A stretch of DNA of 64,000 nucleotides from a virus: positions 64,001 through 128,000 of the IMG/VR virus record IMGVR_UViG_3300003873_000002; one strand, written 5' to 3'. Within the stretch, counting starts at the first letter, position 1, and every line of letters starts with the position of its first letter. Below are positions 1-64,000 of this stretch, piece by piece. A program made the position numbers and the translations under genes. Under the pieces are notes generated by a model. It was not told the DNA's origin. It worked only from the letters and a program-made list of their open reading frames with translations, and ran no database searches.

Positions 1-2868
1 TACTCTTTCATCACATCCAGATCCACCAGATCCATACCCAATAGCATCATATTTAGTTAAAATATCAAATGAGGGTGTGCCACTAGAACATGAATCAATA
101 CCACCACCACCTATTGATCTTTCACCAAAGTAGTTTCCAATATGGACAATGCCCCCACCACCACCACCGTAGTATTCTTTAACTCCGCTTATGCCTATAG
201 GCATACCACTTCCACCCATTGCACTGTTAACTGATGGAGTATGTGGTTTTTTACCTGCACCTCCACCCCCACCAGATGAATAACCTGCATTAATTGCGCC
301 GTCATTACCATAATATGGTCCGTTTGCAGAAGCTCTAAAATCAGCTTTACCAGCTGTAGTGTATGGGCCTTGTGGTGCTTTACCAGCACCAGAACCACCA
401 TCTAACGCGTTTTTATTGCTCCAATAATCACCTGCTGCACCGCCTCTGCATTCAAAAACACTTGAACCGTCTACAGATGACACCATTGTAGTATCACCAC
501 CACGAGAAGGATAAACCCCCTTGCTTTTATCATTTAACCCGGCTGTTCCACCTGCTCCAACATTTATATCATAATACCCTGTTTTTAAATCAATAACATT
601 GTGATAAGCCTCACCTGCACCACCACCAGATCCCCAAGTATAAATACCACCTGCGCCACCTCCTGCTATAGCAAATACTTCAATTGAACCACTCATATCA
701 GCACTCCATGCGATTGAAGTGTTACTTGTAAATTTAATGGTTTCAAATCGACTGTTATTTGTAACTTCAGCATTACCGAAATATGATGCGGCATTGTTTA
801 ACTCAAGATGATCTGATAATAATTTTTTAGACATTTTAAGCAGCAAATCGGTTTTTTTCATTTCATTATACAGTTTTTGAGCCATTGCGCTCATTGAATC
901 AAATTTTATACCATTGATATTTGATTCTGTTGTTGAAATCTTATCAGAAAGCACTTGGGTCTTAGTATCAAGTGCATCAAATGTTGCTTGATCGAATGCT
1001 GCTGATTTATTATTAACTGTGGTAACCTTATCAGCAGCCAGCACTAGTCCATCATACGCATTATTCGCTTTTATTTTTAAATCTGTTATGTTCGCGCTAC
1101 TTTGTTTGTATAACATTTCATCTACACCATCAGTGCGCGTTTTAACACCATCTAAACTTGTGTTCATAACAGCGTTATCAGATTCAATAGTTGTGGTATC
1201 AATTGTATTTGTATCAGATATAATACCATTATCTGTTGTTGTTAGCGAATTATCAATATTAGAATAATAAGTCGGCCCATTTTGGCTCACATCAACTCTT
1301 TTTTCATAAGTTGCAACTCTGCTTTCAATACTAGTTATTTTCTGTGTTACTATATCTGTATTTGATGATTGTAGATTTGCATCACTTAAAATATTTGATA
1401 ATTGTGTTTTTGCATTTACTATAGCGGGATTGATTGTCCCTAAATCAGATACAATAATATCTATTGAATCCTGCTCAACATTAAGATCACTAATATTTAT
1501 TGCGTTCACTTTTGAATCCAAAACATCTATTATTGAATTATAAGTACCACTTGTTATTAACGATTTGAGATTAATTTGTGCTGCATTATCACTATTTATA
1601 ATATTCACAATCTGTGGGATAGTTGTATTGATATTATTGATTACAGCAGTAACCTTCGCAAATAAAGCATCAATAACAGATGTATCAAAATTACCCAAGT
1701 CTGTGGTATTATTCAAATTCTGTAATTTCATATCAGTTAAGTTAGTTAATACATCACTTATTTTTGATGAAATATCATCTCTCGTTGATAATAATGTTTT
1801 CACCCGGGTGTTAAGTTCATCAAAAAATGATTGTGATGTTAATTTTCTAACATTTTCCAATCCTGATATTTTAGTGTCTGCTATGTTTTCATCAGCTACA
1901 TCATTATTATATGCAGTTAAAGAGTTTTTTACAACGTTTTTTATTGTATCTAATTCATTAACTAATGTTGATAAATCATTTTTGATTGCGCTGGTGTCAT
2001 TAATAACACTACTAAAATTTAGTTGTGCTGCTTCGACATCACTCGCTCTTACCATATCATTATTTTCCTGATTATTTATATAATCATTTACAGTGGCCTT
2101 TTTACTGTTGATAAAATCAATCTGGTTGTTAGAAATGGTTAATTTATCATTAATAAATTTAATTGTATCATTAATAAATGCTACTTGCTCATCAATACCC
2201 TCTGCAGTATACAATTTGTTATTTATACTTTCTGCTATTTTTAAATAATCCTTAACAACAAACATATTATTTTTTATAATCACTGTTTGAGATACGGTGG
2301 TGCTATCAGAAATCACATTTGTTACAATGTTATTATTGAATGCGTTTTTTAAATCACTACAAACAGAGCCATCGCGTGGAGTTTCAAAAATAAGTTCGTT
2401 GTTATCAACGCCAGATTTAAATTCGATACCAACACTGACAAAATCTGCTGATGTATCAATATAAACCCAATCAGTTAAATCCACAACACCTGCAACACCG
2501 ATAAATGATGAATTTTTCATTCTAAAATTAACCAAACTTTTTATTGGCTGGTTATATTTATCATAAAACACAAATTCTGCTGTTGATGGATTAGTTGTCT
2601 TAAATCTAGCACAATTACTAAAAGTTCTAAATGATAAAGCGTCGCTATATTTTGCCAGTTTATTGATTTTTTCTTTAGTTGATGCAGGAACAGTATTTTG
2701 TTTATCATACGCATCAGCAATATCAATAAAATTTTGCATGTATGATATATTCCAATCTGGTGTACCACGCCCTATTAGCTGCAAACCTTTATAATATTTA
2801 TGCTCTTCATTTTTGATCAGCATTGATTCCAATGCTGAATCGATGTGATAATCGACTATTTTTGTCAT
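1..2868 (-). CDS. Tail fibre/baseplate-attached protein with coiled-coil shaft and C-terminal glycine-rich domain (3' end truncated by window edge; absent from ORF track)
   Basis: Ends translated by hand: ATG at 2868 gives MTKIVDYHIDSALESMLIKNEEHKYYKGLQLIGRGTPDWNISYMQNFIDIAD and the same frame reads YDAIGYGSGGSGCDERV at position 1; both ends are paralogous to the adjacent 1023 aa protein (YKGLTLIGKRTADWNEPIQQNFVTLAD; DALGFGNGGGG). Middle not translated codon by codon. Confidence 0.8.
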   Translation of the reverse strand, partial: MTKIVDYHIDSALESMLIKNEEHKYYKGLQLIGRGTPDWNISYMQNFIDIADAYDKQNTVPASTKEKINKLAKYSDALSFRTFSNCARFKTTNPSTAEFVFYDKYNQPIKSLVNFRMKNSSFIGVAGVVDLTDWVYIDTSADFVSVGIEFKSGVDNNELIFETPRDGSVCSDLKNAFNNNIVTNVISDSTTVSQTVIIKNNMFVVKDYLKIAESINNKLYTAEGIDEQVAFINDTIKFINDKLTISNNQIDFINSKKATVNDYINNQENNDMVRASDVEAAQLNFSSVINDTSAIKNDLSTLVNELDTIKNVVKNSLTAYNNDVADENIADTKISGLENVRKLTSQSFFDELNTRVKTLLSTRDDISSKISDVLTNLTDMKLQNLNNTTDLGNFDTSVIDALFAKVTAVINNINTTIPQIVNIINSDNAAQINLKSLITSGTYNSIIDVLDSKVNAINISDLNVEQDSIDIIVSDLGTINPAIVNAKTQLSNILSDANLQSSNTDIVTQKITSIESRVATYEKRVDVSQNGPTYYSNIDNSLTTTDNGIISDTNTIDTTTIESDNAVMNTSLDGVKTRTDGVDEMLYKQSSANITDLKIKANNAYDGLVLAADKVTTVNNKSAAFDQATFDALDTKTQVLSDKISTTESNINGIKFDSMSAMAQKLYNEMKKTDLLLKMSKKLLSDHLELNNAASYFGNAEVTNNSRFETIKFTSNTSIAWSADMSGSIEVFAIAGGGAGGIYTWGSGGGAGEAYHNVIDLKTGYYDINVGAGGTAGLNDKSKGVYPSRGGDTTMVSSVDGSSVFECRGGAAGDYWSNKNALDGGSGAGKAPQGPYTTAGKADFRASANGPYYGNDGAINAGYSSGGGGGAGKKPHTPSVNSAMGGSGMPIGISGVKEYYGGGGGGIVHIGNYFGERSIGGGGIDSCSSGTPSFDILTKYDAIGYGSGGSGCDERV

Positions 2869-2880
2869 TTTATTAATTCC

Positions 2881-5800
2881 TTATCTTTTGTGGATTATAA
2901 TAATACCATTTGAGCCAGACCCACCAAAAGTTGCATCTGTAGTTAAACATACACCACCACCACCATTTCCAAATCCTAGCGCATCTACATGATTGCTTAC
3001 TTCGTCGACTGTGACTACAGTATCATAACTTTTTTGTGCAGAACCACCAACATTATTTGTTCTTGGTAGAAAATTACTATCTGCTATTATATTTTGCCCC
3101 ACTGAAGCACCACCACATCCATAATATTCAGTTTTGCCAGTAATTGAACAAGGATATCCGAATAGGCCATTGCCACCTATTTGATCTGGTGTTTCAGTAT
3201 TTATTGATGATGGGAAATTATAACCCATAAAGCTTCTATCAGTGTATTCAAATGCACCTGACCCACCGCCACCGAGAGATGATCCTCGAGGAATTGACGC
3301 ATCATTATATTTATAATATTCTTTATCTTTTCCAATCATTAAAGATTTTTTTGCACCTTCATAATTTGCATCTAATGGCATACCACCACAACAACCACCT
3401 TGCACTTGGCTATAGTCTTTATTGCCATGAAAGCTTCCACCACCTCCACCTTGCACAGTGATACCAAATGCGGATGTTTCACCACCCCTTACACCAGGTG
3501 TATTTGCTGTTACTGCAAATAATTTACCACCTTCACCGACAACCAAATCATACGTACCAGCTTTTAATTTAAAGAATTTATTGTGGTATACAGCTCCTCC
3601 ACCACCACCACATGGATATGTATAATATGCAGATGAACATGCACCTGACCCACCACCAGCAACCATCATAAGCTCAACCACACAGTCATTGGAAACAGTA
3701 ATTTGGTCGTTACCATAACATGTAAATAATTCTGAACCGTCCTGCAGGATTTCTCGAACAATATTTGTGCCGGTTATTGAAGACTCATTTCCGTTCGTAT
3801 AAACTCTGTTATTATCATATAATGAATTAATGAATGTAAAAGCTTTATCCAAATCTACTTTTTTTGCATTGTTATAAGCAACCATTGAATCATAACTAGA
3901 TGAAATATTAGTAAATCTGTTATTAAAATCAGTGATTTCGCTTTCAATATTTGTAACTTTTGTATCTAAAACATCTACTTTAGATACCGCATTATCAACT
4001 TGTGTATTTGCGTTGTTAATTGATGCAGTCATTACATCTACACGTGCAGACGCATCATCAATTGCGGCAATGGATGTATTAACTTGAGAAATCAAATTGT
4101 TTGTCTGATCACTTAATGCAGTAATTTCAGCTGTTGTTGCTTGATCATTTCTCGCTTCTAGTGTAGTTAATCTAGCCTTTAATGTGTCAATAACACTATT
4201 TGTATTCGCGATATTTGTTGTTATGGATGCTATCTTAGCTGCAGCAGTTGCAACGTCATTACTAAACACATTATAGCTGTCACTCAAATTGTTTGCTTTT
4301 GTTTCTAAATCAAAGACACGTTGAGTATTGATATTAAAAACAAGGTTATTATTTTCAATATTTGTGATTCTTGTATTTAAATCTGTTTCGTTTGCAGTTA
4401 AAGTAGGTAGTTTTGAATCGATATTACTAATATCTGTATTAATACTATTAATTGTGTTATTGATGTTTAATATATCGTTTTTAGCTGTATCTGATTGTGC
4501 TTGTAAATCAAGGATATTATTTTTATTTAGATTATTTACAATAACAGATAAACTATCAACTTTTGTTAAAGCAGTGTTAACATCATCAATAGATGTTTGT
4601 GTGCTCGCAAGTAGTGTTTTATAATCATTTAATAAAGTGTTATAATTATTAACTAATGTGTTATTATCATTCACTAGACCGTCAACAGAAGTCGTTGATG
4701 CAGTATCTTGTCTATTTTTGATATCTGTAACAGATGTTTTAAGTGTATTTATTTGAGTTTGAAGATCCACTCCAACAGTTACATTATTACTATTACGCGC
4801 GATAATATCTGCTAATGATGTACTAATATTATCTGCTTCAGTTTTCAGTGTTGATACATCTGCTGCGAGAACATGATCATAACTAGTATCTAGTAAATCA
4901 ACACGTGTTTTGATATCGTTTAGCACACCGTTTAATGTATCTATATTTGTTTGTGTGTCTGTTGTAGTGGTATTCAATGCCACCATATCATTTTGCATAG
5001 TAGTTATTTGTGACTGCATACTATTAATTGTTTCTGGGGAAACAAGCTGGGCTGTTGCTTCGAGTGATTTAATTCTTGCATCGAAATCTGATATATTTTT
5101 TAACGCAGTTTGCATTTCACTGTATGTACTTTGAATAGTAGCTGACTGTGTTTCTTGATTATTTTTTACTGTCGCAATTTCACCGGGCAATGGGCTGATT
5201 TCTGCTGCATAATTTGAATTGTCACTTTCAATTTTATCAATACGCGATGCAAGTGTGTTTACTAAATCAACTACTTTAAGTGATTTAAATGTAATGGCAC
5301 TAAAATCAATTTTCGATTGTACGGGGTCTACCATATCCAATTCATAAATAGTATTATATTGTGAACCATCAAATGACTCAATTACTAATTTTGTATCTGG
5401 TGTAAATGGCAGTGAAGCTCCACAACGCCAAACCATATTTGAAACCTTAGAAGCATCAAAATCAGAACCGAAATCGAGTGTTATATGATCACCAGTTTGG
5501 ACAGTTAAGAAAAATTTACTTTGTTCATCTACGGTTTCACTGTAAAATGCCGAATCTGTTGACCCGTCACCCCTTACACTTTCCACTACTGATAAATTTG
5601 GGTATGATATGAAATCACCATTCGCGTCATAAAATGATATTGTAGATACAGTATTGTAAGGATATAAATTATTTTTTGAGATTAATGTAAAGCGCATACG
5701 ACGTGTGCAAAGATATATCGCATCGTTGTTGTAAACACCCATGATTTTTTCTATATCTTTGTCATACATTGAAATGGATGTTGTATTAATTCTGTCAGCT

Positions 5801-5952
5801 AATGTGACAAAATTCTGTTGTATTGGCTCATTCCAGTCAGCAGTTCTTTTACCTATTAGAGTTAAACCTTTGTACTGTAAACTTTGGGTAGGTGCCAATG
5901 ATATATTACCCACTGAAGTTGTTAACGTATAAGTTGTATTTGCATCAGACAT
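2881..5952 (-). CDS. Long tail fibre-like virion protein (coiled-coil shaft, C-terminal glycine-rich domain)
   Basis: 1023 aa; N-terminal LTLIG..W...NF motif, ~450 aa heptad-rich region, C-terminal VAGGGSG/GGGGGAV...GGSGSNGIIII glycine-rich domain. Confidence 0.75.
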   Translation of the reverse strand: MSDANTTYTLTTSVGNISLAPTQSLQYKGLTLIGKRTADWNEPIQQNFVTLADRINTTSISMYDKDIEKIMGVYNNDAIYLCTRRMRFTLISKNNLYPYNTVSTISFYDANGDFISYPNLSVVESVRGDGSTDSAFYSETVDEQSKFFLTVQTGDHITLDFGSDFDASKVSNMVWRCGASLPFTPDTKLVIESFDGSQYNTIYELDMVDPVQSKIDFSAITFKSLKVVDLVNTLASRIDKIESDNSNYAAEISPLPGEIATVKNNQETQSATIQSTYSEMQTALKNISDFDARIKSLEATAQLVSPETINSMQSQITTMQNDMVALNTTTTDTQTNIDTLNGVLNDIKTRVDLLDTSYDHVLAADVSTLKTEADNISTSLADIIARNSNNVTVGVDLQTQINTLKTSVTDIKNRQDTASTTSVDGLVNDNNTLVNNYNTLLNDYKTLLASTQTSIDDVNTALTKVDSLSVIVNNLNKNNILDLQAQSDTAKNDILNINNTINSINTDISNIDSKLPTLTANETDLNTRITNIENNNLVFNINTQRVFDLETKANNLSDSYNVFSNDVATAAAKIASITTNIANTNSVIDTLKARLTTLEARNDQATTAEITALSDQTNNLISQVNTSIAAIDDASARVDVMTASINNANTQVDNAVSKVDVLDTKVTNIESEITDFNNRFTNISSSYDSMVAYNNAKKVDLDKAFTFINSLYDNNRVYTNGNESSITGTNIVREILQDGSELFTCYGNDQITVSNDCVVELMMVAGGGSGACSSAYYTYPCGGGGGAVYHNKFFKLKAGTYDLVVGEGGKLFAVTANTPGVRGGETSAFGITVQGGGGGSFHGNKDYSQVQGGCCGGMPLDANYEGAKKSLMIGKDKEYYKYNDASIPRGSSLGGGGSGAFEYTDRSFMGYNFPSSINTETPDQIGGNGLFGYPCSITGKTEYYGCGGASVGQNIIADSNFLPRTNNVGGSAQKSYDTVVTVDEVSNHVDALGFGNGGGGVCLTTDATFGGSGSNGIIIIHKR

Positions 5953-5995
5953 TGCATTGAATCCTTATATTTGTGTGATTATTTATACTTAATAT

Positions 5996-6021
5996 AAAAA
6001 AAGGGCATTGCTGCCCCTTTT
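5996..6021 (-). terminator. Rho-independent terminator
   Basis: Minus strand GGGGCA-GCAA-TGCCCT followed by a T run (GNRA tetraloop, one G-U pair), just downstream of the 636 aa gene. Confidence 0.85.
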
Positions 6022-6059
6022 ATTTAGTTGTTAAAATTAATTGCTATTAATTTTCAAGA

Positions 6060-7970
6060 TTATGCAGTTAAACCTTCACCTGCAAGTCCTGTTCCGGCAC
6101 CTGTATTAGAGATAGCGCGGTAGAAATATGAAGCTTTGCATGTTTTACCATCAAACTCACCTGCAGTTGAAGTAGCAAGTGTAATAACGTTATTGGCAAC
6201 TGATGAAACGTTAACAGCCAATGCTTCAGAATTATTTGTTCCAGCATAAACTACGATTTCACCCCATACAATTCCGTTAATACCATCAGCGATGTTATTA
6301 GAAACTGTTACAGTATCACCAACAACTTTAAGTGTTCCACCCATACCTTCGACTTTAGGACGTAAGATATAATCATAAGCGGTTTGGGCTGCATCAGCTT
6401 CTGCTTTAGCAATTGAACCAACACCAGTACCCTCAATTACATCTAAACGATCAGAAGAAGCTTTATCACCAGCAACACGCGCAACCTGCTCATCAGCATC
6501 TGCCTGTTGTAATGAAGCTTGTACAGAATCTAAATTAGCTTGTACACCTGCATCACCAGCTACGCGGTCAGCTGCTTCCTGTGTATCTGCAGCAACACGT
6601 AGTGCAGCTTCATCAGAAACAGCTTTGGCAACAGAACCATTTACAGTTGCAGGTCCTTCTAAAGTTGTTAAACGTGACTCGTGGTCAGTGTCAATACCCG
6701 TAGAACGAGTAACTTCTGAATCTAATGCAGACTGTAAAGCAGCATCAGCAGCCTGGCGATCAGTTGCTTCTTGTGCATCAGCAGCTTGACGGTCAGTTAC
6801 TTCCTGTGTAAGTGCATTAGAATTTGAAGTTTCAGCAGCAGTTGCGCGTTGAACTTCAGTTTGTAAAGCAGCTGCACCATCAGAATCAGCTTGCACACGA
6901 GCAGCGGTTTCCGCATCGATTGAGTTTTGTAAAGCGGCTTCAGCTAATGTAGCGCGACTTTTTTCATTATCAACTAAACCAGAAACTTCTGCAAAATCTG
7001 CAAATTTAATGAATGATTTACCTGAACCAACCCATGATGTAGGGACCAAATCACCATTTTCTGATCCGATTGCAACATATACGTCTTTATCACCAGAGAT
7101 GAAATAACCCCATCCAGCTTCAGTTGCTGCAGGGTCAAGATTATCAAGATCTGCAGTTGTTGGGAATTGTGCCATCCAACGGATACCAGCAACTAATCCA
7201 CTTTCGACTGTCTTTAAACGAGTGTCTAATGCATTATCACCTGATACACGCGCAGTAGTTTCAGCGGCTAAGTTATCTGATACTAGTTGCTCTGCACCTG
7301 TAGCGCGTTGAACTTCAGCATCGATAGCTGATTGTAAAACACCATCAGCAGCTGTGCGATCAGTAACTTCGTTGTTGATTAAAGAAGTTAAAGCGTCATC
7401 TGCAGCAGTTCTAGCAGTAGATTCTGCGGTATCAGCTGCTGTACGTAAATCAGCTTCTGATTTAACAGCGTTCTTAATTGAACCAACAACTGTATCATCA
7501 CCTTCAATAGTATCTAAACGAGCTGAGGCTGCATCATCAGCAGTTTGACGAAGTGTGGCTTCACCTGAAACAGCTGTTTGACGGTCTGCAACTTCTTGTG
7601 TGATAGCAGTTTGAAGTGTAGTATCAGCTGCAGCAAATTCGCTACGAACAGCGTTATCACCCGCAGTGCGGTCTGTGACTTCTTGGGCATCAGCTGCATC
7701 AGATGCTGCTTTGTTTGCTTTGATGATGGCCTCGATTTCACTCAAAGTATCATAACCAGCATCTGCGCCGTTGATTAAATCTAAAATAGCTTGTTGTACG
7801 CTAGTCGAGGTAGATGAGATTTGACCAGCAAGAATTTTACCTTGCTCAGCTGATAATGGAACACCTGTACCACCATCAACAAGGTTATTTACGATATCTA
7901 AAGTATTAACTTTTTCTAATAATGCAGGTACCGCTTTTGTTCCATATTGACGAAATTTTGTAATAGCCAT
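6060..7970 (-). CDS. Ala-rich coiled-coil fibre/whisker-like structural protein
   Basis: 636 aa; phage fibre motifs NNLVDGGTGVPLSAEQGKIL and LINGADAGYDTLSEI; many E..R..AD repeats; visibly higher GC and own terminator suggest high expression. Confidence 0.7.
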   Translation of the reverse strand: MAITKFRQYGTKAVPALLEKVNTLDIVNNLVDGGTGVPLSAEQGKILAGQISSTSTSVQQAILDLINGADAGYDTLSEIEAIIKANKAASDAADAQEVTDRTAGDNAVRSEFAAADTTLQTAITQEVADRQTAVSGEATLRQTADDAASARLDTIEGDDTVVGSIKNAVKSEADLRTAADTAESTARTAADDALTSLINNEVTDRTAADGVLQSAIDAEVQRATGAEQLVSDNLAAETTARVSGDNALDTRLKTVESGLVAGIRWMAQFPTTADLDNLDPAATEAGWGYFISGDKDVYVAIGSENGDLVPTSWVGSGKSFIKFADFAEVSGLVDNEKSRATLAEAALQNSIDAETAARVQADSDGAAALQTEVQRATAAETSNSNALTQEVTDRQAADAQEATDRQAADAALQSALDSEVTRSTGIDTDHESRLTTLEGPATVNGSVAKAVSDEAALRVAADTQEAADRVAGDAGVQANLDSVQASLQQADADEQVARVAGDKASSDRLDVIEGTGVGSIAKAEADAAQTAYDYILRPKVEGMGGTLKVVGDTVTVSNNIADGINGIVWGEIVVYAGTNNSEALAVNVSSVANNVITLATSTAGEFDGKTCKASYFYRAISNTGAGTGLAGEGLTA

Positions 7971-8047
7971 AATGACTCCTAATATTTTTATTAATTGATT
8001 GATTGATTTGCTAAAAGCCGAATGAAAGTAGTTTTATAACGTGCAGG

Positions 8048-8239
8048 TTATTTTTGAATCATGTAAATCTTTTTATTTATTTTGTGAAATTTTCTAAAAG
8101 AAGAAGTTTTATATTCGCTTTTTAATTTTACGAATGTATTTAATTCAATATCAAAATTGATTTTTTTATCCACAACAAAATATTTATATCCATGCATTAT
8201 TAAAAATGCGGACAAACCACTATCTGTAACAGTTACCAC
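8048..8239 (-). CDS. Small hypothetical protein
   Basis: 63 aa ORF in operon orientation, basic. Confidence 0.45.
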   Translation of the reverse strand: MVTVTDSGLSAFLIMHGYKYFVVDKKINFDIELNTFVKLKSEYKTSSFRKFHKINKKIYMIQK

Positions 8240-8258
8240 ATTTATACCTGTATATGTT

Positions 8259-8723
8259 TTATAATCGGACTAAATATTTTACTTCTGCTGTATCACCATA
8301 CTGGTTAACTCCTTCAGTAAAAAATTCAATACGTCTACCCATTATATTAAATGTTCCATCGAGTACATTATTCGTACGCCGCCCATTCGAATCGACTTTA
8401 GTAACAACAACACTAATAATTTCACCTTGGGGTTCATGTGTAAGTATAACAAAATTCTTTTGTTTTAAATCATCCCAATGTATTGGTAAGCGCATATCAT
8501 TGATAATCGATGAACTTTCTTGAATATGATTTCTTTCTTCATCAAATATCATTTGTACTCTGTCTTGCAACTCCGGTATCAGATTTGCTGTTATTATTTT
8601 ATCTGAAATATCGATTGCGAAAGTTTCATCCTGATTACAGTTATTTGGTATAACTTTTGCTCCAACTGTTTGATTTATAATTGTAGAAAATCTTCTACCA
8701 GATTCTCTGTATTTAACTCTCAT
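8259..8723 (-). CDS. Hypothetical virion protein; C-terminus resembles that of the 636 aa fibre
   Basis: 154 aa; AAGGA RBS; C-terminal IEFFTEGVNQYGDTAEVKY resembles ITLATSTAGEFDGKTCKASY. Confidence 0.55.
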   Translation of the reverse strand: MRVKYRESGRRFSTIINQTVGAKVIPNNCNQDETFAIDISDKIITANLIPELQDRVQMIFDEERNHIQESSSIINDMRLPIHWDDLKQKNFVILTHEPQGEIISVVVTKVDSNGRRTNNVLDGTFNIMGRRIEFFTEGVNQYGDTAEVKYLVRL

Positions 8724-8732
8724 ACTACATCC

Positions 8733-9293
8733 TTATGGTAATTTTTTGTTAGTCCTATAAACCAAAACATCACCTTCTAAAACTTTATCCACTCTGTTAA
8801 TTGAATTTTCAGTTATTTCTATAGTATATGAACCCCGTTGTATTGTATCAAATTCTTTATTTCTTGAATAAATAAGACTATATGTCTGGTCGGGAGTCAG
8901 TTCAAATTTAAATGTTGAATCTTTTTGCAAAACACCATCAACAGAAATATCAATTGTTTTCGTTGATGAAGATGACCTAAATGTTCTAATATAAAGTTTA
9001 GCAGAATAATCTTCAATATTTGCAAGTTGTGATGTTTTGAAAATTTTATAAAAAACTGTTAGTTCACTATGTGATAAGTGCTTTGCAATAAGATTTTCAC
9101 ATACAGTCATAAAATCTTTTTTGGATATATCATACCCTAATATAATAATTAATGTACTTTTAATGTCATACGGAATGCTCAATCCCATAATAAAATCAAG
9201 TAAGCGCGATTTATATAACTCATCATCTAATAAAGTTAAATTAAGAAACCAGCTAGATCCTTGGTCAATATGTATAGGATTTGTATCAAACAT
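8733..9293 (-). CDS. Putative baseplate/virion structural protein
   Basis: 186 aa; N-terminal IHIDQGSSW and C-terminal RVDKVLEGDVLV typical of small beta-sandwich phage structural proteins; GAGGA RBS. Confidence 0.55.
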   Translation of the reverse strand: MFDTNPIHIDQGSSWFLNLTLLDDELYKSRLLDFIMGLSIPYDIKSTLIIILGYDISKKDFMTVCENLIAKHLSHSELTVFYKIFKTSQLANIEDYSAKLYIRTFRSSSSTKTIDISVDGVLQKDSTFKFELTPDQTYSLIYSRNKEFDTIQRGSYTIEITENSINRVDKVLEGDVLVYRTNKKLP

Positions 9294-9352
9294 TTATTAT
9301 TCCTCTTCAATGCACTTATTTAATTATATTATATTATTATATATTAAATGTC

Positions 9353-10051
9353 TTAATATTTTTTAACAATTTTAATATTAGTGCAAATACTATTAATTTT
9401 TGCAGGCGTTGATTTATACGCGGATATATTTTTTGTTTGTTTTATATTTTTCATAAAATACAATTCACTCTTTGGGATGTCATTATAATTAATGATCTTA
9501 AAAAATCCATATGGAATTAATAATTTACCAACTCTTTTAGCACTATTTGTATAACATACACCAGTTATAACAAAAATATCATGAGTTTTTGCAGTATTAA
9601 AAACATATTTTTCAAGTTGTTTCCATGCTCTTCTATTTAAACCAGGTGCTTGTGGGGAAACATTAGCTAAAGTAAATAACTCGCGCTGAAGTGATTTGTT
9701 TACATCTAACGCGGCATTTGGTGCCAAATGGCCTTTATCATAACCGGTATGACTATAGTCAGATGACCTGATTGCATATTTTTTGCTTATATGGTGTTCC
9801 ATATGAAAACCAGGTCTTTTTTTAAGTGATGGTGCAGAAACTATATTTTTATCCAAATAATATGATGAATACTCAGCATTCTTTAATTTATAGTTATAAC
9901 AAATATCATAAAGATGATAATTTATAACCTTATCACATTGTGTTTTAACAGTATAATCCGCAAGAGAATCACCCCACCATATAATATTAATTATAAATAA
10001 AATTAAAACTAATGTTTTGGGGGTTTTTAATGTTTTTATATAGTGACCCAT
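9353..10051 (-). CDS. DNA/RNA non-specific endonuclease (NucA/EndA family) with N-terminal signal/anchor
   Basis: YDKGHLAP catalytic motif, TLANVSPQ..LNR..W..LE, IPYGFFKI; hydrophobic N-terminus LVLILFIINIIWW. Confidence 0.9.
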   Translation of the reverse strand: MGHYIKTLKTPKTLVLILFIINIIWWGDSLADYTVKTQCDKVINYHLYDICYNYKLKNAEYSSYYLDKNIVSAPSLKKRPGFHMEHHISKKYAIRSSDYSHTGYDKGHLAPNAALDVNKSLQRELFTLANVSPQAPGLNRRAWKQLEKYVFNTAKTHDIFVITGVCYTNSAKRVGKLLIPYGFFKIINYNDIPKSELYFMKNIKQTKNISAYKSTPAKINSICTNIKIVKKY

Positions 10052-10073
10052 ATTATTTCCTTGTTATATGATT

Positions 10074-11003
10074 TTAAAAAATGCCTGTAAATGTGATTAA
10101 TCCAGCCACAGCTAATAATACTGTAGAAAGCATTAAAATATTTTTATAATATTCTGTGGATGGTGTGTTAAAATATGATTTTCCAATATAAAGGCACTTA
10201 TGCATTGGCGATAAAAGATATGCAATGAACTCAATAGTAAAGAACCATAATAAGTATTGTTCGCCATAAATAGTAACTAAAATTGCCACAATTGCTGCAA
10301 ATCTACTACTTGAACCCAATAAAAATGCACCCATAAAACCAATCAGAGAAGCAATAAATAAAGTTACACTTTCATGTTCAATAAAAGATTTAACTTCATT
10401 AGTATGTTCTTTTAAAATATTCGTCGCAAAAATTAACAGAGCAAGCACAATAATGATATCCCATCTTACATACTCCAATAAATTCTTAGGTTGTATATTG
10501 CATCTTGCACCACAACATGGTTTTTTGATTTCCACATTAATATTTTCTTCATCTAGCTTGAAAATAACCAGCCAAATAATAAACGCGAAAACAACTATAA
10601 TAGCAGGTGCCATTGTTTCAACTAAGCCCCAATATGACATCCCTAGAACCGCCATTGGGATGATAACTGATTTTTCAATGGGTGACCATAAGTAATAATG
10701 GTGTGTAGCAAAATAATCTATAATACCATAGATTTGTCTTTTTCTTTTATTTTTTGGTGCAATCTGGTCTAATATACCAGCAGATACTGATACTCTACCT
10801 GGCACAGGCAAAATACCACCAAATGCAGATATTAATAAAACAACTATTTTTTTATTCTTAATGGTCTTTAATAAATAATTAAAAAATGGCATAAAAATGC
10901 CTGTATCCTTTGCATATCCAGCAAAGATCATAATAAAACCAAGGTAAAAAAGATACCATTGATTGTGTGTTAATAAATGTAAAATATGATTATAATCAGT
11001 CAT
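10074..11003 (-). CDS. Multi-pass membrane protein (ion/citrate transporter-like)
   Basis: 309 aa, ~8-9 hydrophobic segments, GGILPVPGR, HHYYLWSP and YLLSPMHKC motifs. Confidence 0.65.
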   Translation of the reverse strand: MTDYNHILHLLTHNQWYLFYLGFIMIFAGYAKDTGIFMPFFNYLLKTIKNKKIVVLLISAFGGILPVPGRVSVSAGILDQIAPKNKRKRQIYGIIDYFATHHYYLWSPIEKSVIIPMAVLGMSYWGLVETMAPAIIVVFAFIIWLVIFKLDEENINVEIKKPCCGARCNIQPKNLLEYVRWDIIIVLALLIFATNILKEHTNEVKSFIEHESVTLFIASLIGFMGAFLLGSSSRFAAIVAILVTIYGEQYLLWFFTIEFIAYLLSPMHKCLYIGKSYFNTPSTEYYKNILMLSTVLLAVAGLITFTGIF

Positions 11004-11014
11004 TCTTTATTTCC

Positions 11015-12583
11015 TTATCTTCTTTTTGTTAAAAATTTCGCACTTTGCTTTAATAAAATAATAGCATAGTTTGTTTTAGATTCCATAACCTTATAGTACG
11101 ATACTTCATCTATTTTTATAAATTGTTCGATCATGTGGTCAATATTCGTCACTATAAATACACATTCATCATTTAATATCGTCTTATTTTTGTTAAAAAA
11201 TATATATGGATTTATTAATTTCATATCAATTAAAACAAAATCAATACCACCGGTATCTGGGATATCTATATCATTAAAATTATTGGTGTCATATAATATA
11301 ATATTATGACTTTTTTTATTTTTTAATATATTGCTTTTTAATTTTTCTTTCAGATTGGGGTTATCACGATAATCATCATAAATTATAATATCATTTATGT
11401 GCTTCATTACAATGCAGGTAGTTTTGCCGTCCTTTGAACCAATTTCCAAATATTTATTCGATTTTTTCGATATTTCATTTATAAGTGTATTTAATTGTCT
11501 GCCATAATTATTATCATTTAATTGGTTAATATATGAATTTAGTAATGCATTTGAAAGCATTTTTTGTTTATTTTTATCTGTTTTATTAAATGTTTTATGT
11601 AAATTATCACATGAATTACACTCAAAGCAATTGAATTCACATGTTTTAATTTTATTTCGCCAAAAATCGAACGCTTTTGGGTTAATATCTATTTGATATT
11701 GCTTGAATCCATTATAAACATGCTCTTTATTCAATGCAAAGTTTGAAATTATTTCCATTGTTTCATTGATTCTGGTTATGCTTTCTCTGCCGTGCATTTT
11801 TATAACATCAATGTAATCAAGCATTTCAACCCAATCCTCACGCCATGGTGTAAAATTAGCGGTTTTAAGAATTATAGCTTCATCATTATTATCCCACAAA
11901 GGACATGATACTCTAGATATTTCATTGACAAAATATGGCACATCATTGTCTTTTCTTGTATTATTATATGTAAAATGCTCATCCATTACATTGCACCCAC
12001 CTTTGCAACCTTCATTCGCTAATAATGATAGTTTCACATTATATTTATCAGCCACTTCCCTTAGTGTTTTTAGTCTGCTATGGTCCCTCATCAAAACTCT
12101 ATCCAAATTGATATATTTAAACCCAGCTTCTGCTAATTGAGCTATTTCTCTTGGTTCTGATACATTATTGAGGATTGTATTTTTGACAAACAAATCAGGG
12201 AAATTTTGTTGTATTTCGCCAGTTAACATCCAATGTGTAAATGGGATGGTTGCACTTCTTACACCTCTGTCATACAAAGGCTTGAAGTTTTCAATAAATG
12301 TTTTGAGATTTTTCTGAGAGGGGGATATAGTTGTATTGTTATATACTGCAGAAATTTTGAACCCCAATGATTGTAAATATAAAGCATTTTCCAGATGTGC
12401 ATCATTATTTTCAAATACATCACCCATAGCATCGTTATTAAATGGGTCAATTCTCGAAGTGAAATAAACATCATAAATATAATCATGGTGTCTTTCTAAA
12501 AAACCAACAAATTTAAAAAATTCTTGCTCATTTAATTTCGGGTTAAGTGGTACTGAAAAAATATGCTTCATATTACTATCCAT
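11015..12583 (-). CDS. Peptidase U32-like Fe-S protein fused to a class I SAM-methyltransferase-like domain
   Basis: LANEGCKGGC..H..CP and IKMHGRE (U32 K..GR), CEFNCFECNSC cluster; C-terminal YLEIGSKDGKT and IDFVLID SAM-fold motifs; true start may be ATG 12571. Confidence 0.65.
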   Translation of the reverse strand: MDSNMKHIFSVPLNPKLNEQEFFKFVGFLERHHDYIYDVYFTSRIDPFNNDAMGDVFENNDAHLENALYLQSLGFKISAVYNNTTISPSQKNLKTFIENFKPLYDRGVRSATIPFTHWMLTGEIQQNFPDLFVKNTILNNVSEPREIAQLAEAGFKYINLDRVLMRDHSRLKTLREVADKYNVKLSLLANEGCKGGCNVMDEHFTYNNTRKDNDVPYFVNEISRVSCPLWDNNDEAIILKTANFTPWREDWVEMLDYIDVIKMHGRESITRINETMEIISNFALNKEHVYNGFKQYQIDINPKAFDFWRNKIKTCEFNCFECNSCDNLHKTFNKTDKNKQKMLSNALLNSYINQLNDNNYGRQLNTLINEISKKSNKYLEIGSKDGKTTCIVMKHINDIIIYDDYRDNPNLKEKLKSNILKNKKSHNIILYDTNNFNDIDIPDTGGIDFVLIDMKLINPYIFFNKNKTILNDECVFIVTNIDHMIEQFIKIDEVSYYKVMESKTNYAIILLKQSAKFLTKRR

Positions 12584-12590
12584 GTTATTT

Positions 12591-12640
12591 ATACTATGTT
12601 ATACTATGTTATACTATGTTATACTATGTTATACTATGTT
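12591..12640. repeat. Tandem repeat (ATACTATGTT)x5
   Basis: Five perfect 10-nt units between promoter and start codon. Confidence 0.95.
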
Positions 12641-12642
12641 AT

Positions 12643-12671
12643 ATTATAATATAATAATTATAAGAAAGCAA
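12643..12671 (-). promoter_or_regulatory. sigma70-type promoter
   Basis: TTGCTT-N17-TATAAT on the minus strand. Confidence 0.6.
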
Positions 12672-12724
12672 TAGAAAAACAATAGAATGTAATATTTTTA
12701 ATTTATTTAGATTATTTAGGTTAT

Positions 12725-13441
12725 TTAAATTAATGTCTTTATTTCAAAATTATCTTTATCAAATTTATAATTTAATAAATCAAATAATTTATAATTTGGT
12801 GGATACTGTAGCCATTTAGTCATGAATAGTGATTGGTCTAATTTTGTTTTGATATTTTTTAAATCAGTGAGGACTTTTCTGCGCTTAGTAATAATAGATA
12901 ATAAATAATCATTGTGTTTAGTGATTTTATCCTCGATTTTTTTAAAATACACGTCGCGAGACAATCCTGATACCAATGCAAGAGAATCCACAAATGGTGT
13001 TTGTTGTGATTTATCATTTTTATAAATAACTAATTCATCTTTTTGGATATCCCAAGTTGCTTTATCAATTATTTTCGGGGTGTTCGATTCATAGATATTA
13101 TTATACAAATTATCTATATAATTACCAGTAAGTAATTTAAATAATTCAAAACCAGCATTTAATTCTTCCTCTGTGAAATAAACAACCTTTTTAACTTTTT
13201 CAACAGTTTCTTCTTCAAACGTGCTATTGTTATTAACATAAACTTTATGAAATGGAAATTGTGTCCTAAGTGAATCGACACCAATTAAAAGTTCTGGTTT
13301 GATTTCGATGGGGTTGTATTTTCTTATATCTTGAGTTCTTAAAGCATCACTGTCCACTGAAACTATCGCGTGATGGCATTCTCTGGCTATTACATTATAT
13401 TCGGTGACAATCACATCTTCAAGCATTGCGAAATATTTCAT
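12725..13441 (-). CDS. Hypothetical protein, tail-fibre assembly-like
   Basis: 238 aa; TWDIQKDE..TPFVDSLA..R...KI motif resembles fibre-assembly proteins; follows the 572 aa fibre. Confidence 0.5.
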   Translation of the reverse strand: MKYFAMLEDVIVTEYNVIARECHHAIVSVDSDALRTQDIRKYNPIEIKPELLIGVDSLRTQFPFHKVYVNNNSTFEEETVEKVKKVVYFTEEELNAGFELFKLLTGNYIDNLYNNIYESNTPKIIDKATWDIQKDELVIYKNDKSQQTPFVDSLALVSGLSRDVYFKKIEDKITKHNDYLLSIITKRRKVLTDLKNIKTKLDQSLFMTKWLQYPPNYKLFDLLNYKFDKDNFEIKTLI

Positions 13442-13461
13442 TTTTATATCCTAATCTGTTA

Positions 13462-15180
13462 TTAAATTGTTGCAGCGGATGCATATCCAGATGATGTGCC
13501 TGCTGTTTTGCTTCTCCCAGATGCGGGTAACTCAATCATAGATTCTGTTCTAAATGCAAGTCTAAATGCCCTATTTGATTGTACACCACTAATATATCCA
13601 CCAATAGTATAGCCTTTTTCATTGCCGGCTTGCCAATTATCCTCTGCTATCCCGTTAGTTGTTCCGGGTGACGCAGTTGTTAAAATGTATGATAGTGTTG
13701 GGATATTTATTTTATACATGCATCCATTCCCACCATTACCCGCAGATACATACGCCACATCAAAGTATGTGCTTATTGCCCCTTCACCATAGCTGTTACT
13801 CGGGTAATTTACAAAATATGCAATGCCTGTGGCAAATGGTATAGAATAATCTTTTTTATTCCCTTTCGATTTTCCTGCAGTTATATTTATCCCTGTAATT
13901 GAATAACCTGCAGTGGATGAGTTAAAAAACGTTAGATGTCTACCCATCGGCCATGCATCATCTGTGCTTAAATAGTCTTCAAATGTATACGTATCATTAA
14001 CATAAAGGTGTTTTATTTTTTTGTTCCAAGTGGGTGTTGATGATGGTTCAAATCCCACAACCCATGAAAATGTTTTTTGGTTGAACATAGTTGCACCATT
14101 ATTTCCGCTGTTTGGCATCAATGTTCCTGTTTTACTAGTAACTGTCGCATAGTCTAAATGAGAAACTTGATTATATTGCCCACTTACACTGGCACCAATC
14201 CCATAAACATATTGCATTGTGTCACTAAAAGATCCACAAACATATGCACCTGGCTTGTCAAAAACGTTGATAACACGTGTTGTAATATCTGTTGCATAAT
14301 CTGTTACATGGCAATCGTTATATGCGACACCACTTTTATACCCAAAAGAAGTATATCCTTTAACATATGTTGTTTTATATTTATAATCAGCTCTTGCTAG
14401 TTCGTTTTTACCTTGTAATATAGCCAATGCATTCGCGTTACCATCAATCTTCGCCGCAAAACTGTCTATTTTACTGCCAGATAATGCAACAGCACTCTCA
14501 ACACCAGAAATACGGTTGTCGTAACTATCCAATGTATTAGTTAAACCAGGTATTTTGGTGAAATCAAAATTCATCAAATAATCGTGATCTGATTTAATAT
14601 AATCAACAATTTCCTGAATGGATTTTAATGACGGGTCATTTGATGCAGTTAAATTTTCGAGCGTAGTTAGTCTGCCGTATATACCATTTAAAGCGTCTCT
14701 TAATCCAATTATTGAATCAATATTAAGCGATTGCAATAATTCTCGATTTGATTGTATATAATCAACAATTTCCTGTACAGTATCAAGGTCAATTTTATTT
14801 GATGATATAATTTTTAGTATACCATTAACATCATTCCTTAATGAGCTAATATTACCTGAATTATTATCTATAATAGTCTTATTAGCTGATATACTGTTTT
14901 TATTTATGGTACAACATTCTGTGTTTTTCTGAATATTAATAACATTCTTCAAATAATTATCATAATTGTTTTTAATTGTTGTTTGAAGAATACCTATTGT
15001 ACTGTTTATAATGTCTATTTCACTGTTAATTTCCACAATAGAATTAGTATTATCATTAATATTATCTATATGCTTATTTGATTCAACGTAGTTTTTTAAG
15101 GCGCGCATAGCTGATTGAAGAACTAAATCATTCTCTAAAAGTTCATCATTATGTATTGGCATTTGGGTATTTGGGAGCAT
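13462..15180 (-). CDS. Tail fibre/adhesin with coiled-coil and C-terminal beta-repeat (propeller-like) domain
   Basis: 572 aa; LDTVQEIVDYI repeats; KGYTSFGY...KGYTIGGY repeated beta motifs. Confidence 0.6.
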   Translation of the reverse strand: MLPNTQMPIHNDELLENDLVLQSAMRALKNYVESNKHIDNINDNTNSIVEINSEIDIINSTIGILQTTIKNNYDNYLKNVINIQKNTECCTINKNSISANKTIIDNNSGNISSLRNDVNGILKIISSNKIDLDTVQEIVDYIQSNRELLQSLNIDSIIGLRDALNGIYGRLTTLENLTASNDPSLKSIQEIVDYIKSDHDYLMNFDFTKIPGLTNTLDSYDNRISGVESAVALSGSKIDSFAAKIDGNANALAILQGKNELARADYKYKTTYVKGYTSFGYKSGVAYNDCHVTDYATDITTRVINVFDKPGAYVCGSFSDTMQYVYGIGASVSGQYNQVSHLDYATVTSKTGTLMPNSGNNGATMFNQKTFSWVVGFEPSSTPTWNKKIKHLYVNDTYTFEDYLSTDDAWPMGRHLTFFNSSTAGYSITGINITAGKSKGNKKDYSIPFATGIAYFVNYPSNSYGEGAISTYFDVAYVSAGNGGNGCMYKINIPTLSYILTTASPGTTNGIAEDNWQAGNEKGYTIGGYISGVQSNRAFRLAFRTESMIELPASGRSKTAGTSSGYASAATI

Positions 15181-15263
15181 ATTAAACCTGTGGATTTTTT
15201 ATTTTATTTAATTAAAACAAAATATTTATGTTCATATTATTCCTGGTAATCCTAAGAATATCA

Positions 15264-16238
15264 TTAAACAAAATATTCTTGTATGGAATTGAACCCTTCA
15301 CCGTATATGGGATATTGGAATCTTTTCATGCAATCTATTATTACACTTTCAGGTATATCTTTACCATATTCTGTTGAGCGTTTAGCAGATGATTCTAATA
15401 TATCATCAAATGATCTATAGAACACAACAGCAGTATAATTACGTTTATTTCGCCTGTTATTTAACCATCTTCTTCTTGATTTTTCGTTCATATTAGTCAT
15501 ATCAACTACTATGTTTTTATCCTCTTTTACTGCTTTGTTGTATGTTCTAACAAGTGAATCCATTATACCACATGTATTAGTTTTATTATCTTCCATATAT
15601 TTAAATTTATCGTTGTATGTCTCCCCTGGTAATTTCATTATCTGTTCATCAAAACTTATAACAACATCAAAATTGTTATTTTGCACAAATGTCGATTTAC
15701 CCGAACAAGGTGGTCCAACAAGTATAGTAGTGGTTGGGTTACTGGCATTAAATTCAACATATTCTAATGCATTGCGTATTTTTGATTGATTTAATGTGTG
15801 TGAGTGATCAGATATTGACCCCCGTCTATCATATATAGAGAATTTTTCTATATTTTTCTTTTGGGTGAGGTCTTTTTCTCCCCACGGTCTATTGTATCGC
15901 CACAAATCACCATGCATGGCAACTGTTTTTAGTATACATGTGTTTCTCGTATAGCTATTCGCTATATAAAAACTCAAACCTTCATGCCCATAAAATGTGG
16001 CGTGTTTCTTTTCATGATTATATGTTTTAGCCAAAGGCTTACCTAAATCATGCAACCAAGCAATATTCCTGAAGAATTCTGGTTTATCGTTGTCTTTACT
16101 CGCTTCATTGACTACAGCCACAACGTGGTTCCAAACTGAACCTTCGCGATGATAACATGACGGATTGTTTTTGTCATATCCATGTTCACAATTTTTAAAA
16201 AGATTGATGTGTTTGTCATTTAACTTTATATTATGCAT
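15264..16238 (-). CDS. HD-domain phosphoesterase / polynucleotide kinase fusion (HD-Pnk-like)
   Basis: HREGSVWNH, WLHDLGK, FYGHE, MHGD HD motifs; Walker A GPPCSGKST and IVVDMTN. Confidence 0.85.
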   Translation of the reverse strand: MHNIKLNDKHINLFKNCEHGYDKNNPSCYHREGSVWNHVVAVVNEASKDNDKPEFFRNIAWLHDLGKPLAKTYNHEKKHATFYGHEGLSFYIANSYTRNTCILKTVAMHGDLWRYNRPWGEKDLTQKKNIEKFSIYDRRGSISDHSHTLNQSKIRNALEYVEFNASNPTTTILVGPPCSGKSTFVQNNNFDVVISFDEQIMKLPGETYNDKFKYMEDNKTNTCGIMDSLVRTYNKAVKEDKNIVVDMTNMNEKSRRRWLNNRRNKRNYTAVVFYRSFDDILESSAKRSTEYGKDIPESVIIDCMKRFQYPIYGEGFNSIQEYFV

Positions 16239-16295
16239 ATTATACCATTTAATATATTAATACGCATAATACTGCGTATTATGTACTATATTTAT

Positions 16296-16324
16296 ATTAT
16301 ATCATAATTTTAAATTAATTGCAA
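16296..16324 (-). promoter_or_regulatory. sigma70-type promoter with downstream inverted repeat
   Basis: TTGCAA-N17-TATAAT with TG extension; inverted repeat AATACGCA-N6-TGCGTATT at 16259-16280. Confidence 0.65.
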
Positions 16325-16333
16325 CATAATAAA

Positions 16334-17956
16334 TTATTTTAATTCAACCCAATTTTCTATTGTGCCATCAGATGAAGTGATTTTATACGATGAATCAGCG
16401 GGCACGTCACATTCTATTATATAACTAAATAAACCACCGTAACCTTTTATGTGTTTAACCGAAACACCATCAACATAAAAATAAACATCATTTGATGAAT
16501 TTGCATTATCATTATTTTGGTATGATAATGATACTGTAATGGGATAACCAGATGTATTTGAATAAACTGTATCAAAAGCTCTATTTGCGGTTTCATCCAC
16601 CCATGATTTAATAGCGGATGTGTTGTTTAAAGTTGATACAGTATTACTTAAATCTGTTACTGTGGTACTAAGATTAGTAAATTCAGTTCCAGATGGTAAA
16701 GTTGATACAGTATTACTTAAATCTGATACTGTAGTACTAAGATTAGTAAATTCATTTCCAGATGGTAAAGTTGATACAGTATTACTTAAATCTGTTACTG
16801 TGGTACTAAGATTAGTAAATTCAGTTCCAGATGGTAAAGATGATACAGTATTACTTAAATCTGTTACTGTAGTACTAAGATTACCGATATCACTCTTATT
16901 TGTTTCCACTTGGAGTGTTAATCCACTCACATTAGTATTGTTAGTTGTTATATATGTGCTAAACCCCTGAGTGTACGTCACTACCCCGCTAACATTATTA
17001 CTCAGATCTGTGATGGCTAATTTGTTAACATTAATATCATTATACGCTTTATGTATGTCATCATATATTTGATTTTTATCTGATGTCATTTGGTCACGTA
17101 TATTACTAATAGTTGCATTTGTATTTTCTACATTATATGCTATATCTGATTCAATACCATTCCTAGTATCTTGTAGTTCCTGTTTAGTGGCAAATACATC
17201 AGATGTTGTTGCGTTATTATCGACCAATTTTTTAATGGCTTGAAGATTTGATTCAAATGTTATATCATTTGCTTGTAGTTTACTAATATCATTTGAATTA
17301 TTGTCTATATTGGTTTTAAAATTGTCGAATAATATTTTATTAGCGTCTAACAATGCAGTATTATTAGATATAGTAGCTCTCATATCATCAAGGGTGGTAT
17401 TAATCGATTGTATATCCGCTTGGATTTTTGTGCTGTCTACATTGCTGGTATTACCAGCATTAATATTTGCACTAATATTATCAATTGTGTTTTGTATATT
17501 TTTAATATTTGTTTGTATGCTTGTAATATTAGAAGTATTTGTATCTACAGTCGGCCTCAAACCGCTTACAACTGACACCAAACTATTAATATTATCATTT
17601 ACAACCGCACTAGAATTTGATGGGGTGTAATTTGTTAAAAAATTATCAATACGATCTTTGTTCAAAATAATATCATCTTTTAATGCATTAAATTGATTAA
17701 TGAAGTCGTTAACAAGACCTTTTACATTTTCAATTTGTTTTTTATTTCTATTAGTATCATCTACATTGCTATCAGTTATATGTTCGTATGATGATATATG
17801 TGATAGTGCTGTTTCTAATTGATTTTGTAAATCTATTATGTTTTTATCAAGGTATTTATCGTTGTTTATTAAACGAAGTATCTGTAAGTTAAAATCCTCC
17901 CCTTGCACCGAATTATACAAAGGTTGTGATTTTAATGTATTGTTTGGTAAACTCAT
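16334..17956 (-). CDS. Tail fibre protein with 23-aa tandem repeats
   Basis: 540 aa coiled coil; C-terminal SWVDETANRAFDTVYSNTSGYPITVS tip motif typical of tail fibres. Confidence 0.7.
   Translation of the reverse strand: MSLPNNTLKSQPLYNSVQGEDFNLQILRLINNDKYLDKNIIDLQNQLETALSHISSYEHITDSNVDDTNRNKKQIENVKGLVNDFINQFNALKDDIILNKDRIDNFLTNYTPSNSSAVVNDNINSLVSVVSGLRPTVDTNTSNITSIQTNIKNIQNTIDNISANINAGNTSNVDSTKIQADIQSINTTLDDMRATISNNTALLDANKILFDNFKTNIDNNSNDISKLQANDITFESNLQAIKKLVDNNATTSDVFATKQELQDTRNGIESDIAYNVENTNATISNIRDQMTSDKNQIYDDIHKAYNDINVNKLAITDLSNNVSGVVTYTQGFSTYITTNNTNVSGLTLQVETNKSDIGNLSTTVTDLSNTVSSLPSGTEFTNLSTTVTDLSNTVSTLPSGNEFTNLSTTVSDLSNTVSTLPSGTEFTNLSTTVTDLSNTVSTLNNTSAIKSWVDETANRAFDTVYSNTSGYPITVSLSYQNNDNANSSNDVYFYVDGVSVKHIKGYGGLFSYIIECDVPADSSYKITSSDGTIENWVELK
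16629..16883. repeat. In-frame 69-nt tandem repeat (~3.6 copies)
   Basis: Units start at 16632, 16701, 16770, 16839; encode STLPSGTEFTNLSTTVTDLSNTV. Confidence 0.95.
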
Positions 17957-18004
17957 TTATTATTCCTATTTATGATAAATTGACGACAATCACTCAATTA
18001 TTTT

Positions 18005-18484
18005 TCAATTATTTTCAATTATTTTTAATTCTTCAACACTCGTCGCATTTTTTACATATAATTTATCATCTTGATATTTTACAAAATTTGACCTGTTTCT
18101 TGTTATGATTGATTCATATAAAGATTTCAATTCATTATATGTCATATTTATGCGATCATTATTTTTGTTTAACCAGAAGAAATCCACAGGCAAAGTCTGG
18201 GATGATAATTCTGTCATCATTTTATTGATACTTTTTTGATCTGCTTGAAATGTATTGCCGTTAAAATCAATATCATTTTCACATTTATCGTTATATGCTT
18301 GCAGGATATCAATAAATTTTTGTTTTCTGACTTCTTCTAGTTCATCTAATGGCACTAAATCGTTATTTGTGATCCATTCTTTGACCGCAAAAAAATGTCT
18401 GTTATTGATATCATTCGGCACAAAAAAGCTGTCATTGATTTTATACCCATTTTTAAGTTGTTTTACTGTTTTTATAACTATCAC
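18005..18484 (-). CDS. Tail fibre assembly protein (DUF4376-like)
   Basis: FVPNDINNRHF, FQADQKS, FFWLNKNNDRINMT and NATSVEEL motifs; overlaps stop of upstream fibre gene. Confidence 0.7.
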   Translation of the reverse strand: MIVIKTVKQLKNGYKINDSFFVPNDINNRHFFAVKEWITNNDLVPLDELEEVRKQKFIDILQAYNDKCENDIDFNGNTFQADQKSINKMMTELSSQTLPVDFFWLNKNNDRINMTYNELKSLYESIITRNRSNFVKYQDDKLYVKNATSVEELKIIENN

Positions 18485-20706
18485 AATTCTGCATCCATTT
18501 TAACGATATGTTTAGTATAAAATCCTACACTAGCTGAAAGTGGGATATTATCATTATGTGGTATGATATCATTCCCTAATGTATTTGACAACGAAGAAAT
18601 ATTTTGACCAAATCCCCATCTATCTTCAACTAATACAAAATCTAATGAAGGTGTTGTTCTCATTTTTGAAAATGATATCGAATTTGGTGATTGACCATAA
18701 AAATTACTATAATTACCATTTTTAACACAAACAAACGCCTCTTCTTTATAATAGCGCTGGCATAGATCTAATTCAAATCCGTATGGTCTTTGTTCAAAAT
18801 CTGAGACTATTACTGAAGCTAAATTCCCCATTTCTAACTGCACATTTGTTAGTTTAATATAATCACCCACATCCAGTGTTACTTGTGCATTACTACATAT
18901 ATATAATGTTGCACCGAGATTTTTATCATTAAAAATCTGTTTATTGAACGCATTTGATGGTATATCAAAAACAATGCGTTCAAATGCACCACCACTATGC
19001 GTAAACAACCCATTATATGTTTCTGTAGTTGAATCAATACATTCTGTAATTAATTGGATTTCAAATTTGCCTGACTTGTTACTATAGATGTCAAAAGATA
19101 GTCTCATTTCATTACCAACAATATTGGTTATGTCCCTACCTTCAAATTTGTATATATATGGGTTTATAATTGATGTGGCATCTTTTTTTAGTATTTCAAC
19201 AGATGCATGTTTTTTAACAATATAATCTACATTTTCAATATATAATTTTTTGATTTCAGTGTCGGTTAATACCCTGTTAAATATTCTAAATTGGTCTATA
19301 TAGCCACCGAAATTATAATTAAATTTAATTGATTTATCTGCAGAATACCCAACAGTTATTCTATCATAATGGGTCGATGTACACTCAACATATAAACAAT
19401 GCCATTCATTTTTTGTGAATGTATTTGCGCCTTTTACACCATCTATATACCAATCACCTTTATTACCATCAAGGAAATAATAAAAATCTGTGCCCGAATT
19501 AATGATAATTGCATCATGTTCGACAGTACCTGTACCCCTTCTAAAATCTAATAAATAGTTATTTTCGTTGTTATAATGATCCCAATAAAACCATATACAA
19601 AAACTTTTTGGGCTTTGGTCTAAGTTTATATCAACACAATTAACCCTTGCAGATGTATCCATAAATGCAGCTGCTTGCCCAAATTTGCCATTATCATACG
19701 TTTCATTTCCAGTCCATACGCCATTGAAATTGCCATTCATATCATTGGCATTTCCATCGAATGTGTATCCAGCTATTTGACTACCATCTTTAAATGGGTC
19801 TGAGTTATTCACCAAGCTATTAGTCGGGATATTACCAGGTTTATAATATATATATTCATTTTTAACACTAATTGAGCTATTGATTGCTTCATTGACCCAT
19901 CTATCAGCAACATATGCGCTGTTGTTGGTTATCGTTGAGGAACTATTCCTCTGCCACACATCAAAACCACCATTAATAATATAATTCTTAATACCATTAC
20001 CAAGTTTTTCTTTAAAATTTCCTAATGTATATTGGAGATCTGTTATACTTGTTGAATTAATATCAATATCTGTTTTATTATTTGTTGTTTCTACCTGTAA
20101 GTTTGATATATCATTTATAATATTACTTAAATCAACAGTGCTACCGCCTGTGTTTATAGATTCTATTAATGTTCTTAATTCTTGTATCTGGTTGTTTAAA
20201 CCATTATCATTATTAGTTATTTCACTTTCTAGTGATGTTCTTAATTCTTGTATCATGTTCACGAGGTTATTAATATCACCTTGGTTAGTGGACACATCAC
20301 TTGTATTTTTATAAACCTTAGCAGTTAAGTCGCCTAAACTACTATTAATTTTATTAATATCTACATTTATGTTATTGTTTTGGTTATTGTTTTGGTTGTA
20401 CCCGACACACTTTGAGAGTATATTATCTATGCGTAGACTATTTTGTGTAATATTGTCCTTCAGTGCATTAAATTTATCTGTGAATATTTTAACATATGAT
20501 TGCAAGTCACTAATCTGTTTTTCGTTTAAAATAGTACTTTTATCATTGTTTTGTTTATATTTATTTATATATGCTATGATATCATTTAATTGTTTTTTTA
20601 GATCATTTATATCAGAATCTAAATATAAATCATTTGCAATCAATTTAGATAATTGTGATTTATTATCGCTAATTATTTGATCTACTGATATATTTGGTAA
20701 ACTCAT
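18481..20706 (-). CDS. Tail fibre protein with inserted LamG/concanavalin-like domain
   Basis: KNYIINGGFDVWQR...FEQRPYGFELDLCQRYY phage fibre domain interrupted by YTFDGNAND..GKFGQAA..IDQFRIFNRVLTDTEIKKLY (LamG). Confidence 0.8.
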   Translation of the reverse strand: MSLPNISVDQIISDNKSQLSKLIANDLYLDSDINDLKKQLNDIIAYINKYKQNNDKSTILNEKQISDLQSYVKIFTDKFNALKDNITQNSLRIDNILSKCVGYNQNNNQNNNINVDINKINSSLGDLTAKVYKNTSDVSTNQGDINNLVNMIQELRTSLESEITNNDNGLNNQIQELRTLIESINTGGSTVDLSNIINDISNLQVETTNNKTDIDINSTSITDLQYTLGNFKEKLGNGIKNYIINGGFDVWQRNSSSTITNNSAYVADRWVNEAINSSISVKNEYIYYKPGNIPTNSLVNNSDPFKDGSQIAGYTFDGNANDMNGNFNGVWTGNETYDNGKFGQAAAFMDTSARVNCVDINLDQSPKSFCIWFYWDHYNNENNYLLDFRRGTGTVEHDAIIINSGTDFYYFLDGNKGDWYIDGVKGANTFTKNEWHCLYVECTSTHYDRITVGYSADKSIKFNYNFGGYIDQFRIFNRVLTDTEIKKLYIENVDYIVKKHASVEILKKDATSIINPYIYKFEGRDITNIVGNEMRLSFDIYSNKSGKFEIQLITECIDSTTETYNGLFTHSGGAFERIVFDIPSNAFNKQIFNDKNLGATLYICSNAQVTLDVGDYIKLTNVQLEMGNLASVIVSDFEQRPYGFELDLCQRYYKEEAFVCVKNGNYSNFYGQSPNSISFSKMRTTPSLDFVLVEDRWGFGQNISSLSNTLGNDIIPHNDNIPLSASVGFYTKHIVKMDAEL

Positions 20707-21047
20707 TTGTGTGATCTCTTTTTCTTAAAATATCCGTGCATTGTTACACCTGCTACCATCAATACCCTTCTCCATGTAGATATTTTTAGTTGTTTTAATT
20801 CTTTATTGAAGAATGATGTGCATTCACCCCAAGATTTATCACTTGTAGTTAATAGATAATCATGCAATAATGCGGCGGATGTGTAACGACCAATAGGTGG
20901 GAATATTGACCATAGAATACGCGGGACAGATGCACCATCAAATTCGAAACCACATGGTATAGTAAATCCCATGATATTCACTGTTTCCAATGTTTTATAA
21001 TATACTGGGTCATACCAATTTTTTGGTATTATAATTTCAACACGCAT
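20703..21047 (-). CDS. DUF1353-family protein
   Basis: IPCGFEFDGASVPR..W...P.GRY..AALLHDYL signature. Confidence 0.85.
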   Translation of the reverse strand: MRVEIIIPKNWYDPVYYKTLETVNIMGFTIPCGFEFDGASVPRILWSIFPPIGRYTSAALLHDYLLTTSDKSWGECTSFFNKELKQLKISTWRRVLMVAGVTMHGYFKKKRSHK

Positions 21048-21056
21048 TTTTTTCTC

Positions 21057-21593
21057 CTAAAAATCTACTATTAAATGAACTCTATCGCTTTTACCATTAT
21101 TATACACACCGTGTTTTAATTTGTTATTTATTTCCACAACATCGCCCTTTTTAAAATGATGATTTTTATTATCAATTTTAAAATTAACTTCAGGATTAGT
21201 ACTGATTACTATATGAAAACGTTTACATGTACCATGAAACGGTGCAATGTCTATATGTTCACTAATACATTTTCCCGCGGGCAATCTTGCAAACAATAAG
21301 CTTTTTGGTTCTTTGAATCTTAAAACCTGGTGTGTTTTAATAATACGATTTACTATTTCTATTACTTCATTGAAATAAACTGTATCTTCGTTTACAGTGA
21401 ATACATGATCGTTATTATTATGTTTATAAATTACTGATTGTGTATGGTTATTAACGGAGTCTCTGAACTGGCGTATATTGTTCTCAAGCCATGTTTCTTC
21501 ACTGAATGATTCAACTATTTTTTCTAGTCTTTTAAAATCAGGTGTATTTTTTATATTTTCAAATAAAATGTGTGTTTTGTTTGGTATAAACAT
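21057..21593 (-). CDS. Aspartyl/asparaginyl beta-hydroxylase-like 2OG-Fe(II) oxygenase
   Basis: ARLPAGKCISEHID, RFHIVISTN, EINNKLKHGVYN.G.SDRVHLIVD (HxD...H triad). Confidence 0.85.
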   Translation of the reverse strand: MFIPNKTHILFENIKNTPDFKRLEKIVESFSEETWLENNIRQFRDSVNNHTQSVIYKHNNNDHVFTVNEDTVYFNEVIEIVNRIIKTHQVLRFKEPKSLLFARLPAGKCISEHIDIAPFHGTCKRFHIVISTNPEVNFKIDNKNHHFKKGDVVEINNKLKHGVYNNGKSDRVHLIVDF

Positions 21594-21651
21594 TTATCAT
21601 CCCAAAATTATTTATTTTTACTCTGTCGTTTTAGACATTTTAGTCATTCAG

Positions 21652-22233
21652 TTATTGAAATCTACTTGCTGCTCCAAACAACTTTTTTTCAACATCTTTT
21701 CTTTGTTTTTCAAGAATATTTGACGCTTCTTTACTCTCCACCAAATATTTGTGGCCATACGGTGAATTATCACCATTATAATAGTCTGTTAACATCCCAT
21801 TACTTTTTCTTAGTGCAAACACACACCATGCAGTTGTATTGTCTTCCAATGCGGTAATTTTATGCTCTTTATCTGCTTTAATTGTTACATATGTAGGTGC
21901 TTTAAAAATTTTCGGTTCAAAACCATCAACTTCTACTTTTACTGAACCTGAAGTAATTAATGAAACATGGTCATGGATATGTTTATGCCCTTCATGTGCA
22001 ATTCCTTTATGGGGGTAACTTTGTTTTCTTACCCATACATTCCCAAAAAATCCTTCTTCTGATGTTTTCATTTCAAGATTATCGAAATAATTATTTGTCT
22101 TTTTAATAATTTCGTTTATATCCAATTTTCCATCAGTGTTTTTGGTTTCTATTAATATTTGCTCCATTTGCACTGCATTAATATCACCGTTTAATAATTT
22201 ATCAATTAATATTATTTTATCTTCGTCTTTCAT
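21652..22233 (-). CDS. Cupin-domain protein
   Basis: GHKHIHDHVSLITSGSV..FKAP..I.ADKEHKITALEDNT.AWC cupin motif. Confidence 0.75.
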   Translation of the reverse strand: MKDEDKIILIDKLLNGDINAVQMEQILIETKNTDGKLDINEIIKKTNNYFDNLEMKTSEEGFFGNVWVRKQSYPHKGIAHEGHKHIHDHVSLITSGSVKVEVDGFEPKIFKAPTYVTIKADKEHKITALEDNTTAWCVFALRKSNGMLTDYYNGDNSPYGHKYLVESKEASNILEKQRKDVEKKLFGAASRFQ

Positions 22234-22302
22234 TTTATGTCCATTTTCTTTTAATTTATTGTGTTTTATTGTGTTTTATTGTGTTTTATTATATTATTGT
22301 GA

Positions 22303-22947
22303 TTATATTTCTTTTAGCTGTCTAATCGCTTCATCAGCAACATCTTTAACTTTTTTTACATGGATAACATCATTAATATTTTCAATATCATCTATCGATT
22401 TCTTTGATGTTAACCTGATTTTTTCGATATACGCAAAAATTTCAATACTTTTGTTATGTTTATCTATAATTTTATTCGCGACGTCGATTAATACAGTATC
22501 AGTAAATTCAGCTTCTTGTGCAATCATTGGTATTAATTTAATATCTATATTATTGTCGCTGATATAATTAATAGACTCGTTATATTTTATATCATAAACC
22601 ATAACTTGCCCAGGATATGATGTAATGAATTCCGATCGAACTATTTCTGCTTCTTTATCAATTTTTTCTTTTTTTAGCTGTTTTGCATAACCAATTGATA
22701 TATTATTATTTCCGGTGGGTTTTTCAGCGGGATTTTCATTATTGGTATACACCACTTCGCCGTTTATATATTTGTAATCATTGAGTGGTTTATCCAATTT
22801 TTTTGGTATTTCGATTACTATTTCATCTTCTTCACCTTCTAGCCCAGTAATTGGGGTGACCTCAAAATCATCTGGGTTTTCTGTATCCCATTGGTGTAAT
22901 ACACGTTCTTTATTTATAAGTAATTTAATCATTAAATTATTTCCCAT
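22303..22947 (-). CDS. Putative tail fibre assembly chaperone
   Basis: IDKEAEIVRSEFIT..PGQ.MVY..KY.E, IEKIRL..K..I motif; follows fibre gene. Confidence 0.6.
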   Translation of the reverse strand: MGNNLMIKLLINKERVLHQWDTENPDDFEVTPITGLEGEEDEIVIEIPKKLDKPLNDYKYINGEVVYTNNENPAEKPTGNNNISIGYAKQLKKEKIDKEAEIVRSEFITSYPGQVMVYDIKYNESINYISDNNIDIKLIPMIAQEAEFTDTVLIDVANKIIDKHNKSIEIFAYIEKIRLTSKKSIDDIENINDVIHVKKVKDVADEAIRQLKEI

Positions 22948-24614
22948 GATGTTCCAGTACTTATTAACTGGGAAATTACTGCATATCCATTATTATTATA
23001 TTTATTATACATGGCTTGGCATCGAATACTTACTGTTTGTCCAGGAGCTACGTCGATTGATGCTGAAAGTGTTGAACTAGTAGTTGCACGATAATTTTGT
23101 TGTGCTGCAACGCTACCATTAAACAATATGCGAACACCCAATGTTACAGCATCTAAATTATAACTAAATGTCACTTTAAATGTCATTCTTACATTAAAGG
23201 ATGTATCATTTTTAAATGGTTGTGGGTATATGGTCCGACGCGGTTTCGGGGCTACATACGTCGATGTATACCATTTAGCATTATCACCAGTACCCGCGCC
23301 AGCGCCAGATGTATACACTTGGTTATCAGCCAGTTTAAATGGATCACGCCAATATCTACTCGGGAAAAAATCCCTATAAAAGTAACCACTGATACCACCA
23401 ACATTGGTCCCTGTCGAATTTATTACTGATAAAAACTGATCCATTGTAACATAATTAGCATTTGAAACTGCATCCACGCGCTGCGTTAATGATGATACAG
23501 TATTATTAGTTACAGTTTTAACATCATTGATTGTTGATGTTAATTCAGTTTTAGTTGTGCTAATGTCATTCGAAACTTGTGTAGAAAAACTAGCAAACTC
23601 TGCATCTACTTGTGCTTTGTAGTCAGCTAATTCCCTTTCAAGTTGCTCATTTAGTGTTTTTAAAGCTTTAGAACTAGATACAGTAGTAGTAGAGTCACTT
23701 GTAATTGAATTGGATATATCTTTAACTTTAACATAATCAGTGCCTTCCAATCCATCCAATAAATCTGCATCAAATTTTGAAGTATGGCCACCATTAGTTG
23801 TATTCAATGCATTATAAATTTCAATTGGACTACCTTTAGGTTGATTAAAAGATACAGAATTAATGTTATGATATCTACATCTAACTAGTGTAATAGTGTA
23901 TGTTGATGTCACATTGGCAGATCTATTTGCATATATTGTAACATTATCCCCATCTTCTACGAACACAAAGCCTCTGATAGATTTAGGTGCATTTAATCCG
24001 TAGCTTTCATTTATTGCAAAACCTGATACGTTGGTTTTTTTGGTTATATGCAATTTTATGAACGATTGCTGTTTTTTATTGGTGTTATTTCCCGCAGAGT
24101 TGGCAAAAACAAGAACAGCTGTGCTTCCTTTTTTGAATCTTGTTAGTTGACCTAAATTAATCCAATCTATTTTAGATCCAGATGGTGTTGTATTATATGT
24201 TCTTGATTGTTCAATGTCATCTAAAAATAATGTTGTAGTTCCATCCAGTGTTTTCTTGATAGATGCTATTTTTTTATCTTTGGATTGATTCGAGTGAAAA
24301 TTAAACTGACCTGTATATCCATCAAGACCTTCTTCAGTATCAAGATATGTTATCCCATCCCAATTAGAGTCCAGTATTTGGTCCCCCATAGGGATACTAT
24401 CATGCGAATCAACCATATCCTTTTCTAGAATTTGTAGGCGTATATCTGATACTTGGTCCAATGCATCCAATAAGTGGTGTAATTTTCTATCGTTTTCCAG
24501 CAGCTGTTGTGGTGCTTTATTAAGATTGCCACCGTTTAAATCAGTGAAATATGCGGTATCATTGCCCTCATAAAATCCAAATATGCTTTCATTCGGTAAT
24601 TTTTCTATGGTCAT
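22932..24614 (-). CDS. Tail fibre protein (FYEG-anchor family)
   Basis: 560 aa; LPNESIFGFYEG anchor; DADLLDG and ISNSITSDSTTTVSSSKALKTL fibre motifs. Confidence 0.7.
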   Translation of the reverse strand: MTIEKLPNESIFGFYEGNDTAYFTDLNGGNLNKAPQQLLENDRKLHHLLDALDQVSDIRLQILEKDMVDSHDSIPMGDQILDSNWDGITYLDTEEGLDGYTGQFNFHSNQSKDKKIASIKKTLDGTTTLFLDDIEQSRTYNTTPSGSKIDWINLGQLTRFKKGSTAVLVFANSAGNNTNKKQQSFIKLHITKKTNVSGFAINESYGLNAPKSIRGFVFVEDGDNVTIYANRSANVTSTYTITLVRCRYHNINSVSFNQPKGSPIEIYNALNTTNGGHTSKFDADLLDGLEGTDYVKVKDISNSITSDSTTTVSSSKALKTLNEQLERELADYKAQVDAEFASFSTQVSNDISTTKTELTSTINDVKTVTNNTVSSLTQRVDAVSNANYVTMDQFLSVINSTGTNVGGISGYFYRDFFPSRYWRDPFKLADNQVYTSGAGAGTGDNAKWYTSTYVAPKPRRTIYPQPFKNDTSFNVRMTFKVTFSYNLDAVTLGVRILFNGSVAAQQNYRATTSSTLSASIDVAPGQTVSIRCQAMYNKYNNNGYAVISQLISTGTSWEII

Positions 24615-24698
24615 TGAAATTCTCTTGTTTATTTATACAATTATTTAATTCATATTGATAGTTATCAATAGGATAATTTTCATGATATTTTATTATTT

Positions 24699-25184
24699 TT
24701 ACTGTTTTGATAGTATTTTGATAGTGTTTTCAAGCTCATTTATTCTACTTTCATGGTCTTTTATTGCTTCAATCAATAAACCAACCATATTTCCGTATGT
24801 CACTGATAAATAACCATCTCTTTCGATAACAGCTTCAGGTAACACTTCTTTGACTTCTTGTGCAATTACGCCTGTTTGTGTTTTTGTTTCGATATCATTT
24901 CTTTCAAATGTATACCCATTTAGTTGTTTTACTTTATTAACAGCATCTTCAATTTTTTTAATATCTGTTTTGAGGCGTTTATCAGAAAAAGTTGCGTTCA
25001 CTGACAATTTTGCGTTTATATCTTTGATATCATTTTCGACCGCTGTTGTTGCAGATTCTAGTTTTTTGATGTTTTCTTGTAATTGGTTTGGTGCTTTATT
25101 TAAATTTATACCTGTCAAATCTGTATATTTTGATTCATCAGTTCCTTCGTAAAAATTGAAAATTGTTTTATTTGGTATTTTCAT
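24699..25184 (-). CDS. FYEG anchor fused directly to a peptidase S74 intramolecular chaperone domain
   Basis: FSDKRLKTDI, GVIAQEV..VLPEAV, YGNMVGLLIEAIK S74 motifs. Confidence 0.85.
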   Translation of the reverse strand: MKIPNKTIFNFYEGTDESKYTDLTGINLNKAPNQLQENIKKLESATTAVENDIKDINAKLSVNATFSDKRLKTDIKKIEDAVNKVKQLNGYTFERNDIETKTQTGVIAQEVKEVLPEAVIERDGYLSVTYGNMVGLLIEAIKDHESRINELENTIKILSKQ

Positions 25185-25332
25185 GCCACATCCTTAAATT
25201 TATATTGTAAGTGTATATAATGCTCAGTACAGCATTTATTTTATTAACATATACATTTGTATTGTTTGTATTATTGATTGTTTAAATGCGATTAAATGCG
25301 ATTAAATATCATTTAATGTGGTTTAAAATAGG

Positions 25333-25821
25333 TTATACTATTTTAGTTAGTTGTATTTCTGTATAATTATCGTTTGTTACTTTAAAAATAATATTATTGT
25401 TATTGGTTGTTATTTGTGGATATTTGCCACTAATAACACTTTGTCCCTTAAAATTTCCATCAGTTACAGTTACACTAGTAGGTGTATTTATGCCATCAGA
25501 AACTGTTATACTATTTCCACTAAAAATAATTTTATTATCATATAAATCCACTACACCATTAAAATTGCATAACGAATCTACTACTATACTGTTTGTTATT
25601 TCATTGCCGCTCGCATCACTGTTTTTAAATATTAACGTACTGAGATTAGATTTAACACCAATTTCAACATTTTTGCTGTTAATTGTCTTTGAAACAACAG
25701 AATCACCAACCCATTTATATGATGCGAATATTACTACACCATTAAGTTTAACTTTGCATACATAATTATTATTGAATTTAACTAGCTTTAAATCTGTTTT
25801 ATTACCATTAAATGATATCAC
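25333..25821 (-). CDS. Hypothetical beta-rich virion protein
   Basis: 162 aa; start overlaps upstream stop. Confidence 0.5.
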   Translation of the reverse strand: MISFNGNKTDLKLVKFNNNYVCKVKLNGVVIFASYKWVGDSVVSKTINSKNVEIGVKSNLSTLIFKNSDASGNEITNSIVVDSLCNFNGVVDLYDNKIIFSGNSITVSDGINTPTSVTVTDGNFKGQSVISGKYPQITTNNNNIIFKVTNDNYTEIQLTKIV

Positions 25822-26969
25822 GCATCTGTCCCGTCGTTTGTAATGCTGAGTGTTCCAGTGGTGGCATCATATGATATTTTAATTAGGCCAGCCTTTTTAT
25901 TCGTAGCATTACCCAAATTACTCTTTTTTACATACAATAAGTCTGAATCTATTTTACTATAATAATTATACAAATCACTCGATGACACAAACATACCATT
26001 TAATTTTTGCTCTTCCAAAAAAATCTGGTTATTTACAAATGCCTGTGTTGCCATTTTACTAAAATCATATTGGCTTATATTGATTTCAATATCATGAATC
26101 CTATTCACATTACTAGCAGTATCAGTTGTTAATTGTGAAATATTTGATTCGTTAGTATCAAGTCTATTTGTATGGTCTGAGATATCGTTTTTGATATTAG
26201 AAATATCATCAGTGTTTGTTTTTATTTTTGTATTTAGTGACTCGTTTGACGTATTGATAGACGAATTCAATTCATTATTTATATCATTGATTTTTGAGGG
26301 TGCATCATAGTCCTCAATCGTTTTGATTCTAGTATTTAAACTAGGAATTTTGTCTGTTTCTATTTTAAGTTTATTTATGTTCGTTGCATTATTATTAATG
26401 TTATTCTTAATGGTGTTAATATCATTTTCGATTCCTGGTACTTTGTTTATTTTAGCTAAAGAATCATTATTAAAATCCGATTGCAAAGCAGTAATTTCAT
26501 TGTTTATGTTATTTAGTGAATCATTAACAGTTTTCTTGAAATCTGTATATTTGATTTTTAAATCAACAAGATTATCATTTATTTCGCCTACTATTTTTGT
26601 AGATGCACCTGTTACACTATCTCTAACACTATTTGCAACATTATCACTAATATGTGTTACAGTATCTGTAAAAACTGCATTGATTGGTACGGCTGTTTTA
26701 ACTTTATTTTTAAAAAGGTTATTGAATTTTGTATCTAATGCATTGATTTCATTATTAATTGTTTTAAGGTCTTCTGCAGATTTTGCGTCAGTGTAGTCTT
26801 TTTGCAACTTTTTAATTTCTAAAACGAATGCATTATATTCATCATAAAATGCATCAATATTTTCTTTGAGTTGGTCAGATGCTAGATTAAGATTATATCC
26901 AGTCAAATCAGAGAATTTCTTACTGTCAAGACCTTCATAAAATTGGAAAATTGTTTGATTTGGTAGCAT
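25818..26969 (-). CDS. Coiled-coil fibre protein (FYEG-anchor family)
   Basis: 383 aa; LPNQTIFQFYEG; VPINAVFTDT; YYSKIDSDLLY; ISYDATTGTLSIT. Confidence 0.65.
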   Translation of the reverse strand: MLPNQTIFQFYEGLDSKKFSDLTGYNLNLASDQLKENIDAFYDEYNAFVLEIKKLQKDYTDAKSAEDLKTINNEINALDTKFNNLFKNKVKTAVPINAVFTDTVTHISDNVANSVRDSVTGASTKIVGEINDNLVDLKIKYTDFKKTVNDSLNNINNEITALQSDFNNDSLAKINKVPGIENDINTIKNNINNNATNINKLKIETDKIPSLNTRIKTIEDYDAPSKINDINNELNSSINTSNESLNTKIKTNTDDISNIKNDISDHTNRLDTNESNISQLTTDTASNVNRIHDIEINISQYDFSKMATQAFVNNQIFLEEQKLNGMFVSSSDLYNYYSKIDSDLLYVKKSNLGNATNKKAGLIKISYDATTGTLSITNDGTDA

Positions 26970-27006
26970 GCGACCCTCTTATTTTATTATTAAGTGTTAA
27001 AAATTA

Positions 27007-27696
27007 TTAAAGCAATTCAGCTGTGGGTTTTTTAATATTTTTATATGTATTTTGAATTTCATCAATACGAGATAACTTACCATCAGACGAAATATTTCTT
27101 TCAATAGAGTACATACCTTCAGAAATATTTCCAGCATATTGTAAGCTTAATCCAAGGATTTCTTCCTGTGTTTTTGATGGTAATTGTGTAATTGCTTCAA
27201 GATTGCCTGATGTAATTTTGCCAGTAGAAACTAAATCAATAGATGCTTGTTTACCCAATCGATTAACCCAATATCTTTCTATTGCTTCATCACTACAAAA
27301 AGTATCTTCAATATCTGGATTGTTTTCTTTGATGTCATTGATAATACGACCAAAATTATTAATTTCCGCTTTTAGACGTCTATTTTTGGTTCGCATAGCG
27401 TCAATGATACTGTGGATTTCTTCGACGTCCATTTCTATTAACTGTTTTTTGAGAACATCCATTTCATTATCTCTTTCGCGCTCAGCAATTTTTAATTCAA
27501 TTATCTTTTTTTTAATTTTGTGTTCGTTATCATTGTAGTGTTCTAATCTAGTGTCATATTCCATTAAAGCTTGTTTAAAACGATATTCTTCAGTTTGTTG
27601 AGATCCAACAACAAACCATTTATCTGTAAATGCTGAATTGCTTGCAGCAGTTTCTAGTAATTGGTCAGTTGAATTTGATAAATTTAATTTTAACAT
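27007..27696 (-). CDS. Coiled-coil hypothetical protein
   Basis: 229 aa; FVVGSQ, YWVNRLGKQASIDL..TG.I..GN motifs; GAGAG RBS. Confidence 0.6.
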   Translation of the reverse strand: MLKLNLSNSTDQLLETAASNSAFTDKWFVVGSQQTEEYRFKQALMEYDTRLEHYNDNEHKIKKKIIELKIAERERDNEMDVLKKQLIEMDVEEIHSIIDAMRTKNRRLKAEINNFGRIINDIKENNPDIEDTFCSDEAIERYWVNRLGKQASIDLVSTGKITSGNLEAITQLPSKTQEEILGLSLQYAGNISEGMYSIERNISSDGKLSRIDEIQNTYKNIKKPTAELL

Positions 27697-27762
27697 TTTG
27701 GTATTGCTCTCTTTCTTATTATCTTATTTGTTCTTATCTGTTCTTATCTATTCTTATTTATT

Positions 27763-28287
27763 TTATTTCGGCTTTTTAAAAACTGGTAATTTTTCTTTAT
27801 ATTTATTTATATCCAAATCTTTAAGTTTATCGTTTTTGATTAGTTCTATCTGTTTTTCTGTATATGTCCATACATCTGCTTTCCATTTACCGAGTGCTTC
27901 CGCAATTTTTCTAAATTTATTCGGATAGCCCACATAATCACCTATAGATCTAAAATTATATTTAACACTTATAACATCATAAATATACTGTTCTGTGATT
28001 GTGTTTAATGTGTTTATTGTGTTTATTGTGTTTATTGTGTTTAATGTGTTTAATGTATCTGTTTTATCATTGTGGATTTTTGACACGATAACTAATTCGT
28101 TATTTTTTATCGTGATTTCTTTATCATCACTTATATTAACCGCATTAATAAATGTTTCACGATCAACATTTATTAAATCTGATGGCAGATTTTTGTATTT
28201 AGTTAATTTATTTTTTGGGTAAAACAGTTTTTTTGATGGTGAATATTTCATATTAGTAACCCACTGCACTCCATGTAATTGTTGCAT
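27763..28287 (-). CDS. Tail fibre assembly protein
   Basis: MKYSPSKKLFY and F...AEALGKWKADVWTY motifs; true start probably ATG 28251; in-frame TLN/TIN 9-nt repeats. Confidence 0.6.
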   Translation of the reverse strand: MQQLHGVQWVTNMKYSPSKKLFYPKNKLTKYKNLPSDLINVDRETFINAVNISDDKEITIKNNELVIVSKIHNDKTDTLNTLNTINTINTINTLNTITEQYIYDVISVKYNFRSIGDYVGYPNKFRKIAEALGKWKADVWTYTEKQIELIKNDKLKDLDINKYKEKLPVFKKPK

Positions 28288-30025
28288 CTAATAAATTTGA
28301 TTTAACAGTAAACCCTTCGCCAGTTTTTTCTATTAAAAAAATACTACCTGTTAGGTGTTCACCCATCACAGTTAGTGTAATATTTTTACAACTGTGTGGG
28401 AAAACGATTGGGTAATTGATTATTTTTGTTGCACCACTTTGTATATTAAATGTGCCCCATTGATATATAGTATCAACTACTTCAAAATATCCATTTAATG
28501 CGTTATATGTCGTTATAAGACCATTAATATCATCAGTATTTTTAAGTACCTTTTCGTTTACTACACGAAGTATATTAGCAGATGCAGCAGACGTAGTTGA
28601 TGTTGAATCAACTACATCAATTACTTTAGTGTGTTTAAGTGCTTCTACCATTGCATCATCAGCAGATTTTTGTGCATTATCTGTAAGATTTTTTAAATCG
28701 TGTGCGCCTTTAAGTGAAAATGCTGTTCCCGAATCATTTCTATCCAATGCATCACTAATTGGTAAATGTGTATCAGTAAAAACTGCGTTCTTGGGTACAT
28801 CAGTAAGAACTCTACTATTATCGACTTTAGAATTAAGCATTGATTGTAAGTTATCAATATTACCAATTAGATGGCGGTGGCTGTTATCTTTAACAGAAAT
28901 ATAACCTTTGTTATCGATATCCACATCCAACCCAGATTTTACACCGCCTATGTAATCTGTAGTTGCTACAGGTAAAGTATAAATAGTATCAGTAAACTTC
29001 GCATTTAACGGTACATCAGTAAGAACTCTACTGTTATCGACTTTAGATGCTAAAGCATCTGATAGTGATTCAATTTTATTAAGTGGTATTTTTTTAGCTA
29101 GCTGAATACCACCATCTGCATCTATATTAAATTGCGAACTATTTTTAACACCACCCAAAATATTTCCCGCAACTGGTAATGTATAAACAGTATCAGTAAA
29201 TACAGCATCGACGGGGACATCGGTGTAAACAGTGCATCCATTTACGGTTGAAGAATTTAAACCACTATCATTTGTATCGACAGTCTTGAGTTTAAATAAA
29301 ATATCAGACGCATTATAATCTAATACATTAACTTTTTTATTTAGTGCATCACTAAGTCCGTCTATTGTATTAAATGTATGTCTATGACTATCATTATCAA
29401 TTGTAGTGGTGCCATCTAATGCAACACTTAATCCATTTCCAGTTTTAACTCCACCTAATTTATCACTTGCTGGTGGGAGCACATAAATGGTATCAGTAAA
29501 GACTGCATTGATGGGTACATCAGTAAGAACCCTGTTATTATTGACTTTATTATCTAACGCATTTTGTAAACCAGCTATTGATGATATAGTTAGTGAGTTT
29601 AACATTTCACGGTTCATTTTGATAAAATCAACAATTTCTTGAAGATCATTTAAATTAATATCATTTGAACCAATTAAAAGTTCAATTACATGAATTCTGT
29701 TTTTTAAATTATCGTAAAATGATACCAAATTATTTTCAATAATGTTCTGATATGAATTACTTAAAGAACTTATTGTTTCGTTTAAAAGCTTAATTTCATT
29801 ATTTATAATTTCTATGGACTTGGAATTCGATGCTGTTAAATCGCGCTCACTACTAATTAAACTAATTCGCTGCGACACACTATCAACAATATTGCATAAT
29901 TTGTTAATTGAATCTCGCAATAATATATCGTTGTCAATTACAGTAGCTGATAATTTATTAAGTTCATCTCCTATAACTGGGTGATATTTATCTAGATATG
30001 TTTTAGAAACGCTTGAAAGATTCAT
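28253..30025 (-). CDS. Tail fibre protein with internal repeats and gp53-like C-terminal tip
   Basis: 590 aa; four TDVP..A.FTDT repeats, H.H motifs, LGGVK; C-terminal IYQWG..YPIVFPHSC..W.AVGY. Confidence 0.75.
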   Translation of the reverse strand: MNLSSVSKTYLDKYHPVIGDELNKLSATVIDNDILLRDSINKLCNIVDSVSQRISLISSERDLTASNSKSIEIINNEIKLLNETISSLSNSYQNIIENNLVSFYDNLKNRIHVIELLIGSNDINLNDLQEIVDFIKMNREMLNSLTISSIAGLQNALDNKVNNNRVLTDVPINAVFTDTIYVLPPASDKLGGVKTGNGLSVALDGTTTIDNDSHRHTFNTIDGLSDALNKKVNVLDYNASDILFKLKTVDTNDSGLNSSTVNGCTVYTDVPVDAVFTDTVYTLPVAGNILGGVKNSSQFNIDADGGIQLAKKIPLNKIESLSDALASKVDNSRVLTDVPLNAKFTDTIYTLPVATTDYIGGVKSGLDVDIDNKGYISVKDNSHRHLIGNIDNLQSMLNSKVDNSRVLTDVPKNAVFTDTHLPISDALDRNDSGTAFSLKGAHDLKNLTDNAQKSADDAMVEALKHTKVIDVVDSTSTTSAASANILRVVNEKVLKNTDDINGLITTYNALNGYFEVVDTIYQWGTFNIQSGATKIINYPIVFPHSCKNITLTVMGEHLTGSIFLIEKTGEGFTVKSNLLDATITWSAVGY

Positions 30026-30474
30026 AATTTCTTCTCTATATTTGCAATTTTAGTATTGACTTCATCTATTTTGCTTATATTATCTTTAATTAATATATCC
30101 ATATTAATATATTTTTTATTCAAATCATCCACTAAAACATTTATTGCACTGACTTTAATATTGATATCATCAATCTGTGCATTATCTTTACTGACTATGC
30201 TGGATACCTTTGTATCGACATAGTTTCTTAATGTCACATCAGTATTTTCTGATATTTCTTTTGCAATTGAGATGCGCTTATTTAAATCTTCATCACGTGT
30301 AATTGAATTATTTTCGTGTGTATATATTAAATCATAAACAGCTGCGTTCAATGCAACGATATTTTCTTGTAACTGTCTAGATGCAGTATTTAGCGTAGAT
30401 CCAGTGAGTGGGGTAAATTTTTCAACTTCATCACCCTCATAGAATTCAAATATTTGTTGATATGGTAGATTCAT
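30022..30474 (-). CDS. Short FYEG-anchor + coiled-coil protein
   Basis: 150 aa; LPYQQIFEFYEG..LNTASRQLQENI. Confidence 0.65.
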   Translation of the reverse strand: MNLPYQQIFEFYEGDEVEKFTPLTGSTLNTASRQLQENIVALNAAVYDLIYTHENNSITRDEDLNKRISIAKEISENTDVTLRNYVDTKVSSIVSKDNAQIDDINIKVSAINVLVDDLNKKYINMDILIKDNISKIDEVNTKIANIEKKL

Positions 30475-30509
30475 TTATTAATTCCTTTGTAGATATTTAA
30501 TCCATAATC

Positions 30510-32600
30510 TTAAGGGGCTGATTGTATTGCTTTTTGCTTTGGTACAAGCACTGATGATGTATTGTTTAAGAATAAGTCATTCCTGCCGTTGAAACCCCAA
30601 ACCCACACTTTGTGCTCACTATCTAATGCTACTACAAATTTTCCATGATCAGCACCAGAACATTTTAAATCAATGATATTTACATCATCTGATAAATGGA
30701 CTCTTGTAAATCTATTTACGGGTTTATTTGACCCTATCCCGAGTAACCCAAAATCATTAAACCCACATGAATACAAATTATTGTTTTCATCCTTAATAAA
30801 CATAGCATTTCTATAGGATTCTGTATAAGAATCATAACCATTCATAAATAATTTAGTAATCTTTTTATTCGTATTAACTAATGTTGGTTCATAAACATTA
30901 TGAGGTAAATTTAACCCTAATTGATAAGATTTATTATAACCCCATGCATATAAATCACCATCAACACCTAGAACAAAAATAGACGCAGGTCCACCACCAA
31001 ATACTGAAATTTCTTTAGCTTCTTTTGGTAGAACAGATTGAATTAAAAATGGCTTAACTATATCAATATCTTGTGTGTGGATATCAATTATATTGTTATT
31101 TTTATCATAGATGTAACCGCTTCCGATTTGTCCCCAGTTATTATTTCCGCATGTTAGATACATTGCGTCTTTATTTTTTAATTTTCTATAACAGAGTAAA
31201 AATGATTGTGAATTATAGTCATAAACAGTATTATCGAAATCAGTTGGGTCATCTTTATATTCATATGATCCATCAAGATAACCATTTGAACTATAACCGT
31301 TTACACCATAGAACTCAATTTCCTCATCATTATTTACATGCCCACCCCAAGCTGCAGTAACCAATTCAAATTGATATCGATCAATTTTATCACCTGTACC
31401 TAAATTCCCATTGTGATTATAACCAGCAGCATAAATTTGACCACCTTTTAAAAGCACTATTGTACTTGCATATCTATTTCCAATTGGCCAAATTTTTTCT
31501 ATTGTATTTTCAACGAAGAATGATACAACAGTAAAGACATTAACATGTCTTGTGCCAACTTCTAGAATATCACCAATTCCCATATTACCATATTCATTGA
31601 ATCCACTTGCGTACGCAAGACCATCTTTTTTAATAATCCACGTTGAACTATAATTAATATGTATCCCTGGTGAAATTGGTCTATAGAATGTAACAACATC
31701 AGTTTCAACAAGTTCGGGCACCATAATGGGGTCGTTATGTCCTGCACCACAAGCACCTGTTTTATTATGACCCCATGCCCAAAGATTTCCTGAATCAAAT
31801 AATACAAAACTTTCAGCACCCGACATATCAGATTTTACGTATTTTCCTGTTTCGCCAGGGAACGCTAATCGAAATGAGTTCTGCGCATCATATGTTCCAT
31901 CACCCTTAGGATTATTCTTGACTGTACCACCAAAAACCCACATTTCATCAAGAACTGTTCTAACCATAGAATTACTAAATGACGATCTACTACAAATTTC
32001 AACAGTATCAATACATGATTTAGTTGTTGGTTTTGGTGCAGTTTTCATATCAATGTATTTTTTTGCATTTAGGTATGTTGCTTTATCACCATTATTGGCG
32101 TAGATTTCACATTGATTTATTACATCCATGTCAGAATCTTTTGCAAATTTTTCGGCTGCAGCCAATGTTTCTGTGTCACCTCCATCTGCATATGCTCTGT
32201 CGCTGTTTGATTTATCGTTTAATTTTTTATCTACAATAACGTTATAATCATTTATAGTTTTTTTCTCTGATTCACTGATAAATTTGCGAATTACTTCATT
32301 GAATTGGTTTATTTCAGTTGTGTAGTAATTTTTGAGTTCGTTTTTTACATTTAAAACAGAGTTATCAGTATAAATTGTTGATTGCTCATAAATATAACCT
32401 TCGGGATTTCCACCGGTAAGTATAATTTGCATAACTCTATAAAGTTCTTTTATATTAAGTTGCAATTCGAGTGGTGCAAGATTTAGATTTCTACCAGATA
32501 ATTGGTCATATTTGTTTTTATCATTACCTTCATAGAATGTAAAAATATTTTCAACAGGCAGTTTTAAAATAGTTTCTTGTGTAATAGTGGATTTTGGCAT
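30510..32600 (-). CDS. RCC1-repeat beta-propeller adhesin (FYEG-anchor family)
   Basis: Repeated L(W/Y)AWG.N..G.LG.G RCC1 motifs; N-terminal LPVENIFTFYEG; AAGGA RBS. Confidence 0.85.
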   Translation of the reverse strand: MPKSTITQETILKLPVENIFTFYEGNDKNKYDQLSGRNLNLAPLELQLNIKELYRVMQIILTGGNPEGYIYEQSTIYTDNSVLNVKNELKNYYTTEINQFNEVIRKFISESEKKTINDYNVIVDKKLNDKSNSDRAYADGGDTETLAAAEKFAKDSDMDVINQCEIYANNGDKATYLNAKKYIDMKTAPKPTTKSCIDTVEICSRSSFSNSMVRTVLDEMWVFGGTVKNNPKGDGTYDAQNSFRLAFPGETGKYVKSDMSGAESFVLFDSGNLWAWGHNKTGACGAGHNDPIMVPELVETDVVTFYRPISPGIHINYSSTWIIKKDGLAYASGFNEYGNMGIGDILEVGTRHVNVFTVVSFFVENTIEKIWPIGNRYASTIVLLKGGQIYAAGYNHNGNLGTGDKIDRYQFELVTAAWGGHVNNDEEIEFYGVNGYSSNGYLDGSYEYKDDPTDFDNTVYDYNSQSFLLCYRKLKNKDAMYLTCGNNNWGQIGSGYIYDKNNNIIDIHTQDIDIVKPFLIQSVLPKEAKEISVFGGGPASIFVLGVDGDLYAWGYNKSYQLGLNLPHNVYEPTLVNTNKKITKLFMNGYDSYTESYRNAMFIKDENNNLYSCGFNDFGLLGIGSNKPVNRFTRVHLSDDVNIIDLKCSGADHGKFVVALDSEHKVWVWGFNGRNDLFLNNTSSVLVPKQKAIQSAP

Positions 32601-32968
32601 TTCTTTTTCCTTTGTACTTAACGATTATTTAATCCAAACATCTTTCTATTATTTTGAAAACTGTACAGATTACATCAATTCCTTTAATTTAAATCAATTT
32701 CAATTGAATCAATTGTTTCAATTAATTCATTTTTAATAAAATAAATTAGCATATTTTTACAGCAGTATTTAATATTTGTATATCATATGGTTATCTGGTT
32801 ATCTAAATATTTGTATTATTTGTATTTGTGTTGTCTAAATACCAAAATATATGAATAATGTATTCTGACTCAATAAAAATTATAAAATCATAAATTCTAC
32901 ATATTGTTCCAAAATGGAACTCAATTTTCCCTAAAACAGAAATCACCTTTTTTTCGAGGAATCAGCTG

Positions 32969-33706
32969 TAACTTGTTGATTCTTTATTTTAAGAATCAGC
33001 TGTAACTTGTTGATTTTACATATATACCTTCCCATTTAGAATGTATTTGTTTTTCTTTTAAAATCAACAAGTTACCTCGTTTTTCCCACATGTTTTCTTC
33101 GAAAATCTGAAAACAAATTTTGTTTAAAATCAACAAGTTAACATGAAAATTTTCAAGTGCGCAAAAAACGCATCGATTTTGCCATGTTTTTAGAGCACCA
33201 TAAAAAAAGCGCATTTTTTAACTTGTTGATTTTAAATGAAAAACATCAAATTTGTACACTATGTAAAATTAGAAACACTTTTCTATATAAAATATATATT
33301 ACTAAGTAACATATATGTTTCAGATGTAATGGCAAACCGGCCCGGATTTGGGACTGCCTGCCTGGATGGGTGGGTGTGGTGTAATGAGTGAAGTGTATTT
33401 GAGATAGTTGAATACAATTTCCAAAAACTTTTTTTACGTGTACAGATTTGACCTTTTCTGTTTAAATTCAACAAGTTATTGGATTCTCTAGATATCACAA
33501 TTTTTAACCTTTTGTTGTACAGATTTAGTGTTTTTTGTTTAAATTCAACGAGTTAATGATTTCATGGTTCCAAAAACTTTTTTCTACGTGTACAGATTTG
33601 ACCTTTTCTGTTTAAATTCAACGAGTTATTGCATCTTTTGTTGTGGTTTATTTTTTTTCCCATGAGTTTGGATTTTGGATATTTTCTATTTAAAGTCAAT
33701 AAGTTA
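32969..33706. promoter_or_regulatory. Array of nine IHF-consensus-like sites (WATCAANNNNTTR)
   Basis: AATCAACAAGTTA at 32969(-), 33003(-), 33062(+), 33128(+), 33219(-); one-mismatch variants at 33466, 33543, 33616, 33694 (+). Confidence 0.7.
33421..33630 (+). repeat. ~60-bp iteron-like direct repeats
   Basis: CCAAAAACTTTTTT(C)TACGTGTACAGATTTGACCTTTTCTGTTTAAATTCAAC(A/G)AGTTATT at 33421 and 33570, partial copy at ~33516-33555. Confidence 0.9.
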
Positions 33707-34066
33707 TTGGTTTTTAGTGCATTTTATGTGACATTCATGAGCATTGAATTAATCTGACTAAATTGAACTGAACCAATATTACATAACACATACAGATATG
33801 TTTAGATAGTTTAAATATAGTTTAAACTTCATATAACGCGCTGTATGAGACGATCTCTTTAAAAATGACATATGATATGACAATAAAAAAATAATCACAT
33901 ACTGAGCTTTATTTTAAAAATGATTTATTTTATAATTTATAAAATTTTGTTTTAATTTGTTTAAATTAAGATATAGACTTCAAAAGTATTAAATAACATT
34001 GATTAACATTGATTAATACATCAGATCAATTATGTAAAATAAAATAAAGGAAAATAAGGAATTTAA

Positions 34067-34555
34067 ATGGAAAATATTAAATTGTCCAAGAACTTCACAT
34101 TAAGCGAGTTTCTTAAATCTTCTACTGCCTCAAGATTGGGGATTAATAATACACCAACACAGGAAATTGTCGATAATTTAAAAGATTTATGCGAAAATGT
34201 GCTTCAGCCAGCTAGGGACCATTTTGGTGCAATTAAAATTAATTCTGGTTATAGATCAGCAGAACTTTGTGAGGCCATTGGATCCACATCTCATTCAAAT
34301 CATACATTAGGGTTCGCTGCAGATGTTGAAACAAATGTCCCTAATATTGAATTATTAAATTGGTTTTATGATAATGTTGAATATAAAGAACTTATTGGTG
34401 AGTATTTTGGTGAGAATCCTAGTGATGGCTGGGTCCATATCGCATATCAAAAAGGTAACAATAAAGGCGAGCTAAAAATCAAAACTAAGGATATTAATTA
34501 CAAAAGAGTCGATATCAATGAATTAAATGAAATATGTGGGTACACTGGGGTATAA
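34067..34555 (+). CDS. Peptidase M15 family endolysin
   Basis: LSKNFTLSEF..S, INSGYRS, SNHTLG.AAD, WVHI zinc-binding motifs. Confidence 0.9.
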   Translation: MENIKLSKNFTLSEFLKSSTASRLGINNTPTQEIVDNLKDLCENVLQPARDHFGAIKINSGYRSAELCEAIGSTSHSNHTLGFAADVETNVPNIELLNWFYDNVEYKELIGEYFGENPSDGWVHIAYQKGNNKGELKIKTKDINYKRVDINELNEICGYTGV

Positions 34556-35129
34556 AATGAAAATGCTTGAACAGATCATCAATAATATCAAAAACGATAT
34601 GATAATAGAAACTGCAGAAGTCAATGATACACTTAAAAACATGAAATCTCAAAAAGATATTTTTATTCTTATAATTGGTGGTTCTGGATCAGGTAAAAAC
34701 TATTTCTATGAAAAAAATCTTAAAAACATCCCATTGGTCGATAATGATGCGATTACAAAAAAATTATCTGGTGGTGATTTTGAGAAAGCAAGAAAGCTCG
34801 TTTCTAAAGCAACATCTATTGCAAATAAAATGCTAACAGACGCATTTAATGAGAAAAAAAGTGTATGCCAGGTTTCAACTGGCACAAACGAAAAAGCAGT
34901 TTTTAATAAATTTAAAAAGGCTAAAGATGCGGGGATGAAGACTGGGTTGATACTCATTGACGCAGATATTAACGATGCACAAAAAAGAAATGTAAATAGG
35001 GCTAGTGGTGGCAAACAGGGCCTTGTGCCTGATTGGAAAGTAGAAAAAACAAACATCGCGGCCAAAAAAACATATAAAAATATCAAAAACAACAACGTGG
35101 TTGATTTCGCATTTATTGCAAAAAATTAA
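34527..35129 (+). CDS. P-loop kinase (zeta-toxin/AAA_33-like)
   Basis: Walker A GGSGSGKN, VDND, RN..R lid; real start likely 34557 or 34563. Confidence 0.7.
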   Translation: MKYVGTLGYKMKMLEQIINNIKNDMIIETAEVNDTLKNMKSQKDIFILIIGGSGSGKNYFYEKNLKNIPLVDNDAITKKLSGGDFEKARKLVSKATSIANKMLTDAFNEKKSVCQVSTGTNEKAVFNKFKKAKDAGMKTGLILIDADINDAQKRNVNRASGGKQGLVPDWKVEKTNIAAKKTYKNIKNNNVVDFAFIAKN

Positions 35130-35256
35130 AAGCTTCTAATACATTATACAAACAGTATACAAACAGTATACAAACGGTATACAAACAGTATACAAACACT
35201 TCAGTGACCATAGCTTGACCATAGCTTGACCATATAAGTTTAAAGACATCAATGAT

Positions 35257-35311
35257 AATCAATAAGTTGTGCTCATTTAGAGATTAGTGTAAATGACATA
35301 ACTTATTGATT
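35257..35311. promoter_or_regulatory. Inverted repeat made of two opposed IHF-consensus sites upstream of flagellin
   Basis: AATCAATAAGTTG(tgc)TCATTTA-N10-TAAATGA(ca)TAACTTATTGATT. Confidence 0.6.
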
Positions 35312-35379
35312 TTGATAATAAAAACACTTATTTAACTATTTAAACACAGATAATTAAAAAAAATATTTGAAAATAATTG

Positions 35380-35406
35380 TAACGTTTTTTGTTAAAAGGC
35401 CGATAT
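35380..35406 (+). promoter_or_regulatory. sigma28 (FliA) promoter
   Basis: TAACGTTT-N11-GCCGATAT versus consensus TAAAGTTT-N11-GCCGATAA; exact spacing, 62 nt before the flagellin ATG. Confidence 0.85.
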
Positions 35407-35468
35407 ATAATATAAGAGAGAAACAATTAAAACAATTAAAAATATTTTTAAATTAAGGGAGAATTATC

Positions 35469-36293
35469 ATGTCAATGGTTATCAACACAAATATGGGTTC
35501 AGAAAACGCAGTTCGTTTATTGGATCAATCAAGTCGTGAACAAAAAACAGCCATGGAGCGTTTAACCTCAGGTTTGCGAATCAATCATACTGCTGATGAT
35601 GCGGGAGGTGCCGCCGTTGTTGTTAGAATGGATTCACAAGTTAAAGGCATCGATATGTCGGTTCGAAACTCAAAAGATGGTATTAACTTGATTCAAACAA
35701 TGGATGGTGCCGCACAAGAAGTTGTGAATATGCTACAACGCATTCGTGAATTGGGTGTGCAAGCAGCTAACGAAACTTACACCTCAGCTCAAAGAAATCA
35801 AATGAACCAAGAAGTGAGTCAATTAAAAACAGAAATTGACCGGGTGGCTAAAACCACTAAATTTAATGGTATTGCCTTAATGAATGGGTCAAATAAAGTT
35901 TTAAGTTTCCAAGCTGGTTGGGAGACTGCTGCAGAAAATACCATTAGTGTTAGTACTTTTAACTTTAGTAAAGGAAATATGTCTGTTGGAGTAGCAAAAA
36001 TTACCACTCAAGCATTAGCGCTTTCTGCCATTGGAAAAGTCGATATTGATTTATCAAAAATCAATAAAATCCGAGCTAAATGGGGTGCTGTACAAAACCG
36101 CTTTGAACACACTATTACAAATCTTAATAATGTAAACGAAAATATCAAAGCCTCAAGAAGCCAGATTCAAGATACTAATTTTGCAAAAGAGAGTGCTGCG
36201 CTAGCCAAAACACAGGTGTTGCAACAGGCAGGAATGAGTATGTTAACACAATCAAATCAAAATAGCAAACAAGTGTTGAGTTTATTGAGATAA
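35469..36293 (+). CDS. fliC: Flagellin (minimal D0/D1 type)
   Basis: MVINTN, MERLTSGLRIN..ADDAGG, MLQRIRELGVQAAN, TKFNG, GAVQNRFEH, SRSQIQDTNFAKE, QVLQQAGMSML.Q.NQ....VLSLLR. Confidence 0.97.
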   Translation: MSMVINTNMGSENAVRLLDQSSREQKTAMERLTSGLRINHTADDAGGAAVVVRMDSQVKGIDMSVRNSKDGINLIQTMDGAAQEVVNMLQRIRELGVQAANETYTSAQRNQMNQEVSQLKTEIDRVAKTTKFNGIALMNGSNKVLSFQAGWETAAENTISVSTFNFSKGNMSVGVAKITTQALALSAIGKVDIDLSKINKIRAKWGAVQNRFEHTITNLNNVNENIKASRSQIQDTNFAKESAALAKTQVLQQAGMSMLTQSNQNSKQVLSLLR

Positions 36294-36340
36294 TAAGGTA
36301 TAATACATAAAGAGAAATAAAAAATAAAACGAGCACTATT

Positions 36341-36757
36341 ATGAAAATCGATCCTATTAATGTTGTACAGACGCGTATTATTATGGCACAAGAAAACTCA
36401 AATAAAGAAAATACAAAAATACTTGATTTGAATGCAAAAAAAGAACGAGGTGATTCTGTCGATATAAGTCTTGAGGCATATAAAAGACTATCAAAAAATA
36501 AACCTATTGAAAATAGGAAAACTGATGGTACTAGCACTAATGGGATTACAAAAGACCACAACCAACCAAACATTCTAGACCATAAACAAACACAAATGAT
36601 GTTTGTAAAAAAGGAAGGTGTTAAGGATATGGTTGTAGTATTTAAAGATAAAAAGACTGGCGATGTAGTAGCAGAAATACCGAGCAAAAATGCAATTGAG
36701 AATAATAAAAGACTTAAAAATTTTTTAGATAACATTACACTCGATTTATTAGCTTAA
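36341..36757 (+). CDS. flaG: FlaG-like flagellar protein
   Basis: C-terminal MVVVFKDKKTGDVVAEIPS matches the FlaG VV.V.D..TGEVIRQIP motif; directly downstream of flagellin as in bacterial fliC-flaG loci. Confidence 0.75.
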   Translation: MKIDPINVVQTRIIMAQENSNKENTKILDLNAKKERGDSVDISLEAYKRLSKNKPIENRKTDGTSTNGITKDHNQPNILDHKQTQMMFVKKEGVKDMVVVFKDKKTGDVVAEIPSKNAIENNKRLKNFLDNITLDLLA

Positions 36758-36810
36758 ATACATTGAAATACAATGAGACACATCAATAAAATCAATCTAT
36801 GGGGACAACA

Positions 36811-36921
36811 ATGACAGTAACAGAGATTAAGGAAAAGATTAGAATAGCTGAATCATCAGGTGATATTAATGAAGCTAATAAACTGAGAGAAGAATTGGCA
36901 AAAATGGTAGTTAATTCGTGA
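36811..36921 (+). CDS. Small hypothetical protein (36 aa, below track cutoff)
   Basis: GGGGA RBS, MTVTEIKEKIRIAESSGDINEANKLREELAKMVVNS; stop overlaps next GTG. Confidence 0.45.
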   Translation: MTVTEIKEKIRIAESSGDINEANKLREELAKMVVNS

Positions 36922-37133
36922 TTGAAGAAATTAACTTAGACCGCATTAATTCTAATAAAAAAATTATCACAATTCTCACTTCGGTTGGCATTAAAACCAA
37001 TGGGGCAAAAAAGTGGTTAGTGGATAATACTGATGATATTATAGGAGTGTTGCAACAAAATAATGAACCATATATATTCACAATAAAAGAATATGAATTA
37101 TTGCGCACTGAATTAATTAAAAAACAAAAATAA
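36918..37133 (+). CDS. Hypothetical protein
   Basis: 71 aa ORF in operon. Confidence 0.5.
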   Translation: MIEEINLDRINSNKKIITILTSVGIKTNGAKKWLVDNTDDIIGVLQQNNEPYIFTIKEYELLRTELIKKQK

Positions 37134-37161
37134 CCAATACAATTATGCGTCTGAAGAACCA

Positions 37162-37779
37162 ATGAAATATCGATATAAAACTTCATCTTTATCTGTGAAT
37201 AGATTGCAGAGACTTAGTATGCACTCAATGTTTCAAAACGAAACAAAAATTAGAGCCAGAGGGGTTGGTGGGTTTAAGTATATAGGGTACAGATTTGTTT
37301 ATCACACCACCTCATCCCAGCGATTTAAAAAAAGATGGAAGAATTTAGAAGGTACACCACTTGAGGTGCATATTAAATTGTATTTTTATGTAACTGGGGC
37401 CAAATATAAAGGCAAAAAGCGCGAAAGGTATTTGATTTGTGCTCAATTTCCATATAGTCGTGATTTCAAAACACTTAAAAATTTATATGATTTACCCGTA
37501 AAATTATTTTCATCAGACCCATCATTTAAGTATTATTTTTCATATGCACTGAATAAACATAATGCTGTCATAACAGATGAAAATGTTATATTAAGACATC
37601 TCGGAAAATCTTTAACAAATATACCAAAAAAACGGAACCCAAACCTTAATACAGAACTCACAAAACATTTTTATAAATTTTTTATATTTGCAAAAACAAA
37701 AAGACCAAATGATATATTAAAAAAACAATATAACCTTGGTAAAAAATTTAATATGCCAATTAAAAATAAAAATGTGTAA
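37162..37779 (+). CDS. Basic hypothetical protein
   Basis: 205 aa, Lys/Arg-rich. Confidence 0.55.
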   Translation: MKYRYKTSSLSVNRLQRLSMHSMFQNETKIRARGVGGFKYIGYRFVYHTTSSQRFKKRWKNLEGTPLEVHIKLYFYVTGAKYKGKKRERYLICAQFPYSRDFKTLKNLYDLPVKLFSSDPSFKYYFSYALNKHNAVITDENVILRHLGKSLTNIPKKRNPNLNTELTKHFYKFFIFAKTKRPNDILKKQYNLGKKFNMPIKNKNV

Positions 37780-37840
37780 TTTATTTGATAATTAAATAAT
37801 TTTAATACAACAAACATAACAAACACAATAAGGCTAAACG

Positions 37841-38035
37841 ATGTTAAGACAAATAATAAAAGAAGCACTTAGTGGTGATAGAGAACAATATATAAAATAT
37901 TTTAACGGTTTACTTGATAAATATAACGTATCATCACCGAGCGAACTTTCAGTTAAAGACAAAGCAAAATTTTTTAATGATGTTGATGCTGGTTGGGTGT
38001 CAAAAAAGGAATTAGCAAAAAAGAAAAATAAATAA
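37841..38035 (+). CDS. Small conserved T4-like phage protein (possible internal head protein)
   Basis: Y..YFN.LL.KY.V.SPSELS..DK.KFFN.VD..W; N-terminal IIKEA; preceded by ATTAAATAA. Confidence 0.55.
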   Translation: MLRQIIKEALSGDREQYIKYFNGLLDKYNVSSPSELSVKDKAKFFNDVDAGWVSKKELAKKKNK

Positions 38036-38165
38036 ATATCAAGAAAGGAAATAAAAGCATGAAGGATTTTTTTAAAAAAATTTTAAAAATTATTAGCCCT
38101 ACTAAAAAAACAAACGATAATTTTTCATCATACCGCAGAACTACTAGACGCCATATAAATAAATA

Positions 38166-38230
38166 ATAAACTGTTATAAACTGTTATAAACTGTTATAAA
38201 CTGTTATAAACTGTTATAAACTGCTGTAAA
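38166..38230. repeat. Tandem repeat (CTGTTATAAA)x5 plus a variant
   Basis: Direct reading. Confidence 0.95.
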
Positions 38231-38232
38231 AA

Positions 38233-38745
38233 ATGAATATAAAACACTCCCATACAGATTTGATGATTTTGAACCGCAAAGATATAAAAACAGTGCGTTC
38301 ATATTTGTTATCAATACAAAATTCAATATGCCCATTATGTGGGTATCATATAGATGAAGCTGATGCAGTTCTTGACCACCAACACCGGACAAAATTGGAA
38401 ACAATCGGTGTTAATGGCGCTGGTCTTGTAAGAGGTGTTCTTCATAGGAATTGTAATTCAGCTGAAGGTCAATTGCTTAGCAAATTTAAGCGAAGTGGTG
38501 TTAAAGATATTAAATTCGCTGATTTCCTTAGAAAACTTGCTAATTATTACGAAGAAACTAATTATAATTTAATACACCCTAACGAAACAGAAGCCCCCGC
38601 TAAAATGGGTAAAAGACTATTTAATAGAATATCAAAAGCATATAGTGTTAAATACCCTAAAAGAAAACCACTCGAATATCCCAAATCAGGGTTATTAACT
38701 AAAAAATTCCAAGATTTAATCGAAGAATTGGAAATTAGCAAATAA
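38233..38745 (+). CDS. Recombination endonuclease VII (T4 gp49-like)
   Basis: QNSICPLC, VLDHQH, VRGVLHRNCNSAEG, LRKLANY, IHP. Confidence 0.9.
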   Translation: MNIKHSHTDLMILNRKDIKTVRSYLLSIQNSICPLCGYHIDEADAVLDHQHRTKLETIGVNGAGLVRGVLHRNCNSAEGQLLSKFKRSGVKDIKFADFLRKLANYYEETNYNLIHPNETEAPAKMGKRLFNRISKAYSVKYPKRKPLEYPKSGLLTKKFQDLIEELEISK

Positions 38746-38773
38746 AAAAATAAAAAAAAATAAAAAATAACTG

Positions 38774-38802
38774 TTGACTTGTATCAAGAAATATAGTATA
38801 AT
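38774..38802 (+). promoter_or_regulatory. sigma70-type promoter with A-tract UP element
   Basis: TTGACT-N17-TATAAT. Confidence 0.75.
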
Positions 38803-38830
38803 AATCTTATTAAAAATTTAGGAGATTACT

Positions 38831-39601
38831 ATGATTAATACACACAATACTGATAATATGTCTATTGATGGAAACATTGACGATGATTTTGTTCTTGATA
38901 TTGAAGAAAAAGAAAACCTTTTAGTAGACGAAATTCATGACGACAACGAAACTGCTGAAAGTGAGATAAAAACATCAGGGGAATTTTTAAGGGGTGTTTC
39001 TAAAAAGGTTAATTATATTAATGATTTAGAATTAACTACTAAGTTATTAAAAGAATCAAAAGAATATAAAGACTATGCATTGTTTAAAGAAAATAACCCC
39101 GGTGGTGAATATAAATATGTTAAAAGAGAAGCACCATCCGACGAGTTATGCCTGAATTTTCTTAAAATTTATGAAGGAATAACACGCAAACCAAATTTTA
39201 GTGGCTATTCCGATGATTATAAAGAAGAATTCTTTTCGAAAGCACAATATTTATTTATCAGACATTGGTTTAAATTTGATCCATTAAAAGTAAGAAAAAA
39301 TTATGTTGTAAATCCGAATTCTAAATTAAAATCAGTTAATGATATAGAGGTTAAAAAATCAAAAAACGGTGTTAAACTAAAAGAAAAAATTGATGCGGGT
39401 GAATTAACATTAAAACCAGAAGAGGCGTTTGAAGGGGGTTTTAGCTGGTTTACAATGCTTTGTGCTACTGCATGTGTTGATAGTATCACAATGTTTAAAA
39501 ACCGTAGAGAAAAACAACGCGCATTAATTAAATCAGTAGTGGATAAAAATACACTAAGTGACGAGCAGATAAAATTCAATTATGACTGGATTGATTTATG
39601 A
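38831..39601 (+). CDS. Late-transcription sigma factor (T4 gp55-like)
   Basis: NYIND.EL, FLKIYEGITRKPNFSGYS, FDP, FSWFT.LC match gp55 blocks; ~45 aa insertion. Confidence 0.8.
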   Translation: MINTHNTDNMSIDGNIDDDFVLDIEEKENLLVDEIHDDNETAESEIKTSGEFLRGVSKKVNYINDLELTTKLLKESKEYKDYALFKENNPGGEYKYVKREAPSDELCLNFLKIYEGITRKPNFSGYSDDYKEEFFSKAQYLFIRHWFKFDPLKVRKNYVVNPNSKLKSVNDIEVKKSKNGVKLKEKIDAGELTLKPEEAFEGGFSWFTMLCATACVDSITMFKNRREKQRALIKSVVDKNTLSDEQIKFNYDWIDL

Positions 39602-39663
39602 AATAAAACATATTAATTCTATAAAAACCCAGTGGAAACCCAGTAGAAATTCAGGGAAAATTC

Positions 39664-40173
39664 ATGGAAAATTCGAGGAAAAATATGGTTGATATTGAAT
39701 TTACTGGCAGAATTGTTTTTAATAACGCATTTCATAAGTTTATATGGGAAGAGTTTGTTTGTAAAGAGATCGATAATAAAAACGGTGTGTGGAGTGATGC
39801 TAGAAAACCACATCGTTTATGGAAAAATCTTCGTGTAGAATTAGATGAAAAATTAGAAATGGGTTTCACCGAATTAAAGGGGTGGGCAAAAAAGCCAGGT
39901 TATAGACTCCACAATACTGATTTTTATGCCAAATATAAAAATGTGTTATTAGATATTAAATCCGCATATAATATTTTAATGGGCGAATACAATGGGGATG
40001 ATATATTCAAATATGCCCAGTTTCTCATTAACAGCGATAAGCACACTAAATTAACACCCTTAGAGATTGCGCATTTACATATGATATTTACTAAGCGACG
40101 TTGCAAATTCGCAGATTTAAAAAAAGATTTAAATGAAATAAAAAAAATTCAACAGCGTTGGAATATAATTTAA
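39664..40173 (+). CDS. Hypothetical protein
   Basis: 169 aa ORF. Confidence 0.55.
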   Translation: MENSRKNMVDIEFTGRIVFNNAFHKFIWEEFVCKEIDNKNGVWSDARKPHRLWKNLRVELDEKLEMGFTELKGWAKKPGYRLHNTDFYAKYKNVLLDIKSAYNILMGEYNGDDIFKYAQFLINSDKHTKLTPLEIAHLHMIFTKRRCKFADLKKDLNEIKKIQQRWNII

Positions 40174-40181
40174 AATAAATC

Positions 40182-40210
40182 GTGACTTTTTCAAGAGTAT
40201 ATGTTATAAT
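40182..40210 (+). promoter_or_regulatory. sigma70-type promoter (extended -10)
   Basis: GTGACT-N17-TATAAT with TG extension. Confidence 0.6.
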
Positions 40211-40242
40211 ATAATCTATACAAAAATAAATAGGGGATTTCT

Positions 40243-41022
40243 ATGAAACTTGTTGAATTATATAGTAGTTGTGTTGTTATTTCTATTGCGACATCATTAT
40301 CAACTGTTATGTTGTATAATCACCACACCAATGAAAACCACGCTAATCAAAGTATTAAAAATAATGTTAATCACACTCAAATCCCATTTGTTTCTGATTT
40401 AAAACACCTTCAACCAAATAAAAAAAGTAGTCCAATTGCACAACCACCACAACCACCACAACCACCACAACCACCACAACCACCACAACCACCACAACCA
40501 CCACAACCACAACCAGATAAACAAGTGAAAGTGTCACCAGATAATGAATTGGAATATTTGACGGTTAAAACTAATTATATAAGCAGTGATTATAAATATG
40601 AATTAAATCTTCTAGCAGAAGCCATGTTTTTTGAAGCACGCGGTGAGGGTAAAATGGGTGTAACAATGGTTTATGATGTGATTATGAACCGTGTGCACAA
40701 CAAACATTTTAGTGATACTATAGAAGGTGTTATACGAAGACATAAGGCATTTAGTTATCGCCATGCATTTACATATATTGAAAGACAAAATATTATGAAA
40801 AAACATCAACACACATATAATAAAATCAAAAATATTGCAAACAAATTGCTTCATAGCAAAACTTATAGGGATTATACTCTAAATTCAGTTTACTATTTTA
40901 ATTTCAATAAAGTGCACCCATCATGGTATTCACATGAATATGTGACTGTAGTATACAAAAACCATGTATTTTTGAACGATTGTCGAAGAGCAACACAACC
41001 GCACACAATCGCACTTAAATAA
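40243..41022 (+). CDS. Cell wall hydrolase (SleB/Hydrolase_2) with N-terminal anchor and PQP linker
   Basis: LAEAMFFEARGEG..G...V..VIMNRV..F..TI.GVI....AFS, YYFN...V.PSW, NHVF; (CAACCACCA)x8 linker. Confidence 0.85.
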   Translation: MKLVELYSSCVVISIATSLSTVMLYNHHTNENHANQSIKNNVNHTQIPFVSDLKHLQPNKKSSPIAQPPQPPQPPQPPQPPQPPQPPQPQPDKQVKVSPDNELEYLTVKTNYISSDYKYELNLLAEAMFFEARGEGKMGVTMVYDVIMNRVHNKHFSDTIEGVIRRHKAFSYRHAFTYIERQNIMKKHQHTYNKIKNIANKLLHSKTYRDYTLNSVYYFNFNKVHPSWYSHEYVTVVYKNHVFLNDCRRATQPHTIALK

Positions 41023-41084
41023 TAATTAATTAAATAAATCTAAATAAATCTAAATAAATTTATAAAATATCTCAGGAGATTAAA

Positions 41085-42752
41085 ATGGGTGGCAACGCTA
41101 CAGGAACAAATAAAAAGACTGGAGTAGAAGTAGAAGCGGAAAAAATTCCTTTGAAACAAATTGGTCGATCAGAATTTACTAATAAATTCACATCAGTTTT
41201 TAAAGAATTAAATTCAATCTTTAAAAAAGAAAATAAAAAACCAATTTGGGTCGATGAAAATAAAATCACTACAGGTGAATTGTTTAACGGATCGACTTCA
41301 TTTATTTTCGATGCCTCGATTCCTGACGATGAAATTGTTAAATATAAAGAGTTTGCTGGTGATATTGATATCATCGTCCCTGATAATTTAAAAACTGAAT
41401 TATGGAATATGCTTGATAAATTAGAAGGCAATGAAGTTATCCCCGGCGTTACTTATATTGGATCAAATAAACCAACAGTTAAATCAATTGGTGACCAAAT
41501 TAATGCTGTCTTTGTTGCAACATTTAATGAATCAAAAATCGCGGTTCAGGTTGATTTTGAGTTTCTTGAAGTTGATGAAAATGGTTCACCATCTGAGTGG
41601 GCAAAATTTAGTCATAGTTCATCATTCGAAGATGCAAAAAAGGATATTAAAGCAGTACACCACAAATATTTGTTACAATCATTGATTGGTGGTGCATCTA
41701 TTAGAGATGATATTGTAATTGCAACTCCATCATCTACACCAGAGAAAATTAGATTCAAGAAAATGAATGATTTACCACGTATGTTGAAATTTAGTGTTGG
41801 TCGTGGTATTCGAACTGCATATGAATTAATGTACGACATGGATGGTAATGTTATTCAACATAACGGAAAAGACGTATATAGGGAAATTCCGTCAAAATCA
41901 AGTAATTATGAAACAATCGTCGCTAACATCTATAAACTGGCATTTGGGCGTTTAGATGATAACAAAGATGATGTTAAATTATTCGGATCGTTTGTTGGTT
42001 TGATTGAATTAATGAAGAAGTATTTAAATAAAAAACAGGTTCTTAATACATTGGATAGATATGTAGATAAATTATTCCGTGTAAAACCACCACGGGGTCA
42101 GGAATTGGAATCACATGATAAAGAATTAGATTACCGCGTTAAGATTGTTGGGTATGAATATTTCCTTAAACATTTAAACATTACTGATTCGAAATTAAAA
42201 GACAAATACAAAAACCAAATTGATCTTTATTATAAGGAATGGAGAGGCAGACGCGATGAGAATTTGGTTAGGGGTATTATAGATAGTATCATTGAAAATC
42301 GAGTTAAAAATAGTAATGAAGATGCTGTTGATGGTAGTGATATCACACCTGATGATATGAGCACAATTGCTAGTGTAGGTGCCCAACCAGTCATCAGTAA
42401 TATTCTCGTTAGTGTCAAAAATAAGAATATTGATATTGGCGATGATATTGGCGATGATATCGGTGATGATATCGGTGATGATATCGGTGATGATGATGAT
42501 ATTGATATAGGTATTAGTGATGATGATGCCAAAAGCATGGGTATTGATATTGATAATGGTGATGATGATGATGATATTTTACTTGAAAATGTATTAGATA
42601 AAACATTTAGTCTTGCGTGGTATATTACTACTATCGAGCCAGGTCTTGATTTCGTAAAACTTATTAATGAGTTACCTGAGGAAAATTCTGATTTGGAAGA
42701 TTTGAATGATATTGTCGATGCTGTTATTGAGGCGTATAATATAGGACAATAA
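41085..42752 (+). CDS. Pol-beta-like nucleotidyltransferase-domain protein with acidic tail
   Basis: MGGNA start, FNGS...GDIDI and VQVDF carboxylates; DDIG 12-nt repeats in acidic C-terminus. Confidence 0.55.
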   Translation: MGGNATGTNKKTGVEVEAEKIPLKQIGRSEFTNKFTSVFKELNSIFKKENKKPIWVDENKITTGELFNGSTSFIFDASIPDDEIVKYKEFAGDIDIIVPDNLKTELWNMLDKLEGNEVIPGVTYIGSNKPTVKSIGDQINAVFVATFNESKIAVQVDFEFLEVDENGSPSEWAKFSHSSSFEDAKKDIKAVHHKYLLQSLIGGASIRDDIVIATPSSTPEKIRFKKMNDLPRMLKFSVGRGIRTAYELMYDMDGNVIQHNGKDVYREIPSKSSNYETIVANIYKLAFGRLDDNKDDVKLFGSFVGLIELMKKYLNKKQVLNTLDRYVDKLFRVKPPRGQELESHDKELDYRVKIVGYEYFLKHLNITDSKLKDKYKNQIDLYYKEWRGRRDENLVRGIIDSIIENRVKNSNEDAVDGSDITPDDMSTIASVGAQPVISNILVSVKNKNIDIGDDIGDDIGDDIGDDIGDDDDIDIGISDDDAKSMGIDIDNGDDDDDILLENVLDKTFSLAWYITTIEPGLDFVKLINELPEENSDLEDLNDIVDAVIEAYNIGQ

Positions 42753-42754
42753 AA

Positions 42755-44065
42755 ATGTTTATTTCTAAAATATTAAAGAACATGAGAAGGTGCGAACAAG
42801 ATGATTCAAATACATCGCACACTGTTAAAGGTGTTATACATGAAATGATCATTCATGCAAAACTTGAACGCATTAAAAATAAACTTGATGAAGATTCGAG
42901 TAACATTTCAATATCACAAAATATCTATAACTTTCTTAAAAGTATAAAAACTGATGATATTAATATCAAAGCGATGATTAAAGATATGATGGTATCTTAT
43001 TTTATTCATAATGATAAATATGCAACATACCTTAAAAATTATTTTGTTAATGAATTAAATCTGGATAAAAAACTGATAGAAAGTCTTGAAAATAAATTGA
43101 GAAGACGCGGTGTTACTAGCGATTTCTATAAAATAATGAAAAAATTATTTATTTTTGATGATAATGGTTTTTTGTCCTCTACAAATGACAAACGCCCAGA
43201 TTATAATGAAATTAACGCAAATGGATTTATTTCAGATTATTCAAAACCACTTTGTAATAAAATACAAAATACAACAGGAATAAATTCTGATATAATCGAA
43301 TCTGTGTTTAGTGTTGTTGCGAACCATAGTGGTGTTGTCGGTGGTCTTGGTGTTGGTAAATATGAAATAGCACTTATTATTTTCTTTAAAGGTGGTAAAA
43401 GTGCCGTTAAAGGCGATGTAATGTTAAACGATAAAAACGTTGAAGTCAAGGTGGGTAATGCGCGGTTAGGCAGTAATCTTAAAAATCATGCTGATGAAAC
43501 ACAAAGATTTTTAAAACTTACCTTTGATGCTGATACTGTGACTAGAAATGATGCGCCAATGCCAGTAAGTGTATTAGAATTTATGTGTGATGTTGTTGGA
43601 GCCACTAAACAGGATGCAAGTAGCACTGTGGTTAAAAATTCATTAAACTTTGTTGAAAAAAATATGATGACTCTTATTAATTATGTGACATCAACAAAGA
43701 AATATAATATAAACCTTAAAAAGTTTGTTAATTTTTATACAGCGAACTTTGTTAGTGAGATTTATGGTGGGGATTATAAAAAATACAACAGTGCTTTTTA
43801 TAATGCATTTAAATCCAAAGATATACAAAAGGATGTCATACCATTACTTGCTGCAACATCATTAATTTTATATAAAGAGTCCGAAGGGTTTAATATTTTT
43901 ATTTTTATAAGTGGTACTGGTAAATCTGCATTGAGCATAAATAAATTTACTGAAAAAGGCGTAGATGCCGCTATGAGAACATTTATCAAAAATGGTGGGA
44001 AAATTAACGGTACAACTGCATCATCGAACCCAACAGGTGTTCGAATGAAATTGGGTGCCAAATAA
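42755..44065 (+). CDS. Hypothetical protein with PD-(D/E)xK nuclease-like motif
   Basis: GVGKYEIAL...KGDVMLNDKNVEVK. Confidence 0.5.
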   Translation: MFISKILKNMRRCEQDDSNTSHTVKGVIHEMIIHAKLERIKNKLDEDSSNISISQNIYNFLKSIKTDDINIKAMIKDMMVSYFIHNDKYATYLKNYFVNELNLDKKLIESLENKLRRRGVTSDFYKIMKKLFIFDDNGFLSSTNDKRPDYNEINANGFISDYSKPLCNKIQNTTGINSDIIESVFSVVANHSGVVGGLGVGKYEIALIIFFKGGKSAVKGDVMLNDKNVEVKVGNARLGSNLKNHADETQRFLKLTFDADTVTRNDAPMPVSVLEFMCDVVGATKQDASSTVVKNSLNFVEKNMMTLINYVTSTKKYNINLKKFVNFYTANFVSEIYGGDYKKYNSAFYNAFKSKDIQKDVIPLLAATSLILYKESEGFNIFIFISGTGKSALSINKFTEKGVDAAMRTFIKNGGKINGTTASSNPTGVRMKLGAK

Positions 44066-44100
44066 TTGGACTTAATTGAGACTAAATTAAGTCTAATTAT
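44062..44100 (+). other. Intergenic hairpin
   Basis: ATAATTGGACTTAATT-N7-AATTAAGTCTAATTAT (one G-U pair). Confidence 0.55.
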
Positions 44101-44137
44101 GTGGGCTTAAATTAAATTAAACAAAAGAAGAATTTTT

Positions 44138-45733
44138 ATGTTAAAGAAAATTGTAGAAAATGCAAAAAACCACAGATCTGAAAATATTTTAGAAGCAAAA
44201 ATGTTGGATATCAGTATTAAAACCGTTAATAAATTTGCTACAAATCCAAATAAATGCTCTGTATTTCTTAGTGAGCCGGTTGATGTTTATCAAAAAACCG
44301 ATGGTGTGAAGATTACATTAATCCGCACAGACACATCGTACGATAATACAATTGACGGTTTTTATAGGAACTGGGTTGTTGCATATAAAAACAATATTCT
44401 TTTTCATGACGAGTACAACTATGCCACACATAAAGATATTCACCATACTGTGGGTGCATCACAATTTAGTGTAGTATTAAAACATTTTTTGTCATTGCAT
44501 ATCAGAGGTGCCCTTAAATCAATAAAGAAAAACACTGAGTATCTTATTGAATTTTTAATGAAAAAGCCGACACTTTCAAGTAACTATAAAACCAAGCATG
44601 GCATGGTATTAATAGGATATGCAAGAAGCTCTTATAAGATTAAAAATGGTAAAGTAACATCTACACCAAAATTATTTAAAACCATCGGTAGGGAGTCAAT
44701 TGCGAGCGTATTTGATATTGATGTGCCCATGCATGTGTTCTCTGGTGTCCTTGGTGATTTTGATAATTTCCAGAAAAATATTATCGATACTAGGTTAGCA
44801 CCAATCTTCTTAAAGTATAAAGCTAGTTTAGAATCTGCACCAGATAGTTGTAGTGTTATAGATATCATGAGAAATGTTTTTATTGAGCTAGAATCTGTTT
44901 ATGGGGGCAATGAAGAAGGTGTTGTTATTACTGCAAAAAACAAATCATTTAATCTAAAATTTCAACAGGATTACCAAGTCGATCAAAAAGCCAGACAAAT
45001 TATTAAAATGAAGCACCGAATGGACGCTAAAAACAACGAAATATATTGGGAAAATGTTAGAAATTTCGCAGATGGGATTATTAAAGAGCTTGATATTAAA
45101 ATGGGTGATACTACACCATTAAGAACTTTGCTTAGTAGAGTAAGCAATTTATTAACTCAAACCAGAATTGATATAGATTTTAAAAATAGTAAAAAAACAA
45201 TGAGTACCATTGTTGATGATATCCAACTAACAATCAAATCAAAAATAATCAGAATGTTAGCCGGTAATAATGGTGCATTAATTATTGGTAAATTTAGAGT
45301 GCTTACAAATGCGCACACAAAAATGATTAATGATGCACTTAAAAAATATGATACTGTTAATGTAGCTATTATCTCAAATAAAAATACCAAGAAAAATTTG
45401 CCTGTTATTGTCAAAATGATTGGACTTACATTCGGTAGCAAAATTAATGTAGCGTTTGCAAGTACTGGCAATATTATTACATTGCTAGGCAAATTTGATG
45501 ATAATATTAATACTGTTATAGCAGGCACCGATCGTGTGGAAGCTTATAAAAAACAACTACTGAGATCACCTGATATGAATATAGAGGAAATTGTGAGAAA
45601 AGATATAGATATCTCAGCGACTAAGGTAATCAAATCATTATCAGATGGTGATGAGTTCTTTTTAGCAAACACGCCGGAGCCAATACATGGCATGTACAAC
45701 GAATTAAAACACATATATGTTGATAACCAATAA
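44138..45733 (+). CDS. Fusion of a ligase-like nucleotidyltransferase domain and a cytidylyltransferase (HIGH-fold) domain
   Basis: QKTDG (motif I), YLIEF (III), EEGVVI (IV), LK (V); then GKFRVLTNAH, VIAGTDR, ISATKV. Confidence 0.65.
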   Translation: MLKKIVENAKNHRSENILEAKMLDISIKTVNKFATNPNKCSVFLSEPVDVYQKTDGVKITLIRTDTSYDNTIDGFYRNWVVAYKNNILFHDEYNYATHKDIHHTVGASQFSVVLKHFLSLHIRGALKSIKKNTEYLIEFLMKKPTLSSNYKTKHGMVLIGYARSSYKIKNGKVTSTPKLFKTIGRESIASVFDIDVPMHVFSGVLGDFDNFQKNIIDTRLAPIFLKYKASLESAPDSCSVIDIMRNVFIELESVYGGNEEGVVITAKNKSFNLKFQQDYQVDQKARQIIKMKHRMDAKNNEIYWENVRNFADGIIKELDIKMGDTTPLRTLLSRVSNLLTQTRIDIDFKNSKKTMSTIVDDIQLTIKSKIIRMLAGNNGALIIGKFRVLTNAHTKMINDALKKYDTVNVAIISNKNTKKNLPVIVKMIGLTFGSKINVAFASTGNIITLLGKFDDNINTVIAGTDRVEAYKKQLLRSPDMNIEEIVRKDIDISATKVIKSLSDGDEFFLANTPEPIHGMYNELKHIYVDNQ

Positions 45734-45766
45734 CATCAAACAATGATAGATTAATAAGAGTCTTAT

Positions 45767-46483
45767 ATGCGCACAATTAATACCTCATACTTTGTAGAGT
45801 ATAAACGTTTATATAAATTAGTCCATGAAGAAAATAAAAAAAATCTCGACACATTGAATTTGGTTAAGTTTCGCTTTATTCCACTTGAAGTTTTTCATAC
45901 AGATATCCGGAACCTTTTTAATAAATATCTTGATGCTAATATTACAGAGATAAACTCGCCAGAAAATTATATGTATATTTCACCATCTGATTTTAAAAAG
46001 GCAAATGATTTGCTAGATAAAATATTTGGTAAAAATAAATTCTTGATCGCACATAGCATGAATAAAATTAAAAAAGATATACCAGAATATAATGAATTGG
46101 TAAGTGAGTATCCAACACTAGAAAAGAATGGTAGTTTCAAGTGTGATGTGTGTGGTCATATCGTTGATAACAAATTGAAAAAAATAGATGATATTGATTT
46201 GAAACCAATAAATAACGATGAATACATTTATGATATTTCAGGCTATGATAATAAAATGATTAAAATTGTTATAAATATGCCGAAAAATAAAACAATGGGC
46301 ATTTATTTTATGGACGCTTATAAAAAACCCATAGAATCAGTGCAATTTGATATATTAAGCACGAATGATAGATTTTCAACAGGCCAAATAAATTGTGAGT
46401 TGAAAAATGAATATAAATATCTCGGTTTTTATAAAAAAGGTGTAGAAAATGAGCACATAAACCGTGGTAGATTTATGCGTTAA
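45767..46483 (+). CDS. Hypothetical protein
   Basis: 238 aa; one CDVC motif. Confidence 0.55.
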   Translation: MRTINTSYFVEYKRLYKLVHEENKKNLDTLNLVKFRFIPLEVFHTDIRNLFNKYLDANITEINSPENYMYISPSDFKKANDLLDKIFGKNKFLIAHSMNKIKKDIPEYNELVSEYPTLEKNGSFKCDVCGHIVDNKLKKIDDIDLKPINNDEYIYDISGYDNKMIKIVINMPKNKTMGIYFMDAYKKPIESVQFDILSTNDRFSTGQINCELKNEYKYLGFYKKGVENEHINRGRFMR

Positions 46484-46548
46484 TCTCAATAAACAGCATT
46501 AAACAGCATTAAATAAAAACATCAATATACATCAATATACATCAATAA

Positions 46549-47274
46549 ATGGCAATAAACGACAACACAATGAATAATTTCCCGTCCATGAATTTTTTTA
46601 ATTTTAATATGGTTCCACAGAAACCTCGTAGTTTCGCAGAGTCTATGGCAATGTTTATGCAGTTCACACAGATGTTCAATAAAGCAATGGGTAATCCATT
46701 CGTTTTAAGTTACAAAAAGAAAGTTAAAGGTGTTGTGGGTGAATCTGAAATTGTCATCCGAGCAAATAAAAAAAATTATATGAATTCTGTGGTGAACCCT
46801 GGGGATGAACATAATGATGAACATAATGATGAAAATACATCTGTCTGTATTACAAATACAAGAACAAGATGCACTCAAATTAAAAAAACAATTAAAAAAG
46901 AGGTGCATCTAGTTGATGATGATCGTCAACTGACTAAAATATACCCCAAATTGCATAAACATATTAAACTAAAACCACACATAGCAAAATACCGTGATGA
47001 TATTATATACTTAGATGGTGTTGGTGATGTGACTTTAGTTAAAAAACAAGCCGACAGCAATATCGATTTAAACCTTATACAAATCCAACAAAAATCACTA
47101 AGTGGTTTTTTTATCCCTAAGCATAGGGATGGATCATCATGCGAGTATGTAGACCTCATAAAATGCCCTCTTCATAAATATTATAATAGAAATATTCAAG
47201 CATGGCCATACCAAAATAAAATTACAGAAATAAAAAACAATAATGAAAGCTTATTGCAAGTTAATATCAGTTAA
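46549..47274 (+). CDS. Hypothetical protein
   Basis: 241 aa; Met/Phe-rich N-terminus. Confidence 0.5.
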   Translation: MAINDNTMNNFPSMNFFNFNMVPQKPRSFAESMAMFMQFTQMFNKAMGNPFVLSYKKKVKGVVGESEIVIRANKKNYMNSVVNPGDEHNDEHNDENTSVCITNTRTRCTQIKKTIKKEVHLVDDDRQLTKIYPKLHKHIKLKPHIAKYRDDIIYLDGVGDVTLVKKQADSNIDLNLIQIQQKSLSGFFIPKHRDGSSCEYVDLIKCPLHKYYNRNIQAWPYQNKITEIKNNNESLLQVNIS

Positions 47275-47364
47275 TATCAGTTAATGTCCGTTAATGTCCG
47301 TTAATGATTGGTATTAAATTAATTTTTATAATAAAAAGTTACATAAATAAAGAGGTAATGTGAG

Positions 47365-47637
47365 TTGGAACTTTTAATCAAATGCAACAACTGTGGGCTG
47401 CTTTGGAAGCAAAATTGCAACATGGATGAACATAAAGACATGCGCAAAGGTAATTATAACTTTATAGGAAATGATAGTTGTTGTCCTCTTTGTGAATCCA
47501 ACCTATCACAAATTGATATAATACACAAAAATAAAGTATGGAATGGTGGTACTTTTGAATCACCGGAGTCCCACGAAACACATAAAAATATTATATACAA
47601 TACTATTAATAAATTAAAAAAGATTCTGATTAACTGA
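47365..47637 (+). CDS. Small zinc-ribbon protein
   Basis: CNNC...CPLC; GAGG RBS. Confidence 0.55.
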   Translation: MELLIKCNNCGLLWKQNCNMDEHKDMRKGNYNFIGNDSCCPLCESNLSQIDIIHKNKVWNGGTFESPESHETHKNIIYNTINKLKKILIN

Positions 47638-47703
47638 TAATTAATTTGTTGATAAAATCATTTAAAACCAGTTGAAATCATTTAAAACCAATTGAAATAA
47701 ATG

Positions 47704-47732
47704 TTGAAATATTTAGTATAATATTATATAAT
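47704..47732 (+). promoter_or_regulatory. sigma70-type promoter
   Basis: TTGAAA-N17-TATAAT. Confidence 0.55.
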
Positions 47733-47761
47733 ATATTATATTAAATCAAAAGGGTGATGCC

Positions 47762-49231
47762 ATGAAAGTAGAAGAGATAATTAAATTATTAGCAGATACA
47801 AGTTCAACAAATCAAAAAATTATGATTTTGAAAGATAACTCTGCGAATGAAACCTTAAAGCGTGTATGTTATCTTGCATACAACCCTACCACCGTTTTTG
47901 GAATTAAGAAAATCCCAGAAATCGAGTCACAAACCGATAATATTTCAATAGATAAAGCACTTGATATGCTTGAGCCCATCTATAATAGAGACGTTACTGG
48001 AAATAAAGCATCGGTGCATTTAAAAAATATCTTGTCGAGTTTAAATGATGAAAGACGTGAAATCATTAAAAATATTATTGGGCGGGATTTAAGATGTGGC
48101 ATTGGTAAAAGAACTGTTTCAAAATTATGGCCGGGGTTATTACAAAGTACATCATATATGGGTGCTGTTTCTTTCAGTGACAAACGAGTCGATAATCTTT
48201 TTAAAAAAACAAATAAAGGAGTTAAAATCTATTCTGAAACTAAAATGGATGGAAGATATGCAAATATTACTGTTAATGAAAATGGTTATACTATAACATC
48301 TCGCAACGGTAAATTCAATTACTTTGGAAATATTTTTGATGAAACAATTGATATTATACGCGAAAGATATCACCAGAGTTCATTTGTTATATGTGGTGAG
48401 TTGCTCATTGAGGGTGTTTCACGATTTGAAAGCAACGGTATCATTTCATCATTGGTATCTATTGGTGATGATTTGGCTAAAGGCAAACCATATAAAAGTG
48501 AATACACAATCTCTGAATATAATGAACTTCTTGGCAAAGTAAAAATGGTTGCATGGGATATTGTGCCGTTTGATATTGTTGATAATAATATGTTATACAA
48601 AGCAAATGAGAAAAAATTGCGTGAGCTATTAGAAGACGAGGATGCATTCTCAGAACAACTTGCATTGAATGCTATTTACAAAGAACGATATACACGCGAA
48701 CAACGTTTAGATGATCTTAAAAAGGCTTTAGATGGTGTTGATAGAATTAAAATGATTGGGTACAAAGAAGTTAAAACAAAAAAGGAAGCACTTGAACATT
48801 TTAACTATCTTCTTTCAAACGGTGAAGAAGGGACGATTTTAAAAAGTTCAGATGGGTTATGGGTTGATGGGAAACCCACTAACCAGATCAAATTTAAAGT
48901 AGAAATTGATGTTGAATTGGTTGTTACTGGGATGAATGAAGGGCGCAGTGGCAAAAAATATGATGGACAAGTTGGGTCATATAACTGCGTTTCATCTGAC
49001 GGGCTGTTAAAAGTCGCAGCAAACGTCCTTGGTGATGAAATGAGAGAACGAAATGAAAATCTTAATGGTCGTGTTGTTACAGTTAGATGTAACGGTTTGA
49101 GTGCCACCGAAAATGGATATTCTATGTTATACCCAAGATTGATTTGTATCAGGGACGATAAAGATACTGCGGATGATTTAGAATCAATTAAACTTATTGA
49201 ACAAATGGCCTTATCACTAAAGCATGAATAA
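47762..49231 (+). CDS. ATP-dependent DNA ligase (T4 gp30-like)
   Basis: ETKMDGRY, SRNGK, ICGEL, WDI, GEEGTILK, KFK, YPR..IRDDK; T4-type N-terminal domain. Confidence 0.95.
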   Translation: MKVEEIIKLLADTSSTNQKIMILKDNSANETLKRVCYLAYNPTTVFGIKKIPEIESQTDNISIDKALDMLEPIYNRDVTGNKASVHLKNILSSLNDERREIIKNIIGRDLRCGIGKRTVSKLWPGLLQSTSYMGAVSFSDKRVDNLFKKTNKGVKIYSETKMDGRYANITVNENGYTITSRNGKFNYFGNIFDETIDIIRERYHQSSFVICGELLIEGVSRFESNGIISSLVSIGDDLAKGKPYKSEYTISEYNELLGKVKMVAWDIVPFDIVDNNMLYKANEKKLRELLEDEDAFSEQLALNAIYKERYTREQRLDDLKKALDGVDRIKMIGYKEVKTKKEALEHFNYLLSNGEEGTILKSSDGLWVDGKPTNQIKFKVEIDVELVVTGMNEGRSGKKYDGQVGSYNCVSSDGLLKVAANVLGDEMRERNENLNGRVVTVRCNGLSATENGYSMLYPRLICIRDDKDTADDLESIKLIEQMALSLKHE

Positions 49232-49360
49232 ACGCATTTAACTGAGAATAAACGCGATTAAATATAAAGATACAGTTGTATTATACCCACGAATATAGTA
49301 TAATATAAAAATAATATAAAAATAATAAAAAGCAGTTAGTTCAATTATTGTGTAAAGAGT

Positions 49361-49822
49361 TTGGTTAGAAAGAGAGATATTATAGTGAGAGTTTTGCGGT
49401 TATTATTTATTGCTGTATTGATTACAACATTTGTGCTTGATTATATTGGATTCCATCAAAAAATTACATCGATGATGTTATTTGTAGAGATCACTATTGA
49501 GGCATTTATATACTTGATAGCAGCAACAACATATTCGTCACTTTCTCAGTACGAAAAAATTACAGCATATTATAATAGAACTGTTTCAAATGACGGTGTA
49601 TTTGATACCGTAATGATTGCATCTATTATAGTGTCATCATATTATGTCTTTAATCTTTCACATATTTTAATTATTTCGCCTATCATTTTTATTGGATGTT
49701 ATATCACATATTCGTTGGTTCAGCGATTCGATAAATCAATTGATGATGTAAAAGAGCTAGAATTGCCATTAGTAGAAACCATGATAAGGACGTGGTCTGT
49801 TGGAAAAAACATGGATAATTAA
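49361..49822 (+). CDS. Four-helix membrane protein
   Basis: ~4 hydrophobic segments; TTGTAT-N17-TATAAT promoter at 49276-49304. Confidence 0.55.
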   Translation: MVRKRDIIVRVLRLLFIAVLITTFVLDYIGFHQKITSMMLFVEITIEAFIYLIAATTYSSLSQYEKITAYYNRTVSNDGVFDTVMIASIIVSSYYVFNLSHILIISPIIFIGCYITYSLVQRFDKSIDDVKELELPLVETMIRTWSVGKNMDN

Positions 49823-49886
49823 TAAAATAAACAACTAGAAAATAAACTGAAAACAAACCAAAATATTTTAATTAAGTGGAGAGAAA

Positions 49887-52226
49887 ATGCATAATATTAA
49901 AGTTAGAAAGAGAGATGGTAGTTTAATAGATATAGACTACGAAAAGATCCATAAATCTATCGCATTTTGTACGAATGGATTAAGCAATGTTTCTATATCA
50001 GAAATTGCAATGAACTGCAAAATTAATTTTTTCGATGGAATAACAACAAAAGAAATACATCAAAATATCATTAAATCTGCGAAGGATTTAATATCTGAAA
50101 AAACACCCAATTATCAAATAGTAGCAGGAAGAGCACTAAATATTGATATCAGGAAAAATGTATATAACCAATATACACCACCATCATTATATTCAATTAT
50201 CACTAAAAACGTGGAAGATGGATGGTACGATAGTGAAATACTAGAAATGTATAGTGAGGATGAAATTAATGAACTTGATAGTTATATTAATCATTCACTT
50301 GATGAAAATTTCACATTCAGTGCGTGGAAACAATTAACATCGAAGTATCTAGTGCAAAATAGAACGCAACGAGATGATTTTAAAGAAACACCACAAATCA
50401 TGTATATGTTAATTGGTATGACACTTTTTGGAAAATACAAAGAAAAACGATTAAAGTATGTTAAGTCATTTTACAATTTAACTGCTGTTAAACAAACACT
50501 TGGTTTGCCTACACCAATTCTAGCTGGGGTGAGAACACCAACAAGACAATTTAGTTCGTGTGTGCTTGGAAAATGTGGTGATAACCTGCAGTCAATTTCA
50601 GCATCAAGTAAATCAATTATTGATTATGTTTCAAAACGAGCTGGTATCGGTTGGGATATGTCTGCCATTAGACCGATTGGGTCGTCTATTAGAAATGGAG
50701 AAGCGTATCACACTGGTATTATCCCATTTATCAAGCATATGAATTCTGCTGTGCAAAGTTGCTCACAGGGTGGAATCAGAGGTGGTGCAGCAACCATTTA
50801 TTATCCTATTTGGCATTATGAAGTAGAATCATTGATTGTTTTAAAGAATAATAAGGGAACTGATGAAAACCGAGTAAGAACATTAGATCATGGATTTGCA
50901 ATCAATAAACACTTCTATGATTGCGCTATAAATGGTGATGATTACTATTTGTTCGATGTCAAAGATACACCTGGTTTATATGAAGCATTTTATTCAGCAG
51001 ACCAAACCGAATTTGTTAATTTATATAATAAATATTCAAAAAAACGGAAAATCAGAAAACAAAAAGTAAATGCAATGGAGTTACTTACACGAATTGAAAT
51101 GGAACGTGTATCTACTGGAAGAGTTTATATGATTCACCCAGATTTAATGAACTCACAGACACCCTTTATTAAAGATAAAATTTATCAATCGAATCTTTGT
51201 CTTGAAATAGCATTACCAACTGCGGATCTTACTAAATGGTCATCATTGACAACAGAAGAGTGTTTGGAATTAGGCATCTATAATAAAGATATGTCTGTAG
51301 ATGATTTTATTGAAAAATTCGGCATTGTTTCACTTTGCACATTATCAAACTTTAATTTTGGCAATATCAAATCAACAAAGGATTTTGAAGAGCTTGCTAA
51401 TATTTCTGTGCGCGCATTGGATGAATTAATTGACTACCAGTATTATCCAATGATCGCAGCTGAAGTCCCTACAAAATCATTCAGATCTGTTGGGATTGGT
51501 GTTAATGGCCTTGCCCATTTTATTGCAAAGCATAAGACTAAATATGGGAAACAATCTGCTGAATTGGTCGATGAATATATGGAAGCAATGAATTATTATC
51601 TTGTTAAAACATCGGTCGAATTGGCTAAGGAAAAGGGTTCATTTGATTGGATTGACCGCACTATTTATAAAACAGATAAACCATTTATTTGGGAACACAG
51701 AAAAGCAAAAATTGATAATATTATACCAATGAAAACCAGAATGGATTGGGAATCATTAAGGGCAGATATTAAAAAATATGGGCAACGCCATTCGACACTG
51801 ATTGCACATATGCCGTCTGAAAGCAATTCTGTTGTGTTCAATGCGACTAATGGTGTGGAACCCATTAGACAAAAAATGACCGTTAAGGGTAACGGTGATA
51901 ACGTCACAAAGCAAGTTTATCCAACGCATTTAAAATATGATTATTTATGGGAAATGGGTGATATGCGGCGCTATATTGAAACACTTGCTGTTATTCAAAA
52001 ATGGACAGACCAATCAATCTCAACCAATATGTCATATGATGCAGAACATTTTGATGATGGGACAATTCCACTTAAAATATTACTTATGGATATTTTGACT
52101 GCGTATTCATATGGGATTAAAACAATTTATTATCATAATAGTAAAGTTAATAATGAAAATAATACAAATAGTGAAAATAATACAAATAACGAAGATGAAG
52201 GCGAATGTGAGAGTTGCAAACTATGA
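49887..52226 (+). CDS. nrdA: Ribonucleoside-diphosphate reductase class Ia alpha subunit
   Basis: ATP cone (VRKRDG), PTPILAGVRTPTRQFSSC, SCSQGGIRGG, QSNLCLEI, C-terminal CESCKL. Confidence 0.97.
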   Translation: MHNIKVRKRDGSLIDIDYEKIHKSIAFCTNGLSNVSISEIAMNCKINFFDGITTKEIHQNIIKSAKDLISEKTPNYQIVAGRALNIDIRKNVYNQYTPPSLYSIITKNVEDGWYDSEILEMYSEDEINELDSYINHSLDENFTFSAWKQLTSKYLVQNRTQRDDFKETPQIMYMLIGMTLFGKYKEKRLKYVKSFYNLTAVKQTLGLPTPILAGVRTPTRQFSSCVLGKCGDNLQSISASSKSIIDYVSKRAGIGWDMSAIRPIGSSIRNGEAYHTGIIPFIKHMNSAVQSCSQGGIRGGAATIYYPIWHYEVESLIVLKNNKGTDENRVRTLDHGFAINKHFYDCAINGDDYYLFDVKDTPGLYEAFYSADQTEFVNLYNKYSKKRKIRKQKVNAMELLTRIEMERVSTGRVYMIHPDLMNSQTPFIKDKIYQSNLCLEIALPTADLTKWSSLTTEECLELGIYNKDMSVDDFIEKFGIVSLCTLSNFNFGNIKSTKDFEELANISVRALDELIDYQYYPMIAAEVPTKSFRSVGIGVNGLAHFIAKHKTKYGKQSAELVDEYMEAMNYYLVKTSVELAKEKGSFDWIDRTIYKTDKPFIWEHRKAKIDNIIPMKTRMDWESLRADIKKYGQRHSTLIAHMPSESNSVVFNATNGVEPIRQKMTVKGNGDNVTKQVYPTHLKYDYLWEMGDMRRYIETLAVIQKWTDQSISTNMSYDAEHFDDGTIPLKILLMDILTAYSYGIKTIYYHNSKVNNENNTNSENNTNNEDEGECESCKL

Positions 52227-53335
52227 AAAATTATTCCACAAGTACATTTAGTAAAAAAAATACATCAAATTTAACTGATACAATGTTTCTTTCTAATAAT
52301 GGTATTGGTGTATCAAGACACGAACATGTTAAATACCAATCAATGTACACAAGACATAAAAAAATGAAATCATTGTTTTGGTCACCTGAAGAGATTGATT
52401 TAACAGCAGATAAATATGATTTTCAAAAAATGCCTGAGTATCAACAAGGTATTTTTACAGATGTGTTATCGCGAGCAGTTCTATTGGATTCTGTCCAAAG
52501 TAGAAGCCCGGTAGAAGCCCTTTTACCTATATGCACGTTGCCTGAATTAGAATCCCAAATTTTAACATGGGGTTTTTTTGAAAACATACATGCAGAAACA
52601 TATAGCCATATTATTAAAAACATATATAATAATCCGACAGAAGTATTTGACGATATTACAAAATCTACCGAAATTTTGAAGTGTGCTGATTCAATTACAG
52701 ACCATTACGATAAATTAATAGAGCTTAATGCAAAACGGATACTGGCAACACCAGATTATGATTTATTTGAGCATAAAAAAATGTTGTATATTACAATGCA
52801 CAGTATTCAGGCGTTAGAATCACTACGTTTTTATTCTGCTTTTGCTGTCATGTTTGCATTTGCTGAGAATGATACTATGATTGGGTCCGCAAACGAATTG
52901 AAATTAATCGCCAGGGATGAATCATTTCATGTTGGCATAACATCTGAAATTATTAAGCTATTGCCTAAGGACGATAGTGATTATATTGAAATTGCAGAAA
53001 TTTGTGCAGATGATGTCCATGCACTTTATAACGATGTTATTTCACAAGAAATTGAGTGGATTAACCATATTTTTAGAAATGGCTCTATGTTGGGTTTAAA
53101 CGCAGAAATTTTAAAGAGTTATATGCTATATATAGGATATCAAAAATTCAGACACTTTAAATTGGATACATCAAAATTTGGATTTGAAGTGGTTAAGAAA
53201 AACCCATTGAGATGGATTGATGTTTGGCTAGATACAACCAACCAACAAGCTGCACCACAAGAAACAGAAATACTAAATTATCAACAAGGTGTCGTAAAAT
53301 TAGGTGGAACAGATGATATTAAAATTGAACTATAG
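52214..53335 (+). CDS. nrdB: Ribonucleotide reductase class Ia beta subunit
   Basis: FWSPEEIDL, LLDSVQSR, FENIHAETY, LESLRFYSAFA, IARDESFH, QAAPQETE. Confidence 0.95.
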   Translation: MQTMKNYSTSTFSKKNTSNLTDTMFLSNNGIGVSRHEHVKYQSMYTRHKKMKSLFWSPEEIDLTADKYDFQKMPEYQQGIFTDVLSRAVLLDSVQSRSPVEALLPICTLPELESQILTWGFFENIHAETYSHIIKNIYNNPTEVFDDITKSTEILKCADSITDHYDKLIELNAKRILATPDYDLFEHKKMLYITMHSIQALESLRFYSAFAVMFAFAENDTMIGSANELKLIARDESFHVGITSEIIKLLPKDDSDYIEIAEICADDVHALYNDVISQEIEWINHIFRNGSMLGLNAEILKSYMLYIGYQKFRHFKLDTSKFGFEVVKKNPLRWIDVWLDTTNQQAAPQETEILNYQQGVVKLGGTDDIKIEL

Positions 53336-53344
53336 GAGTGAAAC

Positions 53345-53560
53345 ATGATTGAGGTTTATATAAAAGCAAATTGTCCAAAATGTGTAGAAGTAAAACACTA
53401 TCTTAAAAACAGAGAAATTGAGTTCAGTGAAATTGAGTTAACACAAGATAATACAGAGTCCATCATTAAAAAGACTGGGGCGAGAGTGGCACCAGTTGTA
53501 TTAATTGATGGTAATTATATCATGAATAATGATATTTTAAATGGGGTTGTTAATTTATAA
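53345..53560 (+). CDS. nrdC: Glutaredoxin
   Basis: CPKC active site; APVVLIDG; follows nrdAB. Confidence 0.85.
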   Translation: MIEVYIKANCPKCVEVKHYLKNREIEFSEIELTQDNTESIIKKTGARVAPVVLIDGNYIMNNDILNGVVNL

Positions 53561-53566
53561 ATCACA

Positions 53567-53599
53567 TAATGGGTGCGTATATGTATTATGCACTCATTA
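53567..53599 (+). terminator. Hairpin after the nrd operon (possible terminator)
   Basis: TAATGGGTGCGTA-N7-TATGCACTCATTA; weak U tract. Confidence 0.45.
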
Positions 53600-53714
53600 A
53601 TTGATATAACCATCAATAAACACAATAAACACAATAAACACAATAAACACAATAAATTAAATAATATCTAGTAATAAACACATATAAACCATGTGAACAC
53701 ATAAGGACGCAATA

Positions 53715-54332
53715 ATGAAACAGCTCAGTGCAGTGGATATAAAAATCAATAATTTTCTTCTTGAGGAAATTACAGATGATATCAGCAAAGCATTAAAACA
53801 CGAAGAGTTTATTGATGTATTTGAAAAATTCAGTGATAAAACAACATTTAAACTCTTAGAATTGCTTGATGACATGTCATCATACAAACAATTGAATCTT
53901 AATGTAGAAGACCATACAATTCAACAGTTAAGAAAAATTACAGAGTCATTAGTTGATTATAGAAAAGACGATAATACACTGTTTAATGCAATTGCAACTA
54001 TTTTTAAAAATGTGACTAAAATTGAAGGCAAATTATGTGGTTATATCTCAAGTGCAACTAAAAGAACATTAATGAAACTACACGACATACCAATTGGTGC
54101 TACATCACGTGAAATATTTGATTTTTTGTTTAATCTTTTTAGTATATTATTTAAATATAAATTTAAGCATAGTGAGTTAAATAACACTATAAAAAGCAAA
54201 CAACTTCGTGCAAAATTTTATAAAACGGTTGCGTTTAAGATTATGGATGAATATTATACTTCGCTAACACAGCATAATTTAAAAGATCAGATTGAAACAG
54301 ACATTTCGTTCGGTTGGAGAAAACCAAATTAA
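53715..54332 (+). CDS. Hypothetical protein
   Basis: 205 aa; AAGGA RBS; preceded by ATTAAATAA. Confidence 0.55.
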   Translation: MKQLSAVDIKINNFLLEEITDDISKALKHEEFIDVFEKFSDKTTFKLLELLDDMSSYKQLNLNVEDHTIQQLRKITESLVDYRKDDNTLFNAIATIFKNVTKIEGKLCGYISSATKRTLMKLHDIPIGATSREIFDFLFNLFSILFKYKFKHSELNNTIKSKQLRAKFYKTVAFKIMDEYYTSLTQHNLKDQIETDISFGWRKPN

Positions 54333-54945
54333 AAAGTTAAATGGTTTAAATATAACATATAATGCATTGAGCGAAAAGTTCAATGATATTTATATTATTT
54401 CTGACACACATTTTATGCATGATAATATTATTAAATATGCAAATAGACCCGCTAGTCATAATCAAATAATGTTCGAAAAATGGAATGAAACCGTTAAAGA
54501 AAATGATTTAATCATCCATGTTGGTGACCTTTCACATGGGTTATATAAATACCATAATGGTGATGAAATATTACACGAAATTTGCACAAATCTAAACGGC
54601 AAAAAAATCCTATTAAGAGGCAATCATGATAGAAACCATGATGAGTATTATAATAACATGGGATTTATAGTCAAAGATTATATTTATATGTCAGATATAA
54701 ACACTATTATAAATCATTATCCACCGATTAGTGATACCTCCAGCAGTATGTATATAAAACAAAAACAGATTGATTACAATACACAATTAATGAAACAGGT
54801 TGATTATAAATACTTGATTCATGGCCACCAGCACAATAACACAAGACAAAATCACAAAAATTGTTTTAACGCCACTGTTGAAAGAATAAATTATACCCCG
54901 ATCAATATCACAGAAATTTTTAAAATACTTCAAATCGACACGTAG
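54292..54945 (+). CDS. Calcineurin-like metallophosphoesterase
   Basis: ISDTHFMH, HVGDL, LRGNHD, NHYP, IHGHQH. Confidence 0.9.
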   Translation: MKQTFRSVGENQIKKLNGLNITYNALSEKFNDIYIISDTHFMHDNIIKYANRPASHNQIMFEKWNETVKENDLIIHVGDLSHGLYKYHNGDEILHEICTNLNGKKILLRGNHDRNHDEYYNNMGFIVKDYIYMSDINTIINHYPPISDTSSSMYIKQKQIDYNTQLMKQVDYKYLIHGHQHNNTRQNHKNCFNATVERINYTPINITEIFKILQIDT

Positions 54946-55206
54946 GTGTCATTCTTTGCCATTCTTTGCCATATATGACATTATGCCAGTCAAACAATAT
55001 AATCTAATTAATCCCCATCAAACTATAATTGTTTGTACATTATAAACACATTATAAACACATTATAAACACATTATAAACACATTATAAAACTCAGTACA
55101 ATGCGCTATATGCGATGATATTATTTCATAGATGGTTTTATGTCAATTTAATAAAAACATACCGTTAATCTCATTAAAATAAAAAAATAAAAAATAAAAT
55201 AAACTG

Positions 55207-55235
55207 TTGACATTTTAATAATAATGATTTATAAT
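55207..55235 (+). promoter_or_regulatory. Consensus sigma70 promoter
   Basis: TTGACA-N17-TATAAT with upstream A-tracts. Confidence 0.8.
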
Positions 55236-55278
55236 AACTATAAATTAATAAAAACCATAAAAATAACAAAGATGTAAT

Positions 55279-55750
55279 ATGAAATGTTATAAAAACTTCA
55301 GCGGCGATAATGTTGTATTGTTTAGAAATAAAACTAGATTGGTTTAAACAAAAACTCTTATGATAATTATAATGTGGAATGCGTTGAATTTGGAATTGAC
55401 ATCGATTTTGGAATTCAAATGCACACATAGATGTTGGTAATATGAAGTTAAACCAAATAACACTTTGTTTTCTGGCGGTTTAGGTAGTTATTTGTCAATA
55501 CATGATAAGGGTTTAAAAGGGTGTGGTGAATATAACAAACATATGTCGTGTATTATGATGATTCAGGCTTTTTAAATACCTTTTAATATTCTGGATATTT
55601 ATAAATCTGGTGATGAGTATAACATTTCTAGCAATGTGAAGAGCCTATTGAATACCCATTAAATCTTATGAAAAACTCAATAATTATTTGGGAAAATCAT
55701 TCAGATATTTTCACGAACCAGATTATAGTAAAGATTTTTTGATGTGTTGA
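55279..55750 (+). pseudogene. Probable degraded gene
   Basis: ~470 nt without a long plus-strand ORF after a perfect promoter; short protein-like fragments in shifting frames (MKCYKNFSGDNVVLFRN; NVECVEFGIDIDFG; YEVKPNNTLFSGGLGSYLSIHDKG). Confidence 0.35.
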
Positions 55751-55776
55751 TTTGTATGTGGGAAAATATTCAATAG

Positions 55777-55836
55777 TTGCAAAAAGAAATAAAATAGTGT
55801 AAAATAGTGTAAAATAGTGTAAAATAGTGTAAAATA
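55777..55836 (+). promoter_or_regulatory. parM promoter overlapped by (AAAATAGTGT)x4 tandem repeat
   Basis: TTGCAA-N17-TAAAAT; the repeat reiterates the -10 box. Confidence 0.5.
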
Positions 55837-55875
55837 AGTACAGATTTAAATTATTAACAACGAGCAGGAGTAATT

Positions 55876-56781
55876 ATGGAAGATGAAATCAGTATCGACA
55901 TTGGGTATGGTCACTGTAAGGTATTATATGCGGGTAAATTAGTAAAATTTCCAACAGCGATTAGTTATGCAAATGATTTAGGTATTTCGTGTGGGGAAAT
56001 GAATTCTTATGAGTTCGAAGGTAAACAATATAGCGTTGGTTCGGACGCTTCTGATGAATCATTTAGTACAACTGATTACAAATTGCTATATAAGTTCGCG
56101 CCATTAATTGTTTTTCATATTTTAAGTAAATTTGATAGAGTTAATGCTGACACACCTATCAATATTAATACAGGATTATCAATTGTTGATTGGGTCCATA
56201 AAGATGGATTTATTGATAGACTATCATGTATTGAAGTAAACGGTAAAAAAATTGATTTGGATGTTACGTTAATCCCACAAGGGGCTGGAGTTGCAGTAGA
56301 TTGGGTAGAGAATCAAAATAATTCTATTTACCCGAACAAACTTTCTGTTATTGATATCGGATTTAACACCATTAATCTAATTTATATGGAAAAAGGTAGA
56401 TTAATCAGACAAAAATCAAAACCATATCCTGGGCATGGTATTGTTTCAATTATTAATACATTCTCGACATACCTAGAAAACAAATATTCAATGAATTTTA
56501 GTCAGCAAGAAGCTAATGATATTTTCCTCGATGGTGAATTCTTCTACAATGGTGAAGACCAAGAAGATGTTAAATCGCACATCAAAACAATCAAGGAGCA
56601 ATTTGTTTCAAAACTTTTCAATACTATTTTGGTTGACGCTAAAAAAACATTTGCAACATCAAATGTAGTGCTTATTGGAGGTGGTGGCGCTTATATGCTC
56701 GATGACATCCCAATGCCACCAAATGTTGAATTTGTCGCTAAAGATTATGAATACTCGAATGTCCGTGGATATGCGATTTAA
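55876..56781 (+). CDS. parM: ParM/StbA-family actin-like ATPase
   Basis: Phosphate 1 IDIGYGHCK, TGL, connect 1 PQGAG, phosphate 2 VIDIGFNTIN, adenosine LIGGGGA, connect 2 YSNVRGY. Confidence 0.85.
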   Translation: MEDEISIDIGYGHCKVLYAGKLVKFPTAISYANDLGISCGEMNSYEFEGKQYSVGSDASDESFSTTDYKLLYKFAPLIVFHILSKFDRVNADTPININTGLSIVDWVHKDGFIDRLSCIEVNGKKIDLDVTLIPQGAGVAVDWVENQNNSIYPNKLSVIDIGFNTINLIYMEKGRLIRQKSKPYPGHGIVSIINTFSTYLENKYSMNFSQQEANDIFLDGEFFYNGEDQEDVKSHIKTIKEQFVSKLFNTILVDAKKTFATSNVVLIGGGGAYMLDDIPMPPNVEFVAKDYEYSNVRGYAI

Positions 56782-56838
56782 ACACATTAAACACATTAAA
56801 CACATTAAACACATTAAACACATTAAACACATTAAACA
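56778..56838. repeat. Tandem repeat (TTAAACACA)x~6.8
   Basis: Fills the gap between parM and the next gene. Confidence 0.95.
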
Positions 56839-56849
56839 GGAAATAAATT

Positions 56850-57152
56850 ATGCAAACAGAAACAAAAGAAATTACTATTAAACTTGATGGGAATTCAATT
56901 GATGTTTTAAAACAAGTTGATAGTATGTACAGAGAATCAATCATTAATATCGGAATTCGTATGATTTCCTTGACACCATATTATAAATTTTTATCTGGAA
57001 AGGATGATGTAGCTGACATTAATGCATTGACATCACTAGATACAAACTGCAATACCAATGCACTACTCGCTAGTGAAAAATCACAAGAAGTTGTGAACGA
57101 AGCGCCATCAAAATTAAAAAGGAAAACAAAAAGCTCATGGGACGATTTATAA
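56850..57152 (+). CDS. ParR-like adaptor (putative ribbon-helix-helix)
   Basis: 100 aa directly after parM; EITIKLD beta strand plus two helices; disordered tail ending SSWDDL. Confidence 0.55.
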   Translation: MQTETKEITIKLDGNSIDVLKQVDSMYRESIINIGIRMISLTPYYKFLSGKDDVADINALTSLDTNCNTNALLASEKSQEVVNEAPSKLKRKTKSSWDDL

Positions 57153-57271
57153 TGGATTTATACCATAAAATAATGTATATGATAGCATTAGGGTGGGTTA
57201 TTTTGCTGTTTTTGTTATTGGTTATTAAACCAATCGATAAATCAACACAATATTTCGAGGAGCATAAATGA
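57152..57271 (+). CDS. Small membrane peptide (39 aa, below track cutoff)
   Basis: MDLYHKIMYMIALGWVILLFLLLVIKPIDKSTQYFEEHK; TAATG and ATGA overlaps with both neighbours. Confidence 0.55.
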   Translation: MDLYHKIMYMIALGWVILLFLLLVIKPIDKSTQYFEEHK

Positions 57272-57834
57272 AAATAATTTTATTAGCAGGCCCTAAGGGG
57301 ATTGGTAAAGATTTTGTTGGTGAATATATGGTTAACACATATGGATTTAAGCGTATTGCATTTGCAGACAATGTAAAAAAAGTAATTGCAAAAACGCTTG
57401 ATCTTAATTTAAGTGAAATTGATTATTTAAAAAATAATGAACAAATGAGAGTTACTAGCATAGAAACGACTAGTGGGCTTAATATGCGCACAATTATTCA
57501 GCGATTCGCTACTGATGCAATGCAATCTGTATTTGGTGAAACTGTTTGGGTCAATGCATTGAAACGAGATATATATAATTTAATTGGTGATTATAATATT
57601 GTTGTTACTGATTTTCGATTTCCACACGAATATGAAGAACTAATTAGAAGCGGATTCAGCGATGACATTGTAACAATAAAAATTACTGATAGATTTAACA
57701 GTTCAAGTGATTCAAGTCATATTAGTGAAAATGCGCTTAAAGATTTTAAATTTGATTATACATTTGTAAATAATAAAGACAATTTTGCAAGACGGGAACT
57801 TGATGATATTGTTATAGATGCGGTTTATGAATAA
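57268..57834 (+). CDS. Deoxynucleoside monophosphate kinase (T4 gp1-like)
   Basis: GPKGIGKD, AFADNVK, R.IIQ.F.T, VVTDFRFPHE, HISE. Confidence 0.9.
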   Translation: MKIILLAGPKGIGKDFVGEYMVNTYGFKRIAFADNVKKVIAKTLDLNLSEIDYLKNNEQMRVTSIETTSGLNMRTIIQRFATDAMQSVFGETVWVNALKRDIYNLIGDYNIVVTDFRFPHEYEELIRSGFSDDIVTIKITDRFNSSSDSSHISENALKDFKFDYTFVNNKDNFARRELDDIVIDAVYE

Positions 57835-57930
57835 CCATAAAAAACATATAAATCATTGTAGAATTGTTGAATGCAAAAATATTGGTAAGTGGACTACGAA
57901 TGATTTAATTATCAAACTATAAGGGAAAAT

Positions 57931-58257
57931 ATGAAATCGTGTATCATAACAAATGAACAATTAGAAATTAACAAGAAAATTTTATTAGAAGCAAAAAACG
58001 AATTTGACCGAGAAGAGTTTCACGATTTTTATAATAATGTAATGGAGTTTAAGCATGAAAATCATTTAGAGACTTTACTAGAGGCAATTATTGGGTACGC
58101 AGAAGAACACAACCTTGATATGTTGGATGTTGCTGATGTTATTAAAAAAGACAATACAATGTCAGACATTCTTACATCAGATTTAATTAAAAATAAACAA
58201 ATCAAATTTGTTAATAAAGATGATAATATTATTTATCAAGTCGAGGAGTGGATATAA
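57931..58257 (+). CDS. Late transcription coactivator (T4 gp33-like)
   Basis: LLEAIIGYAEEHNLDMLDVADVI motif; adjacent to gp59-like gene as in T4. Confidence 0.65.
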   Translation: MKSCIITNEQLEINKKILLEAKNEFDREEFHDFYNNVMEFKHENHLETLLEAIIGYAEEHNLDMLDVADVIKKDNTMSDILTSDLIKNKQIKFVNKDDNIIYQVEEWI

Positions 58258-58833
58258 ATGATTTCATTTGAATCACAATATAATATCGCATTTGGTATTT
58301 TTTTGACATTCGATAAGAAACTAAAACGCCCAAAATTAAAAGTCAAACATAGTAATGAAGTGATCCAAAAATATGCATTGATGTTTCCATATATTAAGTT
58401 TGAAAGCACGACACGCAATTTATTTATAAGCACATGTCTTTTTATAATGTTTAAAAGGACACCGTCATCGTTTTACGCTATGATGGAAAGATTGAGAGAT
58501 GTTGACCCCAAAGATGTGCGCGAGTTTTTATATGAAATCAAATCTTACCAACAGAATATACAATTAGATATTGATTACATTATGTCTATTTATCAAAACA
58601 ATGTCGACACCAATGACGTATTTAACGAATACCAACGCAAGAAAATCCATTTTTATACGTTGTGGTTTTACATAAAGTCGCTCGAAAAACATGATCCAGA
58701 AAGGGTTAATTTTAAAAACTCAAGAATACATATGATTATTTATAATAAACTAAGCAGTTTAATGCTTTTTTTGAAATTTAAACCGGAATCCATCGAAAAA
58801 ATAGAAATGATGTATAATACGATGGAGCTATAA
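58258..58833 (+). CDS. Putative helicase loader (T4 gp59-like)
   Basis: Position after gp33-like gene, ~190 aa size, YQRKKIHFYT and Y.KL....FLK segments; weak similarity. Confidence 0.45.
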   Translation: MISFESQYNIAFGIFLTFDKKLKRPKLKVKHSNEVIQKYALMFPYIKFESTTRNLFISTCLFIMFKRTPSSFYAMMERLRDVDPKDVREFLYEIKSYQQNIQLDIDYIMSIYQNNVDTNDVFNEYQRKKIHFYTLWFYIKSLEKHDPERVNFKNSRIHMIIYNKLSSLMLFLKFKPESIEKIEMMYNTMEL

Positions 58834-58890
58834 TTGGGTCTCTTAAAGTATTCAAAAAATATTCAAAAAATATTCAAAAGCATTTAATTG

Positions 58891-58919
58891 TTGACAAATA
58901 TAGTTAAAGATGTTATAAT
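58891..58919 (+). promoter_or_regulatory. Consensus sigma70 promoter
   Basis: TTGACA-N17-TATAAT with TG extension. Confidence 0.8.
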
Positions 58920-58991
58920 ATAACAATAGAGCAGAATAGAACAGAATAGAACAGAATAGAACAGAATAGAACAACAGGAGAAATAAAAATA

Positions 58992-59957
58992 ATGTGTACA
59001 CCGATGAAAAAAATTAACGAGCGTGAATTTATTTGGGCCCAAAAGTATAGACCCCAAACTGTAGATGATTTAATTTTTCCTGATAAAATTAAGAAAAAAT
59101 TTCAATCATATGTCCAATCAGGCGAAATTCCAAATATCGCATTATGGGGTTCAATTCCAGGTTCGGGTAAAACATCTGCGGCGACTGCGATTATTACAGA
59201 TCTTGATTGTGAAGTGCTATGGATTAATGGGTCAAGAGAAAGAGGTATTGATGCGGTTAGAGTAAATATCACAAATTTTGCTTCAACAAATTCAATTGAT
59301 GGAAGAGCAAAGGTGGTAATTATTGATGAAGCGGATCAATTAACTGCCGATGCACAAAAGGCATTGAGAGGCATTATCGAAGAAGTTTCTGTATCATGCA
59401 GATTTATTTTTACTGGTAATTACAAAGATAATATGATCGATCCTTTAATCAAACGCTTTATCTCATATGATTTGGATGAGTTATATCAAAGTGAATATAA
59501 ACAAGAACTTGGTTTGCAGATTTATCATAGATTGGTGTATATCCTTGAAAACGAAAATATTAGTTATGCACAAGATGATATCAAATCTATCATCACTAAT
59601 ATGTATCCATCCACAAGAGATATGATTATGATGTTACAAGAATCGTCATATGGTGGCCAATTAGAAGTCAAAAACACAATCGATACTTTATCACATATTA
59701 AACACGCATTCGAATTAATTAAACAAAATAATTTTCCAGCATTGCGTTTAATGTTAAATGAAGTTACTATGGTTGATACGTTTATTACACAAGTTTTCAA
59801 ACACATCGATGAATATTTTGCCGTTGAGTCAATCCCTAAAGTAATTATGTTATTATCAGATTGTCAGGATAGTGCTAGAAATGCAAAAAACCCAACCATT
59901 ACAATTACTGCACTATTTACGAGAATAATGGGTGACAAAAGCATCATTTTGTTATAA
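58992..59957 (+). CDS. Sliding clamp loader large subunit (T4 gp44-like)
   Basis: WAQKYRPQTVDD, PGSGKT, IIDEAD, AQKALRG, SCRFIFT. Confidence 0.92.
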   Translation: MCTPMKKINEREFIWAQKYRPQTVDDLIFPDKIKKKFQSYVQSGEIPNIALWGSIPGSGKTSAATAIITDLDCEVLWINGSRERGIDAVRVNITNFASTNSIDGRAKVVIIDEADQLTADAQKALRGIIEEVSVSCRFIFTGNYKDNMIDPLIKRFISYDLDELYQSEYKQELGLQIYHRLVYILENENISYAQDDIKSIITNMYPSTRDMIMMLQESSYGGQLEVKNTIDTLSHIKHAFELIKQNNFPALRLMLNEVTMVDTFITQVFKHIDEYFAVESIPKVIMLLSDCQDSARNAKNPTITITALFTRIMGDKSIILL

Positions 59958-60003
59958 AATATAATAAAATTCAAATAAAGTATAATAAAAGGAAGAGTTT
60001 GAT

Positions 60004-60606
60004 ATGATTTTTAAAAGCACAAAAACATTTAATAATTTACCATGTTCACACCAGCAATGGATGGATTCTGATGAGGATGGGGTAATTGGTGCAGGTCAAT
60101 GTGCCCAAACACATGGATATAGTAGATCGTTTATTTTCGAATTTTCTTGTAGTGAAGTAGATAGTTATGGGTGGGTCGTGGGTTTTAGTTCACTTAAAAA
60201 GGTTAAGAAGTGGCTAGAATATATGTTTGACCATACTTCATTATGGGAATCATCTGACCCTCGCATCGACGATGTACTCAAAATAAATGATGAATTAGAT
60301 ATTCCATTATATAATTTAAGGGTTCTACCCACTGGTGTGTCTATGGAACAAACAGCATTATTTGTTTCTATGTATATTAATCCTTATATTTATGATACTA
60401 CTGATGGTCGTTGCTGGATTTCTAGACTAGAAGTTAGAGAGAACGATAAGAATTCAGGTATTATTGAATTGACTGAAGAAGATGCGATTAAAATGTCACA
60501 GCGGTTGAATGAATATGAGCCTCATAATTATTTCCCAACTAGGACTGTTTATAGATATACCATGCCAAAAAAATTAATTAACGAAATTGACACGTTTAGT
60601 GTTTAA
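60004..60606 (+). CDS. queD: 6-carboxytetrahydropterin synthase (QueD/PTPS-like)
   Basis: SHQQW, CAQTHGYSR, GWVVGF, FDHT, DP, SME, VRENDKNS. Confidence 0.85.
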   Translation: MIFKSTKTFNNLPCSHQQWMDSDEDGVIGAGQCAQTHGYSRSFIFEFSCSEVDSYGWVVGFSSLKKVKKWLEYMFDHTSLWESSDPRIDDVLKINDELDIPLYNLRVLPTGVSMEQTALFVSMYINPYIYDTTDGRCWISRLEVRENDKNSGIIELTEEDAIKMSQRLNEYEPHNYFPTRTVYRYTMPKKLINEIDTFSV

Positions 60607-60649
60607 AGTGTTTAAAGTGTTTAATGAAATAGATTGAATAGAGGTATTT

Positions 60650-61117
60650 ATGAATGAATGGGGTATTGAGCTACCCCCTCCACCTATGGAGGAGGTAGTT
60701 ACACCAAAAACAAAGAAAAAATCAATATTTGATATTATTGGTTCAACATATAATAAGAGATATTTTGCAAGTGATGAGGATATAAATAGCTCATTGAATG
60801 AATTCATGCTTGTAAATATATTATCAAATCACCCTGCTACAATTTTTTTGGCTGAGTACTTAAACAATCATAATATGCCATTACCAACAGCTTATAGATT
60901 TATTTATCATTCAATTCCAAAGGGTGCTATTCGAAATATTTTATATCCATCGAATAAAAAATCACAAAAAAATATCAGTGAAGATGAAATAGAGGTGATT
61001 TGCAAACATTATAAATGCAATGAAGTTATTGCACAAAAATATTTTAATATTTTGCCAAAAGAAGAACTTGATAAAATTGTGGATATGTATGCTGAGGGTG
61101 GTATAGTCAACCAATAG
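60650..61117 (+). CDS. Clamp loader small subunit (T4 gp62-like)
   Basis: SIFDII, FML...LS, ICKHYKCNE..A..Y..IL, terminal GG. Confidence 0.75.
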   Translation: MNEWGIELPPPPMEEVVTPKTKKKSIFDIIGSTYNKRYFASDEDINSSLNEFMLVNILSNHPATIFLAEYLNNHNMPLPTAYRFIYHSIPKGAIRNILYPSNKKSQKNISEDEIEVICKHYKCNEVIAQKYFNILPKEELDKIVDMYAEGGIVNQ

Positions 61118-61191
61118 TCAACCAATAGTCAACCAATAGTCAATCAGTAGATAGTCAGTAGATAGTCAGTAGATAGTCAGTAGATAGTCAG
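61103..61191. repeat. Two abutting 11-nt tandem repeats (ATAGTCAACCA)x3.7 and (TCAGTAGATAG)x4
   Basis: Direct reading; the first unit includes the stop codon of the gp62-like gene. Confidence 0.95.
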
Positions 61192-61206
61192 AAAAAGGAG
61201 CAAAAA

Positions 61207-62166
61207 ATGATCAGTTTAAGCCACAATGACCTTGATGGTGTAGTTTCACAATTTTCTGTGAGAATAAAATACGGTGAGAATAATACTTATATTAATACAT
61301 CATATGCAGATATTTCATATTATTTGAACGAAATTAAAACAAGCAAAACAAATGTATCAAATCAGAATCAAGAACTTATTGTTACTGATTTAAATTTTAA
61401 AAGCAGTGATATCGATATTTTAATTAGTATGAGCGATGATTTTGATATCACATATATTGATCATCATTTATACGATGAAAATGACCTTAAAAAATTATAC
61501 AAGTCAAAAATCACTACAGTGATTGATACATCTAAATCGGCATCTCTTATTGCATATGAATATTTCATAAAAGGCAATGAAAATGCATTAAACCATGTGG
61601 ACACTGATGAGTTTAAATATCTTGTAGACTGTACAAATGCATATGATATTTGGTTAACTGATTCAGAATTGTGGGATGATGGGTTTAAACTTAATAATGC
61701 TTTTTGGGATTTATCATTAAACTCATTTGCATCTCATGTAGTGAGTAACTCATATATGTACACTAGTTATATTAAACAACGTGGAAATGAAATAGATAAC
61801 GATGCAAGAAAATATTTTTTAGGCGAAGGCAGTGTGCCGAAAGTAAAAGAAAATAATGGTTTATTATTATTTGCGAATAGATTTGTTGCATACGCACAAT
61901 TTTTATTCCCGGATTTTAATTATTACATGATTGTAACATCCGAAAAAAATATTTCGTTCAGAACAAAAGATCTAAATGATGATAGTAGCCTTTATTTTAA
62001 AGATAGTATTTGTGATTACGCAAATAGTTTAGATGAAGTTGTTTCATGTGGTGGCCACAAACAAGCATTTGGTGTTACTTTAAAATCTGATTTAAGTGAT
62101 AGTGATAAACAAAATGTAATTCAAAAACTTTATAATAAATTTAATGAATATCAGGTAAAAAGGTAA
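61207..62166 (+). CDS. DHH-family phosphoesterase
   Basis: SHNDLDG, VTDL, YIDHH, SFR, GGHKQAFG. Confidence 0.9.
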   Translation: MISLSHNDLDGVVSQFSVRIKYGENNTYINTSYADISYYLNEIKTSKTNVSNQNQELIVTDLNFKSSDIDILISMSDDFDITYIDHHLYDENDLKKLYKSKITTVIDTSKSASLIAYEYFIKGNENALNHVDTDEFKYLVDCTNAYDIWLTDSELWDDGFKLNNAFWDLSLNSFASHVVSNSYMYTSYIKQRGNEIDNDARKYFLGEGSVPKVKENNGLLLFANRFVAYAQFLFPDFNYYMIVTSEKNISFRTKDLNDDSSLYFKDSICDYANSLDEVVSCGGHKQAFGVTLKSDLSDSDKQNVIQKLYNKFNEYQVKR

Positions 62167-62170
62167 AAAC

Positions 62171-63586
62171 ATGATAAAACCATCAAAACCATTAAAGATA
62201 TCTACTAAAACACTCACTAAAACACAACAAGTTGTCTTTAATGATATCATTCACGAAATTAATGATATTATGCAGGATGCTGTTTTTAGTCCACTTGAAC
62301 GCATTATCTCTTTAAATGGACCCGCTGGTAGTGGAAAATCATTTTTAACTGCACGTATTATAAAATATATCATCGACAATAAAATGGGTGTAACAAAAGT
62401 GACTACCACTACACATAAATCGCTCGAAGTTATCAAAAATATGTTGGATGATGAGGGGTTAAATGGTGTTGATTCGGGAACAATCCACTCACATTTAAGA
62501 ATAAAAGTCAGAGATGATTATAATACTGGTGAGCAAACATTTGTAGTTGATAAAACCAAGGCACCAGAAAAGGTTGATATTTTATTTATTGATGAATATT
62601 CAATGATTTCAGAAGATTTAATGAAATATATTGTTGCTGCAGTAAAAAACGGTACAATTAAGTGCGTTGTGTTTGTTGGTGATATTTATCAGCTCCCACC
62701 AGTTTCAGGTGAAATTGATTTAAATTCCATTATTAGGAATAACTATTATTTGACAGAAATAGCCAGGCAACGTGAAGGGTCTCCTATTATTTCTTTGGCA
62801 ACCGTATTTAGAAATCAAATTGAAACACTAGGTGAGAGCTTGCATGTGCCAACTATTAAAGAACTTTTATACAATGGGATTAATGAAATTAATAATAATC
62901 CGCAAAAATATGGTGAGCGAATAAATGATATCAAAATTTATAATCGCGAAGATGAGTGGATGGAGAAATTATATGAGAAAAATGAAGAAGATGACGCAGA
63001 TACTATTTTAGCTGCATACACGAATACATATGTTAAAGTAAAAAATAGTGAAATTAGAGGGGTGCTACTTAAAGATAAAATCGTTGTTGATGAATTTAAT
63101 AACAGAGATTTTTTAATACCTGGCGAGCACATGATTTTCCAAGAGGCATACACTAAAAATAATGAAGTGATACACAGAAATAATGAATCCATTATAGTCG
63201 AGAAATGTGAAAAGAAATTTAATAATGGTATTTGGTACTGGGAAGTAGAAACAACTGTTAACACAAAATTTAAATGCATTGACCCTATCTCGATGAATAA
63301 TTATAAAAATATGCTTAATAGTATTATTGAACATGCAAAGTCATTACAGGGAATTGACAGGTCAAAAGTATGGAAGCGATATTTTGATATTAAAAATGAT
63401 TTTCCATATATAACGTATGGATATGCAAGCACTGTTCATAAAACACAGGGTAGTACATATAAAGATGTATTTTTTAGTCTCAGAAATGTTGTTGATTTTG
63501 AACAGAGTGTTGATTTTGATATGTTGTTAAGATTATGCTACGTTGCAATTACTAGATCATCACATAATCTATATATATTGGTGTAA
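62171..63586 (+). CDS. dda: SF1B DNA helicase (T4 Dda-like)
   Basis: GPAGSGKS, TIHSHL, IDEYSM, VGDIYQLPPV, LTEIARQ, AYTN, YASTVHKTQGSTY, YVAITR. Confidence 0.9.
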   Translation: MIKPSKPLKISTKTLTKTQQVVFNDIIHEINDIMQDAVFSPLERIISLNGPAGSGKSFLTARIIKYIIDNKMGVTKVTTTTHKSLEVIKNMLDDEGLNGVDSGTIHSHLRIKVRDDYNTGEQTFVVDKTKAPEKVDILFIDEYSMISEDLMKYIVAAVKNGTIKCVVFVGDIYQLPPVSGEIDLNSIIRNNYYLTEIARQREGSPIISLATVFRNQIETLGESLHVPTIKELLYNGINEINNNPQKYGERINDIKIYNREDEWMEKLYEKNEEDDADTILAAYTNTYVKVKNSEIRGVLLKDKIVVDEFNNRDFLIPGEHMIFQEAYTKNNEVIHRNNESIIVEKCEKKFNNGIWYWEVETTVNTKFKCIDPISMNNYKNMLNSIIEHAKSLQGIDRSKVWKRYFDIKNDFPYITYGYASTVHKTQGSTYKDVFFSLRNVVDFEQSVDFDMLLRLCYVAITRSSHNLYILV

Positions 63587-63680
63587 ACATTGGTATAGTA
63601 AAGTGTATTATTTATTAAATAATACACAAATATTAAACAATAATAACAATAAAAAAAATATTTTTTATAAAGGAACTATT

Positions 63681-64000
63681 ATCAAACACATTTTGGATGT
63701 ATCAGAACTAATTGATTACATGAAATCACTAGATGATGACGAATTGCTTGATTTTGTGACACTCACTGATTGGTCAAAAATAGAATATCTTGCTGACGAT
63801 TTGCATGAAGTTATACTGCATGCGCTCGGATTTGGGGGCGACCATATTATAGGTGCAATTATCCAAGCTTCAATCGAAACAAAACTTGAAGATTTTTATG
63901 ATGACGATGAATTTATAAATCCGCTCGATTATATAGATGCAGACAGTATTGACAGTATTGATTATCAATCAGATGATAGTTACAATAGTTACAATATTTA
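63681..64000 (+). CDS. Acidic hypothetical protein, runs off the window
   Basis: Frame open to the end (IKHILDVSELIDYMKSLDDDELL...); AAGGA RBS; first ATG at 63720. Confidence 0.5.
   Translation, partial: MKHILDVSELIDYMKSLDDDELLDFVTLTDWSKIEYLADDLHEVILHALGFGGDHIIGAIIQASIETKLEDFYDDDEFINPLDYIDADSIDSIDYQSDDSYNSYNI

Follow-up and report, generated by a model that had tools for sequence, protein, structure and literature searches.

The locus examined here raises the question of why a phage should carry an intact flagellin gene followed by a gene for a FlaG-like protein, and whether the pair is a working part of the virus, a stray piece of host DNA or an artefact of assembly. It lies in a window of 64,000 nucleotides (the whole stretch of DNA that was analysed) taken from an IMG/VR virus record of 154,123 bp, which is estimated to be 85% complete. 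The record holds a T4-like gene set comprising tail fibres, ribonucleotide reductase, ligase, clamp loader, Dda helicase, endonuclease VII and gp55, and the carrier is an AT-rich T4-like myovirus of roughly 150-180 kb. Megablast against phage collections found no close relative of the window, nor did IMG/VR scans with the window flagellin, an alignment of Thiomicrospiraceae-type flagellins or gp55, and the matches from a scan of phage collections with the M15 peptidase all lie at or below 41% identity. The two genes and their flanks are arranged as follows:

34067-34555, + strand: M15 peptidase (endolysin-type), left flank (Pfam and PHROGs)
34527-35129, + strand: kinase-like AAA_33 protein, left flank (Pfam and PHROGs)
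35469-36293, + strand: flagellin of 274 aa, D0/D1 only, intact, a host-like (Thiomicrospiraceae-type) allele (Pfam)
36341-36757, + strand: FlaG-like protein of 138 aa, of a phage-specific FlaG clade (Pfam)
38233-38745, + strand: endonuclease VII, right flank (Pfam and PHROGs)
38831-39601, + strand: gp55-like late sigma factor, right flank (Pfam and PHROGs)

A sequence-only reading of the locus had claimed an intact 274-aa flagellin, a FlaG-like second gene and phage genes on either side (endolysin and kinase, endonuclease VII and gp55), and domain searches bear out all three. The flagellin scores 127 bits with Pfam Flagellin_N (cut-off 26.6) and 78 bits with Flagellin_C (cut-off 23), the flanks are recognised by both Pfam and PHROGs, and FlaG (PF03646) is matched at 25.9 bits, above the gathering cut-off of 23.8. 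The same reading saw no further flagellar genes, and the phage record indeed encodes no second flagellin, FliS, FlgM, CsrA or Maf; the titration of FliW-CsrA that it had offered as one possible function finds no support. The phage FlaG appears to be diverged but genuine. Its sole sequence match in the PDB is the H. pylori FlaG (6JSX, E 0.007), with phmmer it matches FlaG ORFs from about 40 bacterial loci, and the structural model consists of a disordered stretch (residues 1-81) followed by a β-β-β-α core with a pLDDT of 70-83. When this model is used as a Foldseek query the two solved FlaGs (6JSX and 2HC5) rank first and second, at an E-value of about 0.9 that is not significant.

An assembly chimera of phage and host contigs has practically no chance of accounting for the arrangement. 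It could draw on the fact that the contigs of another assembly break within the flagellin gene, one (L095) ending at 35506 and the other (L094) starting at 36006. Both junctions are nevertheless reproduced in that assembly, where L095 spans the kinase gene, the promoter and the flagellin 5' end, and L094 runs from the flagellin 3' end through FlaG into phage genes, each with 0 substitutions. Diverged phages recovered from other samples have the same gene order, the composition and the repeats resemble those of the phage, and the chimera was rejected on the strength of the recurring junctions and the repeated synteny. Over 9.3 kb the two contigs together show 0 substitutions relative to the window, and 14 deletions of 2-103 bp. 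These all run in the same direction, and several frameshift phage genes (endonuclease VII and genes of 555 and 436 aa). One of them, which removes 40 bp from the L094 flagellin gene and shifts its frame, was at first read as decay of the gene, a reading that was dropped in favour of an assembly or amplification artefact. The deletions are treated as such artefacts, from which nothing is concluded about selection. Exact-pattern scans of metagenome contigs for read support gave no match.

The window flagellin is 86% identical to P0001, a hydrothermal-vent metagenome protein, and 77% identical to a protein of a Piscirickettsiaceae MAG, and in the tree it nests on a short branch inside a Thiomicrospiraceae-type bacterial clade. 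Judging from the flagellin alone, the host would be a Thiomicrospiraceae/Piscirickettsiaceae sulfur oxidiser. The GC3 of the gene (0.284) is near that of its nearest bacterial relatives (0.30-0.33), flaG has a GC3 of 0.21, and the phage mean is 0.232 ± 0.035. Compared with its nearest relatives the flagellin has a dN/dS of 0.07. It departs at 6 of the 114 columns, terminal helices included, that are at least 90% conserved in close relatives, which is within the bacterial range (median 2 and range up to 11 among 119 bacterial relatives, 8% of which have six or more departures). Taken together, these values support a flagellin that is intact and constrained. Its host-like sequence on a short branch and its near-bacterial GC3 are also what speaks for a neutral passenger, that is, a host fliC-flaG fragment that was recently transduced, is useless and has not yet been lost.

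Against such a passenger stand the sister phages, which were recovered by a search with the gp55 protein (64-67% identical in L096 and L098) and by an IMG/VR scan with an alignment of phage-type flagellins. Flagellin and FlaG genes sit next to phage genes in four further phage lineages (L096, L098, L099 and L100-102), and the cassette is found at no fewer than three genomic positions in at least five phage lineages. The M15 peptidase and kinase-like genes also precede it in L096 and in the independent contig L095, and the right flank with endonuclease VII and gp55 is syntenic in L094, L096 and L098. The cassette of L099 adjoins the tail sheath gene, and that of L100-102 the thymidylate synthase, DHFR and tail-fibre genes. 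The sister flagellins pass the Pfam Flagellin_N and Flagellin_C cut-offs, and their clade shares at most 40% identity with any cellular flagellin among 1.84 billion representatives. Between L096 and L098 the flagellins are 72% identical with a dN/dS of 0.11, like phage core genes, and in conservation they are not surpassed by gp55 (63%), endonuclease VII (61%) or the M15 peptidase (66%) of this pair. The sister FlaGs score 30.3 bits in L096 and 20.0 bits, under the cut-off, in L098, and the phage FlaGs group as a clade of their own. The four lineages share an old and isolated phage flagellin clade that, by these comparisons, is under purifying selection. An AU test speaks against the monophyly of all five phage flagellins (p 0.029), the group having been named after the tree was seen.

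The flagellin phylogeny is therefore divided, with the window allele placed within a bacterial clade and the sister flagellins in an isolated phage clade, and a simple recent capture of a host fliC-flaG pair does not hold. In this phage a host-like allele has taken the place of the flagellin coding sequence alone, and FlaG and the promoter are old features of the phage lineage. Given the spread of the cassette over lineages and positions, the phage FlaG clade, the conserved promoters, dN/dS values of 0.07-0.11 and phage-type repeats within the flagellin UTR, a neutral passenger is very improbable, and the sister phages already seem largely to refute it. By its sequence record the cassette appears to be a conserved accessory ('moron') unit of the phage that looks selected, and a stray host fragment does not fit it.

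The non-coding DNA of the cassette contains the following elements:

35141-35234, no strand assigned: two phage-type tandem repeat arrays of 11-nt units, 5.3 and 2.7 copies (Tandem Repeats Finder)
35293-35318, + strand: conserved upstream block ATGACATAACTTATTGATTTTGATAA (similar blocks in L096 and L098)
35380-35387 and 35399-35406, + strand: sigma-28 (FliA) type promoter, with -35 TAACGTTT, N11 and -10 GCCGATAT (consensus match)
35406-35414, + strand: TATAATATA, identical to the extended -10 of phage early promoters and abutting the sigma-28 -10 (motif survey of 108 upstream regions)
35421-35441, + strand: 9-nt tandem repeat AAACAATTA, 2.3 copies, in the flagellin 5' UTR (Tandem Repeats Finder)
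36276-36304, + strand: sigma-70-type promoter for flaG, TTGAGT-N17-TATAAT, overlapping the flagellin stop codon (position conserved in sisters)

The two repeat arrays lie in an intergenic region of 340 nt, and intergenic regions throughout the window are filled by arrays of 9-11-nt units, so that the non-coding DNA of the cassette bears the signature of the phage itself. In L096 and L098, too, blocks resembling ATGACATAACTTATTGATTTTGATAA, namely GTAACTAYTTGATTTTAAA, precede the sigma-28 promoter.

The putative sigma-28 promoter, for which boxes of the TAAAGTTT-N11-GCCGATAA type, suitably placed ahead of a late flagellar gene, were taken as the criterion, sits 62 nt before the flagellin ATG. 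The sequence-only reading had called it a near-perfect FliA promoter. Indeed no other site on either strand of the 154,123-bp genome fits the sigma-28 consensus as well as this one (14/16), 0.85 such matches being expected by chance genome-wide, and an equal layout is found in 24 of 29 related bacterial flagellin genes. The -35 box is however less than perfect. It reads TAACG, with C at position 4, where an A stands in all 24 related bacterial flagellin promoters as well as in L096, L098 and L099, and the invariant AAG core is therefore broken in the window. Among the sister cassettes the match is 16/16 in L096, 14/16 in L098 and 13/16 in L099, and L101 has the -10 box only. The -10 box (GCCGATA/GYCGTTA) is present in each of the five phage cassettes, 34-62 nt ahead of the ATG, and four of them also have the -35 box. 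These elements persist in the sisters even with no more than 34-36% identity between their coding sequences and that of the window. The comparison supports a promoter retained by selection, from which use of FliA is predicted.

Several features bear on how the flagellin gene would be read. The phage late motif ATTAAATA, which lies upstream of the M15 peptidase gene at 34067, is absent upstream of the flagellin, and no phage protein has a sigma-70-family region 4, so that FliA of the host would be needed. The C in place of A and the missing -35 box of L101 mean that dependence on FliA may be weakened. No TTGACA or other -35 box is present at 16-18 nt from TATAATATA, and L096 and L098 likewise have an ATATA stretch after the -10 box. 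No intrinsic terminator is predicted on the + strand around the cassette, and with neither a terminator against upstream phage transcription nor a -10 box free of TATAATATA, the gene could also be expressed in other ways. Host transcription is as a rule stopped quickly by T4-like phages, which would limit a FliA-driven gene.

For flaG the timing appears to be different. The sigma-70-type promoter at the end of the window flagellin gene has counterparts in L096 (TTGACA-N17-TATAAT, 12/12) and L101 (TTTACA-N17-TATAAT, 11/12), and with such a promoter in three phages flaG is not purely timed by sigma-28. The proposal that subunit and length regulator are made exactly when the host builds flagella does not extend to flaG, which has its own promoter. 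In L099 only 9 nt separate the two genes, which suggests that flaG is co-transcribed with the flagellin there, and in L096 a hairpin follows the flagellin gene.

FlaG is also the fast-evolving member of the pair, with a dN/dS of about 0.35. It is 41% identical to the FlaG of L096 over its full length, compared with about 30% over stretches of 50-80 aa for any bacterial FlaG. Its lack of a BLASTP match to the first FlaG in the nearest bacterial locus is attributed to this fast evolution and to the separate phage clade. The linker and GL(I/L)T-E-A tail of 15 bacterial homologues do not align to the phage FlaG, and the phage clade has motifs of its own, SLEAYxRL and a conserved short C-terminal tail LDxIxKDL; the window protein ends in ITLDLLA. 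The LDxIxKDL tail presumably resembles the linker-less tail of Bacillus YvyC. In C. jejuni, FlaG antagonises the docking of FliS-flagellin at FlhA, and filament length is limited by its C-terminal strand, which attaches to the FlhA torus (PMC11536152). The earlier view of FlaG as a length regulator is modified accordingly, the C. jejuni protein being an antagonist of FliS-flagellin docking (PMC11536152).

The reading preferred here, to which a probability of roughly 60% is given, is that a sigma-28-driven phage flagellin is built into the host filament with FlaG modulating export. In an infected cell with a finished hook-basal body, FlgM would have been exported and FliA would be free, and host RNA polymerase with FliA would transcribe the flagellin gene of the phage. 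The subunit would then be secreted with the help of host FliS through the type III export gate of the flagellum and polymerise into the host filament. In this way the phage would gain control of how much filament is supplied and of what it is made, at a time when the host's own gene expression is falling. Phage FlaG, produced from an early stage of infection, would act at FlhA on the delivery of FliS-flagellin and thereby on filament growth. As the phage has neither FliS nor a repressor of host flagellin, its subunit must compete with that of the host. As to the benefit, the odds are put at about 45% for motility and chemotaxis kept up in a redox gradient, about 35% for a filament surface altered against flagellotropic or superinfecting phages and 20% for other gains.

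The second of these benefits may also be made the whole purpose, in which case the phage flagellin would replace or dilute the host subunit such that the filament is closed to flagellotropic competitors or to the same phage in superinfection. This surface remodelling is a special case of the preferred explanation, separated from it by the differing benefit. The sister flagellins, at no more than 40% identity to any cellular flagellin, favour it, since in D0/D1-only flagellins such divergence changes the whole exposed surface. Genes for Maf glycosyltransferase and nonulosonic acid adjoin the flagellins in host loci, so that surface glycans are probably the receptors, and the same purpose has been proposed for the Enterobacter phage FRphi. 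The window allele is nevertheless host-like (86% to the vent bacterium), the opposite of a disguise, and the phage has no repressor of host flagellin and no Maf. Moreover, the only tested system showed no superinfection exclusion and no role against flagellotropic phages (10.1101/2025.07.22.666180). Surface remodelling as the sole purpose is on balance unlikely.

Another possibility, and a doubtful one, is that early FlaG blocks the docking of FliS-flagellin at FlhA and so throttles costly flagellin export and growth, with the flagellin mainly titrating FliS or serving as a regulatory partner. The sigma-70-type promoter before flaG in three phages is in line with such manipulation of the export gate, as are the motifs of the phage FlaG clade, the vertical descent of FlaG as the ancestral component of the cassette and the antagonist activity of the C. 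jejuni protein (PMC11536152). The flagellin is however intact, has conserved D0 termini and is subject to purifying selection no weaker than that acting on phage core genes, which a mere decoy would hardly explain; FlaG evolves fast, and in L099 its gene appears to be co-transcribed with the flagellin. No better than this in its chances is a tentative proposal in which phage FlaG would be a virus-evolved gatekeeper of the export gate. Being expressed early, from the sigma-70-type promoter, it would make FlhA docking less favourable to host FliS-flagellin and let the sigma-28-driven phage flagellin through, as a protein-level counterpart of TldR, and the flagellin slot would be exchangeable.

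The novelty that had been claimed for the locus was overstated, as flagellins of temperate phages that use host sigma-28 have already been described (10.1101/2023.11.30.569447; 10.1101/2025.07.22.666180). The prophage flagellin FliC_P uses a host FliA/sigma-28-type promoter and is carried with TldR, and the flagellin of FRphi was shown to build a filament (10.1101/2023.11.30.569447; 10.1101/2025.07.22.666180). In the literature searched, 'phage-encoded flagellin' returned nothing outside the TldR work, and 'viral flagellin' and 'phage flagellin' returned nothing. The present cassette resembles the fliC_P-tldR pair of the Enterobacter FRphi in being a moron among phage genes with a phage flagellin of conserved D0/D1 and a sigma-28-type promoter. 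FRphi however is a temperate siphovirus that infects Enterobacteriaceae, with a flagellin that has large and divergent D2/D3 domains and is partnered by an RNA-guided TldR repressor of host fliC, whereas here the flagellin consists of D0/D1 only, is host-like in the window phage and is accompanied by FlaG and small phage ORFs. Across the 154-kb record there is no match to the TnpB/TldR domains PF07282, PF01385 and PF12323. The carrier belongs to the T4-like myoviruses, and its 85% complete record gave no Phage_integrase match; the phage also encodes an actin-like partition protein, which together with the incompleteness of the record makes a carrier or plasmid-like state possible.

The closest cellular counterparts are the loci of Thiomicrospiraceae/Piscirickettsiaceae (order maf <- / fla-flaG-fla-flaG-fliD-fliS-fliT), which share the gene pair and its order, the sigma-28 layout with promoters 62-97 nt before the ATG, and flagellins 75-86% identical to that of the window. 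There the pair belongs to a flagellar locus, whereas in the phage it stands alone among phage genes, and the phage FlaG differs in its separate clade, in lacking the linker of ~15-20 aa before the conserved C-terminal GL(I/L)T tail and in having its own sigma-70-type promoter. The FlaGs of the polar flagellates C. jejuni, V. cholerae and P. aeruginosa (PMC11536152) share with the phage protein the Pfam FlaG core, predicted in the phage model as β-β-β-α, a disordered N-terminus and the position beside a flagellin, but identity of the phage FlaG to bacterial FlaGs is only 23-36% over 45-82 aa. A further parallel is found in photosynthesis. Lytic T4-like cyanophages carry a host-like psbA, which encodes part of a high-turnover host structure, is under purifying selection and exchanges alleles with hosts. 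That photosystem protein is made from phage promoters, whereas the subunit here is predicted to be exported and to depend on an alternative sigma factor and export machinery of the host.

The phage flagellins characterised so far are lysogenic-conversion genes of temperate enterobacterial phages that are carried with an RNA-guided repressor. The cassette described here represents a different solution, a flagellin with FlaG in large T4-like phages from environmental samples in which no integrase was found, and it displays exchange of the flagellin allele with a host while host sigma-28 promoter elements are kept. The phage FlaGs provide a natural set of variants for probing the action of FlaG at FlhA, and the promoter comparison yields a candidate phage gene whose control by the assembly checkpoint of the host flagellum can be put directly to the test. 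Should the gatekeeper proposal prove true, a lytic T4-like phage would re-subunit the host flagellum within one infection cycle, and the exchangeable flagellin slot would let the phage match each new host. The upkeep of motility would be relevant to sulfur oxidisers that depend on chemotaxis in steep gradients, and if the phage subunit does enter the filament, motility would join photosynthesis and nutrient uptake among the host functions that virulent phages run or redesign.

The cassette lies in a linear IMG/VR virus record of 154,123 bp (30.4% G+C, estimated 85% complete), of which the window comprises bases 64001-128000. Judged by gene content the carrier is a large T4-like myovirus, since the window encodes many tail-fibre proteins, a class I ribonucleotide reductase, an ATP-dependent ligase, a gp44-type clamp loader, a Dda-like helicase, endonuclease VII and a gp55-like late sigma factor. 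A QueD/PTPS-family gene (Pfam PTPS, 60004-60606) is located between clamp-loader genes. The sequence-only reading described an intact flagellin gene followed by a FlaG-like gene amid phage genes, and this is borne out by Pfam matches to both products and by the flanking genes: to the left an M15 peptidase gene and a kinase-like one, to the right endonuclease VII and gp55. The sole PDB sequence match of the FlaG-like protein is H. pylori FlaG (6JSX, E 0.007).

Features of the window cassette
35380-35406, sigma-28-type promoter, TAACGTTT-N11-GCCGATAT, 62 nt before the flagellin ATG
35469-36293, flagellin, 274 aa, intact (Pfam Flagellin_N 127 bits, Flagellin_C 78 bits)
36341-36757, FlaG-like gene, 138 aa (Pfam FlaG 25.9 bits, cut-off 23.8)

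Both cassette junctions recur without substitutions in an independent assembly (JGI 3300003177), which answers the concern about chimerism. Contig L095 covers the peptidase and kinase genes, the promoter and the initial 37 nt of the flagellin gene; contig L094 takes up at the final 288 nt of that gene and continues past FlaG for 7 kb through phage genes. Both have zero substitutions relative to the window across the aligned 9.3 kb (33650-44169). Fourteen segments of 2-103 bp, often flanked by 4-5-nt microhomology, are always missing from the contigs and never from the window, a pattern suggestive of an artefact of amplification or assembly, or of a subpopulation riddled with deletions. Because these one-directional deletions also frameshift several phage genes, a 40-bp frameshift in the L094 flagellin is regarded as artefact-like and uninformative on selection. 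The non-coding DNA of the cassette bears the phage's own 9-11-nt tandem repeats, one of them within the flagellin 5' UTR; across the window such repeats occur in 2-6 copies, a different one in nearly every intergenic region (72 TRF rows, for example 12589-12647, 38166-38223 and 55037-55090). In-frame repeats are also present inside genes, such as CACAACCAC x8 in a Hydrolase_2 gene (40439-40510). GC3 is 0.284 for flagellin and 0.21 for flaG, the phage ORF mean being 0.232 +/- 0.035. An assembly chimera is essentially excluded by the junctions, the phage-type repeats and GC3.

The fliC-flaG pair is also found in related phages. A protein search with gp55 recovered two diverged sister phages from other samples, L096 (a 37-kb scaffold whose gp55 is 64% identical) and L098 (10.8 kb, gp55 67%). 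In the matching neighbourhood each encodes a 273-aa flagellin, and a FlaG-like gene comes next. The pair is located beside a tail-sheath gene in contig L099, and between thymidylate synthase/DHFR and tail-fibre genes in L100-102, three IMG/VR contigs of one phage. The FlaGs of all these phages resemble one another more closely than they do any bacterial FlaG (the window and L096 proteins are 41% identical along their full length, E 4e-31; bacterial FlaGs reach about 30% over 50-80 aa). They have in common a SLEAYxRL motif in their N-terminal portion and a short LDxIxKDL at the C-terminus. The flagellins of L096, L098, L099 and L101 show 59-72% mutual identity versus 33-36% to the window flagellin, and form a clade with full support and a long stem. 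Among 1.84 billion representative proteins the only other close cluster is P0125, which is L099 itself, and cellular flagellins reach no more than about 40% identity to this clade. The L096 and L098 flagellins are 72% identical, a degree of conservation no lower than that seen in gp55 (63%), endonuclease VII (61%) and the M15 peptidase (66%) between these two phages.

The window flagellin is 86% identical to P0001, a protein from a hydrothermal-vent metagenome, 79% to that of L005, a bacterial fla-fla-fliD contig of 39% G+C, and 77% to that of a Piscirickettsiaceae MAG. A maximum-likelihood tree places it on a short branch within a Sulfurivirga/Galenea/Hydrogenovibrio/Thiomicrospira/Thiomicrorhabdus clade. 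Constraining all five phage flagellins to one group, named after the tree had been seen, is 19 log-likelihood units worse (AU p 0.029). The flagellins of these bacteria are D0/D1-only proteins of 272-278 aa, encoded in the order maf (reversed), fla-flaG-fla-flaG-fliD-fliS-fliT. At 6 of 114 highly conserved columns the window flagellin differs from the consensus, a high count that still falls inside the bacterial range. By parsimony the ancestral cassette comprised a phage-type flagellin and FlaG, and the window lineage then swapped the flagellin coding sequence for a host-like allele. A simple recent capture of host fliC-flaG is not supported, as only the flagellin coding sequence is host-like, and the FlaG clade and apparently the promoter belong to the phage lineage. 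The closest bacterial flagellin loci (L002:1-9837 and L004:1-9806) adjoin Maf-type glycosyltransferase and nonulosonic-acid genes (NeuB, DegT, CMP-transferase), which makes heavy glycosylation of the host filament probable; none of these genes is present in the phage.

The FliA-type promoter noted upstream of flagellin is confirmed as the single best sigma-28 consensus match on both strands of the genome (chance alone would give about 0.85 matches of 14/16 quality in 308 kb), and most sister cassettes have a counterpart.

Sigma-28 elements of the phage cassettes (consensus positions matched)
Window, TAACGTTT-N11-GCCGATAT, 14/16
L096, TAAAGTTT-N11-GCCGATAA, 16/16
L098, TAAAGTTT-N11-ACCGTTAA, 14/16
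L099, TAAAGCTT-N11-GTCGTTAA, 13/16
L101, GCCGATAT -10 only, no -35 box

An alignment of the window, L096 and L098 extends over the region around the boxes, with part of the spacer and an A-rich stretch before the -35, so the promoter was apparently passed down in the phage lineage rather than brought in with the new coding sequence. In 24 of the 29 bacterial loci examined, TAAAG...-N10/11-GCCG(A/T)TA is found 62-97 nt ahead of the ATG, and the window -35 box has C where 24/24 bacterial relatives have A. The best case for selection of sigma-28-type transcription comes from the retention of G+C-rich boxes in 30% G+C genomes, upstream of coding sequences that have drifted apart to about 35% identity. 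A block conserved in three phages, (G/C)ATAACT(A/T)nTTGATTTT, located about 60-90 nt upstream of the promoter (window 35293-35318, L096 ~2430-2455, L098 ~1690-1715), may be a regulator site. A neutral passenger is essentially excluded by the cassette's presence in further phages, the phage FlaG clade, the conserved promoters and purifying selection, with dN/dS of 0.11 for L096-L098 and 0.07 for the window flagellin against its two nearest relatives, where synonymous sites are near saturation. The cassette is a real, selected feature.

The phage's early promoters follow an A-rich, GTTGACA, N17, TATAATATA consensus (TTGACA-N17-TATAATATA; about 19 sites), and TATAATATA, their extended -10, abuts the sigma-28 -10 box with no -35 box. 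A late-type motif, ATTAAATA, the counterpart of T4's TATAAATA, precedes many structural and lysis genes by 23-50 nt (about 17 sites). Example sites of the early and late types in the whole-genome survey are at 38774-38802 and upstream of 40243 and 58992. The absence of the late motif upstream of the cassette argues against a virion role. No terminator was found between the cassette and the upstream genes. The end of the flagellin gene contains a sigma-70-type flaG promoter, TTGAGT-N17-TATAAT in the window, TTGACA-N17-TATAAT in L096 and TTTACA-N17-TATAAT in L101, so FlaG is probably also an early product besides read-through, and the proposal that flaG is made solely when the host builds flagella is not supported. 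In L096 (3400-3440) a hairpin and T-run after flagellin overlap the perfect flaG promoter, combining terminator and promoter in one element.

FliA is freed once the hook-basal body exports FlgM, as established in enterics and assumed here. The 154-kb record encodes no sigma-70 region 4, and therefore no FliA of the phage's own, nor FlgM, FliS, CsrA or Maf. It is proposed that host RNA polymerase-FliA would transcribe the phage flagellin after FlgM export, that host FliS and the export gate would secrete it, and that the subunit would polymerise on the host filament, and that phage FlaG would act at FlhA, where the FlaG of Campylobacter jejuni is an antagonist of FliS-flagellin docking (PMC11536152). 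Manipulation of the export gate centred on FlaG is a lesser alternative.

Phage flagellin under host sigma-28 is not new as a general idea, since prophage FliC_P, described in 2023-2025, has FliA-type promoters, has as its partner the RNA-guided repressor TldR (or CsrA-associated TldRs) and has been shown to rebuild filaments (10.1101/2023.11.30.569447, 10.1101/2025.07.22.666180). Unlike FliC_P-TldR, the cassette resides in a T4-like phage whose host is probably an environmental chemolithoautotroph, with neither TnpB/TldR domains nor an integrase found in the record (estimated 85% complete); its partner is a phage-specific FlaG clade instead of a repressor, its flagellins are without outer domains, and its flagellin slot has undergone allele exchange with a host. 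A literature search found no published description of a flagellin and FlaG cassette in such a phage, and only 12 of 50,697 phage records have a flagellin match, most of the 12 being small fragments.

The window also encodes an actin-like protein (55876-56781; Pfam ALP_N and MreB-like_C, PHROG 'partition protein'), which without an integrase in a T4-like genome hints at plasmid-like or carrier-state maintenance, a mode of life that would influence when a sigma-28-driven gene is of use. The cassette may keep the infected cell swimming, or it may change the filament surface, the two readings being about equally likely. The host-like replacement allele suggests selection for a subunit that fits the chaperone, cap and filament lattice of the present host, and the old divergent clade of the sister phages points to a possible advantage of a distinct filament as well.

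Follow-up and report, generated by a model that had tools for sequence, protein, structure and literature searches.

A ParM-type actin-like ATPase gene and a co-inherited small-protein gene in large phages: a candidate DNA-positioning module of the lytic cycle

In the window analyzed here (a stretch of 64,000 nucleotides covering positions 64,001 to 128,000 of the IMG/VR virus record IMGVR_UViG_3300003873_000002, from a large T4-like phage), a gene for a ParM-type actin-like ATPase (ALP) is followed by the gene of a small partner protein, which stands in the position of ParR, and then by a short open reading frame (ORF) for a membrane peptide. A perfect tandem array lies on each side of the ALP gene, and a perfect sigma-70 consensus is found farther upstream (Table 1). 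The initial annotation of this locus had proposed a ParM-ParR-like segregation module with flanking centromeric repeats and a translationally coupled membrane peptide.

Table 1. Features at the ALP locus (positions in the window)
Feature	Position	Strand	Location or basis
Perfect sigma-70 consensus, TTGACA-17-TATAAT	55207-55235	+	640 nt upstream of ALP start
Tandem array, TAAAATAGTG x4.7, perfect	55790-55836		Upstream of ALP gene
ALP, ParM-type actin-like ATPase, 301 aa	55876-56781	+	Pfam, PHROG, AF2, Foldseek, motifs
Tandem array, TTAAACACA x6.8, perfect, 9-bp period	56778-56838		ALP stop codon through ALP-adaptor spacer
ALP partner, ParR-like adaptor (predicted), 100 aa	56850-57152	+	Family, AF2, co-occurrence
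Membrane peptide ORF, 39 aa (44 aa from ATG 57137)	57152-57271	+	ORF reading

The membership of ALP in the ParM/Alp group is confirmed by its sequence, fold, and motifs. The gene has an AGGAG sequence 7 nt 5' of its start, and its product matched two Pfam families, ALP_N (PF17989; 3.7e-13, 50.4 bits with a cut-off of 26.3) and MreB-like_C (PF21522; 6.5e-9, 36.9 bits with a cut-off of 27.8), as well as phrog_691 (8.5e-32) and, among PDB sequences, Alp12 (1e-5). Structure prediction, which had been proposed as a check on the initial annotation, yielded an AF2 model (pLDDT 88.8, pTM 0.84) with a two-lobed actin/HSP70 fold nearest to that of ParM: the top Foldseek match was the ParM of pCBH (6ixw, 5.7e-17), the next matches were Ta0583, pSK41 ParM, R1 ParM, CorM, Alp7A, Alp12, and AlfA, and MreB and actin ranked below the ParM-group structures. 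The Foldseek values against ParM-fold ATPases were 1e-14 to 1e-17, with 15-21% sequence identity to the solved ParMs. The phosphate-1, connect, phosphate-2, and adenosine motifs are all intact, and the motif residues D8-x-G10...K15, P134-Q-G-x-G138, D160-x-G162..T165, and G269-G-G271 are invariant among 25 relatives. The earlier description of an actin-fold ATPase with all ParM motifs was therefore borne out.

The partner is organized as a strand-helix-helix region (residues 5-45), a disordered linker (residues 50-93) whose C-terminal part is basic, and an S-W-D-D-L tip, the complete C-terminus reading K-S-S-W-D-D-L. A word-index search with this protein returned only itself and tblastn against phages returned nothing relevant, both being false negatives; homologs were recovered through synteny and HMM searches. 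These comprise 128 representative clusters at E ≤ 1e-3, or 64 when the cut-off is tightened to E ≤ 1e-10, and on this clustering of sequences, the partner is not an orphan and founds a previously unnamed family. Conservation is highest at the C-terminal tip, where the consensus is S-W-D-D-F/L with a near-invariant Trp, and a Trp occurs within the last six residues in 110 of the 128 representatives. In the N-terminal region, hydrophobic residues occupy position 8 in 77%, position 10 in 98%, and position 12 in 100% of sequences, and these positions alternate with 7, 9, and 11, which are polar and variable; an alignment of 47 sequences also showed conserved columns at D13 (44/47), S16 (38/47), R28 (43/47), S/T30 (40/47), and W97 (45/47).

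The AF2 model of the partner has an extended N-terminus followed by two confident helices (residues 14-22 and 25-41; pLDDT 83-89 at residues 11-40), the rest being disordered. Foldseek found no match for it in the PDB, and VIA-align of the monomer model gave Z-scores of at most 3.7, and unrelated chains scored level with the ParR of pB171 (Z 2.9) and a ribbon-helix-helix (RHH) antitoxin (Z 2.7). At the sequence level, the partner had no match in Pfam, NCBIfam, PHROG, or the PDB, and no curated ParR or RHH model fits it; Pfam searches with 47 family members gave scattered chance matches alone, and the family profile gave one chance match alone among PDB sequences. The Atlas leads were all RHH families, with low scores (0.82-0.84). 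Going by the model and the alternating residue pattern, the partner N-terminus looks like an RHH fold, of a kind that would fit DNA-binding RHH proteins. The initial annotation had called this an RHH-like protein of 100 aa with an acidic and aromatic tail; the ORF, the tail, and the layout stand, but the structural matches are too weak to establish the RHH fold.

The gene of the small protein goes strictly with one ALP subfamily. In all 16 IMG/VR loci whose ALP has an identity of 43% or more, the partner gene lies 0-1.7 kb downstream of it on the same strand, whereas it is present in none of 20 loci with distant ALPs (22-31% identity), and no partner-family gene was found downstream of the distant ALPs of the Campylobacter CP220 group or of Vibrio and Rhizobium phages. 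Approached from the partner side, the ALP gene is directly upstream in three loci (L012, L013, and L014). The spacing of the two genes varies: they overlap in one relative (L005), are separated by a 61-nt non-repetitive spacer in another (L006), and have a dUTPase gene between them in the lytic isolates YerA41 and Carin-5, both of which keep the pair. The genes surrounding the pair are replication and nucleotide-metabolism genes. A ParM gene followed by a small gene in the adaptor position of the same operon, as in ParMRC systems, is thus found in 16 of 16 loci. This gene order, the absence from loci with distant ALPs, and the ParR-like domain layout of the small protein support the earlier view that a ParM-like ATPase is paired here with an adaptor of the ParR kind. 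A further locus (L007) was rejected as an independent relative: at 100% identity, it is the phage analyzed here minus blocks of 40-113 bp, and these are most likely assembly gaps. Neither the shorter array nor the split ALP of this locus is therefore evidence of slippage or decay.

SSB-type and clamp-binding phage proteins use acidic tails that end in an aromatic residue, and the partner tip is acidic-aromatic in the same way. The 100-aa protein could accordingly be a small RHH regulator of transcription, or its tip could recruit a sliding clamp or SSB-tail-binding replication protein, with its proximity to ALP being incidental; the non-adjacency of the two genes in YerA41 and Carin-5 is in keeping with this. 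However, we regard it as very unlikely that the partner is no ALP adaptor, given the strict co-occurrence with one ALP subfamily, the persistence of this linkage across phages with different neighboring replication genes, and the equal layout after ParM in plasmids.

The timing of expression was approached through promoter motifs and through published data on YerA41. The promoter that had been noted previously, with its -10 box at the repeats (TTGCAA-17-TAAAAT, 55777-55805), matches the consensus at 9 of 12 positions, which is no more than chance, with 26 such sites in the region and 27.2 expected. The perfect sigma-70 consensus lies within a 930-bp gap that holds no + strand ORF longer than 36 aa and may, with uncertainty, serve the operon as an early promoter; in L005, a 12/12 sigma-70 promoter is located directly upstream of the ALP gene. 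No TATAAATA late motif was found on the + strand from 54813 to the ALP start. In YerA41, the ALP gene (g140, 305 aa) and the partner gene (g142, 95 aa) are both classed as "middle" in lytic infection, and neither product was detected in virions (PMC7354516 Table S2).

In the initial annotation, 10-bp direct repeats at this locus were interpreted as parC iterons. Perfect arrays are indeed present at both sites, but the period of the second is 9 bp. Arrays of 9-10 bp in five to seven copies resemble the parC of R1 and pSK41, and this form favors a reading in which the locus is a type II ParMRC system that uses the flanking arrays as parC to segregate the genome as a low-copy episome, whether the state is that of a carrier, a pseudolysogen, or a phage-plasmid. 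Against this, 47 perfect arrays (period 7-13, at least three copies), each with a different unit, occur genome-wide in 33 of 113 intergenic gaps of at least 40 bp (29%), and arrays flanking a gene on both sides are therefore expected at ~8%. The arrays are also absent from every orthologous locus, including L005 and L006, and no iteron cluster was found beside the genes in 17 relatives, where any 7-mer reaches at most four copies per 150 bp, which is within the locus background. Because the arrays belong to a genome-wide class of unrelated units and are absent from the orthologous loci, they are not supported as parC, and no cis-acting iteron centromere was found next to the operon in the window or in the 17 relatives. 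The caveat already attached to the initial annotation, that the repeats may simply be arrays of a kind found across the window, describes them better. A TAAACAC core is common to six arrays, which equals the maximum of 500 shuffles (mean 4.1) and is a lead alone. The six are the two at this locus and those at 28000-28056, 53614-53656, 55037-55090, and 60598-60624; further repeats lie at 33419-33628.

The closest plasmid counterparts also have a bearing on the episome reading. The nearest plasmid ParM genes (ParM/StbA) are carried by Campylobacterota plasmids, with 30-33% identity to ALP, and each is followed by an overlapping gene for a similar small protein of 86-97 aa, with a layout like that of the partner and a terminal Trp (weak collinear similarity; hhalign P = 0.0012, probability 19%). 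These uncharacterized pairs are found on pHRV44, pCIG1485E, and C. upsaliensis plasmid 2. Since the genome record is ~85% complete, a lysogeny gene could moreover be missing from it. Nevertheless, no integrase or resolvase was found, the neighboring genes are T4-type genes of late transcription and replication, YerA41 and Carin-5, the isolates closest to this phage, have been reported as lytic (PMC7354516, PMC12686479), and the expression of both YerA41 genes is highest in the middle phase of lytic infection. Segregation as an episome or in a carrier state is therefore disfavored and, in our estimate, quite unlikely; the positioning of replicating DNA by filaments is the better reading. The initial annotation had offered this second possibility as well, in the form of actin filaments that position replication as PhuZ does, and we prefer it over the episome, with filament formation as its predicted step. 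The suggestion that a persistent state would explain a flagellin gene was left without support. Neither a tRNA gene nor an Rfam family was detected in the window.

Compared with the plasmid ParMRC systems of R1, pB171, and pSK41, the locus has the same order, a ParM-fold ATPase and then a gene of ~90-100 aa, and their adaptors resemble the partner in that a strand-helix-helix at the N-terminus is joined by a flexible linker to a conserved tip at the C-terminus. In contrast, the partner in the window fits no curated ParR model, there is no conserved parC, and the carrier is a lytic-type phage rather than a low-copy plasmid. Actin-like proteins that move plasmid DNA are well understood, and AlpAC is an example that has been studied in a prophage. 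In this prophage, CGP3 of Corynebacterium glutamicum, efficient replication and positioning of the phage DNA require AlpC and AlpA, which do not serve inheritance (PMC4446434, PMC5539076). As proposed here, the AlpC/AlpA/alpS system joins a phage actin-like protein with a small adaptor; the CGP3 pair is co-transcribed and expressed before the structural genes, and its adaptor binds DNA. AlpAC, however, comes from an actinobacterium, in which its prophage is cryptic, and the repeats that AlpA binds lie upstream of the operon encoding it, whereas the carriers here are large virulent-type myoviruses, with no conserved adjacent repeats and an adaptor family without named relatives, and the likeness is a functional comparison alone. 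A second functional analogy is PhuZ of phiKZ-like jumbo phages (PMC4244570), which, like the role proposed here, is a phage cytoskeletal NTPase that positions replicating DNA in lytic growth, although it differs from ALP in its tubulin fold, in having no DNA adaptor, and in working with a chimallin nucleus.

On balance, we favor the reading that the locus is a ParMR-derived, two-gene cytoskeletal module that positions DNA during the lytic cycle in a clade of large, mostly virulent phages. Its operation would involve the following steps: (i) ALP would polymerize with ATP; (ii) the strand-helix-helix domain of the partner would dimerize into a ribbon-helix-helix and bind phage DNA; (iii) the Trp tip, carried on the flexible basic linker, would attach to the ALP filament in the way that the tail of ParR docks on ParM; and (iv) the pair, presumably expressed with the replication and nucleotide-metabolism genes, would move, separate, or anchor replicating phage DNA in lytic infection, as AlpC/AlpA do in CGP3 and PhuZ does in phiKZ-like phages. 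The cellular role of the pair is most likely the movement or organization of phage DNA rather than plasmid-like maintenance. The conserved module includes neither the flanking arrays nor the membrane peptide.

The membrane peptide bears on a different possibility, in which the pair acts on the host by reshaping the cell, displacing the nucleoid, or tethering filaments to the membrane, like CorMR in Anabaena. CorMR is a chromosomal ParMR derivative that controls cell shape, and it shows that DNA segregation is a role that a ParMR system can give up (bioRxiv 10.1101/2025.06.27.661541). ALP matches CorM in both sequence and structure, no conserved centromere was found among the 17 relatives, and in this phage the membrane peptide gene comes after the partner gene. 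The start of this ORF overlaps the upstream stop codon (TAATG), its stop overlaps the start of a dNMP-kinase gene (ATGA), and the peptide has a 19-residue hydrophobic stretch, all of which agree with the coupled transmembrane peptide of the initial annotation. Its membership in the module is another matter, however: the peptide is absent from L005 and L006 and occurs in this phage only. With a membrane peptide that is not conserved, a partner N-terminus whose pattern fits DNA-binding RHH proteins, and a gene context of DNA replication and nucleotide metabolism, an action on the host seems unlikely.

Considerably more tentative than the DNA-positioning module favored above is a broader proposal that joins these observations, namely, that virulent large phages possess a widespread actin cytoskeleton in which ALP filaments and a W-tipped RHH adaptor organize or separate replicating DNA without a phage nucleus. 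The adaptor might then couple the filaments to many dispersed sites on an often hypermodified genome, which we put forward as a conjecture of the same modest standing, and it is conceivable, if equally doubtful, that the ~10-bp arrays, or the subset with the TAAACAC core, serve as adaptor landing pads in this phage. If this proposal holds, it would represent the actin counterpart of the PhuZ spindle, and if filaments position replicating DNA, the organization of the cell by a phage cytoskeleton would extend past the nucleus-forming jumbo phages.

The two genes define a clean unit, one ALP subfamily and a previously unnamed putative adaptor family of 128 representative clusters, that is strictly co-inherited across large phages. 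Two lytic phages that can be cultured carry this unit, YerA41 (host Yersinia ruckeri) and Carin-5 (host Cobetia marina), and imaging and knock-outs are feasible in them. The analysis also corrects the database annotation of YerA41, in which the ALP, gp104, has been labeled a "DnaK-like chaperone" or a "structural protein" and the partner, gp106, "hypothetical".

The prediction of an actin-fold ATPase with ParM motifs in the initial annotation was correct. The actin-like ATPase (ALP) has Pfam matches to ALP_N (3.7e-13) and MreB-like_C (6.5e-9) and a match to phrog_691, labelled 'partition protein' (8.5e-32). Among PDB sequences the plasmid actin Alp12 scores best (1e-5), and the nucleotide-binding residues of ALP are invariant across the family. 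The top structural match of its AF2 model, made with an alignment of 25 relatives (pLDDT 88.8, pTM 0.84), is pCBH ParM (5.7e-17), followed by Ta0583, pSK41 ParM, R1 ParM, CorM, Alp7A, Alp12 and AlfA, with MreB and actin ranking behind all of these. CorM is part of the CorMR system, and the pair acting on the host cell in that manner is a rival explanation that we consider unlikely.

Fast sequence searches with the 100-aa partner returned only the protein itself. The two closest metagenome ALP relatives share 85% and 79% identity with ALP; downstream of each comes a gene of 93-94 aa with 48% and 37% identity to the partner. With a small HMM, this protein was then recovered close to ALP at every locus that was fetched, among them those of Yersinia phage YerA41 (gp106) and Cobetia phage Carin-5 (gene 216), although in both isolates a dUTPase gene intervenes. 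The partner is not an orphan: an exhaustive profile search gave a family of 128 representative clusters at E<=1e-3 (64 at E<=1e-10), with members of 63-211 aa and no fusions.

Family members have hydrophobic residues at positions 8, 10 and 12, interleaved with variable polar ones at 7, 9 and 11. Beyond these come a helix cap (D13-x-x-S16), helix 1, a turn containing R28 and S/T30, helix 2 with I32-N33 and G35, and then a variable low-complexity linker. The C-terminal end is S-W-D-(D/N/S)-F or just W, and W lies within the last six residues in 110 of the 128 representatives. The AF2 model has an extended N-terminus, confident helices at 14-22 and 25-41, and disorder past residue 50. This pattern suggests a ribbon-helix-helix (RHH) protein with a tethered peptide tip, the layout of ParR; the RHH-like protein with a C-terminal tail first proposed holds for the strand-helix-helix layout and Trp tip, while the RHH fold itself is putative. 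A Foldseek search with the model and a search of curated families gave no match, VIA-align reached Z <=3.7 with ParR of pB171 among ties (Z 2.9), and the nearest named Atlas clusters are all RHH families, at scores in the range of leads.

Among 36 IMG/VR loci with ALP relatives, the partner lies on the same strand, 0-1.7 kb past the ALP stop, in 16/16 with ALP at least 43% identical, versus 0/20 with ALP 22-31% identical, including the Campylobacter CP220 group. In each of the three informative contigs reached from distant partners, ALP lies immediately upstream. Among plasmid ParM genes, the nearest to ALP are on Campylobacterota plasmids (30-33% identity), and each is overlapped by the next gene, which encodes 86-97 aa with a partner-like layout and a terminal Trp. 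Profile-profile comparison of these small genes with the phage partner family gave weak, collinear similarity (P=0.0012, probability 19%). Those of three plasmid loci (L052-L054) had no hit among the ParR models of Pfam and NCBIfam; they probably form an unnamed ParR family because they have in common a strand-helix-helix N-terminus and a V-E-x-(G/A)-W tip. We therefore regard ALP and the partner, with high confidence, as a cognate pair that is inherited together and has its relatives in the type II par loci of plasmids. Beside this linkage, a partner acting as a regulator, or as an adaptor for another hub, is improbable.

We propose that ALP filaments would be coupled to phage DNA through the adaptor, with an adaptor RHH dimer on DNA and its Trp tip on the filament, and that such filaments would position replicating phage genomes, or move them apart, in lytic growth. 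Our confidence is moderate for binding of the tip to ALP and of the N-terminus to DNA; the chance that the pair serves to position DNA in the lytic cycle is roughly even. Positioning of this kind was shown for AlpC/AlpA of prophage CGP3 (PMC4446434), and PhuZ offers an analogy. While actin-like cassettes in phage genomes (AlpAC) were known before, the definition of this ALP subfamily together with an unnamed W-tipped adaptor family, and the strict linkage of both, are new.

Also new is the presence of the pair in cultivable lytic phages, with re-annotation of YerA41 gp104 and gp106. YerA41_104 carries the label 'DnaK-like chaperone' (in the 2020 paper, 'putative structural protein') but is the ParM-like ALP, and YerA41_106 and Carin5_00216, both 'hypothetical', are W-tipped partners; the annotation places P19, a predicted sigma-70 promoter, immediately before YerA41_106. 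By RNA-seq, YerA41 g140 (305 aa, ALP) and g142 (95 aa, partner) are both 'middle' and not particle-associated (PMC7354516 Table S2). Neither isolate's paper discusses the two genes (PMC7354516, PMC12686479), and infection is described as lytic for YerA41 (PMC7354516) and Carin-5 (PMC12686479). An integrase or resolvase was searched for and not found. True partition of an episome, as plasmid type II par loci provide, is quite unlikely here.

The repeats at the locus, initially read as parC-like iterons, are not locus-specific. The whole genome has 47 perfect tandem arrays (period 7-13, at least 3 copies; mode 10, 26 exactly 10 bp, 3-11 copies) versus 0 in shuffled genomes, occupying 33/113 intergenic gaps, nearly every one with its own unit. 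No such arrays occur near the pair in any relative's locus. In two metagenome relatives, L005 and L006, no repeats lie upstream of ALP; in L005 the ALP stop and the partner gene overlap, and in L006 the spacer is non-repetitive. No 7-mer was enriched beside the two genes in 17 relatives. The promoter placed at the repeats is weak, agreeing with the consensus at 9/12 positions, and matches of this quality are not in excess in that region; in L005 a perfect sigma-70 promoter sits immediately before ALP, and no T4-type late motif precedes the operon in the window.

A TAAACA(C) core is common to several arrays of differing period (9, 10, 11 bp), four of them inside 3.3 kb around the ALP gene. Its sharing by 6 arrays is a marginal excess (shuffle mean 4.1, maximum 6), and both protein binding and coincidence are possible explanations.

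Coordinates of features at the ALP-partner locus and in its relatives
Feature	Source	Positions	Strand	Remark
ALP ORF, 301 aa	window	55876-56781	+	AGGAG 7 nt upstream
Partner ORF, 100 aa	window	56850-57152	+	
Membrane peptide ORF, 39 aa	window	57152-57271	+	44 aa if ATG at 57137
dNMP kinase gene	window	57268-57834	+	
gp33-like late-transcription coactivator	window	57931-58257		Pfam Trans_coact, 2.2e-6
phrog_12320 protein	window	58258-58833		function unknown
Perfect sigma-70 promoter, TTGACA-17-TATAAT	window	55207-55235		640 nt upstream of ALP
Sigma-70 match, 11/12	window	54975-55003		inside 54946-55875 gap
Perfect tandem array, TAAAATAGTG x4.7	window	55790-55836		
Perfect tandem array, TTAAACACA x6.8	window	56778-56838		begins on ALP stop codon
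Further arrays (examples)	window	12589-12647, 38166-38223, 40439-40510, 53614-53656, 55037-55090, 58925-58973, 61103-61191		
TAAACA(C)-core arrays	window	53614-53656, 53674-53703, 55037-55090, 56778-56838	+	
TAAACA(C)-core arrays	window	28000-28056, 60598-60624	-	
ALP	YerA41 (L001, MW570730.1)	4001-4918		
ALP	Carin-5 (L002)	4001-4915		
Partner	YerA41 (L001)	5734-6021		
Partner	Carin-5 (L002)	5710-6021		
Small gene overlapping 3' end of plasmid ParM/StbA	L052	2872-3150		annotated hypothetical
Small gene overlapping 3' end of plasmid ParM/StbA	L053	2888-3148		annotated hypothetical
Small gene overlapping 3' end of plasmid ParM/StbA	L054	2887-3180		annotated hypothetical

The window covers bases 64001-128000 of an IMG/VR virus record of 154,123 bp (30% GC, estimated 85% complete). 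A glutaredoxin-like ORF and a phosphoesterase lie upstream of ALP, and the gp33-like coactivator gene and then the phrog_12320 gene lie between dNMP kinase and a clamp-loader subunit downstream. Across the window and relatives, neighbours of the pair include ribonucleotide reductase, topoisomerase, helicases, exonuclease, dUTPase, dNMP kinase and clamp loader. The 930-bp gap upstream of ALP (54946-55875) has no + strand ORF >36 aa and no Rfam match; possible readings are a long leader, a small RNA and the remnant of a gene. The equivalent gap in L005 and L006 is only ~90 nt.

The coupled membrane peptide was confirmed as an ORF, its start overlapping the partner stop (TAATG) and its stop the dNMP kinase start (ATGA), but not as a member of a conserved module: it occurs only in this phage and is absent from L005 and L006, while JGI 3300003177 contig L007 is the same phage. 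L007 was rejected as a separate phage, being 100% identical to window positions 52001-61132 with seven blocks of 40-113 bp missing, for instance 56410-56468 inside the ALP gene. The missing blocks, which account for the split gene calls in L007, most likely arose in assembly and not by natural deletion.
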